Shown here one piece after another: positions 1-64,000 of a DNA stretch of 64,000 bases (position 1 is the first letter of the stretch; each line of letters begins with the position of its first letter). Origin of the DNA: Bacilli bacterium (GTDB lineage: Bacteria > Bacillota_I > Bacilli_A > RFN20 > CAG-826). A program made the position numbers and the translations under genes. The stretch is taken from the NCBI GenBank assembly GCA_024408505.1, contig JAKSUZ010000002.1, forward strand, positions 1,337 to 65,336. Reading direction: 5' to 3'. The notes below the pieces were generated by a model. The model was not told where the DNA came from, made no database searches, and saw only the letters and a list, made by a program, of their open reading frames with translations.

Positions 1-763
1 AAGCTAAGAAACTATCGATTCCTCTAGCTACACTAGATATTTCTAATGCACTACCAATCGATAATATATTGAAGAAGTCTGGTGCATCGACACCAAAACC
101 AGATAAATCAAATCCTATATATCGCTTATTTTTGTATGCAGTAGTAGCGCTTTTTAACATATCCCTGATATAGAAGTTAAATGGTGCGCAAAAATTTGAA
201 GCCGTTTCGTCAAGAATTACGTTAGAAAAATAATCCTTGTCATAATCAAACCATGCTTTAGTTTTATATTTTTCGCCCTTAACCTCAGAATTATAGTAAC
301 GATAATATTCATCATCTGCATTATGCTCAATGCCAAGGTAGTACGATTCTTGTTCATTAGCAATCTTTAAATATGGAGAATCTTGTTCAAGATCCCAAGA
401 AGCAGTAATCTTATTCCCGGCAGCGATATTCCAATTATTAAAGTTAATTGGTTCAACTAGACCACTATCACTGATGTAATCAATTTTTACAGTACCTGAA
501 ATCTTAATACAATATTGAACAGTTGCCGTTCCTTGTTTGGAAAGTTGGAAAGGCAGCTCCGCATTTGTTTGTTCTTCTTCAGGAAATTGAGCCTCATGCA
601 TCTCTTCAAAAGTCTTAGCTAAATCATAAAAAGTATCAGCAGCTTTATAGCTAACACGATCTAATAAAGTGATATCTTTAACATTATTGCCGGTAGCCTT
701 ATCACAACTGGCTAATGTTACTGCGCATAACGCGAGTGGCATGAGTATTTTAATTTTATTCAT
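1..763 (-). CDS. Surface lipoprotein, cassette type A paralog (C-terminus lies outside the window)
   Basis: ATG at 763 with an AAGGAG RBS upstream. Reverse-strand translation starts MNKIKILMPLALCAVTLASCDKATGNN (signal peptide plus lipobox Cys). The frame stays open to the window edge. N-terminus parallels the 3425..4558 product. Confidence 0.7.
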   Translation of the reverse strand, partial: MNKIKILMPLALCAVTLASCDKATGNNVKDITLLDRVSYKAADTFYDLAKTFEEMHEAQFPEEEQTNAELPFQLSKQGTATVQYCIKISGTVKIDYISDSGLVEPINFNNWNIAAGNKITASWDLEQDSPYLKIANEQESYYLGIEHNADDEYYRYYNSEVKGEKYKTKAWFDYDKDYFSNVILDETASNFCAPFNFYIRDMLKSATTAYKNKRYIGFDLSGFGVDAPDFFNILSIGSALEISSVARGIDSFLA

Positions 764-793
764 AAACTTTTTCTCCTTAACTAACTTTATTTA

Positions 794-1930
794 TTACCAA
801 TAAATAGGGAAATATTCCTCAGGATTAAAGGAAGAGTCGATCTTACATCCATCCTTAACAACATTGTGGCTAATTTTACCATTAGCGTTGATGTTTGATA
901 AATCAAAAGGTGTAACAGCAGCATTTTCTTCGGGTTGTTCAAGAACCATTGAATAAGATACATTGCCATCTTTAATATCAAAAATAAACTCGTGTTGACG
1001 GATAAAATTATTTTCAAACGATACAAAGTAGTCAGCATTTAATGTACCAGAACTTTCAATAACTGGAACATTTCCTTCGTTAGATTCAATTTCAATTAAA
1101 TCCTCTAATTCTTTCATATCAAATTTATCGAATTTCAAATTAAATGATACCGCTGATTGATCTTCTTTATAGGTATAACGGCGAGAAAGAGCGGCATGGG
1201 TGAATTCATCAATTGCTTTAGCGTTTTCCTCATCGCTAAACCATAAGCCTGGTGTAATAAAGTTAATGTCATCAAAACCGGATAAATCAAAACTGATGCC
1301 TATAAGGTCAGGTCTGAATCGACCGGAATTTAAGGGCGATCTATATATTTTTCTCATGAAACAATTGCTATAAGCAACCTCATACATGACTAAATTTTCA
1401 AAACTTGCTCCGTAATATATCTCGGATTGAGCTTCATTTAACGCTTTGACATAATCATCTATAGCATATTTGATTTTGCCTAAAATAGGACTATTAATGT
1501 ACTTAAAATATCTTTTTGACTCGCCTTTTCCTTCTGATTTGATATAGGCACAAGTTTGACTATCGGCAATCTTAATGTAATCTTCATCTTTGTTCCATTC
1601 AACTGTGATTTTATCGGAAATGCTAAAGTCAGCATTAGGAACATTAATATTTAAGTCTCTTGTATGAATTTTAATTCCGCCAGTAATCTTTAGATTAACA
1701 TTGGTAGTGGAACTTCCGTTGCCAAATAAATCATAAAAATATTGGTCCTCATCTTCAACCTGAATTGTTTTTATTTGCTTCTCTCCAAAAGCTTTTATCA
1801 TTGGAGCGATGGTCACGCACTTATCGGTTTCTTTTTCGTAAGTAACGCGACTTAATCCTGCGTTACTACTGCAACTAGCTAATGTTGCTCCAAATAAAGC
1901 AAACGTGCTTAATAATTTTACTTTTTCCAT
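794..1930 (-). CDS. Surface lipoprotein, cassette type B paralog
   Basis: Track ORF is 794..2062. The likely start is the internal ATG at 1930, giving MEKVKLLSTFALFGATLASC (lipobox). Collinear with the 4584..5756 product: SRVxYEK, TIT(V/I)xWNxDEDYIKI, KxYFKYxxSPILGK, DLSGF, ADYFVxFENxFIRQHE. Confidence 0.8.
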   Translation of the reverse strand: MEKVKLLSTFALFGATLASCSSNAGLSRVTYEKETDKCVTIAPMIKAFGEKQIKTIQVEDEDQYFYDLFGNGSSTTNVNLKITGGIKIHTRDLNINVPNADFSISDKITVEWNKDEDYIKIADSQTCAYIKSEGKGESKRYFKYINSPILGKIKYAIDDYVKALNEAQSEIYYGASFENLVMYEVAYSNCFMRKIYRSPLNSGRFRPDLIGISFDLSGFDDINFITPGLWFSDEENAKAIDEFTHAALSRRYTYKEDQSAVSFNLKFDKFDMKELEDLIEIESNEGNVPVIESSGTLNADYFVSFENNFIRQHEFIFDIKDGNVSYSMVLEQPEENAAVTPFDLSNINANGKISHNVVKDGCKIDSSFNPEEYFPIYW

Positions 1931-1946
1931 AAATCTCTCCTTAATA

Positions 1947-3290
1947 TTAATATGTATAAATATTGTATGTCTGCGTTTTACTGGTGGTACCGTATGAAGA
2001 ATTTCCAGCATGCATATCGTATGGACTAGAATATGTTCGACTATATTTAATTTGTGAATCATTCTTTAAACGCCCTTGACTATCATAGCTGCATGACTTA
2101 TTGATAAGAGTTTTGGTCCAAGTCAAATAACTATAATTGTTATGAATAGAGGAGATAAAACCATAATTACTAACATTTCCTGGATAATATGGTTCAAGTT
2201 CTTCTTCGTTATATCTATATTCCGTTGTTACACTATTAAGCAACTTTTTAGGATCGTTTTTATAATACGATGATATCGTTTCACTTTCATAAATTTTATC
2301 ACTGATAGAGGATCCATAAATATCAGCACTATAAGCATATGTTTTAGAATTTATTAAACAATTGTACTTATCATAAGTATTATTCGTAACATAGGTAATA
2401 GAGGAATAATAGGAATAGGAAGAAGTATTAGAATTTTCTCCCCAAATAAGATATGGCTGTGGTTCATAAGGAACAGATCTATAAGTACTATCTATAACAC
2501 AAGTCTCAGAAACAATGTTATTGTTTTCATCGAATTCACGATTAATAGTTATATTTTGAACCGATGTGGCAATAGCACGCATTACTTTACTTCTTATATA
2601 TGTTTTAAATTCTTTCGAATCGCCAGAATAAATATATTGTTCAGTCATATAGTAAGAACTATCTTGGACATATGGATATGGAGTCGGATTATAACCATTA
2701 CTAAACACTCCACTAGAATAAATTGGATAGTCAGGATAAGCAGGCTCGTAATTTCTACCAAAAACATTTGTCTCTTTAAACACGAGTCGATTTAAATTAT
2801 CGTATGAATAATTTTCAACAGAATAGTTATTCACTCTAACATCAGCCGAACCCATAGTAAGCAAATTGTTCTTATGTAAAACTATGCGATGAGCCAATCT
2901 TCCATTCTTATCATAACGATTTGTATAACTAGTATCTTCTTCTCTAGTACCATAATTTATGATGAAACTAGATACGTTACCATTACTAGTCAATCCATTT
3001 TCAACAATACCTTTGCGCATTTCTACATTAGGAATATAAGTGGATTCAGCAGTAACACGATTATGACTATCGTATTCTCTAAGTGTAGCTCTCCTAGTAA
3101 CAACTACTGATGGTTTTAATTCGTTTGTTATATCGTAATATTCCCATACACCACCCATCGCATAGTTTTCGGTATACTTCATTTTGTATAAATCCGATGG
3201 ATCAACCTCATTTGGGTTAATTGTTGTTTTTGAACAAGCTGCCATAGAAAAAATAGCAAGGCCCGAGAAAAGAAGTAGTGCTTTTTTCAT
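1947..3290 (-). CDS. YD-repeat-containing lipoprotein, cassette type C paralog
   Basis: MKKALLLFSGLAIFSMAACS lipobox. Four YD/RHS-like motifs: EYDSHNRV, RYDKNGRL, YSYDNLNRL, SYDSQGRL. Paralog of 5778..7001. Confidence 0.8.
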   Translation of the reverse strand: MKKALLLFSGLAIFSMAACSKTTINPNEVDPSDLYKMKYTENYAMGGVWEYYDITNELKPSVVVTRRATLREYDSHNRVTAESTYIPNVEMRKGIVENGLTSNGNVSSFIINYGTREEDTSYTNRYDKNGRLAHRIVLHKNNLLTMGSADVRVNNYSVENYSYDNLNRLVFKETNVFGRNYEPAYPDYPIYSSGVFSNGYNPTPYPYVQDSSYYMTEQYIYSGDSKEFKTYIRSKVMRAIATSVQNITINREFDENNNIVSETCVIDSTYRSVPYEPQPYLIWGENSNTSSYSYYSSITYVTNNTYDKYNCLINSKTYAYSADIYGSSISDKIYESETISSYYKNDPKKLLNSVTTEYRYNEEELEPYYPGNVSNYGFISSIHNNYSYLTWTKTLINKSCSYDSQGRLKNDSQIKYSRTYSSPYDMHAGNSSYGTTSKTQTYNIYTY

Positions 3291-3364
3291 AAAAGTCTCC
3301 TTTTTATTTAGTCAACTTAACAATAACATATGATATCTATTTTGGCAATAAATGCATTTTAGAT

Positions 3365-3398
3365 ATAAAAAATAGGAAGCAATCACTTACTTCCTATT
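3365..3398 (-). terminator. Rho-independent terminator closing the upstream lipoprotein cassette
   Basis: On the minus strand: AATAGGAAG-loop-CTTCCTATT (9-bp stem) followed by TTTTTTAT, just downstream of the stop at 3425. Confidence 0.7.
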
Positions 3399-3424
3399 CT
3401 TATTGATTTTCGTTAAGAACTTAC

Positions 3425-4558
3425 TTAGTCTGCAGAAACTTCGCTATATTCACCGGGTTTAAAATCATCGGGTGTACATTCTTTAGTTACTTCCTCATTT
3501 CCGTGTAAGCAGAAATCAAAATCAGTAACATCGAGAATAATCGGAGTCTCACTGATAATTCCAGTTAAATTAAGATCAGTAATATCTAAATCAATCTCTT
3601 CTTGTTTAACGAAATAGTCAGCAAAAGCGGCAAAACAATCAAAATCTACTTTACCAGATGGACGAATACCGGTTCTTAATTCAATGATTGAATCATAGTC
3701 ACTTAAATTGACACCTTTTAAATCAACAGCGATAGAAGCGGTCTTATCAAAATCATCGGTAGCAAACTTCATTGAAAGTTCATTAAATGGATTTACAACT
3801 AAGAAAGCGTCAACCTGAGCGGTAAGTTCTTTGTCTTCGGCCCAAGAAGCAGGGGAGAAAATATTACTCTCGTAGCGTCCCCATCCATAATTATTAAACC
3901 AATTGTTTGAAAAGCCCGACAAATCAAATCCAATGCATTCGTAGTTAGGGTGAATACTTTGCCTAAACATATGCGGTAATCTAATTGATGAATTCGTTAG
4001 CGATTCCCTTAAAACGATATTGCCGAAATCGATGGATTCGCTTCCGCTCCAGTAATCACCATCTTGTACTTTATATTTGCCGTCTTGAGGAGAAGTGAAA
4101 TATCTATATAGATAATAGTTTCCATCTATTTCCTCAACTCCTACATAGTATGAGGTGCGATTATTTGTAACTTTAATGTAGCGTTTTGCGATGTCCCAAG
4201 AAATGGTAATGGTATCAGTCAAATTTAAATTCCAATTATTCAAATTAACGGATGGATAACTATAATCGCCAAGAAAAGAATAAGCCTTAATCTTTTTAGC
4301 GGATGCATTTAAACAATAACGAACAGTCGCAGTTCCTTCATTAAAAATCTGAAAATCGGTAGCGACACCATTTTGTTCTGGGGGAAATTGCTTTGTGTGC
4401 ATTGCTTTAAAGACGCTTGATAGACTAGTAAAAGTTGGGGCAGACTTATAATTTACGCGATTTAATTTTGGAATTGTAAAATTTACCTTGCTCGCGCCAC
4501 AACTGGATAAGAGTGCTGCGCAGAGAGCTAATGGAACTAAACATTTAATTTTCTTCAT
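3425..4558 (-). CDS. Surface lipoprotein, cassette type A
   Basis: MKKIKCLVPLALCAALLSSC lipobox. Distantly related to type B (TITISWD..RYIKV, YFTSPQDGKYK, GFDLSGF, ADYFVKQEEI). Confidence 0.8.
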   Translation of the reverse strand: MKKIKCLVPLALCAALLSSCGASKVNFTIPKLNRVNYKSAPTFTSLSSVFKAMHTKQFPPEQNGVATDFQIFNEGTATVRYCLNASAKKIKAYSFLGDYSYPSVNLNNWNLNLTDTITISWDIAKRYIKVTNNRTSYYVGVEEIDGNYYLYRYFTSPQDGKYKVQDGDYWSGSESIDFGNIVLRESLTNSSIRLPHMFRQSIHPNYECIGFDLSGFSNNWFNNYGWGRYESNIFSPASWAEDKELTAQVDAFLVVNPFNELSMKFATDDFDKTASIAVDLKGVNLSDYDSIIELRTGIRPSGKVDFDCFAAFADYFVKQEEIDLDITDLNLTGIISETPIILDVTDFDFCLHGNEEVTKECTPDDFKPGEYSEVSAD

Positions 4559-4583
4559 ATTTTTTTCTCCTTAAAACTCATTA

Positions 4584-5756
4584 TTAGTAATTTAATGGAA
4601 GATATTCAGCCGGATCAAAATTGTCAACTGAACATTGTCCTTTAATCACATCTTGACTAACTTGAATATTTGCATTGAGATTTCTAACAGTTATAACATC
4701 ATCAACAACTGTCTTGTTTGCTAATTCAGATTCATGACTATATGTAACAAGGAAAAGATTTAAGTCTTTTGTATTTAAAATAATTTCATGTTGACGAATA
4801 AAATCATTTTCAAATGCCACAAAGTAATCAGCGGTGATGGTTCCAAAACCTTCTAAAGTAGTATCTGTACCTTCAGGAATAAGTTCTTTTAATTTTGATG
4901 CATCATATTGATTAAATTTTAGATTAAGAGCTGCAGCAGAACCATCAGTTTTTTGACTATAATTGTGTTCAAAAGATGGTTCCGTAATGCCATCAATTGT
5001 AGTAATAACATTGCTGTTTTCTAAGATATTTCCAGGTGATAAGAAGTTATCCTCTAAAAATCCAGAAAGATCTAATCCGATGCCATCAAAGCCAGTATCA
5101 ATCACAGCGCGACCGGAGTTATCATTACCATATAATTTTTCAGCAAAATATCCGTTGTTATATGCTACTTCCATCATGACTAGATTTTTAAAACTTAAAC
5201 CTAATTCAATGACATCACCATCTTCATTCATAGAAAGAAGATATGGCTCTTCCTCATGAGTAGGATTAAGGCAGATCTTAACTTTGCCTAAAATTGGGCT
5301 TTCGAAATATTTAAAATATTTTTTATCTTCGCCCGTGCCTTCCGATTTAATGTAGGCGTGACTAACATTGTCGGAAATTTTGATATAATCTTCATCTTCA
5401 TTCCAAGAAATAGTGATTGTATCAGATAAATCGAAATTGATATCTGGTATATCAATCGAACGACTTCCACCACTGGCAAATTCAAATCCACCAGTTACTT
5501 TAAAATTAATGTTTGTTTTTACAGTACCGGACGAGAAGAGTTTAAAGTAACCTTGTGGACAAGTTTCTTCTAGTTCAGATTCAACTATATCAAGTTGTTT
5601 ATCTTTAAAGGCTTTAATAGTAGGCGCTATTTCAGCGCATTTACCAACGCTCTTTTCGTAAGATACTCTACTTAATCTACCGCCGTTACTGTTGCAACTA
5701 ACTAATGCTAAAGAAAAGAAAGCAAGCGTACTAATAAGTTTAATGTTTTTGTTCAT
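4584..5756 (-). CDS. Surface lipoprotein, cassette type B
   Basis: MNKNIKLISTLAFFSLALVSC lipobox. Paralog of 794..1930. Confidence 0.8.
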   Translation of the reverse strand: MNKNIKLISTLAFFSLALVSCNSNGGRLSRVSYEKSVGKCAEIAPTIKAFKDKQLDIVESELEETCPQGYFKLFSSGTVKTNINFKVTGGFEFASGGSRSIDIPDINFDLSDTITISWNEDEDYIKISDNVSHAYIKSEGTGEDKKYFKYFESPILGKVKICLNPTHEEEPYLLSMNEDGDVIELGLSFKNLVMMEVAYNNGYFAEKLYGNDNSGRAVIDTGFDGIGLDLSGFLEDNFLSPGNILENSNVITTIDGITEPSFEHNYSQKTDGSAAALNLKFNQYDASKLKELIPEGTDTTLEGFGTITADYFVAFENDFIRQHEIILNTKDLNLFLVTYSHESELANKTVVDDVITVRNLNANIQVSQDVIKGQCSVDNFDPAEYLPLNY

Positions 5757-5777
5757 ATATTTTTCTCCTTTTAATTA

Positions 5778-7001
5778 TTAATAAGCATATAAAGAGATTT
5801 CTTCAATCCCAGTGTGAGCATAAAAATCGCCATCTTCACTAAAATTGCCATCTAGAGCGACTAATGTGTCAATTGTTAATCTACCTTCGCTATCGTAATT
5901 ACATGAACGATAGGTAACAGTTGCTTCATTGACAAATTTAGAATAGGAATCGCCAATAAATATAACTGGCTCATCTTCAACTGATTCAGAATAAGACATA
6001 ATTGTGCAGCGATCAATTTTATTCGGATTATGTTTATAATAAGATGCTGTCATTTCCATAGCCAAAACATTAGAATAAATCGTGCTTCCTCCAAAAGAAC
6101 GAGTCGCATAAGTTTCTGCACCGACCATACAATGATAGTCATCATAAGTATAATTTGAAACGTAAGTTACTTCGGTTTTATACGTTTGCATTTCTCCATC
6201 ATAATTATCAGGAAGTATTCCTCCTCCTTGTTCTGTTTCAGTTGTATAAATGGCTGTTTCTTTGATAATATCGTTGTTCTTAAAATCACGAATTATATTA
6301 AGTGTTCGAATTAAAGAATCAACTTCTTCTCCTTCTTCTCGCATAACTGGAGTGTCTTCGAATATTTCTTCAGTTAATGAATAGGTTTTATATGTGCGTG
6401 AATTTCCTTCGTAGGTATATTCTTCAGTTGAAACTGCATAAGGGATATCGATATAAGAACTACCGATAATGTCTCTACTACCATATATCGGAATGCGCGA
6501 GGCACCATCACCCAAATACTCAGCTTTAATTAAGCGATTTTGATTATCGTATTCATATTTTTCAATATTGGCTGTTACCTTGCGATAATAATCCCATGAT
6601 GAGCGGTAATTTTCTTCTTTAACGATAAATCGATAAATTAAATTTCCCCTACCATCGTACTTATTTGTGTAACTAGTAATGGTGGTCTGCATATTTTTGA
6701 CATAAGAATTATTCATATATCTAAATGCACTTTTATATTCTTCTTCCATCACAACATGATTATGACTATCGTATCTACGATAAACATAAGTCGGGGTATT
6801 GCTTGTAGCAACCGGCACATCCGCTATAGAACCGTCAACTAAATAAACTTGCCTATAAGGGTCAGGTCCAATATATTGATATATTTGGCGCTGAGTTATT
6901 TTCGCCTTATATAAACTAGACGGATCAACAGTATTAGCCGTATTAGCACAAGCAGCGCATGAAAATACTGCAAGGGCTGATAAAAGAAATACTTTTTTCA
7001 T
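5778..7001 (-). CDS. YD-repeat-containing lipoprotein, cassette type C
   Basis: MKKVFLLSALAVFSCAAC lipobox. YD-like motifs: RYDSHNHV, KYDGRGNL, YEYDNQNRL, NYDSEGRL. Confidence 0.8.
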   Translation of the reverse strand: MKKVFLLSALAVFSCAACANTANTVDPSSLYKAKITQRQIYQYIGPDPYRQVYLVDGSIADVPVATSNTPTYVYRRYDSHNHVVMEEEYKSAFRYMNNSYVKNMQTTITSYTNKYDGRGNLIYRFIVKEENYRSSWDYYRKVTANIEKYEYDNQNRLIKAEYLGDGASRIPIYGSRDIIGSSYIDIPYAVSTEEYTYEGNSRTYKTYSLTEEIFEDTPVMREEGEEVDSLIRTLNIIRDFKNNDIIKETAIYTTETEQGGGILPDNYDGEMQTYKTEVTYVSNYTYDDYHCMVGAETYATRSFGGSTIYSNVLAMEMTASYYKHNPNKIDRCTIMSYSESVEDEPVIFIGDSYSKFVNEATVTYRSCNYDSEGRLTIDTLVALDGNFSEDGDFYAHTGIEEISLYAY

Positions 7002-7086
7002 AAAAGCCTCCTTGTCTAATCAAACTTATTATAACATACGAAAATAATCTTCAACAATAAAGGCAATGTACTAAATTAATCGATAA

Positions 7087-8265
7087 TTAATATGAACCAA
7101 TGTTTTCTTCGTAATACTTGGCTAAGATATAATTTTCTCTCGGAATGTATGTTCCGCCATCTTTTTTAATATCATGAATGAGCTCTCTATTTCTTGCTCG
7201 GATATTATGAATAGTACCATCGCCACCAGTTGGAGCGCCGATCATAATTTGTGGATTAATTCTTGGTACATCCTTGTCTATCTCTTTTACGCCTACAACA
7301 AAATTATTGATGGTAGCATTAAATTCTTTACTTAATTCTCCACCTATTGAACTAATGGCGTATTCGTCCCCTTGAGCACCGGCCGGACCAAACCACCAAG
7401 CAATGCAATCAGTAAGAAAAGCTGATGTATTATTAAATTGATAACCGATTCTAAAATTATCACTATAACAATTGCTTAGTTCAGTGAAACTAGAAATTTC
7501 AAAACCGACCGATTCATCATAATTATATTTTTTACAATCACCATTATGTAGTGGATGAACATTTTTCAAAATGTTTGTGCCACCGCTGCTTAATACACCA
7601 TGAGTGACGTGACCAATACGGATATTAGTCGCACTATTATCACTACCTTCTAGCTTTAATCCATACGATGTAGCGCTATCATTACAAATAATACTCATAT
7701 CTTGAATATCAGCATCTGAAGAACCACCACCATTAACGCCTGGCGCAATCCTTAAGCCAATCTCAACGCCTTTCATTGAAACATTTTGAACTCTAGTCTC
7801 TCTTCCACCCGCAATTTCAATTCCCGCCGCTTTTCCGCTTCCATCAATAATTCCGCCAGTTAAAGAGTAAACACTACCAGGTATAGTAACTTCATTAATG
7901 CGATCAAGTCCACCCAGAGAAACCATATATAAATATTCATCTTGCCATTTTTCTAGGACTCCGCCTCTTTTTACTTGATAATTATCACTCGCTTTTAAAA
8001 TTGCATAATTTGATAATTGTAAATCGACAGATTTAGTAGGATCACCAGGCGTTAAGATTTGATGATCTAATAAATATGTTCCATCGCGAAAATATAGTGT
8101 GCGATTAGGATTATTATTAATTAATTCTTGAATCTTATCGCTACAATCACTATGTCCTGAGGTATCAACATAACTAGCAACATCGATAATGCCACTACTT
8201 TTGTTATTACATCCAATAAGAGGCGCTACTAATGTTAGTAAACATAAAAATTTTAATTTACTCAT
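7087..8265 (-). CDS. Lipoprotein with a probable right-handed beta-helix (pectate-lyase-superfamily-like) domain
   Basis: MSKLKFLCLLTLVAPLIGCN lipobox. The N-terminal pattern DKIQELINNNPNRTLYFRDGTYLL resembles the start of pectate_lyase_3-type beta-helix proteins. The body is repetitive and rich in Gly/Asn/Ser. Confidence 0.55.
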   Translation of the reverse strand: MSKLKFLCLLTLVAPLIGCNNKSSGIIDVASYVDTSGHSDCSDKIQELINNNPNRTLYFRDGTYLLDHQILTPGDPTKSVDLQLSNYAILKASDNYQVKRGGVLEKWQDEYLYMVSLGGLDRINEVTIPGSVYSLTGGIIDGSGKAAGIEIAGGRETRVQNVSMKGVEIGLRIAPGVNGGGSSDADIQDMSIICNDSATSYGLKLEGSDNSATNIRIGHVTHGVLSSGGTNILKNVHPLHNGDCKKYNYDESVGFEISSFTELSNCYSDNFRIGYQFNNTSAFLTDCIAWWFGPAGAQGDEYAISSIGGELSKEFNATINNFVVGVKEIDKDVPRINPQIMIGAPTGGDGTIHNIRARNRELIHDIKKDGGTYIPRENYILAKYYEENIGSY

Positions 8266-8273
8266 AAAGTCCC

Positions 8274-8792
8274 TTAGATTTTATATTTAACAAGAGAATG
8301 AATCTCAACTGGTTCAAGAATCTTACGAGCTTTAAGATCGGTTAATTCAATTAAAAAAGAATAACCCACTAATTTAGCACCAATCTTTTTAACCATTTTA
8401 GTCATTGCTTTGGCACTACCACCGGTTGCGAGTAAATCATCAACAATTAACACGCGATCATTTTTCTTAATCATCTTAGGAGCGATTTCTAGAGTATTAC
8501 TTCCATATTCTAAATCATAAGAAACACTAACACCGACATAAGGCAATTTGCCCGGTTTACGAGAAACTACTACACCCGCGTTTAGTAAATGCGCAACGAC
8601 TGAGCCGAATAAAAATCCTCTAGCATCTGCGCAAAGGATTTTCGTAATTTTTTTATTTTTAAATGGTTTAGCCATTAATTCGTTTGCTTCTTTAAATGCT
8701 TTTGCATTTGCAAGTAAGGGAGTAATGTCTTTAAAAGAAATACCCTTCTTTGGCCAATTCTCTCTAATTGCAATAATTTTCTTATAATCCAT
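8274..8792 (-). CDS. apt: Adenine phosphoribosyltransferase
   Basis: 172 aa. PRPP-binding motif VLIVDDLLATGGSA and typical Apt N-terminal region (FKDITPLL, ARGFLFG). Confidence 0.9.
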   Translation of the reverse strand: MDYKKIIAIRENWPKKGISFKDITPLLANAKAFKEANELMAKPFKNKKITKILCADARGFLFGSVVAHLLNAGVVVSRKPGKLPYVGVSVSYDLEYGSNTLEIAPKMIKKNDRVLIVDDLLATGGSAKAMTKMVKKIGAKLVGYSFLIELTDLKARKILEPVEIHSLVKYKI

Positions 8793-8841
8793 AATATATG
8801 CTCCTACATATATTATTTTACTCTTTTAAAAAACAACAAAA

Positions 8842-9882
8842 CTATTTCTTTTTGCCTTTTTTAACATTAGGCAAAGCTTCTAAATTAGCGTTTTTAATAA
8901 ATAAATCGTAATCAGAAACGATTCTGTTTTCTTGAATGATGCGATATTTTTCAAATTCCGATAAAGCAAATTTTATTGCCACTTCGCGTGAAACCTTCCC
9001 TGGATTATCTAATATTGCTCTACCATTAAACTGAAGTAATAAATTTAATCTTTTGATGTAATCATCCATTGTCAGCGGAACATGCTTCTCGGCCATTTCT
9101 TCGCCGAAATCTAAATACATTTCAACCAAACGGGAAAGCGAAGTTAACTCCTTCTTTTCTAAATAATTTTTTGCTATCGTAACATCGGTTTTATGAATTC
9201 TACCCCTAGGAGCATTATTCCAAGTTTTCAATCCCATATTTTCTTTTTTTGAATCGGCGCGATTTATGATAATTTCAGGTGCAGTGTTTCCTGAAACAGC
9301 ATAATGTAATTTGTTCTGAACCGTTTTAAAAAACTCCAATGTTTTATTTGAACTATTGTCATAATCAACGGCAGTAGAAAAGAGATCGGTCACTTTTTGA
9401 TATAATCTCCTTTCGCTTAATCTAATTAATCGTATTTCCTCAAGCAATTCATCATAATAATCTTTAGTAAGATAAGCACCATTGGCTAATCGAATATTAT
9501 CTAAAGCATAACCCTTAATTGTATAATTCTTGAGAACATTAATTGCCCAAATTCTAAATTCAGTAGCTTTAGATGAGTTGACTCTAAAGCCAACCGCAAT
9601 AATCATTTCAAGCGAATAAAATTTAATATCCCTTTCTACTTCTCTATCTCCTTCGTTTTGAACTATTCGAAAATTTCGAAAGGTTGCCTTCTTATTTAAT
9701 TCATTTGAAGAATATATTTCATTAATATGGTAATTGATGGTATTAACACCAGTGTCAAAAAGATCCGCTATCGACTTTTGGGTAAGCCATAAATTATCAT
9801 CATCAATCACTGAATTAATCTTGTTTTGCTTAGATTGATATGTAAATATTAACGATTCAACTAAAGCTATTTTGTTTCCCAT
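8842..9882 (-). CDS. RhuM-family (virulence-associated, Fic/DOC-context) protein
   Basis: Pattern LWLTQKSIADLF...TINYHINEIY...FRIVQxEGxREVxRxIxFYSLEMIIAVGFRVNSxKATEFRIWA is typical of the RhuM family. Start is uncertain: ATG at 9882, or TTG at 9927 as in the track. Confidence 0.6.
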   Translation of the reverse strand: MGNKIALVESLIFTYQSKQNKINSVIDDDNLWLTQKSIADLFDTGVNTINYHINEIYSSNELNKKATFRNFRIVQNEGDREVERDIKFYSLEMIIAVGFRVNSSKATEFRIWAINVLKNYTIKGYALDNIRLANGAYLTKDYYDELLEEIRLIRLSERRLYQKVTDLFSTAVDYDNSSNKTLEFFKTVQNKLHYAVSGNTAPEIIINRADSKKENMGLKTWNNAPRGRIHKTDVTIAKNYLEKKELTSLSRLVEMYLDFGEEMAEKHVPLTMDDYIKRLNLLLQFNGRAILDNPGKVSREVAIKFALSEFEKYRIIQENRIVSDYDLFIKNANLEALPNVKKGKKK

Positions 9883-9954
9883 ATTTTTAACTATATATAG
9901 AGTATCACTATATATATCAACTTTCAATATAGCTGAAAGTTTGTATTCTTTGCC

Positions 9955-9980
9955 AATAAAAAAAGATGAATTTTCATCTT
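9955..9980 (-). terminator. Rho-independent terminator after the tRNA trio
   Basis: Minus strand: AAGATGAA-AAT-TCATCTT followed by TTTTTTATT, immediately 3' of tRNA-Leu(CAA). Confidence 0.7.
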
Positions 9981-9991
9981 CTTTAATAATT

Positions 9992-10073
9992 TGGTGGCCC
10001 CAAAGGGATTTGAACCCTTATGGTTTCCCGGACGATTTTGAGTCGTCTGCGTCTACCGTTCCGCCATGGGGCC
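9992..10073 (-). tRNA. tRNA-Leu (anticodon CAA), CCA encoded
   Basis: Reverse complement is GGCCCCATGGCGGAACGGTAGACGCAGACGACTCAAAATCGTCCGGGAAACCATAAGGGTTCAAATCCCTTTGGGGCCACCA. It folds as a cloverleaf with anticodon loop CTCAAAA and a long variable arm. Confidence 0.9.
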
Positions 10074-10079
10074 ATCTAA

Positions 10080-10156
10080 TGGTGCGCTCGATGAGATTTA
10101 AACTCATGACCTTAACCTTCGGAGGGTTACACTCTATTCAGCTGAGCTACGAGCGC
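10080..10156 (-). tRNA. tRNA-Arg (anticodon CCG), CCA encoded
   Basis: Reverse complement is GCGCTCGTAGCTCAGCTGAATAGAGTGTAACCCTCCGAAGGTTAAGGTCATGAGTTTAAATCTCATCGAGCGCACCA. Anticodon stem TAACC/GGTTA, loop CTCCGAA. Confidence 0.9.
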
Positions 10157-10161
10157 GTACT

Positions 10162-10243
10162 TGGTGCAGCTATTGAGATTTGAACTCAAACGGTTTCCCA
10201 CTAGATTCTGACTCTAGCGCGTCTACCATTCCGCCATAGCTGC
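10162..10243 (-). tRNA. tRNA-Leu (anticodon CAG), CCA encoded
   Basis: Reverse complement is GCAGCTATGGCGGAATGGTAGACGCGCTAGAGTCAGAATCTAGTGGGAAACCGTTTGAGTTCAAATCTCAATAGCTGCACCA. Type II tRNA with a long variable arm. Anticodon loop GTCAGAA has an unusual G at position 32. Confidence 0.85.
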
Positions 10244-10302
10244 GTATTTATTATATCTATTAAAAATAAAGGACGCTAACTTGCGCCCTCTACCTAGATA
10301 TC

Positions 10303-10725
10303 TTATTGACCTCGTGCCACTTTGTTTACGAGACCCATATCACATTGACCAGGATATTTTTCTTTGAAGAATTTCATAACTGCTGGAATGGACTTATCAG
10401 GTAAGGACGCCACTAGACGCCGGATTTCATCTTCCGACAACAACTTTGGCAAAAACCGCAGGATGGCAGCCTTTTGTTTATCGATTAAAGAAGCCTGATC
10501 AGGTTTACCTGCAGTAATATAAGCTTGTTTTTCTTCATCTAACTCTTTACTTAACTTAGTTAAAATGCGTACGGTATCCGCATCAGTAGTCTCTTTATTG
10601 TTCGCTTTATTTTCAATACTTAATTGCATATAGCGATTAATGGCGACACTTAAAGATGCACGAGCATCGTTATCGTGTGCTTTGAGAGCTTCTATGTTCG
10701 CTTTTTTTAATTCATCAATAATCAT
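10303..10725 (-). CDS. GatB/YqeY domain-containing protein
   Basis: 140 aa. Typical YqeY pattern: ALKAHDxxxxxxLSxxxxxxxxxxIE, LSEDEIRxLV, GxxDMGLVNKV. Confidence 0.8.
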   Translation of the reverse strand: MIIDELKKANIEALKAHDNDARASLSVAINRYMQLSIENKANNKETTDADTVRILTKLSKELDEEKQAYITAGKPDQASLIDKQKAAILRFLPKLLSEDEIRRLVASLPDKSIPAVMKFFKEKYPGQCDMGLVNKVARGQ

Positions 10726-10733
10726 AAGCGCCT

Positions 10734-11798
10734 TTATATTATAGCACTAACTTTGAGCGCGCTAGTAAAAGCCCACATCAAATTATAGCCGCCGCATAAT
10801 CCATCTTGATTAAGTGCTTCACCAATAATAAATACGTTTTTCTCGCGCTTACTATTAAAGGAGGAATCGACTTCATCAAGGCTTACGCCACCGATAGTGG
10901 CGACGCTATCATTTGCGTCATAGAACCCTTTAATATGAAACACTACTTGTTTAGGATTGCCTTTCTTCTTTAAATATCGGGCTAAATCATTCACAAAATA
11001 ATTTTCAAATTTTCCATTAAATTTAACCGAAGGAAGAAAATCCACTACTACTTCAGCGTTACTTAAATGGTTGCGTAAATAAATACTCGCAGCATGATAA
11101 ATGACTATTCCACTTAAACCATCTTTTTTAAATTGAAGTTCACCATCTTCTTCAAAATATGTTTTACCTTTACTAACTAATTTCACTCTTACTTCGCGAC
11201 GTAAACCATTGACTTCTTTAGTTGATTCAATAGTCTTAATTGGAAGTAATGCTGGGTGAAGTGGATAGACTTTATATCCATGTTTACTTAAATTAAGTAC
11301 AAAACTCGCATCTGCGCCTAATTTAGGTTGGCTACCTAAACCCGTAGCGATTACTAATTTATCAAATGGATAAGTTCCTTTATCGGTAATTAATTTGTTA
11401 TTGGTGTAATCAAGCGCTTGGCATTCACTGATGAATTTAACGCCTAACTTTTTCGCCTCACTTATTAAAGTATCCGTTAACATATTCGCAGATTCACTAT
11501 ATGGATAAATGTAACCTTCATGATTAATAGTAGCGATATTATGGTTATTAAAAAATTTAATTAAAGTATGAACATTAATTTCATTAAAAAGTTTTCTTGC
11601 TCTTTCTTCATTTAGATATTGACCTTTAATATCAAGAAGATTGCACATATTGCATTTTCCGTTTCCAGTTGCGCGTAATTTCTTTCCTAATTTATTATTA
11701 CGGTCAATAACTAAAACATCATAACGAGGATTCTTTTCTTTAATGGCTAGAGCGGATACTAGTCCGCTCGCACCACCACCAACAATAATGATTTTCAT
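10734..11798 (-). CDS. NAD(P)/FAD-dependent oxidoreductase, HI0933/YhiN/BaiN-like flavoprotein
   Basis: N-terminal dinucleotide fold IIIVGGGASGL, then LGKKLRATGNGKCNMCN and a C-terminal GGVSLDEV...IGEALNQDGLCGGYNL pattern. Confidence 0.75.
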   Translation of the reverse strand: MKIIIVGGGASGLVSALAIKEKNPRYDVLVIDRNNKLGKKLRATGNGKCNMCNLLDIKGQYLNEERARKLFNEINVHTLIKFFNNHNIATINHEGYIYPYSESANMLTDTLISEAKKLGVKFISECQALDYTNNKLITDKGTYPFDKLVIATGLGSQPKLGADASFVLNLSKHGYKVYPLHPALLPIKTIESTKEVNGLRREVRVKLVSKGKTYFEEDGELQFKKDGLSGIVIYHAASIYLRNHLSNAEVVVDFLPSVKFNGKFENYFVNDLARYLKKKGNPKQVVFHIKGFYDANDSVATIGGVSLDEVDSSFNSKREKNVFIIGEALNQDGLCGGYNLMWAFTSALKVSAII

Positions 11799-13711
11799 TA
11801 TTCGAGTTCAAATGCTCCTGTATATAGTTGATAATATACACCTTTTTGATCAATTAGTTGTTTATGAGTGCCACGTTCAATAATTTTTCCATGGTCAAGA
11901 ACCATAATTGCATCACTATTTTGAACAGTGCTTAAACGGTGAGCGATTACAAAAGTAGTTCTGCCTTCCATAATCTTATCCATACCTTTTTGAACTAATA
12001 ATTCAGTTCTAGTATCAATACTACTAGTTGCTTCATCTAAGATCATGACCGGAACATTCGCGACGGCGGCTCGAGCAATATTAATTAATTGTCTTTGACC
12101 TTGTGATAAGTTAGCACCATCGCCACTAAGCATCGTATCAAAGCCTTGTGGTAAGCGAGTAATAAAGTCATAAGCATTCGCTACCTTAGCGGCTTCAATT
12201 ACTTCTTCATCGGTCGCGGTTAATTTACCATAACGGATATTATCTTTAACGGTACCGGTAAATAAATTCGTATCTTGTAAAACGATTCCTAAGGATTTTC
12301 TTAATGAAGATTTTTTAATCTTATTAATATTGATTCCATCATAACGAACTTTACCATCTTCAATATCATAGAAGCGGTTAATTAAATTAGTAATTGTAGT
12401 TTTACCTGCTCCGGTTGCACCAACAAAGGCAATCTTTTCACCTGGACGAGCAGAAATCGAAATATCTTTTAATACTAAGTTAGGTGGATTATAAGCAAAG
12501 TTAACATGGGAAAGTAAAATATCACCTTCAAGTGGTACATATGTAACAGTGCCGTCAGCTTTATGTGGATGTTTCCACGCAAAGAATTTAGTTTCTTCAT
12601 TGGTCTCGTAGAAAGTATGATCATCACGATATTTAATATTTACTAAAGTAACATAACCATCATCTTTCTCGCTTTGTTCATCCATTAAATCGAAAGCGCG
12701 AGAAGCGCCAGCTGCGCCAAGGAAGATCATTGATAATTGTTGTGACAAGTTATTGACGTTATTAGTGAACATTCTTGCCATCATTAAGAATGAAACGATA
12801 GTGTAAACACCAACTGGTAAACCACTCATCGAAACATTAGGAACTTTAAAGACAATTAAGAGTGCACCAACAATGGCTAAAATAACATAGAGTAAGTTAC
12901 CAATGTTACCAATAACTGGCGCAAGCATATTACCAGCTGTGTTAGCAATAACACCATCATCTGCTAATTCTTTATTAAGTTTGGCGAAATCTTCTTGGCT
13001 CTTATCTTCATGCGAGAACACTTTAATAACTTTTAAACCATTGATCGCTTCTTCAATGTGGCCTTCAACAATACCTAACTTCTCTTGTTGTTTTCTAAAG
13101 TATTTACCACTTCTTGTACCAATCTTTTTGGCGGTGAAGAAAATGATTACTGTGGTAAATAACACAATGAGTGTTAAATATAGTGAATAATAAAGCATAA
13201 CGAATATTAAGGAAGTGACAATAACACCGGTTTGGAATACTCCAGGAAGTGATTCACGGACAATTTGACGAATAGTATCAATATCGTTTGTGTATATTGA
13301 CATAATATCGCCACGTTTGTGAGTGTCAAAATATCTAATCGGCAATGTTTCCATATGACTAAACATTGCTTTACGTGTTTCGTTCAAGAAGTCTTGTGTA
13401 ACAATCGCCATTGCTACGTTACATATCACTGCACTAATAATACCTTCAATGTAAATACCACCCATTAAACATAGGTAGAATATCATTTGTTGCCAGAATT
13501 CATCACCAGTAATAGTGCCTTTAGTGAACTCTTCAATTGTGGAAGTAATTGAACCAACTAAAACCGGTGAACAAATGGTACTAGCTGACATTGTGATAAT
13601 AAAGACTAAGCAAAGAATTACTCCAAGCTTATGCTTTTGCCACACCATTTTAATTAAACGTTTGATGGTGCCTTTCTTGGCTTTACCAACACTAGCTCGC
13701 ATGAGTGGCAT
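11798..13711 (-). CDS. ABC exporter, fused permease/ATPase (heterodimer subunit B)
   Basis: Six N-terminal TM helices. Walker A GATGAGKTT, signature LSQGQRQL, Walker B ILDEATS. The likely start is ATG 13711 after a GGAGGTG RBS (track start 13732). It overlaps the upstream partner. Confidence 0.9.
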   Translation of the reverse strand: MPLMRASVGKAKKGTIKRLIKMVWQKHKLGVILCLVFIITMSASTICSPVLVGSITSTIEEFTKGTITGDEFWQQMIFYLCLMGGIYIEGIISAVICNVAMAIVTQDFLNETRKAMFSHMETLPIRYFDTHKRGDIMSIYTNDIDTIRQIVRESLPGVFQTGVIVTSLIFVMLYYSLYLTLIVLFTTVIIFFTAKKIGTRSGKYFRKQQEKLGIVEGHIEEAINGLKVIKVFSHEDKSQEDFAKLNKELADDGVIANTAGNMLAPVIGNIGNLLYVILAIVGALLIVFKVPNVSMSGLPVGVYTIVSFLMMARMFTNNVNNLSQQLSMIFLGAAGASRAFDLMDEQSEKDDGYVTLVNIKYRDDHTFYETNEETKFFAWKHPHKADGTVTYVPLEGDILLSHVNFAYNPPNLVLKDISISARPGEKIAFVGATGAGKTTITNLINRFYDIEDGKVRYDGININKIKKSSLRKSLGIVLQDTNLFTGTVKDNIRYGKLTATDEEVIEAAKVANAYDFITRLPQGFDTMLSGDGANLSQGQRQLINIARAAVANVPVMILDEATSSIDTRTELLVQKGMDKIMEGRTTFVIAHRLSTVQNSDAIMVLDHGKIIERGTHKQLIDQKGVYYQLYTGAFELE

Positions 13712-15491
13712 GAGTGGCACCTCCGTTATCATCTTTTACGCGGTTTTGTGTGTGATAGACTTCTTGATAAATCTTATTTGTTTTTAAAAGTTCCTCATGG
13801 GTTCCAATTTGATCAATGTGACCATTATCCATAACAATAATTTTGGTCGCATCTTCCACTGAAGAAGTTCTTTGCGCAATAACAATCTTAGTAGTATTGG
13901 GTAAATCATCTTTTAAAGCATTACGAATCAACGCATCGGTTTTAGTATCAACCGCACTGGTCGAGTCATCTAAGATTAAAATCTTTGGTTTCTTAAGCAA
14001 GGCGCGTGCGATACATAAACGTTGGCGTTGACCACCGCTTACGTTTGTACCGCCTTGTTCAATATAAGTTTCGTATTTCTTTGGGAAACCTTGAACGAAT
14101 TCATCCGCTTGCGCAATCTTTGCCGCATTAACAATTTCTTCCTCGGTTGCATTTAAATCGCCCCAACGAAGGTTATCTGCGATGGTTCCTGAGAAAAGCA
14201 CATTCTTTTGTAACACTACTGCGACATTATCACGAAGTGTTCTTAAATCATATTGATGAACTGGATGGCCACCAACAATTAATTCGCCAGTAGTAATATC
14301 GTATAAACGAGAAATTAAACTAACTAAAGTAGATTTCCCACTTCCAGTTGAACCGATGATTCCAATAAAGTCACCCGATTTAATATCAAGATTAATTTCA
14401 TCTAGTGCATTTCTTTTAGCGCTCTTTGAATATTTAAAAGTAACTTTGTTAAATTTTACGGAACCATCTTTTAACTGCATGATTGGATCGGTTGGATTAT
14501 GAATTGTGGTTTCTTCACGTAAAACTTCTGCAATGCGTCTCACGCTTTCTAAGCTCATTGATAACATACCTAAAATGATGGTTACCATGAGCAATGCCAT
14601 TAAGATTTGTACACCATAGGTAAGTAACGCTGATAATTGACCCGGTCCTAAATCACCTTTACCACCATTTTGATAAATTAAATAAGCACCAAGTCCGCAA
14701 ACAAGCATATTCACGATGTGAATAGATAAGTTCATAATTGGAGAAGCAAAAGAAATAATGACTTCTGCTTTCTTAAATTCTTCACAAATAGCATCACTGG
14801 CTTTGCCCATCTTTTGAGTTTCATAATCTTCACGGACAAAGTTCTTTACCACACGAATGCCAGCTACGTTTTCTTGAATCGATTCATTTAATTTATCATA
14901 GCGTTTAAATACACGAGTAAAAATCTTGGTAGCTTTTCTTAACATAAATAAGAAACCAAGACAGACAAGTGGAATAACTCCAATGAAGATCCATGCCATT
15001 ACACCACCAAGCACAAAGCTTAAAACGGTAGCGAAGATAAACATTAACGGAGCGCGAACAATAATTCTAATGCCTAAGTTAAATGTCATAAATGTATTGT
15101 TGATATCAGTGGTTAAACGAGTAACTAAACTAGAAGTTGAGAAACGATCAATGTTAGCAAATGAGAATGATTCAATTTGTTTAAAAACATCCGCACGAAG
15201 GTTTTGCGCTAAACCAACCGAAGCTTTCGCTGCGGTCTTTGCGCCAAATATGCCACAAAGTAAACTAATAACAGCGATCGCTAAGAAAATTCCGGTGTAA
15301 ACTCCAATCTGGTTTAAATCAATTGAACCACCGGGTAAATCCGCCTTTTGAATAATCGTGACAAAAATACTCATAATGTAAGGAAGCGCACAATCGCACG
15401 CTGCTTCAACCATCATAAGTAAAGGAGTTAAAATCGCGTAGATTTTATACTCTCTTAAGCTCTGTAGAATCAATTTAAAATTTTTCAACAT
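13692..15491 (-). CDS. ABC exporter, fused permease/ATPase (heterodimer subunit A)
   Basis: TM domain plus Walker A GSTGSGKST, signature VSGGQRQRL, Walker B ILILDDSTSAVD. Confidence 0.9.
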   Translation of the reverse strand: MLKNFKLILQSLREYKIYAILTPLLMMVEAACDCALPYIMSIFVTIIQKADLPGGSIDLNQIGVYTGIFLAIAVISLLCGIFGAKTAAKASVGLAQNLRADVFKQIESFSFANIDRFSTSSLVTRLTTDINNTFMTFNLGIRIIVRAPLMFIFATVLSFVLGGVMAWIFIGVIPLVCLGFLFMLRKATKIFTRVFKRYDKLNESIQENVAGIRVVKNFVREDYETQKMGKASDAICEEFKKAEVIISFASPIMNLSIHIVNMLVCGLGAYLIYQNGGKGDLGPGQLSALLTYGVQILMALLMVTIILGMLSMSLESVRRIAEVLREETTIHNPTDPIMQLKDGSVKFNKVTFKYSKSAKRNALDEINLDIKSGDFIGIIGSTGSGKSTLVSLISRLYDITTGELIVGGHPVHQYDLRTLRDNVAVVLQKNVLFSGTIADNLRWGDLNATEEEIVNAAKIAQADEFVQGFPKKYETYIEQGGTNVSGGQRQRLCIARALLKKPKILILDDSTSAVDTKTDALIRNALKDDLPNTTKIVIAQRTSSVEDATKIIVMDNGHIDQIGTHEELLKTNKIYQEVYHTQNRVKDDNGGATHATHAS

Positions 15492-15559
15492 GCTAAGTAA
15501 ATATCATATTGCCTTAAAAATATTTGTCAATAATAAAACTCTCGAGTTTTATTAAAATA

Positions 15560-15585
15560 AAATCCCCTGCGTATGCGGGGGATAA
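15560..15585 (-). terminator. Probable terminator after tRNA-Glu
   Basis: Minus strand: CCCCCGC-ATAC-GCAGGGG (one mismatch) followed by ATTTTATTTTAAT. Confidence 0.5.
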
Positions 15586-15592
15586 TTTACGA

Positions 15593-15669
15593 TGGTGACC
15601 CGTATGGGGTTCGAACCCATGAATGCAAGATTGAAAATCTTGTGAGTTAAGCCTCTTCTCCAACGGGCC
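15593..15669 (-). tRNA. tRNA-Glu (anticodon UUC), CCA encoded
   Basis: Reverse complement is GGCCCGTTGGAGAAGAGGCTTAACTCACAAGATTTTCAATCTTGCATTCATGGGTTCGAACCCCATACGGGTCACCA. Anticodon stem CAAGA/TCTTG, loop TTTTCAA. Confidence 0.85.
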
Positions 15670-15675
15670 AGATAG

Positions 15676-15751
15676 TGGCGCCCACCGTAGGACTTGAACC
15701 TATAACCTATCGGTTAACAGCCGATTGCTCTAACCATTGAGCTAGGTGGGC
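15676..15751 (-). tRNA. tRNA-Asn (anticodon GUU), CCA encoded
   Basis: Reverse complement is GCCCACCTAGCTCAATGGTTAGAGCAATCGGCTGTTAACCGATAGGTTATAGGTTCAAGTCCTACGGTGGGCGCCA. Anticodon loop CTGTTAA. Confidence 0.9.
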
Positions 15752-15796
15752 AGCGAAAAAATCTTATCACAAGTGGCCAAATTGAGCAAATATCAT

Positions 15797-16027
15797 TTAC
15801 TTTTTAATTTTGGCGCGAATTGCACTATATAAATCATTTACTTTTTTAAGATTTTTTAATTCGTCACTTGTGAACTCGATTCCGAACTCATCTTCTAATT
15901 CAAGTAATAGTTCTACGACATCTAAAGAATCAAGACCTAATTCACGTAATTCTTTTTCTGGATTGATGGCTGTTAGTTTTAATTTTTTACATAAAACTGA
16001 CTCAACCTTTTTAATTGCTTCTTCCAT
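15797..16027 (-). CDS. acpP: Acyl carrier protein
   Basis: LGLDSLDVVELLLELEDEFGIEF contains the DSL phosphopantetheine attachment motif. The likely start is the internal ATG at 16027 (MEEAIKKVE). Confidence 0.85.
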   Translation of the reverse strand: MEEAIKKVESVLCKKLKLTAINPEKELRELGLDSLDVVELLLELEDEFGIEFTSDELKNLKKVNDLYSAIRAKIKK

Positions 16028-16089
16028 AATTACTCCGCAACGAGATATATTATAGCAAAATAGCAACTTTTCTCAATAGAGAAGTTCAT

Positions 16090-16437
16090 CTACTCATATA
16101 GTCCGATTACTACACTTCTTTTGATTGATATTTTGTTATCGGTTTTTTGATAAATAATCGCTTTATATGGTTTTTCAATAACGTAATAGAAAGTATCGCC
16201 CTTTTTTACCGCCGTACAATCTTCCATAGCGCAGTAAATATCGGCATTTATTTCCTTTTTAACATATGAGCGAATTGATTCAGTAACTCCACCACTTTTA
16301 CTGATGTAATAGCCGACTGTAGCTGACATTGAATCAAGTTCACCATAAATCATTTCGGTTGCAACTAAATCGCTTGATAATAAAATAGCAACACTGGCGA
16401 CTAGCATTGAAAACATTAAAATAATTCGTTTACCCAT
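16090..16437 (-). CDS. Small N-terminally anchored protein, last gene of the unknown envelope operon
   Basis: One N-terminal TM helix (RIILMFSMLVASVAILL) followed by a ~90-aa soluble domain. Start candidates at 16437, 16443 and 16455 overlap the upstream stop. Confidence 0.55.
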   Translation of the reverse strand: MGKRIILMFSMLVASVAILLSSDLVATEMIYGELDSMSATVGYYISKSGGVTESIRSYVKKEINADIYCAMEDCTAVKKGDTFYYVIEKPYKAIIYQKTDNKISIKRSVVIGLYE

Positions 16438-17095
16438 GAACATACTCCTCAACAATGATAATTGTCACAATGATGACTAACATCACAATAATCGCGGTTC
16501 CAATAATGGCAGTCGCTTTAACTAATTCATATTGACGGTTGTTATCCCGCTCTTCATCATCATCCACAACTTTTTTTAATTTTAAATACGATTCATTAAA
16601 ATGAAGAAGATTTTCTTTACTAGCGTTTTCTTTATATCGATATAAGCTAATCATCACCTCTTCAATCAATACACTAGAAAAGTTTTTAGCGAGATTTAGA
16701 TAAGGTGATAATGATTGATCCTTTTCAATTTCGGTAAAAAATGTTTCTAGTTTTTGATTCATTTTTAAGGATGCTCTTTCTTTTAAATTCATTAGAGCAT
16801 CTTTTACATTAACCTGATTGTTTATATCTTGATATAAATAGCGTAGAAGAATAGTTAATTCTTTAATTTGATCAGTTACATTTTTACTATAAAGAAATAA
16901 ATATCGATAAAATGCAACTGCATTCACTAACACAATTAAAAAGATAAAGGGAATAAATAACAAATTATTTTTGGTAAAAATAAATGCTACCACCATTGTC
17001 GCTACAAGAAATACATTAATAATTAGAATTATGGTTAATTCTTTTTTGAAATTGATGTTAGCGCGATTAATGGCAACTTTAATATTATTCTTCAT
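16430..17095 (-). CDS. Polytopic membrane protein with a central helical cytoplasmic domain (TadB/TadC- or GspF-like topology, unverified)
   Basis: Two N-terminal TM helices, a ~110-aa charged helical segment and a C-terminal TM helix. The likely start, ATG 17095 (MKNNIKVAINR), overlaps the upstream stop by 11 nt. Confidence 0.55.
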   Translation of the reverse strand: MKNNIKVAINRANINFKKELTIILIINVFLVATMVVAFIFTKNNLLFIPFIFLIVLVNAVAFYRYLFLYSKNVTDQIKELTILLRYLYQDINNQVNVKDALMNLKERASLKMNQKLETFFTEIEKDQSLSPYLNLAKNFSSVLIEEVMISLYRYKENASKENLLHFNESYLKLKKVVDDDEERDNNRQYELVKATAIIGTAIIVMLVIIVTIIIVEEYVHG

Positions 17096-17783
17096 AGCGT
17101 TTAATCCTCCCACGTGTGGCTCGCATAAATAAATGAATACTGAATAAGAAGAAAACAAAATAGAAGATGATGCCGATTAGATAAATTCCGGTTTTAGTAA
17201 TTTGATCAAAATAACTATTAACCGCGAAGCGGATAACAATTAAAACCGAGAAAGAAATAATCCATAATAATGAAAACTCTACTAATGCTCTCCAAATACT
17301 TTTTTGTAAAACTTTTTGGTTTAAAAGATAATTATTGTTTTCTTCTAATAAAAACGAAATTGCCTTATCATGCTCTTCGCTTTTGTTATTACAAATCGAA
17401 ATTGTTTTTAAAAAGAGTTGATAAAGTGAAGACGAAAAATAATCAGTTAAACGTTCTAATTTTTCTTCACCTTTAAATTCTTCAAGCATCTTTACTTGTT
17501 CTTTTAAAGAAGCGGATACATTTTCTTGCGCAGCAAGCAATGCATTATCAAGCGAATAATCAACGCTATAAGCAAGAAAGAAATCATGGATAAAAGTTGT
17601 TAAATCTTTATTGTGCATTAATTGCAGTCTTTCTTTACGTTTGAATAAAAATTCGTAAATAACAAAATACGCTAAATAGATGACCATGGTCCCAATTAAG
17701 AAATAAAGATTATTAGTTAAATAATAACCAGCTAAACCCGCTAATAAAGAAACCATTATATAAATTACATAATCAAAAATCAT
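17085..17783 (-). CDS. Polytopic membrane protein with a central helical cytoplasmic domain (same architecture as 16430..17095)
   Basis: Two N-terminal TM helices, a ~120-aa helical segment and two C-terminal TM helices. ATGA overlap with the upstream gene. Confidence 0.55.
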   Translation of the reverse strand: MIFDYVIYIMVSLLAGLAGYYLTNNLYFLIGTMVIYLAYFVIYEFLFKRKERLQLMHNKDLTTFIHDFFLAYSVDYSLDNALLAAQENVSASLKEQVKMLEEFKGEEKLERLTDYFSSSLYQLFLKTISICNNKSEEHDKAISFLLEENNNYLLNQKVLQKSIWRALVEFSLLWIISFSVLIVIRFAVNSYFDQITKTGIYLIGIIFYFVFFLFSIHLFMRATRGRIKRYEE

Positions 17784-18172
17784 AGATCTGTCTCCTCAAT
17801 TTCATATGTCGTGCTTTTGTAGTAATCGTTTGCAAATGGGACCGCTGCCCGTAGAGAAATTCTTACACCGGTGACATAACGATCAGTCATTTCTTCTTTG
17901 CTTTTGCTATCAAAATAATAGAAACCAACTTGGAATTTATCCACATAGTGCGATAAATTATTTTTTAAATGTTCAATTGAAGTAGCTTCCACAATTTGCG
18001 TATCATAAACTGGAGTCGGAAGTGGACCTTCAATATCAGTCACAATCCAACTAGCCGGTAAAGAATAATTTAACGTAGTGAATGCATTATCAATTGATTG
18101 AAAGGTCGTAGTAGTAAATAACGCTACACCAGAAAAAGAAATAATAAATAAAGCGAAAATCATTAAGATCAT
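17780..18172 (-). CDS. Small N-terminally anchored protein
   Basis: MILMIFALFIISFSGVALF TM anchor plus a ~105-aa soluble domain. 4-nt overlaps on both sides. Confidence 0.55.
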   Translation of the reverse strand: MILMIFALFIISFSGVALFTTTTFQSIDNAFTTLNYSLPASWIVTDIEGPLPTPVYDTQIVEATSIEHLKNNLSHYVDKFQVGFYYFDSKSKEEMTDRYVTGVRISLRAAVPFANDYYKSTTYEIEETDL

Positions 18173-19212
18173 ATAATAACCTCTACGATTTTCTCGCGAA
18201 TGTTAACTTCCTCGTCTTGTCGCATAGTGTCACAAAATTCACTATCTTCACAATCACCGAAAAACTTTTTCATATAAGTCATCATGAATTTACCTTTAAT
18301 GGTGAAATCAGAATGACTATGAACTTCTAGTTCAATATAACACGGGAGAAACTTTAATTCCGCTGCGCCTTTAAACGGTAACATCAAATTATGATAAGGA
18401 AGATAGTTTTCTTTTTGAATTAACGAACTATCGTGAGTAATTGGATCATAATAAATGGTCGGAGCGAAAGTAAAGTAACATTCATCCCCGTCTTTATTTA
18501 ACGTTAACGGGATATATCGATACATCGATTCTCCGATCGGAAAATCAGGAAACAAATTATATCGATCATAAAACGCGAAGCGTAATTCACCATTTAAGGT
18601 ATTATCTAATCCATTACGATATTTAAAACGTAAATAAGAAATATCTAAATCGTAATAAACTTCATTAACTCGTAAGTCCTCGAAATTTAAGAAACTAAAA
18701 GCATCTTCATAATGGTAATCCTGACTATGATCTAAATATGTGCTTTCTTTGATGTAGCCGGTTGAGAATTCTTGCCCATTCGTGGTTTCACTAATTTCAA
18801 AAGAGTCAATGGTCTTAGTGTTATACGCTAAGGTCGCACGATAAGTACCTTCGCCATTAATTCTTGCTTCGCATACAAAAGTAATTGGCGAATTATCATC
18901 AAGGTCACGAATATTAATTTCGTTACAACCATATAATAAGACACTTTGTCGAATAGAAAGAGATGTGATAGCGCTACTACCACAAAGATGTGAATTACCA
19001 TTTTGATCTATCCAGGTGTAGTTGTAGTAACATGATTTATCAACCTTACGAACAAGGATATCAATATAAGCTGATAATTTAAGCGTTCCTTTAGAAGGAT
19101 TTTCATCCGTAATCCCAAATGCCACAAACTGAATACTAGGTGCATTAGCGGTCGTCATACTACAACAAGTTATCGCCAATGGAAGAAAAATAAATCTAAG
19201 CACTTTTTTCAT
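18169..19212 (-). CDS. Secreted or lipid-anchored protein of unknown function
   Basis: MKKVLRFIFLPLAITCCS is a signal peptide with possible lipobox Cys. AAGGAG RBS 9 nt upstream. 347 aa, Cys-rich, with no motif I recognise. Confidence 0.6.
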   Translation of the reverse strand: MKKVLRFIFLPLAITCCSMTTANAPSIQFVAFGITDENPSKGTLKLSAYIDILVRKVDKSCYYNYTWIDQNGNSHLCGSSAITSLSIRQSVLLYGCNEINIRDLDDNSPITFVCEARINGEGTYRATLAYNTKTIDSFEISETTNGQEFSTGYIKESTYLDHSQDYHYEDAFSFLNFEDLRVNEVYYDLDISYLRFKYRNGLDNTLNGELRFAFYDRYNLFPDFPIGESMYRYIPLTLNKDGDECYFTFAPTIYYDPITHDSSLIQKENYLPYHNLMLPFKGAAELKFLPCYIELEVHSHSDFTIKGKFMMTYMKKFFGDCEDSEFCDTMRQDEEVNIREKIVEVII

Positions 19213-19567
19213 AGTTTAGTTCTCCTTCTTCATTGATGGCATGAGTTTTCTTCAAGTTTTCATAAAATAAATTAATCGCTTCTTCACGAAATCTCTTATA
19301 TTGGCGTTTGGTATAAAACTCTTCCCACCAAAACGAGTAGTTTTGATAGAAGAAATCACACTTAATGATTTTGCGAAGATGGTATTGCATCGCAAAATAC
19401 GCGGTCTCCACCGCTAAAATAAACTTCTCCCATGGTAGATGTCTACGGCACGCCGTAGATACTGCATCATAGAATTCTAGTTCTTGATTATAATCGGGGA
19501 AGAAATTGTTCACCCTTAGTAAATGGTGATAAGTCTCCGCCACATTTTGAATTGTTCTTTCTTTCAT
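19196..19567 (-). CDS. Small cytoplasmic protein, first gene of the unknown envelope operon
   Basis: ATG at 19567 is preceded by a GGAGG RBS (the track start at 19579 lies inside the RBS). Rich in aromatic residues, no TM segment, no recognised motif. Confidence 0.5.
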   Translation of the reverse strand: MKERTIQNVAETYHHLLRVNNFFPDYNQELEFYDAVSTACRRHLPWEKFILAVETAYFAMQYHLRKIIKCDFFYQNYSFWWEEFYTKRQYKRFREEAINLFYENLKKTHAINEEGELNYEKSA

Positions 19568-19629
19568 AATAGCCTCCATTTGGGAATATATCCCTTATTA
19601 GGTTATTAAAGAAAAAGGCCAAAAATCCT

Positions 19630-19720
19630 CACGGAGGCCTCTTTTATATTTATTCTAAATATAACTTTTTTTCGAGTTTTTGGAAAAGTTAACCAAATCA
19701 CGCATTAGTTAACTTTTTTT
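19630..19720 (-). promoter_or_regulatory. 91-nt conserved intergenic element, copy A (upstream of the unknown envelope operon)
   Basis: Aligns without gaps to 40367..40457. A 36-nt core (19666..19701) differs at one position. Two GTTAAC palindromes (19688-19693, 19708-19713) are spaced 14 nt apart. Confidence 0.6.
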
Positions 19721-20375
19721 ACAATAAGCTTAGTTGTTGATAGTGTAAATCCTTGACTGGCTTATAGGAAAAACGATATTCAGAATCGATTGGACCGAGC
19801 TCTTTTAATAGTCTTAAATGTTCCTTAGTGGGATAACCTTTATGCTCTTTAAATTTATATTTAGGATATTTCTTATCTAATTCATCCATATAACGATCAC
19901 GAGCGACTTTGGCTAAAATCGAAGCGGCTGCTACGGCTAACGATTTTGCATCGCCTTTCACTAATGGAATTACCTTACATGCCTCCATTGGTAATGGCAT
20001 TGCATCGGTAATTACCATATGGTATTTATGTTTTAAGTTATGTAGTGCAGTTATCATGGCTTTTCTACTAGCTTCATAGATGTTAATCTTATCGATCTCT
20101 TTAGCGCTTATAAAACTAACCGCATAACTAAGTGCATCCTTTTTAATAATTTTTTCTAACGCTTCGCGTTTCTTTGTGCTTAGTTTTTTAGAATCATTAA
20201 TATCTTCGTTTTTATAATCTTTAGGAAAAATCACCGCAGCCGCCACTACTGGACCCACAATCGGACCGCGACCGGCTTCATCCGTGCCAGCAATAAAGTT
20301 AATCGTTTTAGAATAAAATTTCTTTTCAAAATCTAACATATTAATCGAAGTAAAGCTTACCGAGTTTGCCATCAC
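19719..20375 (-). CDS. rnhB: Ribonuclease HII
   Basis: AGTDEAGRGPIVGPVVAAAV catalytic motif. An alternative start at ATG 20339 lies 1 nt after the rbgA stop. Confidence 0.9.
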   Translation of the reverse strand: MMANSVSFTSINMLDFEKKFYSKTINFIAGTDEAGRGPIVGPVVAAAVIFPKDYKNEDINDSKKLSTKKREALEKIIKKDALSYAVSFISAKEIDKINIYEASRKAMITALHNLKHKYHMVITDAMPLPMEACKVIPLVKGDAKSLAVAAASILAKVARDRYMDELDKKYPKYKFKEHKGYPTKEHLRLLKELGPIDSEYRFSYKPVKDLHYQQLSLL

Positions 20376-21141
20376 GAATATCTTTTAAGAATAAACTTCT
20401 CGCGCGTTCAAAATTAACGCTCTTATCGTTTTTAATTTGATACTTCTCCGCGATTGCTTTAAATGATTCATGAGAATTCTTTTTAATCTCACCATAACGC
20501 GCAACATAGAGTTTAGGATAATGTTTAGTAATATAAGAATACGCAAATTCACTTAATTCAATTACGGGTAAGATATTAATCTTAATTGCACCGATTAGGG
20601 CTAATACATAGTTAGATTCTAAATAATCAGTTGGTAATATTCCTGGAGTGTCTAATAAATAAAATTTATTATTTACATTAATCCAACGATTATTTTTGGT
20701 TAATCCTGGTTTATTTTCAACTTTAGTGATTTTTTTCTTCACTAACGCATTAATTAAAGAAGACTTACCAACATTAGGGATTCCAATAATCATCGCTTTA
20801 ATCGGTAACGGCTTAATTCCGCGTTTAATCTCTTTCTCGCGCTTTTTTGACATTATGGATGTAATTTTATTCACTAAAGCATTTAAAGACTTCTGATCGT
20901 TGATATTTACGAGAATGCTATTACTATCTAATTCAATTTTAGAAGTGTCCGCTAAATCAGATTTCATTAATACCAGTAGGTGTGGTTTATTAATTCCAAT
21001 AGTCTTAAAGAAAGGATTCGTGGTTTTATTTGGTGAACGAGCGTCCACTAATTCAATCACTAGATCCACAAGTTTAATAGCCTCTAATAACTTATTAGAA
21101 GCCTTTTTCATATGTCCTGGGTACCAATGAATAACATCCAT
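20341..21141 (-). CDS. rbgA: Ribosome biogenesis GTPase A (YlqF/RbgA)
   Basis: HWYPGHMKKA N-terminus and a circularly permuted GTPase (LMKSD...GIPNVGKSSLIN...DTPG). Confidence 0.9.
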   Translation of the reverse strand: MDVIHWYPGHMKKASNKLLEAIKLVDLVIELVDARSPNKTTNPFFKTIGINKPHLLVLMKSDLADTSKIELDSNSILVNINDQKSLNALVNKITSIMSKKREKEIKRGIKPLPIKAMIIGIPNVGKSSLINALVKKKITKVENKPGLTKNNRWINVNNKFYLLDTPGILPTDYLESNYVLALIGAIKINILPVIELSEFAYSYITKHYPKLYVARYGEIKKNSHESFKAIAEKYQIKNDKSVNFERARSLFLKDIRDGKLGKLYFD

Positions 21142-21286
21142 ACATTAGATTATATAACAAAAAAGAAAACGGACCTAATGAGGTGAACCCTATTTGTTGG
21201 ACACAACTGTTATATCATTATATCACGAGTTTTAGCACTTATAATTTAGATAATATATAATTAATCTTAGATAGAGGTTTTCATAC

Positions 21287-22435
21287 ATGAAAAAACTAGG
21301 TTTATTAGTAATGCCGTTAATGGCTGTTTCGTTTTTAGCGAGTTGTAATAGTGGCGGAGACAATCCTGAAAAAGATCTAGAATTCACTGCTAGTACTGCG
21401 GCTATATTAGATATATCTAGAACAATAGCAAATATTGCTTTAGATTGGACACCAATTGATCATTCTATTGAATGTAGTAATTTTACTTTTACTCTTAATA
21501 GTCAATCTCATATTAAATCAACAATAACACCAGGCGAAATTGGTTCTCGCCCATTACATTTGACTATAACATTTGATGAGCCGTTAAGCGAAGGCGATAA
21601 TGGCGATTTAAAGTTTCACTACAATGATATAACCGCTAAAAAGGAAGGCGATGCTGAAATTGATGGGATTGATATTAAGAGAACATTAGAAGACTGTACT
21701 TGGAAAGAAATTAACGAAATATCTATGAGTGGCAAGGCAGCAGAAACCTTTAAGATTGGCGACACTAAGACTGTTAAGGTCAATAATAAAAATCATAAAG
21801 TAAGAATTATTGGTTTTAATCACGATTATAGTGAACTACCAGACGATGGTAGCGCCCCAGATTCAAACAAAATGTTAGGCATTACTTTTGAATTCGCGAA
21901 TGTAATTACTAAAAACGATGGAAGTCCTGCTACTACTCCTTGGAATCAAGAAGATGCGAAAAATTATGATTATCGTAGTTCTACTCTTAATACTTTCTTA
22001 AATAACGATGTATTAAATATGCTTCCTAGTAGTGGTGACCCAAATAATCCTGATTTAAGAGAAGTTATTAAACCAGTTGATAAGAAGGTTGGCGTGTCCA
22101 CTGATGAAGGCTCTACTTATAACGCGATTAGTTTTGATGGTGACGCTCATCCATATCCTTATCTTTTTCCATTAGCATATGATGAAATAACCGTTGAGGA
22201 AGAGACAGGTGTTCCTTCGGATGAAGGTAACACCTACCAATATTATAAAAATTACAAATACAAAAAATATCGAGTTAAAAAGACAGTTGGTAGCGAGGAA
22301 GGAGGAGTATATTTTCTTCGTTCGCCTTCTACTAAAAGTAGTGGTGAACGCGCTACGTGGATTACTACGATTGGTGAGTTTGCCTTCCATTATGTTGAGT
22401 TGCCACGTGATCTCGCTCCCGCTTTCTGTATTTAA
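21287..22435 (+). CDS. Surface lipoprotein with a C-terminal DUF6273-like domain (unverified)
   Basis: MKKLGLLVMPLMAVSFLASC lipobox. C-terminal pattern YFLRSPS...APAFCI. The first 60 nt match the start of the 34321..35973 gene at 53 of 60 positions. Confidence 0.7.
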   Translation: MKKLGLLVMPLMAVSFLASCNSGGDNPEKDLEFTASTAAILDISRTIANIALDWTPIDHSIECSNFTFTLNSQSHIKSTITPGEIGSRPLHLTITFDEPLSEGDNGDLKFHYNDITAKKEGDAEIDGIDIKRTLEDCTWKEINEISMSGKAAETFKIGDTKTVKVNNKNHKVRIIGFNHDYSELPDDGSAPDSNKMLGITFEFANVITKNDGSPATTPWNQEDAKNYDYRSSTLNTFLNNDVLNMLPSSGDPNNPDLREVIKPVDKKVGVSTDEGSTYNAISFDGDAHPYPYLFPLAYDEITVEEETGVPSDEGNTYQYYKNYKYKKYRVKKTVGSEEGGVYFLRSPSTKSSGERATWITTIGEFAFHYVELPRDLAPAFCI

Positions 22436-22565
22436 TTAATAAACGCAACTTAGTTATAATATTTTAATCGACATTGAGTAAATCTCATTTTTACTGACAA
22501 CTCTGTTCTATCTTTCTTATAGCGATTAGTCGGAACTTTTCTTCTGTTATCCATCCTATAAAGAA

Positions 22566-22598
22566 AACCCCTCAGTTGGTTGTCCAACTTTCGGGGTT
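22566..22598 (-). terminator. Rho-independent terminator of rplS
   Basis: Minus strand: AACCCCGAAAGTTGG-ACAA-CCAACTGAGGGGTT followed by TTCTTTAT. Confidence 0.75.
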
Positions 22599-22624
22599 CG
22601 CTTCACTAAGTCCGTCTTCTTAAT

Positions 22625-22999
22625 TTATTTCTTCTCTTCCTTGTCTTGAGAATTTAAGTTTTCTTCAATTCGAGCACTCTTACCAGCGCGTTTACGTAGA
22701 TAAGTAATCTTATTACGTCTCACCTTGCCGCGTTTAGTAACTTCAATCTTACTAACCACCGGTGAATGGAGTGGGAAGGTTCTTTCCACACCAATTCCGC
22801 TACTAACCTTACGAACCGTAAAGGTAGCACTTACGCCAGAGCCACGACGTTGCATTACGACGCCTTGGAAAACTTGAATACGGGATTTGTTATTTTCAGT
22901 AATTCTAACTGAGACTTTAACAGTATCACCGCTTTTAAAATCAGGAATATTGCTCTTAAGTTGACGAGAAGCAATTTCATTCACTAAATCTTTACTCAT
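22625..22999 (-). CDS. rplS: 50S ribosomal protein L19
   Basis: [38 protein letters not shown]...FTVRK are L19 hallmarks. GGAGGAAG RBS. Confidence 0.95.
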
Positions 23000-23082
23000 G
23001 TTTCTTCCTCCTTTTCTTCTATCTATTCACTTCGTGTTCGTGCCTAGACTTCGGTAGCGGACCACGCGTAACATGAAAAATC
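23000..23082 (-). promoter_or_regulatory. Possible structured rplS 5' leader (L19-leader-like)
   Basis: A leader of roughly 80 nt, locally G+C-rich, lies between a TATAAC-like -10 and the rplS RBS. L19 leaders are known in Bacillota. I did not confirm the fold. Confidence 0.3.
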
Positions 23083-23138
23083 ATGCTTAGTTATAATAAA
23101 CTAAATACAAATAAAGTTCAATTAATAATCGTAATTGG

Positions 23139-23393
23139 CTATTTCTTTGTGTTTAATTCATCGAGCGTCTTAATAATAACTCGTTTGTTTTTTATATCAT
23201 CCAAAGACTTTTGTAATTTAATAATGTATTTAATATTATTAGAAGCTTTTTGCAATTCGTTATATTGATCAAGTGACATCAAAACAACATCTTTTTTATT
23301 TTTACGTGTAATGATGTAAATCTCACCTTTATTAGCTTCATCGCAATACTTCTTCAAAGAGTTGCGCGCTGTAGAATAATTAACCGTTTGCAT
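23139..23393 (-). CDS. Phd/YefM-family antitoxin (no adjacent toxin gene)
   Basis: N-terminus MQTVNYSTARNSLKKYCDEAxxxxxxIITRKNKKDVVLMSLDQYNEL matches the YefM/Phd pattern. Confidence 0.7.
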   Translation of the reverse strand: MQTVNYSTARNSLKKYCDEANKGEIYIITRKNKKDVVLMSLDQYNELQKASNNIKYIIKLQKSLDDIKNKRVIIKTLDELNTKK

Positions 23394-23442
23394 AAGAATA
23401 CCTTACAAATAAGATAGCATAAGTTGTCAATATCTTGTACAA

Positions 23443-24132
23443 CTATTTTTTCTTACTAAACGTTTGATCAATTAACTTAATGGCGAAGTAAGTAAAGAAA
23501 ACGCCTAAGGTATTACCGATTAATACCATGACTAGATTTAAGAAGGTTCCTAGTGTCCATGCTTGCGCATAGGCAATATACAACGTATTAGTCATTAAAT
23601 TCTCAAAACCACATACCACGAAAATCCCAACCGCTAAAATCGGAGAAATTACTTTAACAAAACCGTTGTTACTTCTTTTATAAGCCACACCACCAATAAA
23701 ACAAATTAATCCGCACATAAACCCGGTAATAATTGACATATACCAAGGTTTACCATCTTCACCACCGATTAAGATTTCTCTAGCATCCGTAAATTTAATG
23801 GCGGATAAAACAAAGTCTTCTCTACTATTTCCTGCGCGAAATAAATAGGCAAAAGCGACAATCGTTCCCATATTAACAATTAATGAAATGATAAGTGAGA
23901 ACAGTGCTTTCTTCTTATCTTTATCATTAACAACATTGCATAAATGGCAATTATATAATTCAAGATTAAAAAATAGACATAAAAGCAAACCAAAACCTTG
24001 AATAAAGGCGCCGGCGACAAATGCGCCATTAGCATCCATCGCAATTAATTCAAAACCCGCTAGGGCCATAATTAAACCAGCCACGAAACTAGAAATTGTT
24101 ACTCTTAAGTAGTGATTCATTATTTTGCCCAC
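23443..24132 (-). CDS. Formate/nitrite transporter (FNT)-like membrane protein
   Basis: Six predicted TM helices. VVCGFENLMTNTLYI resembles the FNT GFEHSIANM segment, with Asn at the central His position. Overlaps the upstream aminopeptidase stop. Confidence 0.5.
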   Translation of the reverse strand: MGKIMNHYLRVTISSFVAGLIMALAGFELIAMDANGAFVAGAFIQGFGLLLCLFFNLELYNCHLCNVVNDKDKKKALFSLIISLIVNMGTIVAFAYLFRAGNSREDFVLSAIKFTDAREILIGGEDGKPWYMSIITGFMCGLICFIGGVAYKRSNNGFVKVISPILAVGIFVVCGFENLMTNTLYIAYAQAWTLGTFLNLVMVLIGNTLGVFFTYFAIKLIDQTFSKKK

Positions 24133-25358
24133 TCTCCGTTTTTAAAGATTACTACTTTTTTATCGTTTTTGGTAATAGCGGTAATTTTTAAATCTTTAGT
24201 GCCAATCATAAAATCAACATGGTTAGTAGCGTTATTTAATCCTTTTCTTAACAAGGATTCTTTATCCATTAATTCATAACCACGATAAGTATAGCGATAG
24301 GCATCACCAAAGGCGAAATGACAACATGCATTTTCATCTAATAATGTATTAAAGAAAATAATATTGGTTTGATTAATCATTGATGAATATGGTACTAAAG
24401 CAGCCTCGCCAAGATAATGCATATTCTCTTCTTGGTTAATTAATTGTTTTAATAACTTTTCGTTTTTCTTCGCATGCGCTTCAACGATTCTTCCTTTTTT
24501 AAATTTTAATTTAATACCTTCAATTAATTGTCCATTTTCGCATAAAGGTTTAGAGGCGACGACTATACCTTCAGTTAATAAACGATGTGGAGAAACAAAA
24601 CATTCTTCGGTTGGAATATTGGAATAATATTTACTCTTACGAATAATATCAAAGTCATAAGTACCCGCGAATTGATAACGGTCGGTCATCCCGACCATTA
24701 AATCCGTTCCGTTCTTACTTTGATAATGAAGTGCTTTAATATGAAGTGAATTTAGCCACTTGGCTTTATCATCAATCGCTTTACAATGTTTATCCCAACC
24801 TTTAAGCGCATCATTCGCGGTTACGTAAGTAAACTTAAATATTAATTGCCAGAATTTTTCTACGCCTGCTTCTTTACTTAATTTTGGGAATAATAACTTT
24901 GCCCATTCAATTGATGGAAGACAAGCGATGGTATAAGGAGCGCGATAACTTGTGTCGCCTCTAACCTTATCAACATAAGCGCGACGAATCATATTCGGAA
25001 TCGAGGTCTTACGAGCATCCACTCCATTTAAATAATCTGGATTATTACTTTCTAGATAAATAAATGCAACATTATTTTTAACATCAAATTTAATTTCTTC
25101 TTTTTTATACGGTGGAATAATTTTTAATTCTTCTAAAGAAGTACGTTCGGCAATTAATCTTTCTACTGGACAATAATTCCAATTCACCACCACGTGGCGC
25201 GCTCCAGCTAGATAACATTCTTCTACTAAAGTATTAACAAAATCTGGTTGATCAATATCCGCAACAATTTTAATTAAACGTCCACTCGGAATATTTAAAC
25301 CACGTCTAACAATTAGACGAGCGTAGTTTCTTTTTAATTTTTCAAAATCTTTAATCAT
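24120..25358 (-). CDS. Aminopeptidase, M29 (AmpS/PepS) family, copy 2
   Basis: Collinear with 25355..26602 (KNGTDLxVG, VECFxSP, YLGExALVPY, DENAxCHxAFG, HIDFMIG). ATG 25358 forms an ATGA overlap with the upstream stop. Confidence 0.85.
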   Translation of the reverse strand: MIKDFEKLKRNYARLIVRRGLNIPSGRLIKIVADIDQPDFVNTLVEECYLAGARHVVVNWNYCPVERLIAERTSLEELKIIPPYKKEEIKFDVKNNVAFIYLESNNPDYLNGVDARKTSIPNMIRRAYVDKVRGDTSYRAPYTIACLPSIEWAKLLFPKLSKEAGVEKFWQLIFKFTYVTANDALKGWDKHCKAIDDKAKWLNSLHIKALHYQSKNGTDLMVGMTDRYQFAGTYDFDIIRKSKYYSNIPTEECFVSPHRLLTEGIVVASKPLCENGQLIEGIKLKFKKGRIVEAHAKKNEKLLKQLINQEENMHYLGEAALVPYSSMINQTNIIFFNTLLDENACCHFAFGDAYRYTYRGYELMDKESLLRKGLNNATNHVDFMIGTKDLKITAITKNDKKVVIFKNGEWAK

Positions 25359-26602
25359 AGCTTCTTCGCCCAATTCCCGTTTTTAAATATTTGAACCTTT
25401 TTGCCATCGCGCGTAGTGGCGACAATGTTTAAATCTTTATTACCAATCATAAAGTCAATATGGATATTACTACAGTTAATGCCACGCTTAATAAGTTCTT
25501 CTTTCTTTAATTTTCTTAAGGCTGGTTTATAGGTTGTTTCAATCGATGAGCCGAATGCTAAATGGCATGCAGCGTTTTCATCAATTAAAGTATTGTAATA
25601 AACCATTTTAGTGTTATTAACTTCTGAATCATAAGGCACTAAAGCCACTTCGCCTAAATAATGCGAAGCATCTTCGGTATTAATTAATCTTTTTAAAAGT
25701 TGTTCACCTTTCTTCGCCTTCACTTCGACAATTCTTCCTTTATGGAAACGAATAGAAAAATCTTTCATTAATTGACCATCTCTTGATAATGGTTTAGTGG
25801 AATAAACAATACCTTCGGTCACCAATCGATCGGGAGTGGTAAAACATTCCACGGCTGGCATATTCGGATTATAGGGTGGATTACCTAAAGAATCATGTGC
25901 GCCACCACAGAAAGTAACATCTTTATGAACACCAACGATTAAATCCGTACCATTCTTACTTGTATAGTGAAGAGTCTTAATATGAAGAGAATCAAGCCAC
26001 TTCGCTCTAGCTCTAATTTCTTTATTATATTTTTGCCAATTCTTAATTGGATCACCTTTAAGTCGACAACAAATAATAATTTTCTCCCACATTTTCATAA
26101 GCGCTTCTTTTTCGCTTAGTTTTGGGAAAAGAACTTTCGCCCATTCTTTACCAGGAACTGCGGCTAAACACCAAGGTGTTTCCACCATTCTCATCTTTTC
26201 GCGATAAGGCGCTCTTTCTTTTAAATGTGCTTTCTTAACATCCGCCACTTTAACTGGATCAATTCCTTCCATCCAGTATGGTGATTCGCTTTCAAGTACC
26301 ACTAACGGAACTTTTTCATCGGCTTCAAATTTAAAACGCGCAATCTCAGGAGAATAAACATTCATTAATTCTTCTTTACTGGTGTGCTTATAAATAGTTC
26401 TAAATACTGGGCGATATAGCCAAGTAACTTCTACGCGTCTAGCGCCTCGATTATAAAGTTCTTCAACGACGTAAGTAACAAATTCCGGATCATCTAAATC
26501 GGCTTGAACTTGGCATATTCGACCTTTGCAATCGTTGATACCAACAACTGCAATAAGTTTTGCGTATTTCTTCTTATAGATGGTTAATTCTTTCTCGGTC
26601 AT
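25355..26602 (-). CDS. Aminopeptidase, M29 (AmpS/PepS) family, copy 1
   Basis: Same family motifs as copy 2. 4-nt overlap with the upstream ThyX-like gene. Confidence 0.85.
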   Translation of the reverse strand: MTEKELTIYKKKYAKLIAVVGINDCKGRICQVQADLDDPEFVTYVVEELYNRGARRVEVTWLYRPVFRTIYKHTSKEELMNVYSPEIARFKFEADEKVPLVVLESESPYWMEGIDPVKVADVKKAHLKERAPYREKMRMVETPWCLAAVPGKEWAKVLFPKLSEKEALMKMWEKIIICCRLKGDPIKNWQKYNKEIRARAKWLDSLHIKTLHYTSKNGTDLIVGVHKDVTFCGGAHDSLGNPPYNPNMPAVECFTTPDRLVTEGIVYSTKPLSRDGQLMKDFSIRFHKGRIVEVKAKKGEQLLKRLINTEDASHYLGEVALVPYDSEVNNTKMVYYNTLIDENAACHLAFGSSIETTYKPALRKLKKEELIKRGINCSNIHIDFMIGNKDLNIVATTRDGKKVQIFKNGNWAKKL

Positions 26603-27192
26603 AGTTTATCTACACCAGTTAACTCCACAAAATGCGGTAAGCTTTCGCACCACTTACAAAATACATGCCATTCGCTTAATTTATGATGGCGTCTTTGTAA
26701 ATACATCGTTTTTAATTGTTGATAATTAGTAGTCATGGTCGCACCTAAACAGAAACCACTTGGAAGGGTTGCAACAAGTTCTCTCCATTTCGCAGTTCTA
26801 TTTGGATCAGTTAATTCCATCTTGAGCACTTCATCCGCTTTTTCTTGTGCGATTTGAATTACTCTTGGATCCGTTTCTTTTACGCATTGATCTCCTACTT
26901 TAAATTTAAGAAGACAGTGCATGGTGGATTGAGATGATACAAAATCAAACCAATGATATCTTTGGGCTTGTTTCCACCAATACAAAGGTGCAGTAACATC
27001 TAAATGCACTAAAATGCCCTTTAGATAATTATCGTGACCCTCACCATTACGCGCTCCGCCAAGCTTAGCACCCCGCACAAAATCTTTTCCATCACATGGA
27101 CTATTGTCGATTTCGGTGCGCATAGGATTACCACTCGCCTTCACCGCTCTTTCTAATCCATAAACATAACTGTTTTTAATGTTAAATTCCAT
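26599..27192 (-). CDS. ThyX-fold protein lacking the canonical ThyX catalytic motif
   Basis: GHDNYLKGILVHLDVTAPLYWWKQAQRYHWFDFVSSQSTMH aligns by eye to the ThyX segment [41 protein letters not shown]. The RHRxxSxxxxSxR residues are replaced. Confidence 0.55.
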   Translation of the reverse strand: MEFNIKNSYVYGLERAVKASGNPMRTEIDNSPCDGKDFVRGAKLGGARNGEGHDNYLKGILVHLDVTAPLYWWKQAQRYHWFDFVSSQSTMHCLLKFKVGDQCVKETDPRVIQIAQEKADEVLKMELTDPNRTAKWRELVATLPSGFCLGATMTTNYQQLKTMYLQRRHHKLSEWHVFCKWCESLPHFVELTGVDKL

Positions 27193-27973
27193 GATAAGCC
27201 TCCAATAAATTAACTAACAATGTTAAACGGGTTAATAAACCAACACCACCAGGAACAGGTGTTTGTAATTTTACTTTTAAATTCGGTTCCGCGTCTCCGT
27301 GTAAACCAGTTTCATCACGATTAATTCCAACATCCACTACGACTGCGCTTTCTTTTAATTTAAATTCATGATTTAAGAAATGTTGATGACCAATTGCCAC
27401 TACGATAATATCCGCATGTGCTAAATAAAATTCCATATCGCTTCGAGTGGTCTTACTATGTAATTGAGTCACATTCGCGGATTCATTACGTAATAAGATT
27501 TGCATAGGTTTACCAACGATATTACTTCTTCCAATCACCACTGCATTCTTACCCATAATTTCAACCTTTTCACTTTTTAGATAATCAATAATTCCTTTAG
27601 GCGTGCAAGGAGAGAAGGTCGACATTGGATGAAAACCATCAACGTCTTTCTTTGGGTTAACCGATAACTTAATAATGTTTTCGTTAATGTGTTTTGGAAG
27701 TGGCATTTGAACGATTAAACCATGCACTTTAGGATTATTGTTATATTTGTTAATAAGTTTAATTAAATCTTCTTGAGAGATGGTTGGTTGTTGTTTATCT
27801 AAGATTACATTCGCTCCAACTTCCGCCCCGTCTTTAAGTTTTCCACGTACATAAGCATCGCTAGCGGGGTCATTATTAACTTGAATAATAACTAAACAAG
27901 GCTTTTCGCTAAGTTTACTTATTTCTTCTTTAAGCTCACTTTTTCTTTTAGTAACGTAATCTTTGATAATCAT
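27182..27973 (-). CDS. folD: Bifunctional methylenetetrahydrofolate dehydrogenase/cyclohydrolase
   Basis: LVIIQVNNDPASDAYVRGK, GLIVQMPLP, VVIGRSNIVGKP and PVPGGVGLLT motifs. Confidence 0.9.
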   Translation of the reverse strand: MIIKDYVTKRKSELKEEISKLSEKPCLVIIQVNNDPASDAYVRGKLKDGAEVGANVILDKQQPTISQEDLIKLINKYNNNPKVHGLIVQMPLPKHINENIIKLSVNPKKDVDGFHPMSTFSPCTPKGIIDYLKSEKVEIMGKNAVVIGRSNIVGKPMQILLRNESANVTQLHSKTTRSDMEFYLAHADIIVVAIGHQHFLNHEFKLKESAVVVDVGINRDETGLHGDAEPNLKVKLQTPVPGGVGLLTRLTLLVNLLEAYHGI

Positions 27974-28035
27974 AGTTAGTATTATATAACAAAAAAACTA
28001 TCATAAAGATAGTTTTATTAATAATAACTAGTTAA

Positions 28036-28341
28036 TTAAAGAACGTTAATTAAAGTAGTAATCGCCATCGCTAACTGAGTTGGCTGATCAGGATCAGGTT
28101 TTGGTTCTGGTGCTGGTTGAATGGCGCTAATTAAAATTGCTAGGAAGAAGAAAACAATGGCAAAACCAAAGGTTAACCAAGTAATTACTCTTTCGCTACC
28201 TCTTTCTTTAGTCTTAGCAAAAACGTTAAGTCCACCACCAGTAATGGCACCAGAAGCACCTTCTGATTTACCACCTTGGAGCAAACTTAAAACAATAATG
28301 ATTAATGCTATAACTAGAAAGATGTAATCATACCATTGCAT
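28036..28341 (-). CDS. secG: Preprotein translocase subunit SecG
   Basis: Two TM helices flank LLQGGKSEGASGAITGGG. It carries an extra Pro-rich C-terminal tail. Confidence 0.8.
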   Translation of the reverse strand: MQWYDYIFLVIALIIIVLSLLQGGKSEGASGAITGGGLNVFAKTKERGSERVITWLTFGFAIVFFFLAILISAIQPAPEPKPDPDQPTQLAMAITTLINVL

Positions 28342-28457
28342 AATTTATCTCGCCTTAATATCTTCGCATAATTAACTAATTATGCAAGTTAATAGTTTTA
28401 TATCAAAAAATATTGTTATTTCATATAAATTATTATATAATTTATATGGAGTTAAAT

Positions 28458-28646
28458 ATGCGTGATCCGAAACGAATACCAATAATATTAAAAGAAATCG
28501 AAAAAATTTGGAATGGCTCTCCTGATTTAAGGCTAGGACAACTTTTATGCAATGTTTTAAGAGACCCTGCTCTTTATTATGTTGAGGATGAAAAATTAAT
28601 TGAGTATCTAAAAATGTATTATTGCGGATCAGAAATACAAAATTAA
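28458..28646 (+). CDS. Small conserved protein (YihD/DUF1040-like pattern, unverified)
   Basis: GGAG RBS 6 nt before ATG 28458. Pattern IEKIWNGSPDLRLGQLLCNV...DEKLIEYLK. Confidence 0.5.
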   Translation: MRDPKRIPIILKEIEKIWNGSPDLRLGQLLCNVLRDPALYYVEDEKLIEYLKMYYCGSEIQN

Positions 28647-29330
28647 ATGATTTATATTACAGGCGATACACACGGCGATATTGATTTTAATAAACTTGAA
28701 AGGCTAAAAGAAAAGAAATTAACTTACAAGGATACTTTAGTTATTCTTGGTGATTGTGGAATTTGTTGGTCAATTAAAGAAACTACTTATCTATTAGAAC
28801 TATATCGTTCGTTAAGATGTACCATCATTTTTCTTGATGGCAATCACGAAAATTTTGATATCCTTGAATCCTTACCAGTAGTTGAACATTGCGGTGCATT
28901 AATGCATAGTGTAGATAAACATATCTACCATGTAATGCGTGGAGAAATAATGAACATTGAGGGAATAACTTTTCTTTGTATAGGCGGAGCGCATTCAATT
29001 GACATTATGTGGCGGGTCCCAGGTATATCGTGGTGGCCAAGAGAAAATATTGAAGAACGAGATATCAATAACGCCAAAAAGAAACTTAGAAAATATAACA
29101 ATCAAGTCGATTTTGTTTTAACTCACTGTGTAGATTCATTAACTGTAACTAAAATCCTTAAATTTGAAAAAGATAGTTCAACCGATCAATTAAAGTTTAT
29201 TGATAGAACAGTTAAATATAAATACTGGTTATTTGGTCATTATCATTATGATTTTTGGCTAAACAAAAAGAAATTATGTATGTACCAAGACATCTATCAA
29301 ATCAATAAAGAAAAATTAATAAAAATATAG
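28647..29330 (+). CDS. Metallophosphoesterase (calcineurin-like)
   Basis: ITGDTHGD, ILGDCG, DGNHEN, GGAHS, LTHC and GHYH metal-ligand motifs occur in the canonical order. Confidence 0.8.
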   Translation: MIYITGDTHGDIDFNKLERLKEKKLTYKDTLVILGDCGICWSIKETTYLLELYRSLRCTIIFLDGNHENFDILESLPVVEHCGALMHSVDKHIYHVMRGEIMNIEGITFLCIGGAHSIDIMWRVPGISWWPRENIEERDINNAKKKLRKYNNQVDFVLTHCVDSLTVTKILKFEKDSSTDQLKFIDRTVKYKYWLFGHYHYDFWLNKKKLCMYQDIYQINKEKLIKI

Positions 29331-29341
29331 ATGACATTTTA

Positions 29342-29350
29342 TGTTATAAT
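29342..29350 (+). promoter_or_regulatory. Extended -10 promoter element (TGTTATAAT)
   Basis: Perfect TGnTATAAT, 12 nt after the stop of the upstream gene. The only + strand feature downstream is the repeat-containing unit ending in a terminator. Confidence 0.5.
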
Positions 29351-29375
29351 AATAATGCAATCGAAAGGTTGCGCA

Positions 29376-29456
29376 TTGCCGTTAGTCGAGATACGGCTAA
29401 TAAAAGCTCGATGAAAAATCTTGCCGTTAGTCGAGATACGGGGTATAAAAGCTCGA
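29376..29456 (+). repeat. Tandem direct repeat, 2 x 36 nt with a 45-nt period
   Basis: 29376-29411 is TTGCCGTTAGTCGAGATACGGCTAATAAAAGCTCGA. 29421-29456 is TTGCCGTTAGTCGAGATACGGGGTATAAAAGCTCGA. They match at 33 of 36 positions. Confidence 0.9.
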
Positions 29457-29467
29457 CTTAACAATTT

Positions 29468-29492
29468 CGTTCTCACATCGAGAACGTTTTTT
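29468..29492 (+). terminator. Rho-independent terminator
   Basis: CGTTCTC-ACATC-GAGAACG followed by TTTTTTG. Confidence 0.8.
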
Positions 29493-29515
29493 GTTAATAT
29501 ATAAGTTATGCAAGG

Positions 29516-30163
29516 CTAATTCTTTTTTGCTAAATCTACGTAGTAACGAATAATACCAAAATCAAATTCCGCAAAAGGAGTCTTACTAGTCAATTCAACA
29601 TCAATTGTATTATCTTTCGCTATAATCTTAAATCTTTGAAGGTTCATGGCGGTAGGTGCGCTCATCGCGGCTCTTACTACGAAATCGAAATTAGTCGGTT
29701 TACTCCCTTCAACTTTAGTTAATTTATCAATGTCTTTATTTTTGTGTGGATGACCCTCATTCGCTCCATAGCCAAAGGCTAGTGCGCATTGAATTGTTTG
29801 ATCATCCTTTTCAAACATGCGCTTTTTATATGATGCTCCAACATAGCACGTTGCAATGCCCATTTCATGAAGCTTAAGCATAATCTTCGCACTATAGTAT
29901 CCAGCTTCAACTGGATCATCGTGATAGAAAACTATGATATTTTGACATCCTTCCATCGTATGACGAGCGATGATTGAAGTAAATGCTTCTGGTTTATCAA
30001 AGAAGGCTTCAAAATGCGTTCCGTGTTGACGATTAATTTCATCAATCATATCAGTAATTTGGACTCGTTTCTCATCTTCGATGCGACGATCAACATAGCT
30101 TCGCACTGAATGTCTACTTTCTAAGAATTCAACTAAATTTTTCATAAGATTCTCCTTATTCAT
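29516..30163 (-). CDS. Nitroreductase-family protein
   Basis: RHSVRSY motif near the N-terminus and nitroreductase-like length. Overlaps the uvrB stop by 8 nt. Confidence 0.7.
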
Positions 30164-32129
30164 TATCGGCTTTTAATTCTAATAATATATCGCGTAATTC
30201 CGCTGCTCTTTCAAAGTTATATTCTTTCGCGGCTTGTCGCATTTCTTTTTCAATTTGTTTCATTTGTGCGGTTAATTCAGATTTAGATTTCTTACCTTTC
30301 TTAGTGAATTTAGTTAAATCACTTTCTTTATTAGAGATTGGTAAACGAATTTCTTTAATAATGGTTTCAGGGATAATTCCATTATCTTTGTTATATTTTT
30401 CTTGAATCGCTCGTCTACGATTAGTTTCCGCAATGGCTTCTTTCATCGAATCAGTCATATGATCAGCGTACATAATAACTTGACCGTTTTTATTTCTCGC
30501 TGTTCGACCAATAATTTGAATTAAGCTTCTCGTGCTTCTTAGGAATCCTTCTTTATCCGCATCAAGAATACAAATTAAAGATACTTCAGGAATATCTAAG
30601 CCCTCACGAAGAAGGTTAATGCCGACTAAGATATCGTATTTACCTTTTCTTAGTTCATAAATAATTGCGCTTCTTTCTAAAGTTTTAGTCTCATTATGTA
30701 AATAAGTAACTTTATAGCCTCGATCTTTTAAATAAGCAGTTAAATCTTCCGCCATCTTAATCGTTAAAGTAACAATCATTACTCTTTCTTTATTTTTAAT
30801 ACGCTTATTAACTTCACTAATGATGTCATCAATTTGACCCATCGTTTTTCTTACTTCAACTTTAGGATCAAGTAAACCGGTTGGGCGAATAATTTGCTCT
30901 ACGACTTTATTATTAGCTCTCGCTAATTCATAGTCTCCAGGGGTTGCACTGGTGCAGATTGTTTGCGGCATTACACTTTCAAATTCTTCAAAATTAAGTG
31001 GACGGTTATCAAGCGCACTAGGAAGACGGAAGCCGTATTCCACTAATACTTCTTTTCGACTTCGATCGCCATTATACATCCCTCTAACTTGAGGAATAGA
31101 AACATGCGACTCATCAATCACTAACATAAAGTCTTTTGGGAAATAATCAATTAAGTTAAATGGTCTTTCACCCGCTTTACGTCCATCAATATGTCTAGAA
31201 TAGTTTTCAATTCCTTTACACATTCCGAATTCAAGCATGCTTTCAATATCTTGACGTGTTCTCATATCAAGTCGTTCTGCTTCTAGCAATTTGCCATGTT
31301 TCTTAAAATATTTAAGACGATCATCTAATTCTTCTTTAATAGAAGTAGTTGCACGTTTAATTCTTTCGCGAGTAGAAGCGTGGTCATATGCCGGGAAGAT
31401 TGGATAGGTTTTAAATGAACCTCTTATTTCTCCAGTTAACGGATCAACTTCTTCAATCTTTTCAATCTCATCACCAAAGCAATCAATCCGAATTACAAAA
31501 TCGCGCGAATGAACGGGCGCGATTTCAATAATGTCTCCACGGTTACGGAAAGTTCCAGGCGCTAATTCAAGATTATTTCTAGTGTATTGAGCATCCACTA
31601 GTTGTTTATAAAAGTCTTGGCGGTTAATTTCTTCACCAACTCTAATTTCAAACACTAAACGACGATATTCATCTGGGTCAGTTAATCCATAAATCGAAGC
31701 CACTGATGCTACTACAATCGTATCGCGTCTTTCTAAGATTGAATTAATCGCACTAGTTCTAAGCATTTCGATTTCATCATTCATGACTGCGTTTTTATCA
31801 ATATAGGTATCAGTGCTCGGAAGATATGCTTCTGGTTGATAAAAATCGAAATTAGACACGAAATACTCTACTCGGTTATTAGGGAACAGTTCTTTAAATT
31901 CACCATATAATTGACCCGCAAGGGTTTTATTATGCACTAAAACTAATGTTGGTCTTTGGACTTTTTCAATTACATTAGCAATGGTAAAAGTTTTACCTGT
32001 ACCGGTTGCGCCAAGTAATACTTGAACTTGCTTTTTCTTTTTTAATCCATCAACCAAAGATGCAATCGCTTCTGGTTGATCACCAGTCGGTTTATAATTC
32101 GAAACAATTTTAAATTTTTGTTCACTCAT
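30156..32129 (-). CDS. uvrB: Excinuclease ABC subunit B
   Basis: [10 protein letters not shown] Walker A, DESH box, helicase motifs and a C-terminal UVR domain (FERAAELRD). Confidence 0.95.
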
Positions 32130-33100
32130 TTTTTCTTTGATTTCATCTTTTCTTTAACGCGAATTGGTAAGAACCCTTCGCCTAATACTAGATTAGCGCT
32201 AGATACCGTAACAAAAGCTTTTTGATCAATCTTAGCAATTTGATTTCTTACTTCTGGTAAGCTACGCTTATCAACCACAAAACGAACCATCTTATATTTT
32301 TTCTTAGTGTAACTACCTTCAACATCAATAATGGTTGAAGTTCTATCTAATACTTTAATAATGTAATCATCGATTTCTTTATAATGAGTGGTAATAATAT
32401 CAATAATGCAAGCGTTATTGGTGCTAACATACATCACCTCAATCACAACAGCACTAATTAATGCAGATAAAACTCCAACAAAAGCCGGAATTACGTGTTC
32501 TGGGATAGCAAACGCACTAGCGAAAATAATGACGCCATCAAAAAGGAACGAGGTGATTGATACTTTGATATGTAGATATTTATAACAAATAAAGCATAAG
32601 ACATCTAATCCACCAGTTGAACCGTCACCTAGGAAGGTAAGCGCAACACCAATACCAACAAATAGTCCGCCGAAAATACCTGCTAATAATAAAGCCATGT
32701 AATAATCGTTACGGGGGTCACTAACATCAAAATATTCAATAATAAAATTAAACATTCCGGTTCGCATAATTAAAGTTAAGAACGCTGGGAAGGCAAAAGT
32801 TGCAATCAAGGTATGAATCGTAAACTTCTTACCTAAGAAAATAAATGAAATAATAAATAAAATAATATTAAACGACCAAACAACAATATCAACGATATTA
32901 AAACCAATCGTAGATTCTAAATAATGGTTAATAATGATACCAATACCACTAATACCACCAGCAACAACTTTAGCCGGAGTTAAAAAGACCGCGGTACCAA
33001 ATGCTAGAACAAAGCTACCTAAGATACAAAGTAAGATATGTTTGATTTCTTTCTTATGATTAATAAGGAAATTAGTGAATTTGTTGTTACTTGACGCCAT
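32126..33100 (-). CDS. YitT-family membrane protein (DUF2179-containing)
   Basis: Five to six TM helices with GGxSGxG and GGSTGGLD motifs, plus a C-terminal soluble DUF2179-like domain. Confidence 0.75.
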
Positions 33101-34203
33101 GACGTTTAGCCTCCATCTCTAAATAATGATAGATGAATCCATCTAAATCTCCATCCATCACTCCGTTTACATCAACCTTTTCAAAGTCGGTGCGGTTATC
33201 CTTAACTAACGTATAAGGACAAAAAACATACGAACGGATCTGACTACCCCATTCTATATTATTTTTGACCCCAACGATAGCATCTAATTCTTTTTGTTTC
33301 TTCTCTACTTCTCTTTGATAGAGAATACCTTTAAGCATTTTCATACAATTTTCTTTGTTTTGAAGTTGACTACGTTCGACTTGGCTACTGACTACAATTC
33401 CAGTTGGTAAATGCGTAATCCGAACTGCGCTACTTACTTTATTCACGTTTTGTCCACCTGCGCCGCCACTACGGAAAGTATCAACCTTTAAATCATCTGG
33501 ATTAATTTCCACTTCAATATCATCATCAAATTCTGGAATTACGTTTACACTGGCAAAAGATGTATGTCTTCTTTTATTTGCATCAAAAGGAGATATTCTA
33601 ACTAAACGATGCACACCTTTTTCACCTTTAAGTAATCCATATGCGTGCACTCCACTAATTTTAATTGTCGCGCTTTTTAGCCCAGCTTCTTCTCCATATT
33701 GGTAATCAATAATCTCAACTTTGAAGTGATGTTTTTCCGCATAACGCGTATACATACGATAGAGCATATTCGCCCAGTCCATCGCTTCGGTTCCACCTGC
33801 GCCAGGATGAATATCAATAATCGCATTTAGATTATCAAACTCACCTGTAAATAATACTTTAATGCGCATCTCATCCACTTCTTTAATGAGTGAGGCGTAT
33901 ATTTCATTCGCAAGGTTTAACATGTCTAAATCGCCTTCTTTTAAGCTTTTAAGTAAATCGCTTAAATCTTTAAAAGAATTCTGAATATGATTGAAAGAAT
34001 TATAAATATCTTTATTACTATTTAATTCGTTAACAACTTTGACTGCGCGCTTTTGGTCATTCCAAAAATTTGGTTCGTTTTGTTCAGTTTCTAATTTATC
34101 AATCGTTGACTTTATTTTAGCGAGGTCAAAGAGAACCACCGAGCTGCTGGATCATTTCACTTAAGTGATTGAAGTCGTTTCTTAATTCCACTAGCTCTTT
34201 CAT
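33087..34203 (-). CDS. prfB: Peptide chain release factor 2, expressed via a programmed +1 frameshift
   Basis: ORF0 starts at ATG 34203 (MKELVELRNDFNHLSEMIQQLGGSL) and ends at in-frame TGA 34126-34128 within CTT TGA C. The +1 frame continues DLAKIK... through SPF and GGQ motifs to 33087. Confidence 0.9.
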
Positions 34204-34320
34204 CTTTATTCCTTCTAATTTTTAACTTCGCTATGGTTATATTTTACCGATTTTTCTTTAAGAAGGTAGAATTATTAGAAGTTTTTTCTAATATTAAGAT
34301 TAAATCTAATCGTTTTTTGA

Positions 34321-35973
34321 TTATTTATAGAACGGGTTATTCGGATCGTTTTTATATTTATCGTGATTCGACTTGTAAGGGCCTCTTAAATCTTCAACAA
34401 ATTCAGTGATTTCTTGGTTAAGCTCACCATATAATTCAAAATTCTTATAATGTTGGATAGAGTTTATTTTTTTAACATTTAAATTGAAATTTATTGTTGT
34501 GTAGCCTTCTATAAGGTAATCATCTGGATATTCTTTCATATAAGGATCTTGACCTAACAAGCCTTTAGAAAATAAGTTATAACTAGAATAATTTATTGGT
34601 TCAATATAGCCCATAATAATTCCGTCTTTTCTTAAAACAAAGTCGTTCAAGTGGTCGTGACCACAGAAGAACGATTGACCTTCCCCGAAACTTTTCATTG
34701 CATTAAAGATTGGCGTATGCTCACTTTCTTTAGCATAACGGACATCATGAGGGCTATAATTCATATCCTCTCTTCTACGACCCGTTATTACACCATCATT
34801 GTCAATACCTGCATAAGTAGCATCAGTATAAGGCCAAATATTTTCAATTGCTCCTATTCCCTGAGATTTACCTTCTCCTTCCCACTCTTTGTTTAAATAA
34901 TCGAGATATGCATCCTCCATATCTTTAATTGGATTATGAGAAAAGACAGTTGAATTAGCATTAGGCGAAATACTTCTAATTTTTTTAAATGTTTCTTGGT
35001 ACCAACTTATCTGTGAATCTTTTATATAATCATAAAATTTAATGTCACTCGCTTTACATTTTCCATTATCAATCATCCATTGTATTTCATTATTATAAAT
35101 TTTCTTATCAGCATTCGACATAACTCTTCCTGATTCAAGAAAAAACAATGATTGAGCTACTTTATTATCGCTACCTAAGATATTAATTACGTGGTTACCA
35201 ACACCTGAAACTAAATCTCCATCCGATGTATGTTTAATACTTGGATCTATTAAGCAATGATCATATTTAGACCACATATCAATCATTTCTTGACGATCCA
35301 TGGTTCCAAAATCACCTTCGTGATTTCCTAACACGCACGACCAATATACGCCTAATTCCTCTAAAGTTTTCGCAAATTGGATCGCTCTTCCTTCATTAAA
35401 TATTTCAGTGCATATATCACCACAGAATACTACAAAATCTGGTTGTTCATACATGATATTCTTAACCATAGTTGTATAGGCAGCGTTTGTGGTATTTTTT
35501 TCAGAGTCTAGATGAGTATCAGTAAGTATCATAATTTTAAAATCATCACTGATAGATCCATCTTCATTGTATTTAGCAATAGTTGTATATTCTTGGTCTT
35601 TAATTAACTTAGTAGTGTGACTAACCGGTTTAATTTCAGTTCCCCATAATAAATCCAATTTTGGGGCCGGGCCGGGATTTATCCAAAAAATTGCATGAAG
35701 CGTAATATCAGATGTAATTTTATTGTCTTTGAAAATAAATTTGGTTGGATTATCTTCATCTTCATCGTTAAGCGACCAGAATTTTAATGTTTCATCTCCT
35801 CTAGTTACAGACACTTGTGGCTCGTTCGCACACTCTCCATCTTTAACTATCTGGCTTTCAACTTCTGGGGTTCCGTTATTGACATCAAAACGAATGGTGT
35901 GTTCCTTTGTACCACAACTCGCTAAAAGCGATATAGTCATTAATGGCATTACTAATAATCCTAATTTTTTCAT
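34321..35973 (-). CDS. Lipoprotein with an N-terminal Listeria-Bacteroides-type repeat and a metallophosphoesterase domain
   Basis: MKKLGLLVMPLMTISLLASC lipobox. HTIRFDVNNGTPE...ITLHAIF repeat. Phosphoesterase motifs LTDTHLD, FCGD, LGNHEG, GHDHLND. Confidence 0.75.
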   Translation of the reverse strand: MKKLGLLVMPLMTISLLASCGTKEHTIRFDVNNGTPEVESQIVKDGECANEPQVSVTRGDETLKFWSLNDEDEDNPTKFIFKDNKITSDITLHAIFWINPGPAPKLDLLWGTEIKPVSHTTKLIKDQEYTTIAKYNEDGSISDDFKIMILTDTHLDSEKNTTNAAYTTMVKNIMYEQPDFVVFCGDICTEIFNEGRAIQFAKTLEELGVYWSCVLGNHEGDFGTMDRQEMIDMWSKYDHCLIDPSIKHTSDGDLVSGVGNHVINILGSDNKVAQSLFFLESGRVMSNADKKIYNNEIQWMIDNGKCKASDIKFYDYIKDSQISWYQETFKKIRSISPNANSTVFSHNPIKDMEDAYLDYLNKEWEGEGKSQGIGAIENIWPYTDATYAGIDNDGVITGRRREDMNYSPHDVRYAKESEHTPIFNAMKSFGEGQSFFCGHDHLNDFVLRKDGIIMGYIEPINYSSYNLFSKGLLGQDPYMKEYPDDYLIEGYTTINFNLNVKKINSIQHYKNFELYGELNQEITEFVEDLRGPYKSNHDKYKNDPNNPFYK

Positions 35974-36059
35974 AAGTATAACCTTATTTTATTATACATA
36001 AAAGATACATAGTGTAACACTCCACCCTAATTGTTATCTTGTTAGGGTTAAAGTGTTTT

Positions 36060-38507
36060 TCATTGGTTATTGGTAGAATTATTTTTATCTTTGACTTCAG
36101 CGTTTAACGCTTCTTGTTTACGTCTTTCAAGTTCTTCTTTTTCTTTCGCGATTTCTTCAGGAGTCTTAATGTGAATAATCACATTTAAAAGTTTATGCAC
36201 TACGTTAAGAGAAACATCATCTAACATTTCTCTAAACATTTGATAACCTTCATTAACATAATCTTGTAGTGGGTTAGTATTTGCGTAGCCTCTTAAATGA
36301 ATTCCTTCACGGAAAGACGCCATCGCATCAATATGCTTCATCCAACCTTGGTCAAGCGTTTGCAAAGTAATTTGTCTTTCAACTTGATCGGCAATTTCTT
36401 TACCCCATTCTTTACGTCTTTTTAAATAACGATCGAATAAGACATCGGTTAAATCAGGCGCGGCTTCTTCAACGGGCGCTTCATTAAATGCAGCGACTTT
36501 GATTGCGTTCTCAGGTAAGAAGCGTGGCATTAATTCTTTTTCTAGAATTGATGCTTTAATTAACTTCTCATGGTTATTAGGATCAATTGATTTATTCGCG
36601 ATTTTATTACCGGCTTTCTGGAAGAAGTCACTGATAATATCACCAATATCTTGCGCGAATAAAATCTTATCGCGCTTACCATATATAATTTCACGTTGCT
36701 TCGCTAAAACGTCATCATAATCAAGTAAGTTTTTACGAATATCAAAGTTCTTACCTTCAATTTGTTTTTGCGCGCCAGTAATCACATTCATTACCATACT
36801 TGATTCAAGTGCTTCGGTGCCTAAGCCTTCAAAGTAACGTACCATTCTTTCATTCGCAAAGCGTTTCATTAATTCATCATCAAGCGAAACATAGAAACGA
36901 GAGAAACCTGGGTCACCTTGACGACCAGAACGACCTCTTAACTGATTATCAATACGACGTGATTCATGACGTTCAGTGCCAAAGACACATAAACCACCAA
37001 GTTCAACTACACCGGGTCCTAATTTAATATCAGTTCCTCGACCTGCCATGTTAGTAGCAACAGTAATTTGTCCTTTTTCACCAGCATGCGAAATGATTTC
37101 CGCTTCACGTGCGTGGTTCTTAGCGTTAAGGACTTCATACTTTAATCCTTTCGTGTCTAATAATTTTGAAATTTCTTCACTACTTTCAACAGAAACTGTA
37201 CCGATTAAGATTGGTTGACCCTTATCATGTCTTTCACAAACTTCTTTTAATAAAGCTTGTAGTTTTGGTTGTTTATGTGCGTACACATAATCAATCGCAT
37301 CTTCACGAATTACTGGTTTATTAGTTGGAATACAAGTAACACGCATGTTATAAATCTTTTGGAATTCTTCTTCTTCAGTTTTCGCGGTACCAGTCATACC
37401 TGCCATCTTCTTATATAAACGGAAGAAGTTTTGATAAGTAATGGTCGCTAAGGTAATCGTTTCAGTTTTAATGTCCACATTTTCTTTAGCTTGAATAGCT
37501 TGATGTAGACCATCGCTATATTCACGGCCCTTAAGAATACGACCCGTGAATTGGTCAATTAATTGAATTTGGCGATCCGCATCCACCATGTATTCAACAT
37601 CTCTCATCATAATGAAGTTGGCTTTTAAAGCTTGATGAATACGGTGCACTAAATCAGCGTAATCTGGATTATATAGATTAGGAATCGCAAACATTCTTTC
37701 CGCTTTCTTACTTCCTTCATCAGTTAAGTGACAAGTCTTTTCTTTAATATCAATTTCAAAATCTTTATTCTTCTTTAACGTTTTAACAAAACGGTCCGCA
37801 ACGGTATATTGACTTGGAGTGGCCTTTTGTCCACCAGAAATAATTAACGGGGTTCTACTTTCATCAATTAAAATTGAGTCCGCTTCATCGACAATCGCAA
37901 AATTAAGTCCACGTAATACACGTTGCTTAACCGATTGCACCATGTTATCTCTTAGATAATCAAAGCCTAATTCACTATTCGTGGTGTAGGTAATATCACA
38001 TAAATAAGCCTCTTTCTTTTCGCTATTAGATTTCTCTCTTAAGTTACATCCAACGGTTAAACCTAAGAAACGATAAATTTGACCCATCCAGTCCGCGTCA
38101 CGACTTGCTAAGTATTCATTAACGGTAACTACATGAACACCTTTACCCGCTAAAGCGTTTAGATAAACGGCCATCGTTGCGGTTAAGGTTTTACCTTCAC
38201 CGGTTCTCATTTCAGCGACATCGCCATCATGAAGGACTAATGCGCCCATGACTTGAACTTTAAATGGGAATTGTCCTAAAGTTCTTTTGGCAGCTTCACG
38301 AGCGACTGCCATCGCTTCGTATTTAATATCTTCAAGGGTTTTACCTTGTTTTAGTTGATCTTTAAAATATTGAGTTTTCGCTCTTAATTCATCATCGCTT
38401 AACTTACGCATCGTTTCTTCAAATGCTAAAACTTTCGTGGCTTGTTTTTCATAATGTTTAGTCACGCGTTGATCGATTCGGAATATTTTTTCAATAAAGT
38501 TTGCCAT
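36060..38507 (-). CDS. secA: Preprotein translocase ATPase SecA
   Basis: MRTGEGKTL Walker A, VDEADSILIDE, TNMAGRGTDI. 815 aa. Confidence 0.95.
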   Translation of the reverse strand: MANFIEKIFRIDQRVTKHYEKQATKVLAFEETMRKLSDDELRAKTQYFKDQLKQGKTLEDIKYEAMAVAREAAKRTLGQFPFKVQVMGALVLHDGDVAEMRTGEGKTLTATMAVYLNALAGKGVHVVTVNEYLASRDADWMGQIYRFLGLTVGCNLREKSNSEKKEAYLCDITYTTNSELGFDYLRDNMVQSVKQRVLRGLNFAIVDEADSILIDESRTPLIISGGQKATPSQYTVADRFVKTLKKNKDFEIDIKEKTCHLTDEGSKKAERMFAIPNLYNPDYADLVHRIHQALKANFIMMRDVEYMVDADRQIQLIDQFTGRILKGREYSDGLHQAIQAKENVDIKTETITLATITYQNFFRLYKKMAGMTGTAKTEEEEFQKIYNMRVTCIPTNKPVIREDAIDYVYAHKQPKLQALLKEVCERHDKGQPILIGTVSVESSEEISKLLDTKGLKYEVLNAKNHAREAEIISHAGEKGQITVATNMAGRGTDIKLGPGVVELGGLCVFGTERHESRRIDNQLRGRSGRQGDPGFSRFYVSLDDELMKRFANERMVRYFEGLGTEALESSMVMNVITGAQKQIEGKNFDIRKNLLDYDDVLAKQREIIYGKRDKILFAQDIGDIISDFFQKAGNKIANKSIDPNNHEKLIKASILEKELMPRFLPENAIKVAAFNEAPVEEAAPDLTDVLFDRYLKRRKEWGKEIADQVERQITLQTLDQGWMKHIDAMASFREGIHLRGYANTNPLQDYVNEGYQMFREMLDDVSLNVVHKLLNVIIHIKTPEEIAKEKEELERRKQEALNAEVKDKNNSTNNQ

Positions 38508-38556
38508 AATAAGCGCTTAACAATTTTATCGTATTTGTAATTTTATTACAATAAAC

Positions 38557-39213
38557 TTATCTTTTTTCATAATTTTTAACTTTCGCGACAATTAAAAAAT
38601 GTAATCGTTTGGGTTGCCCTTTTTTAATTAAAGAAAGTGAGGCTTTTAGAGTCGCACCAGTAGTAGATATATCATCCACAAATAATACTTTTTTATTATG
38701 AATCTTTTCTAAATTAGAAATTTCTAATCGATTAATAACTTTATTTCTTTCTTCTTTATTTAAATCAGATTGTTTATAGTTAGTTTTCTTTTTGATAATG
38801 GGAAGAATATTTAAATTTAATACCTTAAAAATCTCGATTACATGATTAAATCCTCGTTCTTGATCATCTCTTTCTTCACTAGGAGCAGGCACTAAGATAT
38901 AACCTCGATATTTTCTAGTTAATTCATCTTTAAAATAATTTAAAAATGCTTTCGCTAGTTCAATATCTCCACATCCTTTTAAGGTATAAATCTTTTCTTT
39001 CATATAATCCGAATAAGTAAATAAATATTCTCCACTTACTCCATTAATCTTTTCACTTTTTCTAATTGGAGAAAGTAAAGATAGACAACGATCACAAATA
39101 TTAATATCCGGATGAAGTAAAGCATGCAGATTATCAATCTTAATTTCGTTAAAGCACATTATGCAATACGATTTTTTATCTTGTAAGATAGGTGTTATCA
39201 AGCTTGATGGCAT
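38557..39213 (-). CDS. comFC: ComF-family phosphoribosyltransferase-like competence protein
   Basis: N-terminal CxxC...CxxC zinc ribbon and C-terminal PRTase motif VLFVDDISTTGATL. Overlaps comFA. Confidence 0.8.
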   Translation of the reverse strand: MPSSLITPILQDKKSYCIMCFNEIKIDNLHALLHPDINICDRCLSLLSPIRKSEKINGVSGEYLFTYSDYMKEKIYTLKGCGDIELAKAFLNYFKDELTRKYRGYILVPAPSEERDDQERGFNHVIEIFKVLNLNILPIIKKKTNYKQSDLNKEERNKVINRLEISNLEKIHNKKVLFVDDISTTGATLKASLSLIKKGQPKRLHFLIVAKVKNYEKR

Positions 39214-40333
39214 GAATGGCCTCCTTCATACTTTGACTTACTTTATTCGCTAAAAAAATCACTTCACCAGTTGGAGCGTCGATTTTTCTTCCTACTCGAC
39301 CAGAGATTTGAATTAAGACTCCACTATCATACATTTCATCATCAGCGTTATAGATAATGACTTGGACATCTTTGATTGTCACTCCTCTTTCTAATACTGA
39401 AGTAGTCACTAAATAGTCATATTTATGTTTTTTAAAATCGGTAATAATCTCTTTCCGGTCTAAACACTTTGAGTGCACAAAATGACCTTTCTTAACAAAT
39501 ATTTTTAAAATCGAATAAATGGATTCCGCTAGTGAAATAGTAGGCGCAAAGATTAATAGTGGTTTTTTATTTTTTCGATATTCTTTAATCTTTTTGATTA
39601 AATAAAAAATTTTAAAATAGCCAATCCGAATCACACTGATTGGCTCAGGTAAAGCGTGACGATGATAACGAGTATGAAGTTCTAAGATTGGTAAATTATT
39701 CTTTTTAAAATCATCCACAATATCTTTCGGTGGAGTTGCGCTCATTAAGATATATGAACCTTTAAGTGATTTTTTAAATAAATTAATTAATAAACGATTA
39801 TCACGAAAAGGAAAAGCATCGATTTCATCTAAGATTAATAAATCAAAATAATTTGTGTATCGATATAGTTGATGGGTGGTGAGAATAATAATATCGCCAG
39901 TGAGTTGATCAGTATGTCCGCCATATACGCATACACTCTTACGATTAGGGAACGCAGATATAAAACGTGGAAATAAATCAATCGCAACTTCTCTTCGAGG
40001 TACGGCAAATCCTATGTGCATGCCGTGCGAAAGGGCATAACTAACGACTCCATACACTAGCTCGGTCTTCCCGCTTCCACACACCGCATGCACTAGAGTT
40101 GATTTATTGTCTTTAAAATTCTCTAGTAATCTAGTCGAAATTTTGCCTTGCTCAGGTGATAGTGGATAAGTTAGACTTGCGCTAGTGTCTTCATCGTCTA
40201 CTTTGTAGCTATTTACCTCCCTTCCTTGAAATGAGATGCAAAGACGACAATATGTTTGATTATTCTTCATGCCAAAATAGCGTGGATCTGTGTTTCCGCA
40301 TCTTGGACATACATATATCGCATTACTTCCCAT
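39176..40333 (-). CDS. comFA: Competence DEAD/DEAH-box helicase ComFA
   Basis: N-terminal zinc finger CPRCGN...CRLC, Walker A CGSGKTE, DEID box, MSATPP and helicase C motifs. Confidence 0.8.
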   Translation of the reverse strand: MGSNAIYVCPRCGNTDPRYFGMKNNQTYCRLCISFQGREVNSYKVDDEDTSASLTYPLSPEQGKISTRLLENFKDNKSTLVHAVCGSGKTELVYGVVSYALSHGMHIGFAVPRREVAIDLFPRFISAFPNRKSVCVYGGHTDQLTGDIIILTTHQLYRYTNYFDLLILDEIDAFPFRDNRLLINLFKKSLKGSYILMSATPPKDIVDDFKKNNLPILELHTRYHRHALPEPISVIRIGYFKIFYLIKKIKEYRKNKKPLLIFAPTISLAESIYSILKIFVKKGHFVHSKCLDRKEIITDFKKHKYDYLVTTSVLERGVTIKDVQVIIYNADDEMYDSGVLIQISGRVGRKIDAPTGEVIFLANKVSQSMKEAIHAIKLDNTYLTR

Positions 40334-40366
40334 ATTAGTTAATACGGAAAATATTCAATTTTTCCA

Positions 40367-40457
40367 CACGGAGGTGTGTGATATTTATACAAGTATAAAT
40401 ATATTTTTTTCGAGTTTTTGAAAAAGTTAACCAAATCACTGACTTGTTAACTTTTTT
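40367..40457 (-). promoter_or_regulatory. 91-nt conserved intergenic element, copy B (upstream of comFA-comFC)
   Basis: Gap-free alignment to 19630..19720. The 36-nt core is 40404..40439. GTTAAC palindromes at 40426-40431 and 40446-40451 are spaced 14 nt apart. Confidence 0.6.
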
Positions 40458-40595
40458 AGCCAAGACTTACTTGCTAAGTCATAATAATGGTAGAAGGCAG
40501 CAAGGCTTGAGTATTGTACTCCCGTTCCTGTCTTCTTTTTTTGTTTAGAGCATTGTAATATTAATTTATTAAGTTATAATGATTTCGAAATAAAT

Positions 40596-40829
40596 ATGAA
40601 AGAAACAATTACCCTATCCATAAGCAAAGAAGAAAAAGCGCTTTTAATGAAAAAAGCTAAAGCGCAACGCCTTTCATTGACTTCATATATACGTTTAGTG
40701 TCTTTAAATCAAGCAAGAAAGGATTTAAATGATATCAAATTAAATAATACCGACTGGAATTTATTAATCAGCGAATTAGATAATCCCAGTAAACCTAACG
40801 AAAAATTAATTAAACTTTTCGCTAAATAA
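40596..40829 (+). CDS. TacA/DUF1778-like ribbon-helix-helix antitoxin (no GNAT toxin downstream)
   Basis: The pattern ITLSISKEEKALLMKKAKAQRLSLTSYI...WNLLISELDNPSKPNEKLIKLF parallels DUF1778 antitoxins (an RHH strand, then a C-terminal L..LD.P....L..L tail). Confidence 0.55.
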   Translation: MKETITLSISKEEKALLMKKAKAQRLSLTSYIRLVSLNQARKDLNDIKLNNTDWNLLISELDNPSKPNEKLIKLFAK

Positions 40830-40957
40830 TGAAAAAGAAGAAAGTTGCTTTAAAAGATCCAAACGCAAAAGCGATGTGGGGAAGAACTAGATCCACTACT
40901 TTTAAAGACAAAACAAAATATACGCGAAAAGAGAAACATAAGAATAACTATCGTTAA
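40829..40957 (+). CDS. Possible 42-aa highly basic peptide
   Basis: Its ATG overlaps the antitoxin stop (TAATG). Translation is MKKKKVALKDPNAKAMWGRTRSTTFKDKTKYTRKEKHKNNYR, with 16 K/R in 42 residues. It is below the ORF-track size cutoff. Confidence 0.35.
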   Translation: MKKKKVALKDPNAKAMWGRTRSTTFKDKTKYTRKEKHKNNYR

Positions 40958-41386
40958 TTATTGTTCAATCATGTTGATGCGGGTTAAATGACGTCCCCCA
41001 TCAAATGGAGTATTTAAAAAGATATCTACACGACGAAGTACATCGTCAATTTTCATAAACTTTTGACCAAAGCTAATAGCATTCGCATTGTTATGATGTC
41101 GCATTAGGCTAACTACTTCATCTTCATAACCAATTCCGCATCTAATGCCTTTATAGCGATTAGCGGTCATACACATGCCTTCACCAGTTGTGCACACTAA
41201 AATTACATAATCAACTTTATGATTTACGAGCATCTCACAAGCTTTCTTTGCAAATTCTGGATAATGACAAGAATCAAGCGAATTTGTTCCGCAATCAAAA
41301 GTCTCGTGATTATTTTTCTTTAAATGTTCAATAATCTTACTTTTATAATCAAGACCACCATGGTCACTTGCTAATGCTATTTTCAT
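40958..41386 (-). CDS. rpiB: Ribose-5-phosphate isomerase B
   Basis: MKIALASDHGG start, a CTTGEGM-type active-site region, 142 aa. Confidence 0.85.
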   Translation of the reverse strand: MKIALASDHGGLDYKSKIIEHLKKNNHETFDCGTNSLDSCHYPEFAKKACEMLVNHKVDYVILVCTTGEGMCMTANRYKGIRCGIGYEDEVVSLMRHHNNANAISFGQKFMKIDDVLRRVDIFLNTPFDGGRHLTRINMIEQ

Positions 41387-41988
41387 AACTTGTTATACAC
41401 CTCAATTAACTTTCTTGAAGGTATTTTACCTTCACGAATCACTTTTATTTTATCACTTATTAATAAAATCGTAGATGGTTTGTCTTTTTTAATCTTATCG
41501 TTAATAACAGCGTCTAATTCTTTACCAAATTCTTTTTTAATTAACTTAATATCGTTAAGTGGATCTTTACCATTTCGATTAAGTGAAGGCACAAGTAAAG
41601 GTCCGCTTAACTTTAATAAATCAAGAGTTAATTTGTAATTAGGCACTCTAATTCCAATATAGCCATCTTTACTTAAATATTTTGGTAAGCCTATTTTAAC
41701 TGGAAGAATTAATGTTACTGATCCAGGTAATACTTTTTTAATAAATTTAGCGGTCTTTTTATTTAATTTTGCGAACTTTTTAATTTCATTAACATCGCCT
41801 AACATCAAGGTATATGGTTTATCCGGTGTTCTTCTTTTTAATTTATTTAAGGCTCTATACGCTTTAATAGAATCAAAACGACACGCAACCCCATAAACAG
41901 TTTCAGTTGGAAAAGCAACGAGTTTACCCCGTTTTAGAAGGCGGCTGGCTTTTAGAAGATCTGAACAACTTTTATTTAAAACTATCAT
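41383..41988 (-). CDS. tsaC: L-threonylcarbamoyladenylate synthase (TsaC/YwlC/Sua5 family)
   Basis: VAFPTETVYGVACRF, KLKRRTPDKPYTLML and IRVP motifs. Confidence 0.85.
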   Translation of the reverse strand: MIVLNKSCSDLLKASRLLKRGKLVAFPTETVYGVACRFDSIKAYRALNKLKRRTPDKPYTLMLGDVNEIKKFAKLNKKTAKFIKKVLPGSVTLILPVKIGLPKYLSKDGYIGIRVPNYKLTLDLLKLSGPLLVPSLNRNGKDPLNDIKLIKKEFGKELDAVINDKIKKDKPSTILLISDKIKVIREGKIPSRKLIEVYNKL

Positions 41989-42114
41989 TATTTAACTAGT
42001 ATACTTAAAAACACCTTAAATGTTTAATTTTTGCAAAATTACTTGATTTAATGCATCTTGTACTTTGAATAAAATCAATATACAATGATTGCATATTTTA
42101 AGGAGATTAATATT

Positions 42115-42990
42115 ATGAATTACAAAATGCTTAATTTTCCATTAGTGTTACTTTGCCCATTTCTAATGACTAACTGTGGAGGGAGAAGTTATAAAGTTAC
42201 CATTCCTGACACTAATGGGGTAATGATTAGTCCGAACACTGCTAAATCAGGTGAAGATTATGTAGGCACTATTTCTATTGCTAAAGACTTAACAGATTCA
42301 ATTTTACCAGATGCATTAACAAAAGTAACTTCTGGTAACAAAGAACTTTTGGCAGGCGATGGCTATACATATGAAGCTAAAAGCGATCATCTATCTGCTG
42401 ATTTTAAAATTCCAGGTGCGAATGTAGTGGGCGATATCTCCATTCAACTTGATTTAGTAGATGATAAAATTAACAGCCAAGAAGAACTTGCGAGTGTATT
42501 GAAATTTGAAGACGTTAAATACGTCCAAACTAGTGTGGCGATTCAACGTAGTGGTATCGAAGAATATTCTCCAAGCGTTTATCATAGCGAAATAAAAGAT
42601 GGAAGATATAATGGAAATTTTTATATTGAACGCACTAACGAGGAAACATATTGGAAATATATAAAAATAAATGACGTGTGGACAAAAAAAATGACCACCG
42701 TTGAAGAATGGAGAGGCGTAGAAAAAATATATACAGCTTATCATTTCGATGCATTAGTGAAAGAAGTAGGGTACAAAGGTTTTGAATATAAAGATGGTGA
42801 ATATTATAGTAATGTTAGAGGAATTGCCAAAATTCATCTAAAATTTATGAATAAGAAATTAACTGCTTATAAAACCGAGGAGTTTGATGACGATGAGGGT
42901 GAATGGATTGTTACCCAAGATACAAATTTTACATATAACGAATATACTCCAGATTTACCAGATGTTCCTGAACCACCGACAAATAGATAA
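42115..42990 (+). CDS. Surface lipoprotein of unknown function
   Basis: AAGGAG RBS before ATG 42115. MNYKMLNFPLVLLCPFLMTNCGG lipobox. Confidence 0.7.
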   Translation: MNYKMLNFPLVLLCPFLMTNCGGRSYKVTIPDTNGVMISPNTAKSGEDYVGTISIAKDLTDSILPDALTKVTSGNKELLAGDGYTYEAKSDHLSADFKIPGANVVGDISIQLDLVDDKINSQEELASVLKFEDVKYVQTSVAIQRSGIEEYSPSVYHSEIKDGRYNGNFYIERTNEETYWKYIKINDVWTKKMTTVEEWRGVEKIYTAYHFDALVKEVGYKGFEYKDGEYYSNVRGIAKIHLKFMNKKLTAYKTEEFDDDEGEWIVTQDTNFTYNEYTPDLPDVPEPPTNR

Positions 42991-43013
42991 CATAATCTAA
43001 TTATCTTTTGTTA

Positions 43014-43045
43014 AAACTTGGTTAGAATTACTAGCCAAGTTTTTA
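43014..43045. terminator. Bidirectional terminator hairpin between convergent genes
   Basis: AAACTTGG-loop-CCAAGTTT, with T-runs on both strands. Confidence 0.6.
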
Positions 43046-43047
43046 TT

Positions 43048-43875
43048 TTATTTTTTTACGATACTTAAAAAACGTATCTTATGATTAATATCTTGAGAAA
43101 AATTAAAACTATATTGTGAGAAACTTTTTTGCATTAATATTTTTAAATCGTCTACTAGATTAGGCGCAATCTCAAATAACATTAAACAAGGCGAACTTAA
43201 GTGGTTATTTTGAAAGATTTTTTGATACACATTATTTTGATCAGAAATAAATAACGCAGAATGAGGCTCATAATCTAAAACACTCTTATCTACATCTTTT
43301 TTAAATTTAATGTAAGGTGGATTAGATACGATTATATCGTATTTAACCTTATTTTCTGGGAATGTATCCGCTTGATAAACATTAACTTTAACATGATGAT
43401 CTTTAATATTTTTCTTAGCGACTTTGATTGCTTTTTCATTAATTTCGGTTGCATCTACTCTCGCGTCTGGAAATTCTTTTTTAAGTTTAATCGCAATCAC
43501 TCCGCTTCCGATTCCAACATCAAGAATATTTAACTTCTTTTTATTAGGATAATATTCATTAATTCTTTTGATTAAAAGAGTCACTAATTCTTCGGTTTCC
43601 ACTCGAGGAATTAAAACATCCTTATTTACATAATAAATATCGCCTAAAAAATAAGCTTTATTAGTAATATAACTAAGGGGCACACCACTCTTTAATTTTT
43701 CGAAGGCATTTTTGATGGATTTTATGTCCTTAATTTCTTCGTTTAATTTAAGGTAAAAAGATGATTGATTTTTTAAAGATAAAACATCAGTAATTAAAAA
43801 GCGAATATCAAGTTCATTTATATGATATTTTTTACCTTCTTTAATTAATGATAAATAAAGCTCTTTTAGTTTCAT
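43048..43875 (-). CDS. prmC: Release factor glutamine N5-methyltransferase
   Basis: SAM motif [10 protein letters not shown] and catalytic NPPY. 4-nt overlap with prfA. Confidence 0.9.
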
Positions 43876-44945
43876 TTATTTAACATCTTTTGCTCATTAT
43901 CAAAATGAATTAAAGCTTCGATGATATCTTCGATATCGCCTTCCATTACGCGGTCTAATTCTTGAAGCGTGAAGTTAATTCTATGATCAGTAACACGGTT
44001 TTGTGGATAGTTATAAGTTCTAATCTTTTCACTACGTTCTCCATGTCCAACTTTTAGCTTTCTTTCTTTGCCCATTTTTTCTTGTTGTTCATCAAGCGCT
44101 TTTTGATACACTTTTGTACGTAACATTTGCATACAAATTTCTCGGTTCTGAATTTGGCTCTTTTCGGTTTGACAAGAAACCACAATTCCGGTTGGTTTAT
44201 GGGTCATTCTAACCGCAGATTCAGTTTTATTAACATTTTGACCGCCTGCACCTTGGCTTCTATATGTGTCTACTTGAATATCACTTGGGTTAATAACAAT
44301 ATCAATTTCTTCCGCTTCTGGCATCACTAAAACCGTTGCGGTGGAAGTATGGATACGCCCGCTCGCCTCCGTTTTAGGTACGCGCTGAACACGATGCGCG
44401 CCTGACTCATATTTAAGTTTAGAATAGACTTTCTCTCCACTAATCTTAAAGGATATATTAGAAAATCCACCGGCATTTGAGTAACTAGCGTCTAATAATT
44501 GAATACGCCAATTATTCTTTTCTGCGTATTTAGTGTACATTCTAAATAAGTCGCCCGCGAAGATATTCGCCTCATCGCCACCCACCGCGCCTTTAATCTC
44601 AACAATGATGTTTTTATCATCGTTTGGATCTTGGGGAAGTAGTAAAACCGTTAATTTAGCGATTAATTCTTCCATAAGTTTACTTAAACGCTTATGTTCT
44701 TCTTTACCAAAAGAGGCAATTTCACTATCTTTATCATTAGACATTGTTAAAGCGTCTTTAATATTCTTTTCAGCATCTAAATATTGCTTAAAAAGCTCAC
44801 CAATCTCATCTAGAAGCGCTCTTTCTTTACTTAAATCGCGAAAAAGCTTCTTATTTTTGATGGTGGATTCAAGAAGAAGCTCGTTATCAATCTCCTTTAA
44901 TCTTGCTGCACTTGCAACAAGCCGATTTCGCATATTTTCTTCCAT
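43872..44945 (-). CDS. prfA: Peptide chain release factor 1
   Basis: PKT tripeptide region ([17 protein letters not shown]) and GGQ ([11 protein letters not shown]). Confidence 0.95.
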
Positions 44946-45061
44946 AATCGTATAGATTATAAAATAAAAGAATTCTTTTTGATATAAAAATTATTTGCTT
45001 TAATATAATTAAACTTGTAAAATCATAGAGCGTGTTTATTTATAAACAAGGGTTTTAAATT

Positions 45062-47134
45062 ATGAAAAAGTCAAAATTAATCACATGTCTATCCGCCGCA
45101 TTCGTATCGGCGATGGCTTTAATGAGCTGCTCTTCTCTTATCAAGAGTAAAAGTGGTGTTATCTTAACAATCGACGGAGTGGATTACACGGCCGAAGATT
45201 TATTTAACGATCAAAAGACACCAGCGGCTGCAGAAGCTAAATTTAATGCAGTCTATAAAGTTGCAATTCGTGCTTATTTTAAGAATCACACTGAAGATGA
45301 AAGCGAAATTAAACGTAATACTCAAATTAAAATTAATGAACAAAAGGCTACTGCGCAATCTAACGCTGATAAAAACGGCACTAGTTACGATGAAGAATGG
45401 AAAAAGATTCTAGATTCTAACGGTGTAGAAGATGAAACCGGTTTATACAATAAATTTGAATACGAGCTTCAAAAAGAGAAGTTTGAGAATAAGTTATATG
45501 AAAATAACTACGATGTTTTAAGAACCGGTGGCAAACTTCACGATAAAGATGGCAAAATTCCAGAAGGTACGGATGATGTTCCTGGCTATTTAGCAGAAAA
45601 AATGCCCTACCACATGAAGCACATCTTAGTCAAAGTTGGCGCTGCGGCTGGTGATAACACAACTGGAACCATTACCGCTGCTGAATCTGAGAAACTTTAC
45701 AAAGTTATTAGAGATTTAGCAAACGGTGCTAATTTCGATGCCGTCTCTAATGACTATAGCGATGATAAAACCGCTGCTGAAAGTCATGCAAGTTTAGGCA
45801 TTATGAGTCGAGATACATCTTTCGTTGATGATTTTAAATTAGGCACTTATTTCTATGAAGCCGAATACGGATATAGCACTTCTATTTCCGGCGGAGATTA
45901 TCAAGCATCTAAAGCCAAAGAGAAATTATTCAGCACAGGATCTATGGCAGCGACATGGGAAGAGGATATTACAAAATTAATCGACCCAACATCTGGTGAA
46001 GCAATCGGTGTTATTCCTTATGAAGCAGCCGAAAAATTAGCATTGAGAGCTGATGGTGGTTATGCTGATGTTGAATATGACCAAATTCCTAGTTTGAAAG
46101 CAGCCGGAGTTAAAAAAGAAGATTTTAAAGATAAATATCTCCCACGTAACGTTATCTTTAACAAATATTTCAATAAGCACAATATTATGATTATTGCGCC
46201 TGCAAAGTTGCCAACTTACAGTACACTTGTTGGCGATTATTTTAGTGCAGATGGTACGAAGCGATTGAAAGAAGATAATTATACTTGTACCTACGATACA
46301 AGCACATCTGCTTATCCAAACAAAGAAGGATTTAAGCGAGCGCCCAAAAACAATGACTATGTGATAGCTACGGAAGCTGGAACAAATTTCAAAGGCGCAA
46401 CTTCTTCAGACGTAGGACAATATGCTACCACACAACATATTTTGCGTGATGAAAACGGAAGAACAATCTTCGTATTCCGTAGTGGTACTGGTGGTTCAAG
46501 TAACGATGATTATCAAGGTATTCATTTTGTAGTTATCGAAAGAAGCCCGTTCATCGGTAAAGAATTTGATGATAACAATACATCAGGGCAACACTACACT
46601 GAATTAAAGGAATATTATACTGAATACTATCCTGGTCAACCTGGCGGGCACCATCCTGAATATACCGATGTTACTACTGGTGATAAGAATAAGCACACCT
46701 TCCCTAATTACATTATGTTGGATCCTGAATTAAAGAATAAGAAGGATAGAGCGGATACTGTTAAATCTGAATTAAAGAAATGCACTTCTGATTTAAACAC
46801 TTACATCTACGATTACCTACTCAAAGATAATAAGATTCAATTTAAAGATAGCGATCAAGCAAAGGCTATCCAAAAATCAATAACAGATTGGATTGGTATC
46901 AATCGTGAAGATGCCAAGATTGAAAAAGAGCATAATTGGGATAACAATTGGCAAACCTATTACTATAGTCTTGCCGCAAAATATGATGAACGTAAAGAAT
47001 ACAAAGTTAGTGCTAATCATATAATAAGCAGACTTGTCCCCGAAGCATGCACGGCAGCGTTATATTCTAGCGGAACAGATATATCTAACTTTATCAAAGG
47101 TGCATTTGGCGTAGGAGGTATCTTCCATGAATAA
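45062..47134 (+). CDS. Large lipoprotein with a parvulin-type PPIase (PrsA-like) segment
   Basis: AMALMSCSS lipobox. YHMKHILVKV...ANGANFDAVSNDYSDD...SLGIMSRDTSFVDDFKLG resembles the parvulin core. Confidence 0.6.
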   Translation: MKKSKLITCLSAAFVSAMALMSCSSLIKSKSGVILTIDGVDYTAEDLFNDQKTPAAAEAKFNAVYKVAIRAYFKNHTEDESEIKRNTQIKINEQKATAQSNADKNGTSYDEEWKKILDSNGVEDETGLYNKFEYELQKEKFENKLYENNYDVLRTGGKLHDKDGKIPEGTDDVPGYLAEKMPYHMKHILVKVGAAAGDNTTGTITAAESEKLYKVIRDLANGANFDAVSNDYSDDKTAAESHASLGIMSRDTSFVDDFKLGTYFYEAEYGYSTSISGGDYQASKAKEKLFSTGSMAATWEEDITKLIDPTSGEAIGVIPYEAAEKLALRADGGYADVEYDQIPSLKAAGVKKEDFKDKYLPRNVIFNKYFNKHNIMIIAPAKLPTYSTLVGDYFSADGTKRLKEDNYTCTYDTSTSAYPNKEGFKRAPKNNDYVIATEAGTNFKGATSSDVGQYATTQHILRDENGRTIFVFRSGTGGSSNDDYQGIHFVVIERSPFIGKEFDDNNTSGQHYTELKEYYTEYYPGQPGGHHPEYTDVTTGDKNKHTFPNYIMLDPELKNKKDRADTVKSELKKCTSDLNTYIYDYLLKDNKIQFKDSDQAKAIQKSITDWIGINREDAKIEKEHNWDNNWQTYYYSLAAKYDERKEYKVSANHIISRLVPEACTAALYSSGTDISNFIKGAFGVGGIFHE

Positions 47135-49097
47135 GAAAATATTAACTCCGCTATTTGTAGCGGTAAGCTTCCTTTTAATCGGATGTTCAACAAGTGAAAT
47201 TATTGGTCGTCCAGATTGGATCGATGATCCAATTGTTGTAGATCCAACTGATTTAAAAGACAACACCATGAAAGTGATATATGATGCTATTAAGAAATTA
47301 GGCGATACCAATGCTAATGTCTTAAATAAAGTCATATATGATATCGCCAAAAAACAAATTGGTACTTTTGATGAATTAACCAAATTCAGCAAATTAGAAA
47401 ATAAAGGTAATAGTGAATTTAAAGCATTCGTTGAAGCACATTCAATATATCAACCAGATAAAAAGAGTGCTATTAAAAAGGGTGGCACTATTACAGTTAA
47501 AGAACTTGCTGATTTAACTGATGCAGAAAAGAACGATGTTTCATATGGTAAAATCAAACAACAATATGACACTATTGTTGAACGCATTTTTGAAAAATTA
47601 TATAACGAAGTTAAAGGTGGCTCTTATACAATCGATTCGGTTAGAAAATTGTTTAGTGAAAAAGAATTTGTTAGACATTTAAAGAAAGAATTTTATGCAC
47701 CTAAAGATGCTGGTATTGGATATTTTGGTAAACAAGTATTCACACCAAAACCAATCGGTATGACTTGGAAAGAATTTGTCAATACAACAGACAATACAGA
47801 AACAGTGGAAAAGAAAGGTTTCCTCCACATTATGGATACTACAGGGAATTTAACTGAACTTTATTATCCAAAAACCGAAGGAGAAGATGGCGGCTATATC
47901 GGTCGTAAAATTTTGCCTGATATTTATCACGAAGTCTTAATTGAAAAATATGTCCGTGAACAAAGATACACAAACTTAGGTCGCGGATATGCTCGTAAAG
48001 CGCAAATGATTAAGATTGACCACAGTAGTTATGATGGCGAAGTGCGCAAAATGCTAAACGAATATGCTAAATTGCATATTACTGGAGGCGGAGAAACTGT
48101 TACTAAAGCCACATACGGCAGCTTAGATGATTTGAATTCAGCGATGATTGGTGTTGCTGATGCTGAAGAACAAAAAACCAATTGGAGCACTATTCGTAAA
48201 TATCTTGAAGCGGGTGAATTCCCAAAAATAAATATTGATGATACTTCTACAAATCAGATAGTATGGGCTATGCATATTGATGAAAACGGCGAGCCGACTA
48301 CTACACCAAAAACTACTTATGTTTTCCGTGGCACTAAATTAGGCGACCTCGTTGAAAAATTCAAGAAGGCTTACGATTTAATTCCAGGTACTACAACAAA
48401 AGGTGCTAATTTTACATATACACCTAAATCTCCATTTACCGAAGAAGCAAAAACTGCTTATAACGAATTAACTAATAACGGAGCCTATCCGATTGAAGTT
48501 GGTCTTGAAATTAAAGAAAGAGAACTTCTTTCTACTGATTTGACTCAAGATGGTTGGTATATGAAAGATGGCGGATTAACCGACTTACACGAAGATTTCC
48601 GCAACCGTTTATTTAACATTTCCACTTCTAACATTATTGATGAAGCTAAGAAAATGGAAACCGATGAAAGAGGCTGGAGCAAAGATTACGAATCAGGCGA
48701 TTATGCTCGCTACTTCGAATCAACTGATATGAAGGGTGCTACTACTAAACATGCTTATATCGTCGATAGTCTTGTTAGCCCTGATAAAGCTTGGGAATCC
48801 GTTGTCCTTAACAAAGACAACAACTTCTATATCGTTCAAGTTGACGAAGCCGCTTCATTAGCGAAACTCTCACTTGATGATGAACGTGCTTATATTAGAT
48901 TAAAGGCAACCGAAAATATAGCCGATTCTAATAATGCGATGAACGAGATTGTACGTGATATCACAAGACAAGTCGGTAGCAGCGACACCTATAAGAAGAA
49001 CGCTGAACAATATTACTTAATGATCAGTAACATTCTCTTCTACGATCAGAGTGTGTATGATTATTTCAAATCACAATTCCCAGATTTATTTAAGTAA
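47127..49097 (+). CDS. Large lipoprotein of unknown function, coupled to the PrsA-like gene
   Basis: VSFLLIGCSTS lipobox. 8-nt overlap with the upstream gene. Confidence 0.65.
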   Translation: MNKKILTPLFVAVSFLLIGCSTSEIIGRPDWIDDPIVVDPTDLKDNTMKVIYDAIKKLGDTNANVLNKVIYDIAKKQIGTFDELTKFSKLENKGNSEFKAFVEAHSIYQPDKKSAIKKGGTITVKELADLTDAEKNDVSYGKIKQQYDTIVERIFEKLYNEVKGGSYTIDSVRKLFSEKEFVRHLKKEFYAPKDAGIGYFGKQVFTPKPIGMTWKEFVNTTDNTETVEKKGFLHIMDTTGNLTELYYPKTEGEDGGYIGRKILPDIYHEVLIEKYVREQRYTNLGRGYARKAQMIKIDHSSYDGEVRKMLNEYAKLHITGGGETVTKATYGSLDDLNSAMIGVADAEEQKTNWSTIRKYLEAGEFPKINIDDTSTNQIVWAMHIDENGEPTTTPKTTYVFRGTKLGDLVEKFKKAYDLIPGTTTKGANFTYTPKSPFTEEAKTAYNELTNNGAYPIEVGLEIKERELLSTDLTQDGWYMKDGGLTDLHEDFRNRLFNISTSNIIDEAKKMETDERGWSKDYESGDYARYFESTDMKGATTKHAYIVDSLVSPDKAWESVVLNKDNNFYIVQVDEAASLAKLSLDDERAYIRLKATENIADSNNAMNEIVRDITRQVGSSDTYKKNAEQYYLMISNILFYDQSVYDYFKSQFPDLFK

Positions 49098-49107
49098 ATG
49101 AAACATT

Positions 49108-49134
49108 AAGGAGACTAAGGTCTCCTTTTTGTTT
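49108..49134 (+). terminator. Rho-independent terminator
   Basis: AAGGAGAC-TAA-GGTCTCCTT followed by TTTGTTTT. Confidence 0.8.
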
Positions 49135-49148
49135 TATAATATAGATGT

Positions 49149-49562
49149 ATGGATAATTGTATTTTTTGTAAAATCATTAAAGGTGAAATTCCTTCTAGTA
49201 AAATTTACGAGGATGATGATGTTTTAGCGATCCTTGATATTTCACAAGCGACGCATGGTCATACTTTAGTTATTTCTAAAGCACACTACCCAAACTTCTT
49301 ATCTACGCCTAAAGAGATTATGCATAAAGTCATGGATGTCGCACAACGAATCGGACAAGTAGAAATTGCCGTACTTGGCGCTAAGGGCGTAAATATCTTA
49401 ACTAATGTTGGTGAAGAAGCTGGACAAACCATTATGCATTACCATGTTCATGTAGTTCCTCGTTATACGCGTGATGCGGGTTTCCAGATTACTTTAAAAG
49501 AAAACGCGGTCGATAAATCATTACTTCCCGCGCTTGCTAATAAGATTAAAGAAAAACTTTAA
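49149..49562 (+). CDS. HIT-family nucleotide hydrolase/transferase
   Basis: CIFCKI zinc motif and histidine triad HYHVHVVP. Confidence 0.9.
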   Translation: MDNCIFCKIIKGEIPSSKIYEDDDVLAILDISQATHGHTLVISKAHYPNFLSTPKEIMHKVMDVAQRIGQVEIAVLGAKGVNILTNVGEEAGQTIMHYHVHVVPRYTRDAGFQITLKENAVDKSLLPALANKIKEKL

Positions 49563-49904
49563 TTACAATAGTTTAATGCTTTTATAAGCATTGTTTTTGT
49601 CGTTTGGATGCGGTTGAACTGCTATGACAGTTATTTCTTGTCTATTAGGTCCATACATCCAAAAAAGACGTCTAGCAGATGGAGTCTTATTTTCAATATA
49701 TGACTCGAATATCCTTACACCACACTCATGACTTAACACCTCAATTTCATGACTATTTAACCCTGGATGTAGCGGATTGCTACTAAGTAGATATAGTGCT
49801 TTACCAATTTTCTTACGTAACAAAATATCAGCTTTTCCATTTTTCTTGTTTAGGTCTATCCAAAACTTTTCCATTTTTGGAGTCATTAAAATTTTAAAAG
49901 TCAT
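49563..49904 (-). CDS. RelE/ParE-superfamily toxin (probable)
   Basis: 113 aa, 3 nt downstream of an AbrB-type antitoxin gene. The pattern L..NP.HPGL..H....GVRIFESYI....RRLFW.Y.....ITVIAVQPHP is like the RelE/ParE fold. Confidence 0.55.
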   Translation of the reverse strand: MTFKILMTPKMEKFWIDLNKKNGKADILLRKKIGKALYLLSSNPLHPGLNSHEIEVLSHECGVRIFESYIENKTPSARRLFWMYGPNRQEITVIAVQPHPNDKNNAYKSIKLL

Positions 49905-49907
49905 TAA

Positions 49908-50153
49908 TTATTTATATTCTGAAAGATCTATCGGTTTTGAAACTTTACCATCATTGAAGTCTTTTACTGATTGTTTAATCATCTTAAAGGTATTTTCAGA
50001 AATTTCATAAGGATTGATTAAAGCACGTGGCGAAAGAACAATAGTACCATTTTTATGTTCGGTTACAGCATAATAGCGGCAACTAGCACGACGCAAAGTT
50101 AATCTATTTTTTGAATCAACTTTGGCATTATAGCTTCTTAAAACAGCTTCCAT
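49908..50153 (-). CDS. AbrB/MazE/SpoVT-type antitoxin
   Basis: AKVDSKNRLTL is the swapped-hairpin DNA-binding motif. 81 aa. Confidence 0.65.
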   Translation of the reverse strand: MEAVLRSYNAKVDSKNRLTLRRASCRYYAVTEHKNGTIVLSPRALINPYEISENTFKMIKQSVKDFNDGKVSKPIDLSEYK

Positions 50154-50165
50154 AATATCTCCTTT

Positions 50166-50187
50166 GTGGGAAAGTGGGAAATCCCAC
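50166..50187 (-). promoter_or_regulatory. Operator-like repeats upstream of the antitoxin gene
   Basis: Minus strand reads GTGGGA-TT-TCCCAC-TT-TCCCAC, directly before the AAAGGAG RBS. Confidence 0.5.
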
Positions 50188-50226
50188 TGTACCAGTATAT
50201 TAAAATATATTAACTAGAAAAGCAAA

Positions 50227-51156
50227 TTATTTCTTCTTTTTATATAAACGACGCATATCCATGGTCATTAAGCGATTAGTGAATTCACCAGGATTAAGTT
50301 CTTTCGTATTGTTATCATACATCATCATCTTGGCATCTAAGTCATCGATGAAGTTTACTAAGATTGCTTCTTTAGTCGCGCCTAATACGGGTGAACCATA
50401 TTCATATTTACCATGACTAGATAATACGCAGTGCTCAATATGAATAATCTTTTCGTTTTCTTCTAAATGATATTTACTAGCCACATTATTAATCAAATTA
50501 GTGGCAATCACTAAATGACCAAGTAAATGTCCTTCACTAGTATATTCAATTGGTAAGAGCCCACTTAATTCTTTAATCTTGCCTAAATCATGTAAAAATA
50601 CGCTGGCTAAGACGATATCGCTATCAATGTCACTATAATGCTTAATTAAGAAGCTAGCGACGTCTAGCATGCTTACGGTGTGATAAAGTAGTCCACTTGC
50701 GAAGGCATGGTGATTATTACTCGCCGCGGGATAAGTTAAAATCTTTTCTTTATAAGTCTTATATAAATCATCTACAACGGTTTTAATATCTTTATCTTTA
50801 ATATTATTAAGATGCGCTTCTAATTTCTTTTGGAGTGTGTCTTTTGGAATTGGAGAAGTTGGGATGTAATCATCTAACTTAGTCACTTCAACTGAACGAG
50901 CATCTCTAATTCTTAACTCTAATTTATCTTTATACGATGTAACATCAAAAGAGATGTTCACAAATTTACCTGGTTTAAATATTTCTTGATCATCACTAGT
51001 CGCGTCCCATTTCTTCGCACTCATGGTACCACTTTTATCTTGAAGTAAAATGGTTAAAAGCTTTTTGTTATTAACCGTAACACTCATGGTTGCGCTTTTA
51101 ACTAAATATATTTCTTGGTAGGCGTCGCCTTCTTTAAGCGTATTAAGAAAAATCAT
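50227..51156 (-). CDS. yhaM: 3'-5' exoribonuclease YhaM (OB-fold plus HD domain)
   Basis: N-terminal OB-fold and an HD domain (FLHDLGK, GHLxxH). Confidence 0.8.
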   Translation of the reverse strand: MIFLNTLKEGDAYQEIYLVKSATMSVTVNNKKLLTILLQDKSGTMSAKKWDATSDDQEIFKPGKFVNISFDVTSYKDKLELRIRDARSVEVTKLDDYIPTSPIPKDTLQKKLEAHLNNIKDKDIKTVVDDLYKTYKEKILTYPAASNNHHAFASGLLYHTVSMLDVASFLIKHYSDIDSDIVLASVFLHDLGKIKELSGLLPIEYTSEGHLLGHLVIATNLINNVASKYHLEENEKIIHIEHCVLSSHGKYEYGSPVLGATKEAILVNFIDDLDAKMMMYDNNTKELNPGEFTNRLMTMDMRRLYKKKK

Positions 51157-51911
51157 AATTCATCCTCCATCACACCTTTTATTTTACTATAGCTGTAGCC
51201 TTTTCGCCTTAAGGCATTCATAATCTTAGTCTTATCATCATATAATCGTTTAAACTTTGCGTAATCTTTTTTAATCGCGCTTTCATAGTTAACACTAGTT
51301 AGTTTTACTTTAGTTAAAGCCTGATTAATTTCGCTTAACGAATAACCATTACGAAGTAAGTTATTAATAATCTTGTTCTTTTTATCAATAACATCTTTCT
51401 TTGCGTATTGCTGATCTAACTTTTTGACGTAGTCCACTAATGTACCAAATATAATATCTGGATTAATATGGTCTACTACCTTAGCGATATCATTCTCACA
51501 AATCCCTAATTCACGTAATCTTTCTTTAATAAAGTTCTTCCCTTTATGACGACGAATTAAGGTATCAACATAACTAAGCGCAAAACCTAAGTCATCAATT
51601 AGTTGATGCTCTTTTAAATATTGCATAATCATATTAATATTTGTGTCTTTAATTTTCTTCGCGATTAGTTTCTTTTTTAATTTACTTGATGTATATGCAT
51701 ATTTAGAAATTAAATTAAGCGCATAATTTAAATCTTTTGTGTAAGCATCAAAAGCGATGATTTTATCAATATCGGATTTACTTAATAATTTATTAAGATA
51801 TAAATTAAACTCCGTAAATGTATTAGGATTAATTTCTAATTTCTCATCATTAAAATAAAGAACAATCTTCTTTTTTAAAATGTGAATATCGGTAATTCTT
51901 TTCTGGTTCAT
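51153..51911 (-). CDS. recX: Recombination regulator RecX
   Basis: Repeated three-helix RecX modules (YALNLIS...SKLKKKL, GKNFIKERLRELGI, LRNGYSLSEI, LRRKGYSYSKI). Confidence 0.7.
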   Translation of the reverse strand: MNQKRITDIHILKKKIVLYFNDEKLEINPNTFTEFNLYLNKLLSKSDIDKIIAFDAYTKDLNYALNLISKYAYTSSKLKKKLIAKKIKDTNINMIMQYLKEHQLIDDLGFALSYVDTLIRRHKGKNFIKERLRELGICENDIAKVVDHINPDIIFGTLVDYVKKLDQQYAKKDVIDKKNKIINNLLRNGYSLSEINQALTKVKLTSVNYESAIKKDYAKFKRLYDDKTKIMNALRRKGYSYSKIKGVMEDEL

Positions 51912-51913
51912 AA

Positions 51914-53365
51914 TTATTTAATATTAAAATCCCGCCAACCATCATCACGACGATAACGATCTTTCTTTTTAGTTGAACGCGGTAAGATGTCTTCATCAAC
52001 TACAAAAGGTGAATTATCATCTAAATCCGTATCATCTAATTTATATTGGACTTTCTCTAATTCTTTTTCTTTAGTAATCTTCTCTTTAATATTTAAAGCG
52101 TCTTTTAGACGATTTTGTAATTCTTTGCGAGACATTTGAGTGGTTTCGTATAAAGTATCGCTACTTCTTTTTCTTTCTTCATAAGTCTCTAATTGCATAG
52201 TTACAAATGTTCTTCGATCAACATTAAGTGTTTCTTCTTTAGGCGATGCTTTATATAAAACCGTTACAATACCCGCTAATAAAACCGTAATATAATAAGT
52301 AGCAGAACGCCAAATAAGTAAGGCGCTTGTCATATATATTCCAGCTGAACCTCCAATATAGAAGGTTTCAAATAAAGATGAGAAGAATAATTCACTAACA
52401 CCAGCGCCACCTGGGATCGGGAATAAGCCAGTAATCATTTGATGATAGCTAGACATAAAGCAAGCATCGAAGAATGCTCTAACCGTCATACCACCTGTCG
52501 TAGTGCTATCAAAAGCATTAAGCGCCATACCCGCAAACCATGGAATAGAAAATTTACAAATTAGACCAATGAATAGTAACACTAAAATTAAAATGGTTAC
52601 TCTTACGTTACTAAGTAAACGTCTAAGTTCAATCTTGAAGTTCTCAACTTGAATTCTTAGTGATTCTCTAGTTTGATCAGGATTTTTTAAGATGTGAAGT
52701 TTAGCGAGTAATCCAACACCATAATGCATGATGAAGTTATGCATCTTGTGAGAATAGCTCATTAATAGAAGTACACCAATGATTGAAATGTTTAAAACAA
52801 AACCAATAATGGTTAAAGGCGCTAAAGGAAGGGTAAATGACCAAGTACCAATATGACCAGTGATTGACATACTAGTCATTAAATCAGCTTTAAAAATAAC
52901 CGTAACAATATCAAAAATAATTAAAGCGGTGTGATAAAGAATAAAGTACATCACTAGTAAACTAGCAGCATTCGAAATCTGAGTACCTTGCTTCTTTAAG
53001 GTATAAGCCTGCATCACTTGGCCGCCCTTCGCTCCCGGAGTAATTCCGCTATAGAAGGTGCCAATCATACTAACCGCGATGCCTTGGTTAATATGATATC
53101 TACGCGTATATAGGCGCATAAATACGGTAATAACTAGCCCATCAATTAAAAACGAAAAGAGCATGACTCCAACAATTGCGCCTAACCAACGACCATCACA
53201 ATTTGCGAATGCTTTAGCGATATCTTGCGAGTGACCTTTAAGAGTTAAAAATAGTGATAAACTAGTTGCAATTAAAACAAGCCCGATATAAACGGCGTAA
53301 CGACGAATCCCACTCTTTTTCTTATTAGCAGGCGCACTTTTTTTAACTTCGGCTTTGTCCATCAT
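51914..53365 (-). CDS. Flippase-like / lysylphosphatidylglycerol-synthase TM-domain (UPF0104-like) membrane protein
   Basis: About eight TM helices after a basic N-terminus, with a long charged C-terminal tail. The family call rests on topology and pattern only. Confidence 0.45.
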   Translation of the reverse strand: MMDKAEVKKSAPANKKKSGIRRYAVYIGLVLIATSLSLFLTLKGHSQDIAKAFANCDGRWLGAIVGVMLFSFLIDGLVITVFMRLYTRRYHINQGIAVSMIGTFYSGITPGAKGGQVMQAYTLKKQGTQISNAASLLVMYFILYHTALIIFDIVTVIFKADLMTSMSITGHIGTWSFTLPLAPLTIIGFVLNISIIGVLLLMSYSHKMHNFIMHYGVGLLAKLHILKNPDQTRESLRIQVENFKIELRRLLSNVRVTILILVLLFIGLICKFSIPWFAGMALNAFDSTTTGGMTVRAFFDACFMSSYHQMITGLFPIPGGAGVSELFFSSLFETFYIGGSAGIYMTSALLIWRSATYYITVLLAGIVTVLYKASPKEETLNVDRRTFVTMQLETYEERKRSSDTLYETTQMSRKELQNRLKDALNIKEKITKEKELEKVQYKLDDTDLDDNSPFVVDEDILPRSTKKKDRYRRDDGWRDFNIK

Positions 53366-53406
53366 TAAAAGTGTAGCACACCTAATTTCACTTTTGGGAC
53401 ACCACT

Positions 53407-54261
53407 TTATTTACTTACAGTAATTTTTACAATTTCAGGGTTACAATTGACCCTTAGAGGCATCATCGCCGAATATCCAAGGCCGCGAGACACTACTAAA
53501 TCAGTGTTATTTCGATGGTATGTTCCACCCATATAATCGCTTTCTTCTAATGCAACAGTAGAAGGTATCCAATTACCAATCTTAAATTGACCACCATGCG
53601 TGTGACCACTAATCACTAAATCAAAATTATAATTATCCGCAATCATTTTAAAGTTATCTGGGCGATGATCAAGTAAGATATTAAAATCGTCTTTATTAAA
53701 TGTTTTAGTCATCTCATCTAAAGATGCTTTAGTGGCTTCTTCTCTTTTTTTAAATGAAGCACCGCCACCGACTTTAAAACGAGCGTCTTCTAATCCATAT
53801 ATATGGAAGTGTTCATTAATATCAATATGGTCATCTTTAATATAAGTGACATTCTTTTCGTGCATTAATTGTTGTAGGGCTTCCCATTCTGGTGCGTACT
53901 GTTCATGGTTACCAGTAACAAAATAAGAACTCCCACTAATGCTATTACCGGCATCAAAGATTTCTTTAATATCATCAACCGATTTAGAATGGGTATCAAC
54001 TAAATCACCAGTATAGAAAATATAATCAACACGTTCTTGTTTTTTTAAAATATCAATCATATTTCCATTACTAAAATTAAGTGAACGGTGATGGTAATCA
54101 CTAATCACTAGACACGAGAATGAATCAACCTTATTAGACTTTAGTTCATAACTAACAATATCAAGCTGATCGCTACTAACACCGCATATAATTAAACCAA
54201 TAATGCAAAAGGAAAACATCACATAAGCAATGATTCTTAAAACTCGTTTAAAGATATCCAT
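53407..54261 (-). CDS. Membrane-anchored metallophosphoesterase (YkuE-like)
   Basis: N-terminal TM helix. SDYHH, TGDLVD, GNHE and GHTHGGQ motifs. Confidence 0.8.
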   Translation of the reverse strand: MDIFKRVLRIIAYVMFSFCIIGLIICGVSSDQLDIVSYELKSNKVDSFSCLVISDYHHRSLNFSNGNMIDILKKQERVDYIFYTGDLVDTHSKSVDDIKEIFDAGNSISGSSYFVTGNHEQYAPEWEALQQLMHEKNVTYIKDDHIDINEHFHIYGLEDARFKVGGGASFKKREEATKASLDEMTKTFNKDDFNILLDHRPDNFKMIADNYNFDLVISGHTHGGQFKIGNWIPSTVALEESDYMGGTYHRNNTDLVVSRGLGYSAMMPLRVNCNPEIVKITVSK

Positions 54262-54283
54262 CTTAAAAATATTATAGTCTCAA

Positions 54284-56095
54284 TTAATTACGTTTATTCG
54301 CAAATTGTGAATTATAAAGATCAGCGTATAAACCTTTCTTCTTTAATAATTGATTGTGGTTACCGCATTCAAGGACATCCCCGTCTTTCATAACGATAAT
54401 CATATCCGCGTTCTTAATGGTAGATAATCTATGCGCAATTACGAATGAAGTTCTACCTTTCATTAATTTATCCATCGCGTCTTGAATTAATAATTCAGTA
54501 CGAGTATCCACGCTACTAGTCGCTTCGTCTAAGATTAACATTGGAGCGTTCTGGACCATTGCTCTAGCAATCGTGAGTAATTGTTTTTGACCACTAGATA
54601 GACCGCTATCTTCTTTAAGTAACTTATCATAGCCACCTGCTTGTTTAATAAATTCATCGCAGTGCGTAGCTTTACAGGCTTCATATACTTCTTCATCGGT
54701 AGCGTCTCTACGAGAGAATTTAAGGTTTTCCATGAAAGTACCTTCAAATAACCAAGTATCTTGTAACACCATTCCGAATAGACTACGAACGTAGCTTCTA
54801 TTCATCTTAGTGGTATCAACACCCTCGATAGTAATTTTGCCACCATTAACTTCATAGAATCTCATTAAGAGGTTAACCATGGTAGTCTTACCTGCTCCGG
54901 TTGGACCAACAATGGCGATTTTTTGACCTTTCTTGGCTACTTGTGAGAAGTCATGAATAATGACTCGATCTTTAGTATAACCAAATCTAACATGATCAAA
55001 GGCCACGTTGCCTTCAACCTTTTGAATAGTAGTAGTCTTACTAGATTCATCTGGTTCATTAGTCTCTTCTAACATAGAGAAGACACGAGATGCCGCGGCT
55101 AAAGCTTGTTGGAAGGTCGCTAGTAATTGAGCAATGTTACTCATCGGCGCAATTAATTGTTCGCCATAAGAAACCGCTGCCACGACCATGGTAATAACTT
55201 GATGGGCTTCATCAGAGGTGCCACCATGTTCAGAGACTACAAGACTTGCGATATAACCACCGACTAAACATATAACGGCGAAGATTAAGTTACCAAAGAA
55301 GGTTGTAATTGGGATCATTAATCCTGCATAAGTTTCAGCTTTGAAATTGGTTTTCTCTAACTTGAAGTTAGTATCAGAGAATTTATCTTTAAAGCGTTTA
55401 CTTGCTCCGAAGGATTTAATAATTGCATGAGCGGTGTAACTTTCTTCCGCCAAGGAAGAGGTTTCGCTTGTTAAAGCTTGACGAGCCTCGAAGCTCTTTT
55501 GAGAACGTTTACCAACAATACCTAAGATTACTAGGATAATTGGTAGCATTACGATAATAATTAAGCCTAGCATCCAAGAGAAGGTGAAGAGAATAATAAT
55601 TGAACCAAATAAAGTAATCGTCGCAGCGATTAAGCTTGATAAGGTTAAGTTAAGCGTTTGACCAATGGTATCAACATCATTCGTGACATAACTTAAGACA
55701 TCACCAATATTACGAGTATCAAAATAATTAAGTGGAAGATGGTTAATCTTCTCAGCCATGCGTTTTCTTAATTCTTTACTAGTTTCAGTTGTGACACCAG
55801 TAATGATATAGATTTGAGTGTAATCAAATAAGAAACCACCACCAAAGAAGGCAAAGGCAATACCTGCATACATGTAAATACCAGGGAAGTCCCAGTTTTT
55901 CGTTGATTGACCAGCGACGATTCTTTGTGAGATTTGTTGAATCATTAATGGCGCACCTAATCTAAGGATTGCACCGATTGCGCCTAAGAATAAGGCGAAA
56001 ATAATTAATTTCTTATGAGGGGCTAAGCATTTAAGTAATTTCTTAAAGGAGCTTGGCTTTCTCGCTTCGTAGCGATTTTTAATAATGTTTTCCAT
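54284..56095 (-). CDS. ABC exporter, fused permease/ATPase (second pair, subunit B)
   Basis: Walker A GPTGAGKTT, signature LSSGQKQL, Walker B ILDEATS. Confidence 0.9.
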   Translation of the reverse strand: MENIIKNRYEARKPSSFKKLLKCLAPHKKLIIFALFLGAIGAILRLGAPLMIQQISQRIVAGQSTKNWDFPGIYMYAGIAFAFFGGGFLFDYTQIYIITGVTTETSKELRKRMAEKINHLPLNYFDTRNIGDVLSYVTNDVDTIGQTLNLTLSSLIAATITLFGSIIILFTFSWMLGLIIIVMLPIILVILGIVGKRSQKSFEARQALTSETSSLAEESYTAHAIIKSFGASKRFKDKFSDTNFKLEKTNFKAETYAGLMIPITTFFGNLIFAVICLVGGYIASLVVSEHGGTSDEAHQVITMVVAAVSYGEQLIAPMSNIAQLLATFQQALAAASRVFSMLEETNEPDESSKTTTIQKVEGNVAFDHVRFGYTKDRVIIHDFSQVAKKGQKIAIVGPTGAGKTTMVNLLMRFYEVNGGKITIEGVDTTKMNRSYVRSLFGMVLQDTWLFEGTFMENLKFSRRDATDEEVYEACKATHCDEFIKQAGGYDKLLKEDSGLSSGQKQLLTIARAMVQNAPMLILDEATSSVDTRTELLIQDAMDKLMKGRTSFVIAHRLSTIKNADMIIVMKDGDVLECGNHNQLLKKKGLYADLYNSQFANKRN

Positions 56096-57840
56096 TATGC
56101 TAACTCCTCCTTACTTAATTGGCTTAAGGCAATTTCTTTATAAACCTTACAGTTCTTAAGAAGTTCCTTATGCGTACCTTTGCCGACCATGTTGCCATTA
56201 TCTAGAACGATGATTTGATCAGCGTCCATAATGGTACCAACACGTTGAGCGACGATAATATTAGTGACTCCTTTACATCTTTTCTTAATCTCGCCTCTAA
56301 GAACTTTATCAGTCTTATAGTCAAGAGCAGAGAAGGAATCATCAAAGATAAATATTTCTGGTTTAGTGATAATTGCACGAGCGATACTTAAGCGTTGTCT
56401 TTGACCACCGCTTACGTTCTTACCACCTTGAGATATTTCATAGTTAATGCCATTAGTGAGTTTACTAACAAATTCATTTGATTGAGAAATATCTAATGCT
56501 TCTTTTAATTCTTCATCGGTTGCATTAGGAACGCCTAAGCAAACGTTATTTCTAAGCGTATCGTGGAAGAGGTATGGTTTTTGTGGGACGTAGCCAAACT
56601 TCTTATATAAATCATCTAATTTATATTTCTTAACATCTAGACCATCCACTAAAACTTGACCAACACTCGTGTCATAAAATCTTTGAATTAAATTTAAGAG
56701 TGTGGTTTTACCACTACCAGTTGCGCCGATAAAAGCTAAGGTTTCGCCTTTATTAACTTTAAAGCTTACTTTCTTTAAACTAGGTGCGCCTCCACCAGGA
56801 TAAGTGAAGCTAACATCTTTAAATTCAACCGTACCAACTTCGTTATATCTTTCGGTTTCTTTGTTATCTTTAATTTGAATCTCGGTTTCAATAACTTCAT
56901 TAATACGCTTCGCGCATATAGTTGAACGAGGAATCATAACTAAGATAATAACCATTAACACAAAGCCGGTTAGTAATAGACCTGCGAATTGAATAATAAC
57001 GGTCATCTTTGGATATTCTAGTTGCCCATCCTTAATTAAATGTGAACTAACTAGAGTAATCGCAATCATCATAAGACCAATGGTTAATTGAATACCTGGC
57101 ATTAAGAAACCTAATGCTCTATTTGCGAATTTATCGTCTTTAGTTAATGATTCATTAACATTAGTGAACTTCTCTTCTTGGTAAGATTCTGCGTTATAGG
57201 CTCTAACAACTCTAAGACCTTCAAGATTCTCTTTAGTGATTAAGTTAACCTTATCAATTCGTTTTTGCATGCTAGAGAAGCGGGGAAGCGCCAATCTAAC
57301 TACGGCAAAGATAATTAAGGCTAATAATAAGACTGCTCCTGCAATTACTAAGAATAATTGATAACGACAAGTATCAGGATCGGTTAATAAGAAGACAAAT
57401 GCTCCAACCGCAAGTAATGGTCCATAAAGCATAAAGCGGAATAATAAGACATAAGTGTTACTTACGTTTGTAATATCATTCGTGGTTCTAGTAATTAAGC
57501 TAGATACACTATACTTATTCATTTCGTTTTCACTAAACTGACCAATCTTGGTATATAGTTCATAGCGAACTCTTGCCATCATCTTCGCGGTTACTTTACT
57601 CGCTAAGGTACAAGTCGCTACTCCCATAACTCCACTAGCTAATGCTACTAATATCATTTGGATTGCGGTTAGCACCACTTCTTGCATGTTAACTCCAGAT
57701 GAACCATCTTGAATCATCTTAATGATTTCTCCCATTAAACTTGGGAGTAAAAAGTCGAAAACGACTTGGGCACAAGTTAATACGATGATTAAAATAACTA
57801 ACCACCAATAACTCTTTAGCCTTTTTAAAAATTTAAACAT
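56095..57840 (-). CDS. ABC exporter, fused permease/ATPase (second pair, subunit A)
   Basis: Walker A GATGSGKTT, signature VSGGQRQRL, Walker B IFDDSFSALD. Confidence 0.9.
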   Translation of the reverse strand: MFKFLKRLKSYWWLVILIIVLTCAQVVFDFLLPSLMGEIIKMIQDGSSGVNMQEVVLTAIQMILVALASGVMGVATCTLASKVTAKMMARVRYELYTKIGQFSENEMNKYSVSSLITRTTNDITNVSNTYVLLFRFMLYGPLLAVGAFVFLLTDPDTCRYQLFLVIAGAVLLLALIIFAVVRLALPRFSSMQKRIDKVNLITKENLEGLRVVRAYNAESYQEEKFTNVNESLTKDDKFANRALGFLMPGIQLTIGLMMIAITLVSSHLIKDGQLEYPKMTVIIQFAGLLLTGFVLMVIILVMIPRSTICAKRINEVIETEIQIKDNKETERYNEVGTVEFKDVSFTYPGGGAPSLKKVSFKVNKGETLAFIGATGSGKTTLLNLIQRFYDTSVGQVLVDGLDVKKYKLDDLYKKFGYVPQKPYLFHDTLRNNVCLGVPNATDEELKEALDISQSNEFVSKLTNGINYEISQGGKNVSGGQRQRLSIARAIITKPEIFIFDDSFSALDYKTDKVLRGEIKKRCKGVTNIIVAQRVGTIMDADQIIVLDNGNMVGKGTHKELLKNCKVYKEIALSQLSKEELA

Positions 57841-57900
57841 AACATAAATAGAGTAAAGAAAAGAGAGTAATAAGTCAATGTAATAATGAATTATTACAAT

Positions 57901-59205
57901 TTAATAGTTATCTTTTTTAATCATATAGATGTAAGTGGCGATTGTAGCTAGAAAATCAAGTAACATTCCACCGCCAAACATTAAGGCAATTCCATCAAGA
58001 GTCGGAATAAAGATTCCTGCTTTCCATAAAGAAAACATAATTACATAATAAGTTCCGTTAGTGACAATAGTTTGAATTAGCATTAAATAAGTCTTACCAC
58101 GCCCATAAATAATTCCATCTAATAAATAGTTATAGATAAACGCAATATAGAAACCGGTTTGAATTAAAACAATGTGGAAAATTGTTTCATAAGCATCAGA
58201 ATTTAAAACATATTGAATAAATGGTTTCCATGCAGGAATTGTAATTAGCCAAAGGATTGTAAAGAGCGTTGATATAACTATATAACCAAGAAATTTATCT
58301 TTTACATTTTTTCTGTTCTCAGCAGTTTCTTTTTTAATTACATCATAAAGCGCGGTGGCTGGTAATAATAACCAAGTCCAAATAAAATTGTTTGCCACCC
58401 AGTATGCGCCTTGTTCACTAATTGTGTTTACTAGACGAAGTACCATTAACATATAAGCAAGATTGCGGATAAATGATTCTAAACCTGATAATAAACCTAT
58501 CTTCCCGTATTCTTTTAGCCATTTAAAATCTAATTTATCTTTAGTAAAAACATTAATGCCTTCTTTCTTAAGCATAATGAAAGATGAAACCACCGAAATT
58601 ATTGACACAGCAATATTTGAAACCGCAATCCCATCCACTCCCATATTCGCTGAGCAAGGAAGCTTAGAAATTAAGAATGTATCTAACAATATAGATAAAA
58701 CTGTTTGAACCACTAATAAGATGTACATATACTTATCCTTATTAATAGTTACCAGTAAAACCGTAATAAATTTAGAAAGAATAGAAATAGTGGATGCAAC
58801 TGTTTCTAAACGTATATAATTAACAGTCTCAGTTAAAGTGCTTGGATCGCTTGCCATAAATTTACATAACGGCTCAGCGCAACTAATGATGATAATTGAT
58901 AATAGTAAATAAGCACCGCCACTTATTAATAATCCTGTTCTAGTTTTATTTGCTAATTCTTTTTTATTGTTAAACGATTTGCCTAACAAATAGAAAAGAG
59001 GCAAGATAAACGCTTCTTCAATTACTTCGTAAATGATGTTAACCCATGCGAGTTGAGAAGCAATGTCAACTCCGCTGCTACTTGGCAAATCACCTAAAAA
59101 GAATATTCTTAAAGTTTTATATAAAGCAGGTATTAATAGGGTTGTGGCTAGAACTAACCACAACCTCCAATTAAAGGTCTTAATGGAATTAATTATTTTC
59201 TTCAT
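57901..59205 (-). CDS. MATE/MOP-superfamily 12-TM membrane protein
   Basis: About 12 TM helices in two halves with MATE-like loops (GVDGIAVSN). Its ATG overlaps the stop of the upstream AAA protease gene (ATGA). Confidence 0.6.
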   Translation of the reverse strand: MKKIINSIKTFNWRLWLVLATTLLIPALYKTLRIFFLGDLPSSSGVDIASQLAWVNIIYEVIEEAFILPLFYLLGKSFNNKKELANKTRTGLLISGGAYLLLSIIIISCAEPLCKFMASDPSTLTETVNYIRLETVASTISILSKFITVLLVTINKDKYMYILLVVQTVLSILLDTFLISKLPCSANMGVDGIAVSNIAVSIISVVSSFIMLKKEGINVFTKDKLDFKWLKEYGKIGLLSGLESFIRNLAYMLMVLRLVNTISEQGAYWVANNFIWTWLLLPATALYDVIKKETAENRKNVKDKFLGYIVISTLFTILWLITIPAWKPFIQYVLNSDAYETIFHIVLIQTGFYIAFIYNYLLDGIIYGRGKTYLMLIQTIVTNGTYYVIMFSLWKAGIFIPTLDGIALMFGGGMLLDFLATIATYIYMIKKDNY

Positions 59206-60530
59206 AATTGTTCACCTTTATTATACTTCTTAATTAACTCTTCCATTTCAGTCTGATTTAATTTAACTTTTGACTTTAATTCTTTGAAAATATATTCCGC
59301 TAATTTTTTATTTTTTAGTAATATTTTTTTGTCTTCTTCGTATAAAGTTTGTAACTTATCAGCCATAAACTTTTCGATTTTAGCTGATTTAATTTCTGAA
59401 TCAGCATTGTTTCTTGAGGAGTTCATCATAAATTCGATTGAATTTATTTTTTCGCTTATAAGATCAAATCCAAACGCACCTATATTCATAACGCTAATAA
59501 TTAAGGCCTTGGCGTTACTCAAATCAGTCATACCGCCTAAACCAAGATCTTTAATATAAGTTTCTTCGGCTGCCATACCAGCAAGTTCTATCATAACTTT
59601 ATGATCCAATGTATTCTTAGTAACCTCAACACGTCTAGTTGGAAAATCATCAGTTCGCATAAATCCCTTGACATTTCCATATCTTTCAACTGATAATGCG
59701 CCAATTGTTTTGTTAAGAACATAGTTTAGAATGAAATGGCCTATTTCGTGATAGCAAGTTATGTCTTCTGGGCCATTCAAATCTACCTTACGAATTTCTT
59801 GAAAGAACACCACTGGAATAATTCTTTCAAAATCAGCGAGCGTAATTTTTGTTTTCTTTTTTGAAGCACAATCAATAATAGTTTCGTTAACTAGTGTTTT
59901 AATATCGGCGCCAGAGAAACCAGATGATTTATTAGCTAACACTTTTGGATCTATTGATTTAGTAATATCATTTTTAACCAAATATAGTTTGAAAATTGCT
60001 TCGCGAGATTTCAAATCGGGCATTGGCATTGTAATTCTTTTATCCATTCTTCCGCTTCTAATTAACGCAGGCGGTAATTTACCACGAGCGTTTGTGGTAG
60101 CGATGACCATAATCCCACTAGTTGAGGAAATACCATCAATTTCCGTTAAAAGAATTTTTAATGTCTTTCTTGAATAGTCAGAATAGAATTCTTCTGTCAT
60201 TACTAATTCATCAAGTTCATCAATAAAAATAATCGATGGTGCGTTTTCACGGGCTTTTTTAAATACATCTTTTATTGATTTAATAGTAGCAGTTTCAGTT
60301 TCACACTCATTACTTTCAAATTCATAAAACGGAACATTTGATTCATTGGCAATTGCTTTAGCAAGCATTGTTTTGCCAACGCCTGGTCTTCCAGAGAGAA
60401 TTAGTCCTTTCGGAATATAGGCACCAATTTTTTCATATTTTTTATGATTTTTGAGTACTTCAATAATTTTTTCGGCTTCTTGTTTCTCTTCATCGTAGCC
60501 AGCGATGTCTTTTAAATAAATTTTTTCCAT
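59202..60530 (-). CDS. Soluble FtsH-like AAA+ ATPase fused to an M41-type metalloprotease domain, with no TM anchor
   Basis: Walker A GRPGVGKT, Walker B IIFIDELD, second region of homology ATTNARGKLPPALIRSGRMD, then the zinc motif HEIGH. No hydrophobic N-terminal segments. Confidence 0.75.
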   Translation of the reverse strand: MEKIYLKDIAGYDEEKQEAEKIIEVLKNHKKYEKIGAYIPKGLILSGRPGVGKTMLAKAIANESNVPFYEFESNECETETATIKSIKDVFKKARENAPSIIFIDELDELVMTEEFYSDYSRKTLKILLTEIDGISSTSGIMVIATTNARGKLPPALIRSGRMDKRITMPMPDLKSREAIFKLYLVKNDITKSIDPKVLANKSSGFSGADIKTLVNETIIDCASKKKTKITLADFERIIPVVFFQEIRKVDLNGPEDITCYHEIGHFILNYVLNKTIGALSVERYGNVKGFMRTDDFPTRRVEVTKNTLDHKVMIELAGMAAEETYIKDLGLGGMTDLSNAKALIISVMNIGAFGFDLISEKINSIEFMMNSSRNNADSEIKSAKIEKFMADKLQTLYEEDKKILLKNKKLAEYIFKELKSKVKLNQTEMEELIKKYNKGEQL

Positions 60531-60583
60531 AAGTTTTCACCTCTGAAAATAATATTATTTATAAATAAAGATTAATGTTGTTT

Positions 60584-60602
60584 TGTGATAAATGTCATCA
60601 CA
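60584..60602. promoter_or_regulatory. Operator site 3, TGTGA-N9-TCACA, upstream of the FtsH-like gene
   Basis: TGTGATAAATGTCATCACA. Read on the minus strand, the site and its 3' flank closely match the site at 62630 and its flank (TGTGATGACAT.T.TCACAAAACAACATT). Confidence 0.6.
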
Positions 60603-60605
60603 CGC

Positions 60606-62234
60606 CTAGTCAAATTGTGAGATTTTTTCGTTTTTAAGATTGACTACCATAGCATCCCACATCGCCTTTTTCTCGCTAACAAACATATCGTACATATGCA
60701 AAGCGTCATCTGGAAAATTTACTTGCCCGGGTTTGTTTTTAAAATATTCTTTGCCGCCGTGAAAATGTATTTGCAAAAATAGAAACATGTAGTAACCGAT
60801 TTCTTTTGGGGCGTTATCCCATACTCTAGTGCTAGCATTGAATGCATAGCCACTACTATGCCCAATGTCTAAACTAATTTGATAAAGATTGTATATGCTA
60901 ACGCCAAAAGCAGAATTGTTAAGAGCTACACTAATATAGTCCTTAACAACCTGGCGATAGTATCCGTGCATTTCTTCGCTAGGATAAATAAAATATAAAG
61001 AATCTTGTTTTACGCCTTTTATAAAATCTTCTAATTTAAGGTTTGGAAATTTTTCTTTATAGTATTCGTTATATAATTTGGATAAGGGTTCATCGACTTT
61101 TGAGAATAAGGATGAATTAGCGTGAGAATGCCGAGAATAGAAATCAAATAACTGATAAGTGGTTGAAAGACGATAAGCTCTTTTCATGAAAGCATATTCC
61201 TTTTGAGTTTGGACTCCTGATACTTTCATAAACACGCCTAAGTTTTCAATAAAAATTTTAAATTTAATTACTGCTTGCTCATGAAAGCCAAATCCTCTAC
61301 AAATTTCGATATCCCGAATTAAAGCGATTAACGAACCGATTTGGCGATAATAAAAATAATCTACCGAATTATCCAAATAATGAGTTGTAGCATAATTCAA
61401 TCGCCCTAACACTTTTGCTTCCATTAACGCTCCACGAACATTTTGGTCAATTAATTTATTTTGTTGATTTTCATCAAACGAATTCATCTCGTTATCTGCT
61501 AGATATCCTCTTTCGTTCAAATACTCTAAACCGTATAGATATATCATTGTTATAACATCATGTCTATGTTTGGATATAGGTTCCAATATGTTTTCTTCAA
61601 ACGCAGCAGGATGTAATAAAATACTCAGAAATTGATAACAATCACCAAACGACGAGCCTAAATAATGATTGATCATCTTTAACGGGGAGACTGAGTGGAA
61701 AGGATATTTTTCGCTATTTATGTCGTAATTATGTATTTCTTTTTGTAGGAAAAATAAAGAATCCCGAGAAGCTGATTTTAAAAATTTAGTCTTACAGCCA
61801 AAAAACTTAGACCATTTTTGATAAAAACCCTCTAAATCCTTTTGACGATTTACTAATATGTCATTCGGCGGAAAATTTTCCATCACCCATTTAAATACAA
61901 CCGATTCATTCGAATATTCAATAGGCAAATATAATTCACGATACAAATCATAATTATGCTTTTTTAAATCTCCACACTCATGACATTTTAGAATTGCTAT
62001 CGCTTCCAACACATTTCTGGCATTTAATTCAATTCCTGGTGAGCCTATGCCACATATATGATCATTTAAAAAGATTGCCATCATATTGGTAACTAAATCT
62101 AGTTTTATACCATATTGAAAATAATCCTCGTTTGAAACGCTTGTATCATTAAATCGACTACGACAATCCTTATCGAGTTTAGACAGCGATTTATAGATAA
62201 TGTTTTTATTTTTTAAAGCTTCCTGAACATTCAT
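60606..62234 (-). CDS. 542-aa cytoplasmic protein of unknown function
   Basis: Long uninterrupted ORF that looks largely helical, with no TM segment or motif I recognise. A TATAAT lies 8 nt before the ATG and there is no SD sequence, so the mRNA may be leaderless. Confidence 0.6.
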   Translation of the reverse strand: MNVQEALKNKNIIYKSLSKLDKDCRSRFNDTSVSNEDYFQYGIKLDLVTNMMAIFLNDHICGIGSPGIELNARNVLEAIAILKCHECGDLKKHNYDLYRELYLPIEYSNESVVFKWVMENFPPNDILVNRQKDLEGFYQKWSKFFGCKTKFLKSASRDSLFFLQKEIHNYDINSEKYPFHSVSPLKMINHYLGSSFGDCYQFLSILLHPAAFEENILEPISKHRHDVITMIYLYGLEYLNERGYLADNEMNSFDENQQNKLIDQNVRGALMEAKVLGRLNYATTHYLDNSVDYFYYRQIGSLIALIRDIEICRGFGFHEQAVIKFKIFIENLGVFMKVSGVQTQKEYAFMKRAYRLSTTYQLFDFYSRHSHANSSLFSKVDEPLSKLYNEYYKEKFPNLKLEDFIKGVKQDSLYFIYPSEEMHGYYRQVVKDYISVALNNSAFGVSIYNLYQISLDIGHSSGYAFNASTRVWDNAPKEIGYYMFLFLQIHFHGGKEYFKNKPGQVNFPDDALHMYDMFVSEKKAMWDAMVVNLKNEKISQFD

Positions 62235-62274
62235 ACATTTATATTATATATAATCAATTCAATTTTAGTGATTT

Positions 62275-62293
62275 TGTGATGCACTACATCACA
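62275..62293. promoter_or_regulatory. Operator site 1, TGTGA-N9-TCACA, in the divergent promoter region
   Basis: TGTGATGCACTACATCACA (7-bp arms TGTGATG/CATCACA), between the 542-aa gene and the HTH gene. Confidence 0.6.
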
Positions 62294-62397
62294 TTCAATG
62301 TTTTTAGTTGTGTTTTTCTTCTTAATTGATATAATGAGCATGAAACTAGGCAACCGATGCCTCTTGTAGAGCGATCTACGCGGAGGAGGTAATCGAT

Positions 62398-62613
62398 ATG
62401 AATAGTTTCTCTTCCTATGACGCGATGATTGCGTTGTATGAAAAAATTCGGGACCGGATCAAAGATCGGCCTGATGTTACACAAGCGCTTCTTGCAAAAG
62501 AAGTAGGTGTCACACGTGAACACCTTAATAGGATGCTTAGCAATAAATATCCTATGAAAGTGGAAACATTGATCCACCTTATGATCCTTCTCGATATGAA
62601 TCGCCTGCTCTAA
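62398..62613 (+). CDS. XRE-family helix-turn-helix transcriptional regulator
   Basis: GGAGGAGG RBS. TQALLAKEVGVTREHLNRMLSNK is a typical HTH_3 helix-turn-helix. 71 aa. The gene is visibly more G+C-rich than its flanks. Confidence 0.75.
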   Translation: MNSFSSYDAMIALYEKIRDRIKDRPDVTQALLAKEVGVTREHLNRMLSNKYPMKVETLIHLMILLDMNRLL

Positions 62614-62630
62614 GAGCAGGCTTTTCTTTT
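62603..62630 (+). terminator. Rho-independent terminator of the HTH gene
   Basis: GCCTGCTC-TAA-GAGCAGGC followed by TTTTCTTTT. The stop codon forms the loop. Confidence 0.8.
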
Positions 62631-62648
62631 GTGATGACATATGTCACA
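62630..62648. promoter_or_regulatory. Operator site 2, TGTGA-N9-TCACA, upstream of the 329-aa gene
   Basis: TGTGATGACATATGTCACA, containing the perfect 12-nt palindrome TGACATATGTCA. Confidence 0.6.
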
Positions 62649-62687
62649 AAACAACATTTAACATATAAAACCGATATTATAAAATTA

Positions 62688-62742
62688 GCTGTAACGTTCT
62701 TACAGCAAAATCCTCCATAAGGGCAAGGCACAGACCTTGCCC
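62688..62742 (+). promoter_or_regulatory. Structured G+C-rich 5' leader with two hairpins
   Basis: GCTGTAA-CGTTC-TTACAGC (62688-62706) and GGGCAAGG-CACAGA-CCTTGCCC (62721-62742) flank AATCCTCCAT, which is complementary to SD-type sequences. The element lies 40 nt before the AAAGGAG RBS of the 62785 gene. Confidence 0.45.
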
Positions 62743-62784
62743 CTAACCTATATATAGAGGTATAAATATACAAAGGAGAATATT

Positions 62785-63774
62785 ATGAACGAAAAAGAAA
62801 ATATGCAATTCAAAAAATTTGTTGAAGAATTGCACAAATTGGCCATTGCTAATAAAGACAAGGAAGTGCCAGACGTAGTAAGTAATAGAGATGCTCTCAT
62901 TGCCTATTACATCGTTTCACATATTGATATTATTGACGAAGGCGATGCTTTATTGTTTTTGATTGCCAACAACTTAATTAACACTTATATCAAGCAACCC
63001 GAGGCATTAACTTGCTTTAAATACGTATTTAAAAATTCATTATTTATCATTCTAAATAATTTAAAGAAGCGTGATTTTCCGAATATAAAAGTGAATTATA
63101 TTGCCAAAGAATTAAATAATAATAATTTAATCCTGTTTACTATCTATGATATGCAATTTTCCTATCACTCTATCCCAAAACGTATGGAGTGGTGCATTAC
63201 TGATAAATATAAGAGCGACACTGTCTTCGCAGGCGTAAGAAATAAAAACTGTATTAATGAGTTATTTGCTCGAGTTCTAAAAAATAAAATCAAATACAAC
63301 AACATTACTATTAGAAAAAAACCTTTATTAAAAAATGCCTATGATTTAGCGGATGATTATTTAAGTGGAAAGCTAAAGAACAAGGATATTAAATACATTT
63401 GTCGTCTTCCTGATTATTGCTACACAGAACATCAAGATCAACTGGGCATTAAGGTTAATCAAATTAATCAATCAAGCCGAAAAAGCGGAATCAGCTATAT
63501 CTTACAAAGTAAATGGGGTGAATTTTATCGATCTGCTTTGGACAAACTTGACTTAGAGGAATCGAAAGGTAAATTATGTACAATAAGCGCCACGCTAAAG
63601 CAAAACGAAGCGGATTTAAATGCGGCAATTGATATTATAAAAAAGAATAATTATGTTCCAGTCGATAAAATAACTCCGTCAAGTTTTATTATAGTTAAAG
63701 ATGAAGAAGATAAGGATCGATTAATATCAAAACTCAAACATCCATATAATGGTGAATTTATTAAGCTTAAATAA
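62785..63774 (+). CDS. 329-aa cytoplasmic protein of unknown function
   Basis: AAAGGAG RBS. Long ORF with no TM segment or motif I recognise. Confidence 0.6.
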   Translation: MNEKENMQFKKFVEELHKLAIANKDKEVPDVVSNRDALIAYYIVSHIDIIDEGDALLFLIANNLINTYIKQPEALTCFKYVFKNSLFIILNNLKKRDFPNIKVNYIAKELNNNNLILFTIYDMQFSYHSIPKRMEWCITDKYKSDTVFAGVRNKNCINELFARVLKNKIKYNNITIRKKPLLKNAYDLADDYLSGKLKNKDIKYICRLPDYCYTEHQDQLGIKVNQINQSSRKSGISYILQSKWGEFYRSALDKLDLEESKGKLCTISATLKQNEADLNAAIDIIKKNNYVPVDKITPSSFIIVKDEEDKDRLISKLKHPYNGEFIKLK

Positions 63775-63807
63775 AAGAAATAACAATTTCTATATATTTT
63801 CTATATA

Positions 63808-63981
63808 TTAGATTAATTCAAGAATTTCGTAGCAAGTAAAGCCAAACGCTGAACGAGCGAGTCTTTGATCTGCAACGCTTTCGGCATCGGCTTTTGATTT
63901 GCCTTCTAAGACTTCACGAAAACAGACCCTCTTGGATTTGAGGCATTCTTGGTCAAAGTAATATCTGATTTCGTACTGCAT
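63808..63981 (-). CDS. Possible 57-aa protein, convergent with the 329-aa gene
   Basis: ATG at 63981 to TAA at 63808. Translation is MQYEIRYYFDQECLKSKRVCFREVLEGKSKADAESVADQRLARSAFGFTCYEILELI. No clear RBS. Below the ORF-track cutoff. Confidence 0.3.
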   Translation of the reverse strand: MQYEIRYYFDQECLKSKRVCFREVLEGKSKADAESVADQRLARSAFGFTCYEILELI

Positions 63982-64000
63982 AGTGTATATATAATAAAGC

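What the first reader, a model, noticed from the sequence alone, without database searches (positions are those of the whole stretch)
40367..40457. Copy B of the shared element marks a putative competence-type regulon at comFA-comFC
- ComFA and ComFC are dedicated DNA-uptake proteins in Bacillota. Their promoters are normally controlled by a competence-specific factor (ComK boxes or SigX/ComX cin-boxes; established knowledge).
- I see neither a ComK-type AAAA-N5-TTTT pair nor a TACGAATA cin-box here.
- The only conspicuous conserved sequence is the 91-nt element shared with the 19567 operon.
- The inference is that this organism uses a different competence control element. If so, the unknown six-gene operon belongs to the same regulon.
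Basis: inference. Interest (0 to 1): 0.6.

Follow-up and report, generated by a model that had tools for sequence, protein, structure and literature searches.

The report
Shared promoter module of DNA-uptake regulon
The 91-base repeat in front of comFA is part of a roughly 125-150-base control cassette that this small uncultured gut bacterium and its close relatives also place in front of their other DNA-uptake and DNA-processing genes, so it probably marks a new kind of competence-type regulon, although nobody has yet seen it work.

Summary
The repeat is real. Window 40367-40457 matches 19630-19720 at 81% over 91 nt (E 1.5e-18). It is not a two-copy element. It is the upstream two-thirds of a module that runs to the comFA ATG (40334-40457, minus strand).

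- **Copies.** The genome (1.23 Mb, 87% complete) holds 9 copies with the GTTAAC hairpin ("type I", including A and B). It holds at least 12 more with only the core ("type II"). Every intact copy points at a downstream gene.
- **Core.** The core is an AT palindrome (TATATTTA..TAAATATA), then 10-11 nt, GYGAG, 19-21 nt, TAAKTA, about 7 nt, then the ribosome-binding site.
- **Genes served.** The core precedes comFA-comFC, comEA-comEC, dprA, radC and ssb. That is 5 of 6 recognisable competence-type operons (P about 4e-7). It also precedes pcrA-ligA, the recO/dnaG/rpoD operon, dnaD-dnaI, the six-gene membrane operon and a family of small coiled-coil genes.
- **Conservation.** These pairings recur in sister species. 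The module was not found outside the genus.
- **Regulators.** There is no cin-box, K-box, comK or ComGA. A fast-evolving SigH-like sigma at the canonical sigH locus is the only candidate alternative sigma.

The regulon-like distribution is shown; the promoter assignment, the sigma factor and competence itself are inferred. No transcript data could be obtained.

The parts
40334..40457 (-). Module copy B, full extent: from the GTTAAC hairpin to the base before the comFA ATG.
   Evidence: Alignment of 9 type I copies and of 41 copies from 5 species. nhmmer hit at C12:41660-41752 = window 40324-40416.
40420..40457 (-). Hairpin 1. AAAAAAGTTAAC-N14-GGTTAACTTTTT, an A-run/stem/T-run shaped like a bidirectional terminator or insulator. 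Present only in type I copies.
   Evidence: GTTAAC-N8-20-GTTAAC occurs 11 times in the genome, 9 of them in type I modules. Fold energies are -8.5 to -13.6 kcal/mol on either strand. The 3' arm TTTGGTTAAC is nearly invariant and the 5' arm is more variable.
40404..40419 (-). Linker AAAAACTCGAAAAAAA, specific to type I. CTCGAAAA matches the cin-box TACGAATA at only 5 of 8 positions.
   Evidence: Conserved as (A/G)YTCGAAAAAAA in type I copies of G000 and G001. No cin-box within 1 mismatch.
40381..40403 (-). AT palindrome TATATTTA-(7 nt)-TATAAATAT, shared by type I and type II modules. The 3' arm is in fixed register with the downstream blocks.
   Evidence: Both arms are nearly invariant in 41 copies. 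Inner spacing varies from 2 to 10 nt. The distance from the 3' arm to GYGAG is 10-11 nt in 34 of 41 copies. Symmetrical T>C / A>G changes occur in two G006 copies.
40365..40369 (-). GYGAG block (GTGTG in copy B), the candidate -35-like element.
   Evidence: GTGAG/GCGAG/GTGAA in 41 copies and GCGTC/GCGTT in G004. It lies 19 nt (26 copies), 20 nt (7) or 21 nt (4) upstream of the TAAKTA block, whatever the sequence in between.
40339..40344 (-). TAAKTA block (TATTAA in copy B), the candidate -10-like element. It lies 5 nt upstream of the comFA ATG, and comFA has no Shine-Dalgarno sequence.
   Evidence: The same arrangement occurs in G001 comFA (TATTAG-ATAAT-ATGGG).
39176..40333 (-). comFA: DEAD/ResIII helicase, 385 aa, with an N-terminal CxxC.
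   Evidence: Pfam DEAD 1.1e-16, Helicase_C 5.6e-15, ResIII 1.7e-13. Orthologues in 38 of 41 family genomes.
38557..39213 (-). comFC: ComF-family phosphoribosyltransferase-like protein, 218 aa. It overlaps comFA, and secA follows after 50 nt.
   Evidence: Pfam Pribosyltran 2.5e-10. NCBIfam TIGR00201 comF 1.2e-18, below the curated cutoff.
19580..19720 (-). Module copy A. It starts right after the rnhB stop (19719-19721) and precedes the six-gene operon. Its parts are hairpin 1 at 19683-19720, palindrome at 19645-19664, GTGAG at 19628-19632, TAATAA at 19603-19608, a GGGATATATTCCC hairpin, then SD GGAGG and the likely start at 19567.
   Evidence: Orthologous copies lie upstream of the same operon in G001 and G003.

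Best explanation
Copy B is the comFA copy of a genus-specific cis-regulatory cassette of about 125-150 nt. The cassette is a promoter plus a short leader, with an upstream insulator hairpin in the 'type I' version. It has been placed in front of the DNA-uptake and DNA-processing operons and about a dozen other units. These operons therefore form one co-regulated, competence-type regulon.

**Working parts.** They are most likely the blocks held in fixed register: TAAATAT-N10-11-GYGAG-N19-TAAKTA-N7-(A)GG.

**Favoured reading (inferred).**
- GYGAG and TAAKTA are the -35-like and -10-like elements of a non-sigma-A promoter.
- Transcription starts just before the AGGAGG ribosome-binding site. At comFA it starts at the ATG itself, giving a leaderless mRNA.
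- The AT palindrome and A-tract act as an upstream (UP-element or activator/repressor) site.
- Hairpin 1 stops read-through from neighbouring genes.
- The recognising factor is most likely the only alternative sigma found. This is a fast-evolving 206-aa SigH-like protein at the conserved cysS-rlmB-sigH locus. It would be analogous to sigma-H/ComX control of com genes in non-sporulating Bacillota.

**Shown:** the repeat family, its anatomy, its strict orientation, its gene associations and their conservation across species.

**Inferred:** promoter function, which blocks are -35 and -10, the sigma factor, and that the output is natural competence.
For: **Copy number and orientation.**
- 9 full copies and at least 21 core copies in 1.23 Mb.
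- All copies with an intact 3' end are oriented toward a downstream ORF whose start lies 2-265 nt from the module end.

**Gene content.** The core sits upstream of:
- comFA-comFC (copy B);
- comEA-comEC-holA (C18);
- dprA-topA-xerC (C14);
- 58aa-radC (C1:8619);
- rpsF-ssb-rpsR (C3);
- trx-pcrA-ligA (C23);
- C39-ybeY-era-recO-glyQS-dnaG-rpoD (C1:65854);
- small gene-dnaD-dnaI (C34);
- the six-gene operon (copy A).

Enrichment is 5 of 6 competence-type operons against 21 of about 505 upstream regions, P about 4e-7.

**Conservation of the pairings.**
- G001: comFA, six-gene operon, C39 operon, radC, ssb, pcrA, ABC.
- G006: dprA, comEA-EC, radC, and small-pgsA-cinA, the genes that precede recA in G000.
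- G002: radC.
- G003: six-gene operon.
- G004: dprA and comFA keep the palindrome and the N19 spacing although the blocks have changed (GCGTC/GCGTT, TATTTA/TATATA). G004 proteins are only 61-66% identical.

**Promoter-like geometry.**
- GYGAG to TAAKTA is 19 nt in 26 copies, 20 in 7 and 21 in 4.
- The 3' palindrome arm to GYGAG is 10-11 nt in 34 of 41 copies.
- The palindrome's inner spacing floats between 2 and 10 nt.
- No canonical sigma-70 promoter sits at one conserved position in all copies. Canonical ones do exist elsewhere in the genome: TTGTAA-N16-TATAAT at tacA and TTGCGT-N17-TACAAT at rpsF.
- In variants with a leader, a small hairpin always begins at the AAGGG that follows TAAKTA-N7. 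That is where the start predicted by this reading falls.
- comFA lacks an SD in G000 and G001, and its ATG sits at that same point.

**Regulators.**
- No ComK, no cin-box or K-box, and only RpoD plus one weak sigma hit.
- That ORF aligns full-length to SigH-family NCBIfam models, below their cutoffs.
- It follows cysS-rlmB.
- It is present in 6 of 7 genomes of the genus at 41-64% identity.

**Literature.**
- Sigma-H-like factors activate comFA, comFC, comEA, comEC, comG and dprA in Lactobacillus sakei (PMC3364868).
- In Mycoplasma genitalium, an alternative sigma with a long-spacer promoter (TTGTCA-N18/19-ATTWAT) drives a recombination regulon. That regulon includes a DnaG-like gene, MG_390 (putative protein/peptide secretion) and small unknown proteins (PMC4446450).
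Against: - No transcript, start-site or expression data.
- The module also precedes essential housekeeping operons and many small orphan genes. It could therefore be a general-purpose promoter.
- cinA-recA has no module in this genome.
- The genome lacks ComGA/T2SSE and CoiA, so real transformability is uncertain.
- The proposed -35 and -10 do not match the Bacillus sigma-H consensus. AGGAWWW is seen only in G000, and GAAT is never seen.
- The TAAKTA region resembles the AT-rich loops of ordinary terminator/RBS hairpins upstream of dprA and comFA in other genera that have no module.
- Other promoter placements are possible:
  - a -10 in the palindrome arm (TATAAA/TAAATAT);
  - TTGTTA-N16-18-GATAAT, found in 16 of 41 copies.
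- About 100 nt of conservation is far more than a sigma factor needs. Copies within a genome resemble each other more than orthologous copies do. This points to duplication or gene conversion as well as selection.
- The 'competence operon' set used for the enrichment test was defined by me after seeing the data.
Confidence: 0.5

Rival explanations
1. Portable housekeeping cassette. The module is an ordinary sigma-A promoter, or a terminator/promoter/RBS unit, that spreads between intergenic regions by duplication and homologous recombination. It spreads together with small cassettes: the coiled-coil genes and the X/Y peptide leaders. Genes behind it simply get a good promoter, and there is no competence-specific control.
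For: - Housekeeping operons carry it.
- Modules flank small coiled-coil genes on both sides, as [module]-small gene-[module]-gene at dprA, ssb, pcrA and ABC.
- Y cassettes show no differences across the aligned leader in three G000 loci.
- Copies within a genome are more alike than orthologous copies.
- Sigma-70-like hexamers (TTGTTA-N16-18-GATAAT) occur at a fixed position in 16 of 41 copies. TATAAA lies in the palindrome arm.
- Relatives outside the genus run dprA and comFA with no dedicated promoter at all.
Against: - The set of host operons is strongly non-random.
- The same operons keep the module in species down to 61-66% protein identity.
- No sigma-70-type site is common to all copies.
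- The rpsF operon keeps its own canonical promoter downstream of the module, so the module is an addition and not the housekeeping promoter.
Confidence: 0.25
2. Operator model. The AT palindrome is the key element. It is bound by a repressor or activator (an SOS-like or stress regulator) that overlaps a -35-less sigma-A promoter whose -10 is the 3' arm (TATAAA/TAAATAT). GYGAG and TAAKTA then lie in the 5' UTR.
For: - The palindrome arms are the most invariant part of all 41 copies and also of G004.
- Symmetrical double changes (TACATTTA..TAAATGTA) occur in two G006 copies.
- The 3' arm contains -10-like hexamers.
- The regulon is rich in DNA repair and replication genes, as an SOS-type regulon would be.
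Against: - The arm-to-arm spacing varies from 2 to 10 nt, which is awkward for a rigid dimeric binder.
- No -35 lies at a fixed distance in type II copies.
- No candidate regulator was identified.
- This model does not explain the constant 19-nt spacing further downstream.
Confidence: 0.15
3. RNA-level leader. The conserved 50-60 nt between palindrome and start codon is a 5' UTR switch. GUGAGG, CCUC and the GGAGG ribosome-binding site can pair in alternative ways, either as a small hairpin plus U-run or as SD sequestration. The regulon would then be controlled by attenuation or translation.
For: - Some copies have clear hairpin-plus-T-run structures with changed arm sequences: GTGAAC/GTTCAC, AGGTGA/TCACCT, AGTGA/TCACT.
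- In one copy C>U changes keep G-U pairs (C1: UCUUGGUGAGGA).
- CCTC(TT) can pair with (AA)GGAGG.
- Relatives use CCTCC-loop-GGAGG hairpins at the same genes.
Against: - On average the hairpin is only slightly more stable than shuffled sequence (-4.1 vs -2.3 kcal/mol).
- There is no sense/antisense asymmetry (-4.1 vs -3.7).
- It is absent in G004 and in several copies.
- No Rfam family matches.
Confidence: 0.08
4. Selfish intergenic repeat (MITE/BOX-like) with no function for the host.
For: Multi-copy, intergenic and palindrome-rich. An IS3-family element inserts into it.
Against: - All copies with an intact 3' end are co-oriented with the downstream gene and abut its ribosome-binding site.
- No terminal inverted repeats or target duplications delimit it.
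- Orthologous positions are conserved across species.
Confidence: 0.02

Closest known systems
ComX/SigX late-competence regulon of streptococci (cin-box / com-box TACGAATA)
   Same: One short-lived alternative sigma marks comEA/EC, comFA/FC, dprA, ssbB and radC with a common promoter signature. As I recall, it also covers peptide/bacteriocin genes and dnaG-rpoD. The gene set overlaps strikingly with the module's set.
   Different: - No TACGAATA.
- The shared sequence here is about 100-150 nt with a palindrome, not an 8-mer.
- No ComG pilus genes.
- It also covers housekeeping operons and a multi-copy small-protein family.
Sigma-H-dependent competence genes of non-sporulating Bacillota (Lactobacillus sakei, PMC3364868; Staphylococcus aureus SigH, PMC3486894)
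   Same: A SigH-like sigma at the conserved sigH locus exists here. In those organisms that factor switches on comF, comE, comG and dprA.
   Different: - The Bacillus sigma-H consensus as I recall it (RNAGGAWWW-N11-12-RNNGAATWW) is not met. AGGAWWW occurs only in G000 copies, and there is no GAAT -10.
- The link between the sigma and the module is untested.
Sigma-20 (MG428) recombination/HGT regulon of Mycoplasma genitalium, promoter TTGTCA-N18/19-ATTWAT (PMC4446450, PMC6105099)
   Same: - A genome-reduced, Mollicutes-type organism.
- A bipartite promoter with an unusually long spacer.
- A regulon that mixes DNA-recombination genes, a DnaG-like gene, a putative peptide-secretion gene (MG_390; here a C39-peptidase-domain protein) and small proteins of unknown function.
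- The first gene of operon A hits the MG284/MPN403 family domain (36.7 bits, cutoff 37.3).
   Different: - The hexamers differ.
- Here the regulon is centred on com genes (comE, comF, dprA), which are not in the validated sigma-20 set. recA is not included in G000.
- Homology between the two sigmas was not tested.
BOX/RUP-type intergenic repeats of Streptococcus pneumoniae and 'mobile promoters' (from my own knowledge)
   Same: Modular, multi-copy intergenic sequences with hairpins, found near competence genes. They were once proposed to coordinate expression and are spread by duplication.
   Different: Strict co-orientation with the downstream gene, a fixed position at its ribosome-binding site, and orthologous conservation. 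BOX elements are scattered in both orientations.

Membership tests
ComX/SigX cin-box promoter | TACGAATA box at -10 upstream of late com genes | tested here: not met
   No match within 1 mismatch in the 262-nt comFA upstream region on either strand. The nearest resemblance, CTCGAAAA in the type I linker, matches 5 of 8 and is absent from type II copies at comEA and dprA.
ComX/SigX cin-box promoter | Common signature upstream of comE, comF, dprA, ssb and radC operons | tested here: met
   The core module is upstream of all five in G000 and upstream of orthologues in G001, G002, G004 and G006.
ComK-dependent (K-box) promoter | Paired AAAA-N5-TTTT boxes, and a comK gene | tested here: not met
   No K-box in the region. 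Pfam ComK gives only a 13.7-bit sub-threshold hit inside a 1075-aa ORF. The genome is 87% complete.
Sigma-H-type promoter (Bacillus consensus) | -35 RNAGGAWWW and -10 RNNGAATWW, 11-12 nt apart | tested here: not met
   GAGGAWTT is present in G000 copies but replaced by GAGAAT, GAGTCA, GAACAA or GCGTC in sister species. No GAAT occurs at the -10 position.
Sigma-H-type promoter (Bacillus consensus) | A sigH orthologue is present in the genome | tested here: met
   A 206-aa ORF at C15:13987-14607(-) lies after cysS and rlmB (TIGR00186, 240.8 bits). Its best NCBIfam hits are full-length SigH-family models, below their cutoffs (3.6e-8). It is present in 6 of 7 genus genomes.
Mycoplasma sigma-20 promoter | TTGTCA/TTGGCR-N18/19-ATTWAT | tested here: not met
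   TTGGTT in hairpin 1 is followed by A-runs at +18/19. ATTTAT lies at +25-26. Type II copies have no such -35 (inspection of the and alignments).
Intrinsic terminator (hairpin 1) | Stable stem-loop followed by a T-run | tested here: inconclusive
   A-run/GTTAAC(C) stem/T-run, -8.5 to -13.6 kcal/mol on both strands. It is not called by the consensus scan, which needs at least 3 G-C pairs and a loop of at most 8 nt. It also occurs where the upstream gene is divergent.
MITE/BOX-like selfish repeat | Both orientations, variable position relative to genes, terminal repeats | tested here: not met
   All copies with an intact 3' end are co-oriented with, and adjacent to, a downstream start codon.
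Any described RNA family (Rfam 15) | Covariance-model match | tested here: not met
   No relevant hit at E up to 1 in seven loci, which include copies A and B and the comEC and dprA loci.

The most novel reading that the evidence does not exclude
A genus of uncultured, Mollicutes-like gut Bacilli has built a new competence / DNA-processing regulon. It did so by planting one long promoter cassette, read by its fast-evolving SigH-like sigma, in front of comF, comE, dprA, radC, ssb, DNA-repair and replication operons. The cassette also precedes a peptide/C39 pair and an ATPase-less six-gene membrane operon, which would replace the missing ComG pseudopilus. The cassettes also serve as portable homology through which small genes spread: the coiled-coil family and the 20-aa hydrophobic-peptide leaders X and Y.
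Probability: 0.25. Interest if true: 0.75.

Novelty: new variant of a known kind. Interest (0 to 1): 0.6.

Why it matters
- **A testable regulon.** Competence regulons are known in detail only for a few cultured Bacillota. How reduced, wall-less-type gut Bacilli control their conserved com genes is unknown, and so is whether they use them. A sequence signature that ties comF, comE, dprA, radC and ssb together gives a concrete, testable regulon. It names a candidate sigma factor.
- **New candidate genes.** The signature nominates unknown genes for roles in DNA uptake: the six-gene membrane operon, the small coiled-coil proteins, and the C39/peptide pair. This organism lacks the ComG pilus.
- **How a regulon is assembled.** In sister genera, dprA and comFA sit behind housekeeping genes with only a terminator/RBS hairpin. 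Within one genus, a single cassette has been copied to about 20 sites.

Tried and rejected
- **Known RNA families.** None matched.
- **Known competence signals.** No cin-box or K-box and no ComK.
- **Other competence genes.** ComGA/T2SSE is absent and CoiA is absent. recA is present, but behind pgsA-cinA with no module.
- **Wider distribution.**
  - BLAST of the module against 40 relatives finds it only in the genus.
  - The pattern scan of GTDB genomes finds only genus-mates plus chance hits.
  - Two metagenome scans gave zero true copies.
- **Hairpin 3 as a universal RNA structure.** GAGG/CCTC plus a T-run is rejected as universal. It is only marginally better than shuffles and has no strand asymmetry.
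- **A single canonical sigma-70 promoter common to all copies.** Not found.
- **Hidden extra copies.** A loose tripartite pattern found 24 sites. About 16 are the known modules, and shuffles give about 10.
- **Function of the small coiled-coil family and of the 160-aa and 184-aa module-driven proteins.** Nothing informative in Pfam, PHROGs, NCBIfam or PDB sequences.
- **MG284/MPN403 literature.** Nothing usable.
- **Peptides or antisense RNA encoded by the element itself.** No conserved ORF (inspection).

Full report
**1. Observation**

The window is C12:1337-65336 of a 1.23-Mb, 53-contig assembly that is 33.7% G+C and 87% complete.

- Window 40367-40457 and 19630-19720 are copies of one element. 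A 64-nt core is 86% identical. All 91 nt are 81% identical, E 1.5e-18.
- Copy B lies between comFA (39176-40333, minus) and a divergent TacA-like antitoxin gene (40596-40829). comFA is followed by comFC (38557-39213) and secA.
- Copy A starts at the stop codon of rnhB and precedes the six-gene operon.

**2. The element is part of a larger, multi-copy module**

A whole-genome search finds 9 copies of the 91-nt element. Aligned in the direction of the downstream gene, the homology runs on to the ribosome-binding site.

The anatomy, 5' to 3' on the gene strand, is:
- hairpin 1, AAAAAGTTAAC(C)-loop-(G)GTTAACTTTTT;
- a linker, CTCGAAAAAAA;
- an AT palindrome, TATATTTA..TAAATAT(A);
- GYGAG, preceded in this version by CCTCC;
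- a T-rich stretch;
- TAAKTA, within GTTAAKTAAC;
- CTAATA(A)GG, which in the simplest copies is the AGGAGG Shine-Dalgarno 5-9 nt before the ATG.

A profile built from the part downstream of the linker finds at least 21 copies. The extra ones ("type II") lack hairpin 1 and the linker. The GTTAAC hairpin occurs nowhere else in the genome apart from two chance sites.

In window coordinates, copy B spans 40334-40457 and copy A spans 19580-19720. A third type I copy lies 125 nt beyond the window end.

**3. What lies behind the copies**

By Pfam, NCBIfam and sequence inspection, the downstream units in G000 are:
- comFA-comFC(-secA);
- comEA-comEC-holA;
- dprA-topA-...-xerC;
- a 58-aa peptide followed by radC-rplU-...-obg;
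- rpsF-ssb-rpsR;
- a thioredoxin-like lipoprotein followed by pcrA-ligA;
- a C39-peptidase-domain membrane protein followed by ybeY-cdd-era-recO-glyQS-dnaG-rpoD;
- a small gene followed by a DnaD/DnaB_2-like gene and a gene I read as dnaI-like (no Pfam hit);
- a MacB-like ABC transporter;
- the six-gene operon, whose first gene hits the MG284/MPN403 family domain just under the cutoff;
- 160-aa and 184-aa orphans;
- about ten paralogous coiled-coil genes of 75-113 aa that end in ..RLDYIVxANNLKDLP.

The canonical late-competence operons recognisable in this genome are comE, comF, dprA, radC, ssb and cinA-recA. Five of these six carry the module. recA does not. comG, coiA and comK are absent.

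By a crude gene count, 505 upstream regions could host a promoter. The chance of 5 of 6 hits with 21 modules is about 4e-7. The set was chosen after seeing the data, so this P value is indicative only.

**4. Conservation**

The module is found in genus-mates only:
- G001 = MAG Horse_feces345;
- G002 = SGB_4354;
- G003 = UBA1719;
- G006;
- G004, in diverged form.

Nothing genuine turned up in 34 other genera of the family or order, in GTDB or in JGI metagenomes.

Orthologous pairings are kept:
- G001: comFA, six-gene operon, C39 operon, radC, ssb, pcrA, ABC.
- G006: dprA, comEA-comEC, radC, and small-pgsA-cinA, the genes that precede recA in G000.
- G002: radC.
- G003: six-gene operon.
- G004: dprA and comFA. 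Its proteins are 61-66% identical to G000.

In other genera of the family, dprA simply follows rnhB and comFA follows rpiB. They are separated only by a CCTCC-loop-GGAGG-T-run hairpin, and the comFA ATG sits in the 3' arm of that hairpin. The module is therefore a genus-level innovation laid over an older arrangement.

**5. Which parts look functional**

Across 41 distinct copies from five species, plus two from G004:
- The palindrome arms are nearly invariant, but their spacing floats between 2 and 10 nt.
- The 3' arm, GYGAG and TAAKTA are in fixed register. The first gap is 10-11 nt in 34 of 41 copies. The second is 19 nt in 26 copies, 20 in 7 and 21 in 4.
- The sequence between GYGAG and TAAKTA varies. 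It forms a good hairpin only in some copies, and on average it is barely better than shuffled sequence.
- In G004 the blocks have changed (GCGTC/GCGTT; TATTTA/TATATA) while the spacing stays at 19.

Two conserved blocks 19 nt apart, with a variable spacer, are what a bipartite promoter looks like.

A start 5-9 nt after TAAKTA would have three consequences:
- It would give mRNAs that begin right at the AGGAGG.
- In leader-bearing variants, the mRNA would begin at the first base of a small GGG..CCC hairpin.
- At comFA it would begin at the ATG itself. That would explain why comFA has no Shine-Dalgarno sequence in G000 and G001.

No canonical sigma-70 promoter is common to all copies, although the genome does use canonical ones elsewhere.

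This reading is an inference. Two alternatives remain:
- a -35-less sigma-A promoter whose -10 is the 3' palindrome arm;
- TTGTTA-N16-18-GATAAT, which fits 16 of 41 copies, mainly those with X/Y leaders.

**6. Candidate factor**

The only sigma-70-family genes detected are rpoD and a weak hit. That hit is a 206-aa ORF directly after cysS and rlmB, which is the sigH locus of Bacillota. It aligns full-length to SigH-family models, but below their cutoffs.

It is present in 6 of 7 genomes of the genus; the exception is only 61% complete. It diverges fast: 41-64% identity, against 61-80% for DprA. That would fit co-evolution with the changing GYGAG block.

Two published cases are relevant:
- Sigma-H-like factors switch on com genes in non-sporulating Bacillota (PMC3364868, PMC3486894).
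- In Mycoplasma genitalium, an alternative sigma with an 18/19-nt spacer promoter drives a recombination regulon. That regulon contains a DnaG-like gene, a putative peptide-secretion gene and small unknown proteins (PMC4446450).

The link between this sigma and this module is untested here.

**7.

Hairpin 1 and the linker are the type I-specific half. Hairpin 1 has the shape of a bidirectional terminator.
- At copy A it sits exactly at the rnhB stop.
- At copy B it would stop antisense read-through from sua5-rpiB across the inserted TacA locus.

It also occurs next to divergent genes. Its 3' arm is more conserved than its 5' arm. A protein-binding role therefore cannot be excluded.

**8. Rivals**

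- A portable housekeeping cassette spread by recombination. This is supported by tandem [module]-small gene-[module] arrangements, near-identical X/Y cassettes and within-genome similarity.
- A palindrome-operator model.
- An RNA-leader model.
- A selfish repeat. This is disfavoured by strict co-orientation.

None of these removes the main point: the com genes share one conserved cis-element.

**9. Verdict**

The element does mark a regulon-like set that contains the other com genes and the six-gene operon. Three qualifications apply: the shared part is the core and not the GTTAAC hairpin; the set is broader than competence; and function is unproven.

It is a new variant of a known kind, namely regulon-specific competence promoters.

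Earlier notes of this scan on copy A and on the six-gene operon reached a compatible but narrower view. They were used as leads only.

Noticed in passing
G000 C14:11790-12055 (before dprA); C18:3855-4122 minus strand (before comEA); C1:8690-8955 (before 58aa-radC); C50:12900-13150, C23:37325-37600 and C3:33850-34100 (leader Y). None is in the window.: Two related cassettes of about 240 nt (X and Y) sit between the module and the gene's own RBS.
- Neither has an Rfam hit.
- X folds strongly (-70 kcal/mol). A long 5'-3' helix buries an internal GGAGG.
- Each carries a conserved 20-21-aa hydrophobic ORF. X encodes MSDLIILLMLLYLIVSELSR and Y encodes MLDTILLMVVLTLLIELISRR.
- They look like type-I-toxin-like or small membrane-peptide genes.
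- They are absent at the same loci in G006, so they are insertions.
   Followed up: partly
G000 C23:86917-86982, C50:12499-12539 and C14:11350-11382; G006 loci L093/L112: An IS3-family insertion sequence is inserted at the same point of the module, a few bases after GYGAG. This is seen at several loci and in two species, which suggests site-specific targeting of the module.
   Followed up: partly
Loci L125-L153 (dprA) and L155-L183 (comFA) from other genera of the family: - Across the family, genes are joined by CCTCC-(TATTTATWAATA)-GGAGG-TTTTT hairpins. In these the 3' arm doubles as the Shine-Dalgarno sequence.
- At comFA, the ATGGG start and the following TTT codons lie in the 3' arm and T-run of the rpiB terminator.
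- This gives the conserved N-terminus MG.FF.
   Followed up: partly
G000 C1:8956-9132 (58 aa) and C1:64564-65778 (404 aa): - A 58-aa peptide with a double-glycine-like leader (MQKLTDQELANVKVG) precedes radC.
- A C39-peptidase-domain membrane protein with no ABC ATPase heads the ybeY-era-recO-dnaG-rpoD operon.
- Both are module-driven.
- They could form a peptide signal or bacteriocin pair within the regulon.
   Followed up: no
About ten loci in G000, e.g. C34:54682-55014, C53:25205-25546, C23:19593-19925 and C12:65601-65846 (just past the window end): A paralogous family of coiled-coil proteins of 75-113 aa ends in ..RLDYIVxANNLKDLPK. Each gene has a module upstream and often another downstream. 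There are no informative hits in Pfam, PHROGs or PDB sequences.
   Followed up: partly
G000 C15:13987-14607 (minus strand): The SigH-like sigma at the cysS-rlmB locus is only 41-64% identical within the genus. That is much more diverged than DprA or ComFA.
   Followed up: partly
window 40458-40545 (+): Two hairpins ending in a T-run (sRNA-like or terminator-like) lie between module B and the tacA promoter TTGTAA-N16-TATAAT (40553-40580). There is no Rfam hit.
   Followed up: no
window 19196-19579 (-): The first gene of the six-gene operon matches the C-terminal domain of the Mycoplasma MG284/MPN403 family (36.7 bits, cutoff 37.3). The operon is followed by an ACP gene.
   Followed up: no

Follow-up and report, generated by a model that had tools for sequence, protein, structure and literature searches.

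A five-gene accessory island of a Bacilli bacterium and the operator shared by three of its promoters

Genes of the island

The window, the 64,000-nucleotide stretch analysed here, comes from a metagenome-assembled genome of an uncultured gut Bacilli bacterium. A blastn comparison with the related MAG MJ213 (L036) gave two homology blocks, at window positions 48193-57841 and 63824-64000. In L036, which is syntenic with the window on both flanks, just 281 bp lie between these blocks, where the window has 57842-63823. Judged by this empty site, the MATE-like, FtsH-like, 542-aa, HTH and 329-aa genes are a single accessory insertion, held as a unit between an ABC exporter gene that ends at 57840 and a conserved 57-aa gene (63808-63981). 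The first-pass annotation had started the island at 59202, which cuts off the MATE-like gene. It had also reported no integrase or transposase, and we likewise see no integrase or recombinase in the island. A ToxN insertion lies close by in L036. The island and its genes are as follows.

57842-63823, no strand assigned: accessory island, 5,982 bp (blastn against L036)
57901-59205, minus strand: MATE-like membrane protein, 434 aa (NCBIfam, Kyte-Doolittle, neighbourhood)
59202-60530, minus strand: TM-less FtsH paralogue, 442 aa, AAA+ and M41 (HEIGH) (Pfam, pore-loop alignments)
60606-62234, minus strand: 542-aa all-alpha protein of a rare family (homology search, AF2 model)
62398-62613, plus strand: 71-aa XRE-like HTH regulator (Pfam, PHROGs, homologues)
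62785-63774, plus strand: 329-aa protein with an unassigned N-terminal domain and a C-terminal domain of about 90 aa (domain comparison with relatives)

The FtsH-like protein matches Pfam AAA, AAA_lid_3 and Peptidase_M41. Like FtsH (TIGR01241), a membrane-anchored AAA+ zinc protease, it has an AAA+ domain followed by M41 and retains the ATPase motifs (Walker A and B, sensor-1, arginine fingers), HEXXH and the aspartate that is the third zinc ligand. Unlike FtsH it has no extracytoplasmic domain, a search of the 442-aa sequence for a TM segment or membrane anchor, N-terminal or otherwise, found none, and its TIGR01241 score (285.6) is under the cut-off of 600. It is 29% identical to a canonical FtsH (L017), and tblastn matches to phage and plasmid FtsH genes are at 30-34%. 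The aromatic pore loop is absent: pore-loop 1 (MFVG) has become an acidic stretch with a two-residue deletion, and the pore-loop 2 region is four residues shorter. The earlier label of a soluble AAA+/M41 protease therefore stands for the domains and the missing membrane segment, but not in the sense of a plain soluble FtsH, since both pore loops are altered. A further difference from FtsH is that the gene lies on an accessory island and is coupled to the MATE-like gene, whose start overlaps its stop (ATGA); in L008, L013, L016 and L019-L022, too, the MATE-like gene comes directly after an FtsH-like gene. The MATE-like protein scores 521 bits against NCBIfam NF045539 (cut-off 350), shows several hydrophobic, TM-like stretches (Kyte-Doolittle; 10 overlapping windows flagged) and is named a multidrug transporter by NCBI.

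The 542-aa protein has 63 relatives among 1.84 billion representatives. Its AF2 model is all-alpha and confident (pLDDT 88.4, pTM 0.92), with no fold match in the PDB or BFVD, and the protein has no family in Pfam or PADLOC, in keeping with its first description as helical and without an assigned role. Because the gene has no Shine-Dalgarno and a TATAAT lies 8 nt before its ATG, the mRNA is probably leaderless. The 329-aa protein had also been left without a role. While its N-terminal domain is indeed unassigned, the protein is not featureless, as its C-terminal domain is shared with proteins that have a DEDDh exonuclease at the N-terminus. In this B family the C-terminal domain is conserved and the N-terminal domain varies, being a DEDDh exonuclease in most relatives; the window, L005, L003 and L015 have an unrelated domain in its place.

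The HTH protein matches PHROGs transcription regulators and, under the cut-offs, Pfam HTH_3 and HTH_Crp_2. There are weak matches to HigA-type proteins (18.3 bits, cut-off 47.7) and to 'plasmid antitoxin with HTH', and none to the capH model or the PADLOC Control_protein model. As first noted, the gene is richer in G+C than its surroundings (40.7%, where the window averages 33.7%; within the top 5.5% of 216-nt windows), has its own ribosome-binding site (GGAGGAGG) and carries its stop codon in the terminator loop.

Operators, promoters and leaders

The following control elements were located between and around the genes.

60552-60557, minus strand: predicted -10 of the FtsH-like/MATE operon (TAATAT), 27 nt downstream of its operator
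60574-60602, minus strand: operator module TGTGATGACATTTATCACA with flank AAACAACATT (motif scan, inverted-repeat search)
62243-62248, minus strand: predicted -10 of the 542-aa gene (TATAAT), 27 nt downstream of its operator; same layout in L005
62275-62293, no strand assigned: operator of the divergent region, TGTGATGCACTACATCACA (motif scan)
62327-62335, plus strand: extended -10 of the HTH gene, TGATATAAT; identical element in L005
62361-62385, plus strand: leader hairpin of the HTH gene, in whose outer helix CUCU pairs with GGAG of the Shine-Dalgarno
62603-62629, plus strand: intrinsic terminator of the HTH gene, GCCTGCTC-TAA-GAGCAGGC and a T-run, with the stop codon as loop
62630-62658, plus strand: operator module TGTGATGACATATGTCACA with flank AAACAACATT (motif scan, inverted-repeat search)
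62675-62680, plus strand: predicted -10 of the 329-aa gene (TATTAT), 27 nt downstream of its operator
62688-62778, plus strand: structured leader 5' to the 329-aa coding sequence; CCUC further upstream pairs with the GGAG in its ribosome-binding site

In the 64-kb window, the part of the genome covered by the operator scan, exact TGTGA-N9-TCACA occurs three times (60584-60602, 62275-62293 and 62630-62648), always in the island and each time preceded by TTT leading into the T of TGTGA. The expected count is 0.03, and none of 100 shuffles reached three; with one mismatch permitted, just one more site appears, an unrelated one. The three repeats listed in the first-pass annotation are thus real and enriched in the island at the coordinates it gave, though its list and text disagree in numbering them. 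It had also proposed that an operator and promoter module was copied, and the top inverted repeat of the region agrees with this: 60574-60602 and 62630-62658, before the FtsH-like and 329-aa genes, are complementary at 93% over 29 nt, and the only two copies of TCACAAAACAACAT in the window are the ones within these modules. FtsH-like genes of L008, L019 and L015 likewise have the module found at 60574-60602 in front of them. At the divergent site, the L005 orthologue (TGTGATAACGTTTGTCACA) keeps the half-sites with a changed spacer.

Across 434 kb of window and fetched loci, 19 of the 24 occurrences of TGTGA-Nx-TCACA (x = 0-20) stand immediately in front of cassette genes. Twelve of these have the N9 spacing; N10 and N12 are confined to other HTH subtypes. 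Across the inspected loci, the N9 operator, whose spacer varies from site to site, adjoins HTH proteins of 41-69% identity (69%, 48% and 41% for the homologues of the window protein) with a common recognition helix, (T/S)RE(H/Y)L(N/T)R(M/I)L; the L019 protein was matched by phmmer only. With other HTH subfamilies, the operator position shows another spacing or another repeat, and next to the unrelated HTH of L010 a palindrome TGAACC-N3-GGTTCA was seen by eye at about three positions. These comparisons support a co-variation of operator and HTH subfamily across genomes.

A -10-like hexamer starts 27-28 nt after the operator in seven of eight effector-facing promoters (P ~2e-7, or ~4e-6 with only five lineages counted as independent). 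As the operator ends 26-27 bp upstream of the -10, it directly abuts the -35 position. This geometry holds for the FtsH-like/MATE, 542-aa and 329-aa promoters, so that one regulator could set all effector units together; for the 329-aa gene a consensus scan also gives an alternative, TTAACA-16-TAAAAT at 62658-62685. At the divergent site the fixed geometry faces the 542-aa gene and not the HTH promoter, and the site would be mainly the operator of the 542-aa gene, not clearly an autoregulatory one. Taken with the co-variation, the constant distance to the -10 makes it well supported that the HTH protein would co-regulate three units, as had been suggested.

Both hairpins are predicted to sequester the Shine-Dalgarno. 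For the 329-aa leader the MFE is -30.4 kcal/mol (z = -4.84; none of 200 shuffles folds as stably), and Rfam returned no family for it. RNAalifold gives 10 pairs, two of them compensatory, for the HTH hairpin, and single-sequence folds of the window, L005, L008 and L015 agree in shape and differ in their inner stems. The T-run of the HTH terminator abuts the next operator, a junction that is the same in L008 and L015.

Recurrence and possible function

The same gene set, shuffled, is found in about 15 other loci of gut and rumen Bacilli. FtsH-like genes of at least 57% identity are followed by a MATE-like gene in eight loci and have a B-family gene alongside in nine; in most loci an HTH gene comes before them. 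Members of the 542-aa family share L008 and L019 with HTH, FtsH-like and MATE-like genes; in L035 their company is HTH, MATE-like and exonuclease-B genes. The co-occurrence looked for at the outset is therefore present. Relatives often lie beside known defence genes, including Mza (MzaB and MzaC adjoin a truncated FtsH-like gene), GmrSD/SspE-like, AriA/OLD-like, type IIG RM and methyltransferase, Schlafen/pAgo-associated and RmrA-like genes, an adjacency that is descriptive and carries no controlled statistic. Frameshifted and truncated copies of cassette genes occur. Searches of phages, plasmids and viral contigs did not turn up the cassette, and PADLOC models gave no match to its proteins beyond the generic AAA-domain level. 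Of the earlier view of a defence- or stress-type island, the accessory nature and the company of defence genes stand. The five-gene cassette appears undescribed, and it probably acts in defence or stress.

We lean towards the view, without great confidence, that this is one horizontally acquired modular cassette with a defence role and three HTH-controlled promoters. The island would be one version of a cassette of uncultured gut and rumen Bacilli, its recurrent parts being an XRE-like HTH protein, a soluble FtsH paralogue translationally coupled to a MATE-like protein, a B protein and a helical protein of the 542-aa family. A dimer of the 71-aa HTH protein would bind TGTGA-N9-TCACA and, with the two leader hairpins as further layers of control, hold the potentially harmful cassette low until a trigger inactivates it. 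The cassette could then work as an anti-mobile-element or abortive defence, in which the B protein may serve as nucleic-acid-directed effector and the 542-aa protein as sensor or adaptor, and the FtsH-like/MATE pair may act at the membrane as an ATP-dependent switch or protease. A candidate for inactivating the HTH protein is the cassette's own zinc protease, by analogy with CapH/CapP, DdrO/IrrE and ImmR/ImmA, in which an XRE-family HTH repressor, cleaved by its partner metallopeptidase, governs immune or damage operons (10.1101/2022.04.27.489752; PMC12828697). As in the CapH/CapP type, the HTH gene neighbours the genes under its apparent control, which have a palindromic operator in their promoter regions, and a zinc metallopeptidase is present in a defence-island context. 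The cassette differs in that its protease is of the AAA+/M41 (FtsH) type and not COG2856/M78, in that the protease gene itself lies behind the operator, and in that cleavage of its HTH protein, which does not match capH, is hypothetical.

The direction of HTH control, repression or activation, is something we infer. The association of the HTH protein with the operator survives from the earlier proposal that a small repressor gates the module, but repression is only a candidate mode, as the operator abuts the -35 position and does not overlap the core promoter. Activation is therefore also possible, and a position upstream of the -35 is equally typical of activators such as RM controller (C) proteins. 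Within an unchanged architecture, an activator (or dual activator/repressor) has a modest chance of being correct. From its site at about -57 to -39, by our reading of the promoters, it would recruit RNA polymerase to weak -35 elements and switch the effectors on with a dose-dependent delay once the island enters a cell. N9-type promoters do have a poor -35 (AACATx), with AAACAACAT in place of the consensus, and the HTH gene is served by a separate extended -10, with a leader hairpin that would limit its translation, whereas the good core promoter CTGACA-17-TATATT just downstream of the operator in N12-type relatives should need no activator. C proteins (HTH proteins of ~70-100 aa) likewise have palindromic boxes next to the -35 and co-ordinate potentially toxic genes on mobile units, but the island has no restriction or modification genes, three separate target promoters where they have one C/R promoter, and no Control_protein match. 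Small XRE proteins next to toxic or defence genes are usually repressors. That the sites instead serve a global CRP/FNR- or Rex-type host regulator, the neighbouring HTH being unrelated, is very improbable: CRP and Rex boxes use the half-sites TGTGA and TCACA, and the HTH protein has its weak HTH_Crp_2 match, but those boxes are spaced by N6, no further site was found in the 64 kb or, in the fetched loci, outside the cassettes, and spacing and sequence shift with the adjacent HTH subtype.

As to function, a MATE-type transporter is unusual in defence, and together with an exonuclease it could fit drug or DNA-damage tolerance. In an inducible tolerance module the MATE-like protein would export a toxic compound, an exonuclease-type B protein would repair or trim damaged DNA, the FtsH-like protein would clear damaged proteins and the HTH protein would be a drug- or damage-responsive repressor. 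The curated MATE efflux cut-off is passed, ABC exporters adjoin the island, and damage regulons include MATE transporters such as DinF. We nonetheless think this unlikely, as the 71-aa HTH protein has no ligand-binding domain, exchange of the exonuclease domain is typical of conflict systems, and the pore-loop changes speak against a general quality-control protease; the patchy distribution, the pseudogenes and the repeated adjacency of defence genes also argue for defence. Less probable still is an addiction module that stabilises the island, in which the FtsH-like protease would degrade the HTH protein, a labile antitoxin and repressor, and an orphan protein would be the toxin. The antitoxin matches, the joint encoding of protease and small repressor and the tight translational control are consistent with it; the HigA score is, however, far under its cut-off, five shuffling genes are unlike a typical TA pair, and the HTH gene lacks a single partner with which it is co-transcribed in fixed order.

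Of recognised defence systems, Iet has a separate serine protease, IetS, where the cassette has a fused M41 metalloprotease and no IetS homologue, and the MATE-like, B and 542-aa partners are unrelated to Iet. Both nevertheless pair a classic-clade AAA+ ATPase with a protease in a defence context, and the IetA models match the FtsH-like AAA domain with E = 2.8e-26.

A five-gene insertion/deletion polymorphism

In the metagenome-assembled genome MJ213, the contig bearing the 57-aa gene of the right border is collinear with the window over 48193-57841 (75-83% identity) and again over 63824-64000 (91.5% identity), and in MJ213 only 281 bp separate the two blocks. The intervening 57842-63823 (5,982 bp) is therefore an insertion/deletion polymorphism, a single indel whose limits make the MATE-like gene part of the island. 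No integrase was seen in it, as the first-pass annotation had stated, nor any flanking repeat. The island is flanked by housekeeping genes (RF-1, HIT, RecX, lysyl-PG synthase-like, ABC exporters). The island genes and the marker of its right border are:

57901-59205, minus strand, MATE-like protein (NCBIfam NF045539, 521 bits against a curated cut-off of 350)
59202-60530, minus strand, FtsH-like protein with AAA, AAA_lid_3 and Peptidase_M41 domains
60606-62234, minus strand, 542-aa protein, no Pfam, PHROGs, PADLOC or NCBIfam family
62398-62613, plus strand, 71-aa HTH protein, weak HTH_3 and HTH_Crp_2 matches and PHROGs transcription-regulator families
62785-63774, plus strand, 329-aa protein, no Pfam, PHROGs, PADLOC or NCBIfam family
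63808-63981, minus strand, 57-aa gene at the right border, 40.8% G+C, no family match

NCBI names the five island proteins multidrug transporter, AAA family ATPase, hypothetical, helix-turn-helix domain-containing and hypothetical, from a metagenome-assembled 'Bacilli bacterium'. At least 12 sequences of related MAGs match the 57-aa protein at 90% identity or above.

A second variable spot lies about 3.5 kb from the island, where MJ213 carries a ToxN gene (type III toxin-antitoxin/abortive infection; locus L036, 13961-14368) between the ABC exporter and metallophosphatase genes and the window has a few bases (54276-54282). The window also has two adjacent ORFs of 690 and 656 aa (45062-49097, plus strand), situated between RF-1 and HIT, with no Pfam family at E <= 1e-5; MJ213 retains the second (blastn block 48193-49564).

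An operator that follows the HTH subtype

The first-pass annotation had described three TGTGA-N9-TCACA inverted repeats and a duplication of the surrounding module in front of the FtsH-like and 329-aa genes, and both observations were borne out. Exact matches in the 64-kb window number three (60584-60602, 62275-62293 and 62630-62648) against 0.03 expected on average, and none of 100 dinucleotide-preserving shuffles reached three; tolerating one mismatch added a single, unrelated site. The strongest inverted repeat of 57700-64000 pairs 60574-60602 with 62630-62658 (29 nt, 93% complementarity), so that the window has two copies of the operator with its flank AAACAACATT, one oriented towards the FtsH-like gene and the other towards the 329-aa gene. 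These two extended modules are also the only window occurrences of TCACAAAACAACAT.

Among the loci fetched from other genomes (L-numbers), an N9 operator with the flank AAACAACAT also precedes the FtsH-like genes of L008 and L019 and is present in two copies in L015; the adjoining HTH proteins are 41-48% identical to that of the window. In L005, where the HTH is 69% identical, the divergent-region site keeps its half-sites with a changed spacer. Spacers of 0-20 nt between the same half-sites were counted over 434 kb.

Occurrences of TGTGA-Nx-TCACA (x = 0-20) in the window and fetched loci
Spacer; occurrences; position
N9; 12; all within cassettes
N10; 2; equivalent position, loci with other HTH subtypes
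N12; 5; equivalent position, loci with other HTH subtypes
Other spacings; 5; elsewhere

The motif is genuine and specific to the cassette, and the operator follows the HTH subtype, with fixed promoter geometry. In L010, which has unrelated HTH proteins, a palindrome TGAACC-N3-GGTTCA was found by eye at about three positions; reading it as a LexA or Cheo box fails on spacing. An alternative-sigma (sigma-D or ECF) reading of the AAACAACAT flank was likewise discarded, since such a reading does not fit every module.

A -10-like hexamer begins 27-28 nt past the operator, towards the downstream gene, in seven of eight promoters (P about 2e-7, or about 4e-6 with only five lineages taken as independent). 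The operator would span roughly -57 to -39, with the conserved flank at the -35 position, and the N12 type has a good -35 element (CTGACA) 4 nt past the operator. The divergent-region site shows the fixed geometry towards the 542-aa gene and not towards the HTH gene; the latter is served by a separate extended -10 box (TGATATAAT), which lies about 10 bp farther from the site.

It is chiefly because the operator co-varies with the HTH subtype that we take the adjoining HTH to be its binder, and we are highly confident that it binds there and co-regulates the three promoters. The sign of regulation is less secure. The HTH had been proposed as a repressor gating three units, which agrees with one operator at three promoters; as the operator adjoins the core promoter without overlap, activation is equally allowed by its position. 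The main alternative is activation in the manner of C proteins. Controller proteins of restriction-modification systems, however, have adjacent R/M genes, whereas the island has none, and the HTH matched no PADLOC model at E <= 0.1, neither Control_protein nor capH. Repression of the three promoters remains our preferred reading, with moderate confidence. The HTH reaches only 20.7 bits against Pfam HTH_3 (gathering threshold 23), and its homologues in L005, L008 and L010 match this family weakly too. As a HigA-type antitoxin of type II systems it scores 18.3 on TIGR02607, where the cut-off is 47.7, and the NCBIfam search showed no toxin family.

The HTH gene itself is as first described: richer in G+C than the window (40.7% against 33.7%), with its own ribosome-binding site (GGAGGAGG) and a terminator whose loop is the TAA stop codon. 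A 118-aa ORF antisense to the whole gene (62284-62640, minus strand), without homologues or family matches, is probably spurious; one pipeline annotated it instead of the HTH in L001.

The leaders suggest a further layer of control. In the predicted hairpin of the HTH leader the outer helix pairs CUCU with the GGAG of the Shine-Dalgarno sequence, and the inner stems vary in sequence among loci with the pairing kept. Strong structure is predicted for the 329-aa leader (z = -4.84), in which an upstream CCUC pairs with the ribosome-binding site. No RNA family was matched in an Rfam scan of 57000-64000. The 542-family genes of the window, L005, L008 and L035 have no Shine-Dalgarno sequence and carry the -10-like hexamer (TATAAT; TATTAT in L008) 6-8 nt before the ATG, a proximity that suggests leaderless mRNAs.

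An FtsH paralogue and its companions

The FtsH-like protein scores 285.6 bits against the NCBIfam equivalog TIGR01241, below the cut-off of 600. It has no transmembrane segment, lacking the N-terminal transmembrane helices and extracytoplasmic domain of FtsH and beginning at the AAA domain. We aligned it with five cassette homologues and the canonical FtsH of a tilS-hprT-ftsH locus. Walker A and B (GRPGVGKT, FIDELDE), sensor-1, the arginine fingers (RSGRMD), HEIGH and the third zinc-ligand aspartate (Asp336) are all kept. In pore-loop 1, ECETETATI-- stands opposite the canonical EMFVGVGAS, a two-residue deletion in which the aromatic-hydrophobic-Gly motif is absent; the change is common to all six cassette homologues in the alignment, and a HMMER alignment to VAT agrees (the stretch stands opposite KYYG/KWVG of VAT). 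Compared with canonical FtsH, four residues are missing from the pore-loop 2 region. The protein is an FtsH paralogue without membrane anchor or canonical pore loops, and a variant with both catalytic sites and altered pore loops raises the question of what an AAA+ protease does without canonical threading. Its PADLOC matches are IetA and TRIP13 only, at the level of the AAA domain. In L015 the cassette (7831-11317) lies directly after hprT, the spot occupied by canonical ftsH in the tilS-hprT-ftsH locus of L017 (6907-10669); the coincidence may mark an insertion hotspot or reflect where the paralogue came from.

The ATG of the MATE-like gene overlaps the FtsH-like stop codon. Its score places the product in the NF045539 MATE efflux family, with transport predicted, and it has several hydrophobic transmembrane-like stretches (Kyte-Doolittle).

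For the 542-aa protein, word-seeded searches found nothing beyond the query, whether started from the protein alone or from a profile of 45 sequences, so that an exhaustive HMMER search was required, which found 63 relatives among 1.84 billion representatives. A model built with 45 relatives is confidently all-alpha (pLDDT 88.4, pTM 0.92). Fold searches of it in the PDB and BFVD yielded nothing above noise (best E 0.2-0.3, TM about 0.1), a profile search of the family against PDB sequences gave nothing, nor did a scan of 45 members against PADLOC-DB v2. The near-invariant residues Y14, G67, R73, E77, Y200, H208, P209, E330, Y392, F404, D456, H459, G462 and Y463 hint at a possible functional site. 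Two of the 45 members and a 236-aa protein ('c10') match DUF5677 weakly; homology between c10 and the family was dropped, as hhalign shows no relation.

The 329-aa protein has two relatives in a set of 5.8 billion proteins and a poor model (pLDDT 46; only three sequences in the alignment). It belongs to a family, here B, whose members have a C-terminal domain of about 90 aa in common. The B proteins of L013, L014 and L016 (exonuclease-B) begin with a DEDDh exonuclease domain (RNase_T or DEDDh_C), and the L035 protein matches them by phmmer; those of the window, L005, L003 and L015 have another N-terminal domain, with no family assigned. The window protein has no match to Pfam RNase_T, and what it has in common with the exonuclease-B proteins is the C-terminal domain only. 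A BRCT-like reading of that domain found no support in Pfam or PDB searches and is kept as a lead only. In MJ213 a different cluster surrounds a 329-family protein (L003, 5247-13126): an AAA protein with a TM anchor but no M41, an HTH fusion of 589 aa, orphans of 282 and 416 aa, a REase-ARP/PDDEXK protein and DUF4238.

Recurrence, neighbours and possible function

A single FtsH-like sequence found no relatives among genome contigs; a two-sequence alignment did find loci. The first-pass annotation had proposed comparing gene neighbourhoods, and searching the fetched ones with the window proteins shows that the cassette genes co-occur across genomes, in several architectures.

Cassette architectures in fetched loci
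542-family, HTH, FtsH-like, MATE: L008, L019
HTH, 542-family, MATE, exonuclease-B: L035
236-aa protein, HTH, FtsH-like, MATE, exonuclease-B: L016, L020-L022; L012 without the MATE gene
HTH, FtsH-like, MATE, exonuclease-B: L013
HTH, 328-aa protein, FtsH-like, B: L015
542-family divergent from HTH, then B: L005

The FtsH-like proteins of these loci are 57-60% identical to that of the window by protein alignment (69-78% over the best tblastn segment for the frameshifted or truncated copies of L023, where the gene is frameshifted, and L024), and the MATE-like proteins match with E-values of 1e-67 to 1e-187. Plasmid and phage collections gave generic FtsH matches only (30-34% identity) and no close relatives, and viral contigs had neither the operator module nor close relatives.

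By PADLOC models, MzaB and MzaC lie directly next to the truncated FtsH-like gene of L024, and the other neighbours are GmrSD/SspE-like and AriA/OLD-like proteins in L033, a type IIG methyltransferase in L006, and Schlafen/pAgo-associated and RmrA-like proteins in L008. The frameshifted FtsH-like gene of L023, the recurrent FecCD-type transporter described below and the ToxN gene of MJ213 fit the same picture. This is guilt by association, descriptive rather than a controlled statistic. It favours the earlier suggestion of a defence or abortive-type island, against which stands the lack of any PADLOC system match: in PADLOC-DB v2 no signature matched the 542-aa family or the 329-aa, HTH or MATE-like proteins. 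We would give a defence or abortive function about an even chance. Its main rival is an efflux-and-repair tolerance module, in which case the cassette would be a mobile efflux-repair unit of gut commensals, serving drug or damage tolerance.

By analogy with CapH/CapP and DdrO/IrrE (10.1101/2022.04.27.489752; PMC12828697), the protease may inactivate the HTH; the CapH/CapP peptidase is COG2856/M78, whereas the only peptidase of the island is M41. A bolder proposal, which we think unlikely, is that the cassette is a hitherto unrecognised multi-component immune system of gut Bacilli. The FtsH paralogue, encoded beside the MATE-like protein, would then act as an ATP-driven signalling protease and not an unfoldase; infection would prompt it to destroy the HTH or activate a partner, and either event would free the domain-swappable nucleic-acid effector (B family) and the 542-family helical protein. 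The regulatory logic of the cassette is already of known kind. The component set matches no PADLOC v2 model, and literature searches on DUF5677, on FtsH-like/M41 proteins in defence and on MATE with exonuclease in defence islands turned up no paper describing it. Were the system immune or abortive, it would add parts absent from catalogued systems, namely an AAA+ metalloprotease of FtsH type in which both pore loops are changed, its MATE-like partner in the membrane and a confidently modelled all-alpha fold without structural match in the PDB or BFVD. The regulation is compact, with one regulator, one operator and a fixed geometry at three promoters, combined with predicted Shine-Dalgarno-sequestering hairpins and a probably leaderless gene.

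In four different genomes the same FecCD-type ABC transporter operon adjoins the cassette or a 542-family gene (L006 11637-14429, L012 5397-8211, L014 11522-14365 and L023 1716-4584), which suggests a common integration hotspot of variable content. Between the exonuclease-B and FtsH-like genes of L014 lies a 122-aa ADP-ribosylglycohydrolase fragment (9507-9875) whose match to the Pfam model is confined to the C-terminal part and which is probably a decayed accessory gene.

Follow-up and report, generated by a model that had tools for sequence, protein, structure and literature searches.

The window analysed here, a stretch of 64,000 nucleotides from a genome of the Bacilli, carries a gene whose predicted product of 442 amino acids belongs to a distinct and conserved clade of soluble AAA+/M41 proteases derived from FtsH. 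The explanation that we favour, with somewhat more confidence than doubt, is that this protease leads an inducible cassette of the conflict type in which a MATE family membrane protein is an optional component. To our knowledge FtsH is seen as a quality-control protease that threads its substrates and is obligately anchored in the membrane, and our literature searches returned no published description of this soluble FtsH-like family. The family described here keeps the ATPase and zinc chemistry but has given up the membrane anchor as well as the threading loop, pointing to a different use of an AAA+ protease, and the annotation of such genes as FtsH is misleading. The features of the cassette are collected in Table 1.

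Table 1 Positions in the window of the genes, motifs and putative operators of the cassette
Feature	Position	Strand	Basis or remark
MATE family membrane protein gene, 434 aa	57901..59205	(-)	NCBIfam NF045539 and Pfam
ATGA stop/start overlap, protease/MATE	59202..59205	(-)	ATG 59205-59203, TGA 59204-59202
FtsH-like soluble AAA+/M41 protease gene, 442 aa	59202..60530	(-)	ORF and Pfam; leads the unit under the putative operators
HEIGH zinc-binding motif, residues 261-265	59736..59750	(-)	Sequence and family alignment
Acidic segment in place of the FtsH pore-1 loop (canonical SGSDFVEMFVGVGAGRV), codons 72-85	60276..60317	(-)	Alignment
Walker A GRPGVGKT, residues 47-54	60369..60392	(-)	Sequence and family alignment
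Putative operator copy 3 (TGTGATAAATGTCATCACA)	60584..60602	.	Between the 542-aa and protease genes
542-aa all-helical protein (P500)	60606..62234	(-)	AF2 model, homologues near the protease
Putative operator copy 2	62275..62293	.	Divergent promoter region, 542-aa gene/regulator gene
XRE-type HTH regulator, 71 aa, presumed repressor	62398..62613	(+)	Weak HTH matches, PHROG
Putative operator copy 1	62630..62648	.	Ahead of the 329-aa gene
329-aa protein gene: N-domain of no assigned family and ~100-aa C-terminal domain	62785..63774	(+)	BLAST, AF2

Three Pfam domains were detected in the 442-aa protein, each above its cut-off: AAA (PF00004, 119.8 bits), AAA_lid_3 (31.7 bits) and Peptidase_M41 (PF01434, 45.0 bits with a cut-off of 29.9). 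The protein has the Walker A and B, sensor-1 and arginine fingers of an AAA+ module, together with the HExxH and the downstream acidic zinc ligand of an M41 peptidase domain; D336, the aligned acidic residue, would be this third ligand. The initial annotation had described a full FtsH catalytic set, and Walker A, Walker B (IIFIDELD, residues 100-107), RSGRMD (residues 158-163) and HEIGH were all found, but both pore loops are non-canonical. Against the FtsH model TIGR01241 the protein scored 285.6 bits, below the equivalog threshold (cut-off 600), and aligned with model positions 157-597 of 598. No transmembrane segment was found in it, as no 19-residue hydropathy window reaches 1.6, and the two N-terminal transmembrane helices flanking an extracytoplasmic domain are missing. 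The genome also encodes a canonical FtsH (contig C52, 767.5 bits with TIGR01241), in which the same scan located two such hydrophobic segments (18-36 and 199-217). The hydropathy scan and the start of the model alignment at position 157 agree in upholding the earlier claim that this ORF lacks both helices. An in-frame upstream extension carrying them was looked for and is impossible, because the frame is open for just 2 codons above the ATG of the protease.

At least 120 relatives of the protease were found among the matches listed, with lengths of 272-498 aa and mostly of about 440-470 aa, and they form part of a large clade of soluble FtsH-like proteins (~400-500 aa) that stands apart from canonical FtsH. 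As the initial annotation had proposed to check by phylogeny, the paralogs devoid of transmembrane helices cluster in a clade of their own against canonical FtsH, with 100/100 support. An alignment of 116 family members and 7 canonical FtsH proteins was used to follow the catalytic positions. K53 and T54 of Walker A, D104 and E105 of Walker B, R161 and the zinc site residues H261, E262, H265 and D336 were each found in 116/116 members, and N147, R158 and E322 in 115 of them. The dN/dS ratio was ~0.09 in two pairs of protease relatives. The residues for ATP binding and hydrolysis, the arginine fingers and the zinc site are intact and under purifying selection, and the conservation of the catalytic residues together with this dN/dS rules out a reading of the gene as a decaying pseudogene.

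The substrate-facing loops are a different matter. The aromatic-hydrophobic-Gly motif of pore-1 (MFVG) is present in 0/116 family members; its replacement reads E-S-E-T-E-E-E-T-I-K, with a 2-residue deletion relative to canonical FtsH, and the mean net charge of the segment is -4.4 in the family versus -1 in canonical FtsH. Pore-2 has been rewritten as well, with a 4-residue deletion and a conserved F/Y-x-SDYSRK motif. The pore-1 motif was probably lost from the family as a whole, with a conserved acidic segment in its stead. We propose that the enzyme would act as a soluble hexamer in which ATP gates or positions an active M41 chamber with no threading of the FtsH style, and that its substrates may be specific and probably basic.

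The gene that follows the protease codes for a 434-aa protein that matched NCBIfam NF045539 (MATE_efflux1) at 521 bits (cut-off 350) over model positions 1-410 of 411, and the Pfam MatE family at 29.7 bits. A Kyte-Doolittle scan gave 6 strong hydrophobic segments, or ~12-14 with relaxed settings, and by its sequence the protein appears to be a normal efflux-type transporter. It is 68-70% identical to the MATE genes found after the protease at three other loci (L008, L010 and L047). The overlap of the protease TGA with the MATE ATG was confirmed, and a Shine-Dalgarno sequence (AAGGTGA, 59218-59212) lies inside the protease gene. On the basis of this overlap the initial annotation had suggested stoichiometric co-production, with the membrane protein as a possible surrogate anchor or substrate gate. 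Read in this way, the anchorless protease and the MATE protein would form a membrane-bound complex of fixed ratio. The overlap by itself is weak evidence for such a complex, because 4-nt overlaps are common here (7/49 same-strand neighbour pairs of the window).

The adjacency itself speaks for an anchor. The MATE gene directly follows the protease in 8 of the 16 near relatives, several of these 16 loci being near-identical elements that reduce the number of independent ones, and the junctions are tight (gaps of -29 to +10 nt, for which predicted starts may be over-extended). In a sample of 301 genomes of the order it is the next gene in 5 of the ~19 protease-bearing genomes, far above our own random-placement estimate (well under 0.01). 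The adjacency also holds across two MATE subtypes, only ~33% identical, that follow the protease in near relatives, and across MATE and protease trees that disagree; subtypes and incongruent trees together imply that the MATE gene has been swapped or gained more than once. Against an anchor, MATE is missing from half of the near relatives, and in these the protease is joined to an exonuclease gene by the very same overlap (four junctions, all -4, ATGA). On the tree, proteases that have a MATE gene are mixed with those that lack it, ~90% of the MATE_efflux1-like genes of the order are not adjacent to the protease, close relatives of the MATE also stand alone with no protease, and no protease-MATE fusion protein was seen. 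The expected conservation of the MATE neighbour is thus real in one half of the near relatives and absent in the other, the role of surrogate anchor is unsupported as a general rule, and we regard a fixed membrane-bound complex as rather unlikely. In the cassette reading that we prefer, the MATE protein would be an exchangeable, co-expressed membrane component serving export or optional membrane recruitment, and not a required anchor.

The more constant companion of the protease is an exonuclease-type protein, which adjoins the protease unit in 13/16 near relatives. The conserved unit consists of a small XRE regulator with a TGTGA-N9-TCACA operator, the FtsH-like protease, an optional MATE and a DEDDh exonuclease with a C-terminal domain, and the gaps at the protease-MATE and MATE-exonuclease junctions range from -34 to +10 nt. 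This third protein of the cassette is characterized by a conserved C-terminal domain of ~100 aa, usually fused to a DEDDh 3'-5' exonuclease; partners at three loci (L003, L006 and L010) matched PF00929 at 27-30 bits (cut-off 24). The partner proteins evolve fast and shuffle domains. Since both the exonuclease-type partner and the MATE also occur without the protease, part of their co-location may reflect shared hot spots.

In the window the third position of the gene string is empty, and the counterpart of the third cassette gene is the divergently transcribed gene of the 329-aa protein, under the same putative operator. The similarity of this protein to the DEDDh-exonuclease partners is limited to the C-terminal part (BLAST matches of 68-114 aa), and the RNase_T-type N-domain of that partner family (P320; DxE...D...HxxxD) is missing from it. 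In its AF2 model residues 241-329 have a block-mean pLDDT of 86-96 and the order beta-alpha-beta-beta-alpha-beta; a fold search with the model gave BRCT-type matches that were weak and not significant (E 0.27). A homologue (P0122) was found in the same arrangement with the regulator and the 542-aa protein. A proposed homology of the N-domain with the ~940-aa proteins of L003 and L006 was rejected, the 943-aa match (P0156) being unlike them. The domain-sharing partner, be it the exonuclease or the 329-aa protein, would be the likely client or adaptor of the protease.

The small regulator was tentatively assigned from weak matches to HTH_3 (20.7 bits, cut-off 23) and HTH_Crp_2 (23.4 bits, cut-off 27) and by PHROG transcriptional regulator families (E 2e-5 to 1e-3). 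Its family is conserved, adjoining the protease at L008, L010, L013, L047 and L140 and present also at L134 and L075. A terminator-like hairpin is found at the regulator gene (62603-62621). The palindrome TGTGA-N9-TCACA occurs in 3 copies in the window versus 0.03 expected, and there are 4 exact sites in the whole 1.23-Mb genome; the three copies of the window are the only ones of the TGTGAT...ATCACA type in the genome and are confined to the island described below. Four other distinct loci (L008/L009, L013, L047 and L140) have the palindrome just ahead of the protease gene, and at L134 it occupies the position equivalent to operator copy 2. These palindromes qualify as repeated putative operators at controlled promoters. 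The remaining gene of the unit codes for the 542-aa protein, for which Pfam, NCBIfam, PADLOC and PHROG gave no match. Homologues with 23-34% identity are located upstream of the protease at L008, L010 and L013, with profile matches at L139 and L134. Its AF2 model is all-alpha (pTM 0.73), and the fold search with it gave no significant match.

The limits of the cassette could be drawn by comparison with a genome of the same genus (G317). The island spans 57901-63774 (5.9 kb) and is absent from G317, which has neither the protease, the MATE, the 542-aa gene, the regulator nor the 329-aa gene, and keeps the two ABC exporter genes, ABC1 (75% identity) and ABC2 (73%), together with the whole flank to their left; synteny stops at ABC1. 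The ABC exporter operon is therefore a native neighbour that abuts the island, and its candidature as a member of the cassette was rejected. The initial annotation had placed the protease-MATE pair beside the exporters and under an operator; the putative operator stands, with its three copies in the window, but the exporters lie outside the unit. At another locus (L057) an arrangement ABC1-ABC2-FtsH was considered and set aside, as the FtsH there is canonical in type, with 2 transmembrane helices, and groups with canonical FtsH on the tree.

This boundary also bears on a reading of the region as an efflux operon for xenobiotic or envelope stress, in which the XRE repressor would control the MATE gene with read-through into the ABC exporters, and the protease would serve the stress response or degrade a regulator. 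The MATE and the two ABC exporter genes do share a strand, no terminator-like site separates MATE from ABC1, the regulator and operator stand directly before a MATE gene at L075 where the protease is absent, and some MATE genes of the family adjoin APH-like kinases and HTH regulators. However, the ABC pair is kept without the island in G317, the operator is restricted to the island, the protease is accompanied most constantly by an exonuclease-type protein and not by a transporter, and defence genes, not efflux genes, abound in the neighbourhoods, so we judge this reading unlikely. Highly improbable is a feedback switch in which the cassette is locked on once the protease has degraded the small XRE repressor or some other DNA-binding protein, in the manner of the repressor/anti-repressor protease pairs of mobile elements: the regulator and operator do lie beside the protease in at least 6 loci and basic, DNA-binding clients might suit the acidic pore segment, but in the remaining near-relative loci no regulator was detected next to the protease gene and the protease, being itself under the operator, could not start induction.

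The family is patchily distributed. The protease was found in ~19 of the 301 sampled genomes of the order (~6% of species), often on short contigs, and its loci sit in variable regions rich in defence genes. Across loci the neighbours include DarT/Macro/NADAR, type I restriction-modification, SLFN-type helicases, DUF4238, Z1/DUF4420/HATPase_c_3, NERD and an integrase; in the genome studied here a WYL-DUF2779 nuclease and a ParE/Phd pair are found near the island. PADLOC-DB 2.0 returned generic AAA matches for the protease (IetA, TRIP13) and none for the MATE, 542-aa, 329-aa and 71-aa proteins. A profile scan of genome contigs with the family alignment recovered only canonical or distant AAA proteins, the patterns being too generic, and three motif matches in viral contigs proved spurious. 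Since searches of phage, plasmid and viral-contig collections found no family member, and nothing closer than canonical FtsH, it is the patchiness and the context that suggest mobility of the family.

Taken as a cassette led by the soluble protease, the island would be an accessory module of the conflict type, kept repressed until induced, and either anti-phage, directed against mobile elements or borne by an element. A more specific version, which we put forward only tentatively, is that the XRE-controlled string may represent an unrecognised protease-based conflict system (for immunity or element maintenance) of gut Bacilli; the FtsH-derived ring would have ceased to thread substrates, the M41 chamber would be switched by ATP on a partner which it recognises by the shared C-terminal domain, and the version with MATE would couple it to the membrane by export or recruitment. 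The recurring partners (small repressor, exonuclease with the tail domain and often MATE) and the defence-rich sites lead to the hypothesis of a new protease-based accessory system, whose hosts would be poorly studied gut bacteria with small genomes.

The closest known relative is FtsH/HflB (MEROPS M41, TIGR01241; for example 2CE7 of Thermotoga maritima and 2DHR of Thermus). As in FtsH, an AAA+ module of the classic clade is joined in one chain to an AAA lid and an M41 zinc protease; the Walker A and B, sensor-1, arginine fingers, HExxH and aligned Asp are conserved, and the protein aligns end to end with cytosolic constructs (7ZBH, E 1.7e-62, residues 3-433). Unlike FtsH, the family protease has no transmembrane helices, periplasmic domain or linker, an acidic stretch takes the place of the FVG of pore-1, pore-2 is altered and shorter by 4 residues, and the family is patchy and accessory, coexisting with canonical FtsH instead of being universal. 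IetAS, formed by the AAA+ ATPase IetA and the serine protease IetS, likewise pairs a classic-clade AAA+ ATPase and a protease in an accessory or defence setting, and the IetA models were the best PADLOC matches of the 442-aa protease (90.8 bits). However, the similarity is confined to the AAA module (86 bits with NCBIfam NF042959, IetAS, versus a cut-off of 510), and the fused M41 metalloprotease found here contrasts with a separate S8 enzyme there. ImmR/ImmA of ICEBs1 is a pair of XRE repressor and HExxH metalloprotease of a mobile element, and resembles the cassette in its small XRE-type repressor, putative palindromic operators, adjacent zinc metalloprotease and probable horizontal movement; ImmA is small, ATP-independent and of the M78 type, with no AAA+ motor. 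Finally, lexA-dinF of Escherichia coli places a MATE gene within a repressor-controlled stress operon. It shares with the cassette a MATE co-expressed under a dedicated repressor with DNA-metabolism functions, whereas the repressor family and the operator are different and the genes described here form an accessory island that includes a protease.

The protease and MATE genes, and the stop/start overlap between them, were found by a check of the sequence exactly where the initial annotation had placed them. The ATG of MATE (59205-59203) shares bases with the TGA of the protease (59204-59202), and an AAGGTGA ribosome-binding site for MATE lies 6 nt upstream, within the protease gene. The overlap is therefore present, but it is no special evidence, because overlaps of 4 nt are seen in 7 of the window's 49 pairs of neighbouring genes on one strand. 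The protease matches the Pfam families AAA (119.8 bits), AAA_lid_3 and Peptidase_M41 (45 bits), all above their cut-offs. With the FtsH model TIGR01241 it reached 285.6 bits (cut-off 600) and aligned to positions 157-597 of 598, and therefore its N-terminus corresponds to the beginning of the cytosolic part of FtsH. A hydropathy scan, on which all our transmembrane (TM) counts rest, detected no hydrophobic segment in the protease and the two expected ones in the canonical FtsH of the same genome (contig C52, 767.5 bits), so that the lack of TM helices stands. An upstream in-frame extension is excluded by a TGA three codons before the ATG. MATE belongs to NCBIfam NF045539, "MATE family Na+-driven efflux transporter", whose model it matches over the full length at 521 bits (cut-off 350).

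Positions of the features in the window and in other contigs and loci
Feature	Sequence	Positions	Strand	Length
MATE	window	57901-59205	-	434 aa
Protease	window	59202-60530	-	442 aa
542-aa gene	window	60606-62234	-	542 aa
XRE-type regulator	window	62398-62613	+	71 aa
329-aa gene	window	62785-63774	+	329 aa
Operator copies 1, 2, 3	window	62630, 62275, 60584		
Terminator-like hairpin	window	62603-62621		
tRNA-Asn call	window	50681-50756		
ORF around the tRNA call	window	50227-51156		309 aa
Island	window	57901-63774		
Synteny with G317	window	45062-57840		
Second ABC exporter	C45, own genome	1602-3329		
DNA ADP-ribosylation cluster	L003	11096-15114		
Possible polymerase-like protein	L003	4039-6861		~930 aa
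Possible polymerase-like protein	L006	3221-6007		~930 aa
Possible polymerase-like protein	L141	1153-3951		~930 aa
ABC1/ABC2 orthologues, FtsH paralogue	L057	4963-10365		
Homologue of the 329-aa protein and neighbours	L132	3331-11126		
Regulator, palindrome, type-B MATE	L075	7182-9299		

Among the matches listed from a search of 5.8 billion proteins there were at least 120 relatives of the protease, nearly all unnamed, with 272-498 aa (mostly ~440-470) and 43-85% identity. In a maximum-likelihood tree the TM-less proteins formed one clade with 100/100 support, apart from canonical FtsH and a 2-TM paralogue, as expected of the separate anchorless lineage considered in the initial annotation. A truncated FtsH could be ruled out, these proteins being a distinct family with its own clade. 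We aligned 116 members with seven canonical FtsH proteins of the same order. The Walker A K/T, Walker B D/E, second arginine, HExxH and an aligned Asp (D336) were found in all 116 members, and the sensor-1 Asn, first arginine and E322 in 115, all of them conserved in canonical FtsH as well (E322 and D336 were named by comparison with the residue numbering of E. coli and T. maritima FtsH). The pore-1 loop reads F-E-S/A-N/D-E-S-E-T/N-E-E/A-E/A-T-I-K-S, with a 2-residue deletion, versus SGSDFVEMFVGVGAGRV in canonical FtsH; its aromatic-hydrophobic-Gly motif appeared in none of the 116 aligned members, and the mean net charge of the segment was -4.4 versus -1. The pore-2 region has a conserved F/Y-x-S-D-Y-S-R-K versus GRQRGAG.GGG.DEREQ; the window protein has 4 residues fewer here, as do about two-thirds of the members. 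In both gene pairs with unsaturated dS, dN/dS was 0.09. The ATPase and protease chemistry is thus under selection, while the elements by which FtsH grips and threads its substrates have not been kept, a loss that would alter the mechanism.

Canonical FtsH (frames of 650-850 aa, ~210-240 bits) was present in nearly all of the 301 genomes of the order and the TM-less copy in only ~19 (6%), often on short contigs, with two or three copies in a few. Collections of phages, plasmids and viral contigs gave no match closer than canonical FtsH. The surroundings of the relatives are rich in accessory or defence-type genes, including DarT, Macro, NADAR, type I restriction-modification, SLFN-type and AAA_11/12 helicases, DUF4238, Z1, DUF4420, HATPase_c_3, NERD and integrase. 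In the own genome, the 12 kb to the right contain a WYL-DUF2779 nuclease pair as well as a ParE/Phd pair. Downstream of the protease of locus L003 there is a DNA ADP-ribosylation cluster (DarT, two Macro proteins and NADAR), and in L006 and L141 an ADP-ribosylglycohydrolase fragment is found directly upstream. These three loci also carry, just upstream of the exonuclease-protease pair, a ~930-aa protein that matches phage family phrog_8308 (E 4.5e-82) and, weakly, an "RNA-dependent RNA polymerase" PHROG, and that may be a phage-type polymerase-like protein. Elsewhere in the window, ARAGORN called a tRNA-Asn within an ORF; its anticodon, ATT, is odd, and the call is probably a false positive.

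To delimit the conserved unit, the ORFs of 26 loci were clustered and searched with profiles (L139, L140 and L141 were added and checked with the same profiles). Counts refer to the 16 loci with a protease at least 43% identical to that of the window, several of them near-identical elements. In 13 of the 16 the protease adjoins a ~320-aa partner with an N-terminal DEDDh exonuclease (RNase_T, 27-30 bits, cut-off 24; DxE, D and HxxxD motifs visible) and a conserved C-terminal domain of ~100 aa. Where MATE is missing, protease and exonuclease genes overlap by 4 nt (4/4 cases). MATE lies between them in eight loci, with protease-to-MATE gaps of -4, +10, -17, -1, -8, -4 and -29 nt and MATE-to-exonuclease gaps of 0, -1, -4, -4, -34 and -1 nt (negative values are overlaps, and some predicted starts may be over-extended).

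To that extent the MATE neighbourhood is conserved. MATE_efflux1-like genes occur in 49 of the 301 genomes, and only five directly follow the protease. Even so, five adjacent pairs in ~24 protease loci is far above our estimate for random gene placement (<0.01), and this favours the initial proposal that MATE is an anchor or gate of the protease. Against it, 19 of 20 other MATE loci inspected had unrelated neighbours (HTH regulators or APH-like kinases, for example). The linked MATEs fall into two subclades ~33% identical, each with unlinked members. The proteases closest to that of the window (59-61% identity) go with type-B MATE, whereas the window's own MATE is type A, and adjacency needs at least three changes on either tree. 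The two genes are thus genuinely associated, through a link that is either old or has re-formed several times, but each can do without the other. With this and the commonness of 4-nt overlaps, an anchor or gate is unlikely.

The initial annotation had also set the pair beside the ABC exporters. They do adjoin it, but as native neighbours: the same-genus genome G317 is syntenic with the window up to the start of ABC1 and keeps both (75% and 73% identical), while none of the five island genes was present in it, and therefore the island ends there. That the genes form an efflux or stress operon appears a little less probable still than an anchor. In L057 (genome G015), an FtsH paralogue of 603 aa comes directly after orthologues of ABC1 and ABC2 (41% and 46% identity). 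It has two TM helices separated by only a short loop, so that G015 possesses, inside an ABC-exporter operon, a second FtsH that is anchored in the membrane. The own genome encodes another ABC exporter, which is 52% identical to ABC2 of the window.

The operator described ahead of the protease gene was recovered; TGTGA-N9-TCACA palindromes occur three times in the window (0.03 expected), one each before the 542-aa, protease and 329-aa genes, and directly upstream of the protease in L008/L009, L013, L047 and L140. TGTGAT...ATCACA-type sites are only these three in the whole 1.23-Mb genome, and the putative regulon is therefore limited to the island. At six loci or more, a member of the small XRE-type regulator family is encoded beside the protease. 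A feedback switch in which the protease degrades this presumed repressor is very improbable. The 542-aa protein is all-helical in its model, and its fold search gave no match. Four loci (L008, L010, L013 and L139) have distant homologues ahead of the protease gene, and in L134 such a homologue is next to the regulator. The regulator gene ends within a strong terminator-like hairpin (8 pairs, 6 of them GC, and a T-run), and operator copy 1 follows after 9 nt. The 329-aa gene is therefore likely to be transcribed from a promoter of its own under operator control. In L075 (G246) the regulator family and palindrome lie directly upstream of a type-B MATE with no FtsH-like gene, apparently a form of the cassette that has only MATE.

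The window has no exonuclease gene in the position after MATE, and the divergent 329-aa protein has only the C-terminal domain in common with the exonuclease family. Its AF2 model (residues 241-329, block-mean pLDDT 86-96) has a beta-alpha-beta-beta-alpha-beta order; the best fold matches were BRCT domains, not significant (probability 0.77, E 0.27), and one relative has a sub-threshold Pfam BRCT match. The N-domain (residues 1-217) is widespread and uncharacterised, mostly in stand-alone proteins of ~190-220 aa, but also at the N-terminus of 908-946-aa proteins and, in P0126, joined C-terminally to an RNase_T exonuclease. The shuffling of domains around a constant tail suggests that this tail ties these proteins to the module, and it may serve the protease for docking or recognition. 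In L132 a homologue 52% identical to the 329-aa protein is accompanied by a classic AAA ATPase of 559 aa, which has a KWYG pore loop and no M41 domain. The locus also encodes an HTH_3 protein of 589 aa, a REase-ARP/PDDEXK protein and DUF4238. P0149, an exonuclease-plus-tail protein of L142-L144, is not accompanied by an FtsH-like gene; its island has genes for a large CI-like HTH protein, HNH, MazG-like, SLFN-type helicase and AbiEii.

Taken together, we lean towards a repressed, self-contained accessory cassette of conflict type, in which an ATP-driven soluble M41 ring would act on specific clients. The tail-domain partner would be the prime candidate, the acidic pore would make basic DNA-binding proteins possible clients, and MATE would provide a co-expressed, exchangeable membrane function. 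No PADLOC system matched, and a full-text literature search found no description of such a soluble FtsH-like family. The protease resembles FtsH in its domain content (AAA, AAA_lid_3 and Peptidase_M41) but has neither the anchor nor the pore-1 motif and falls short of the curated score, three features that define FtsH.
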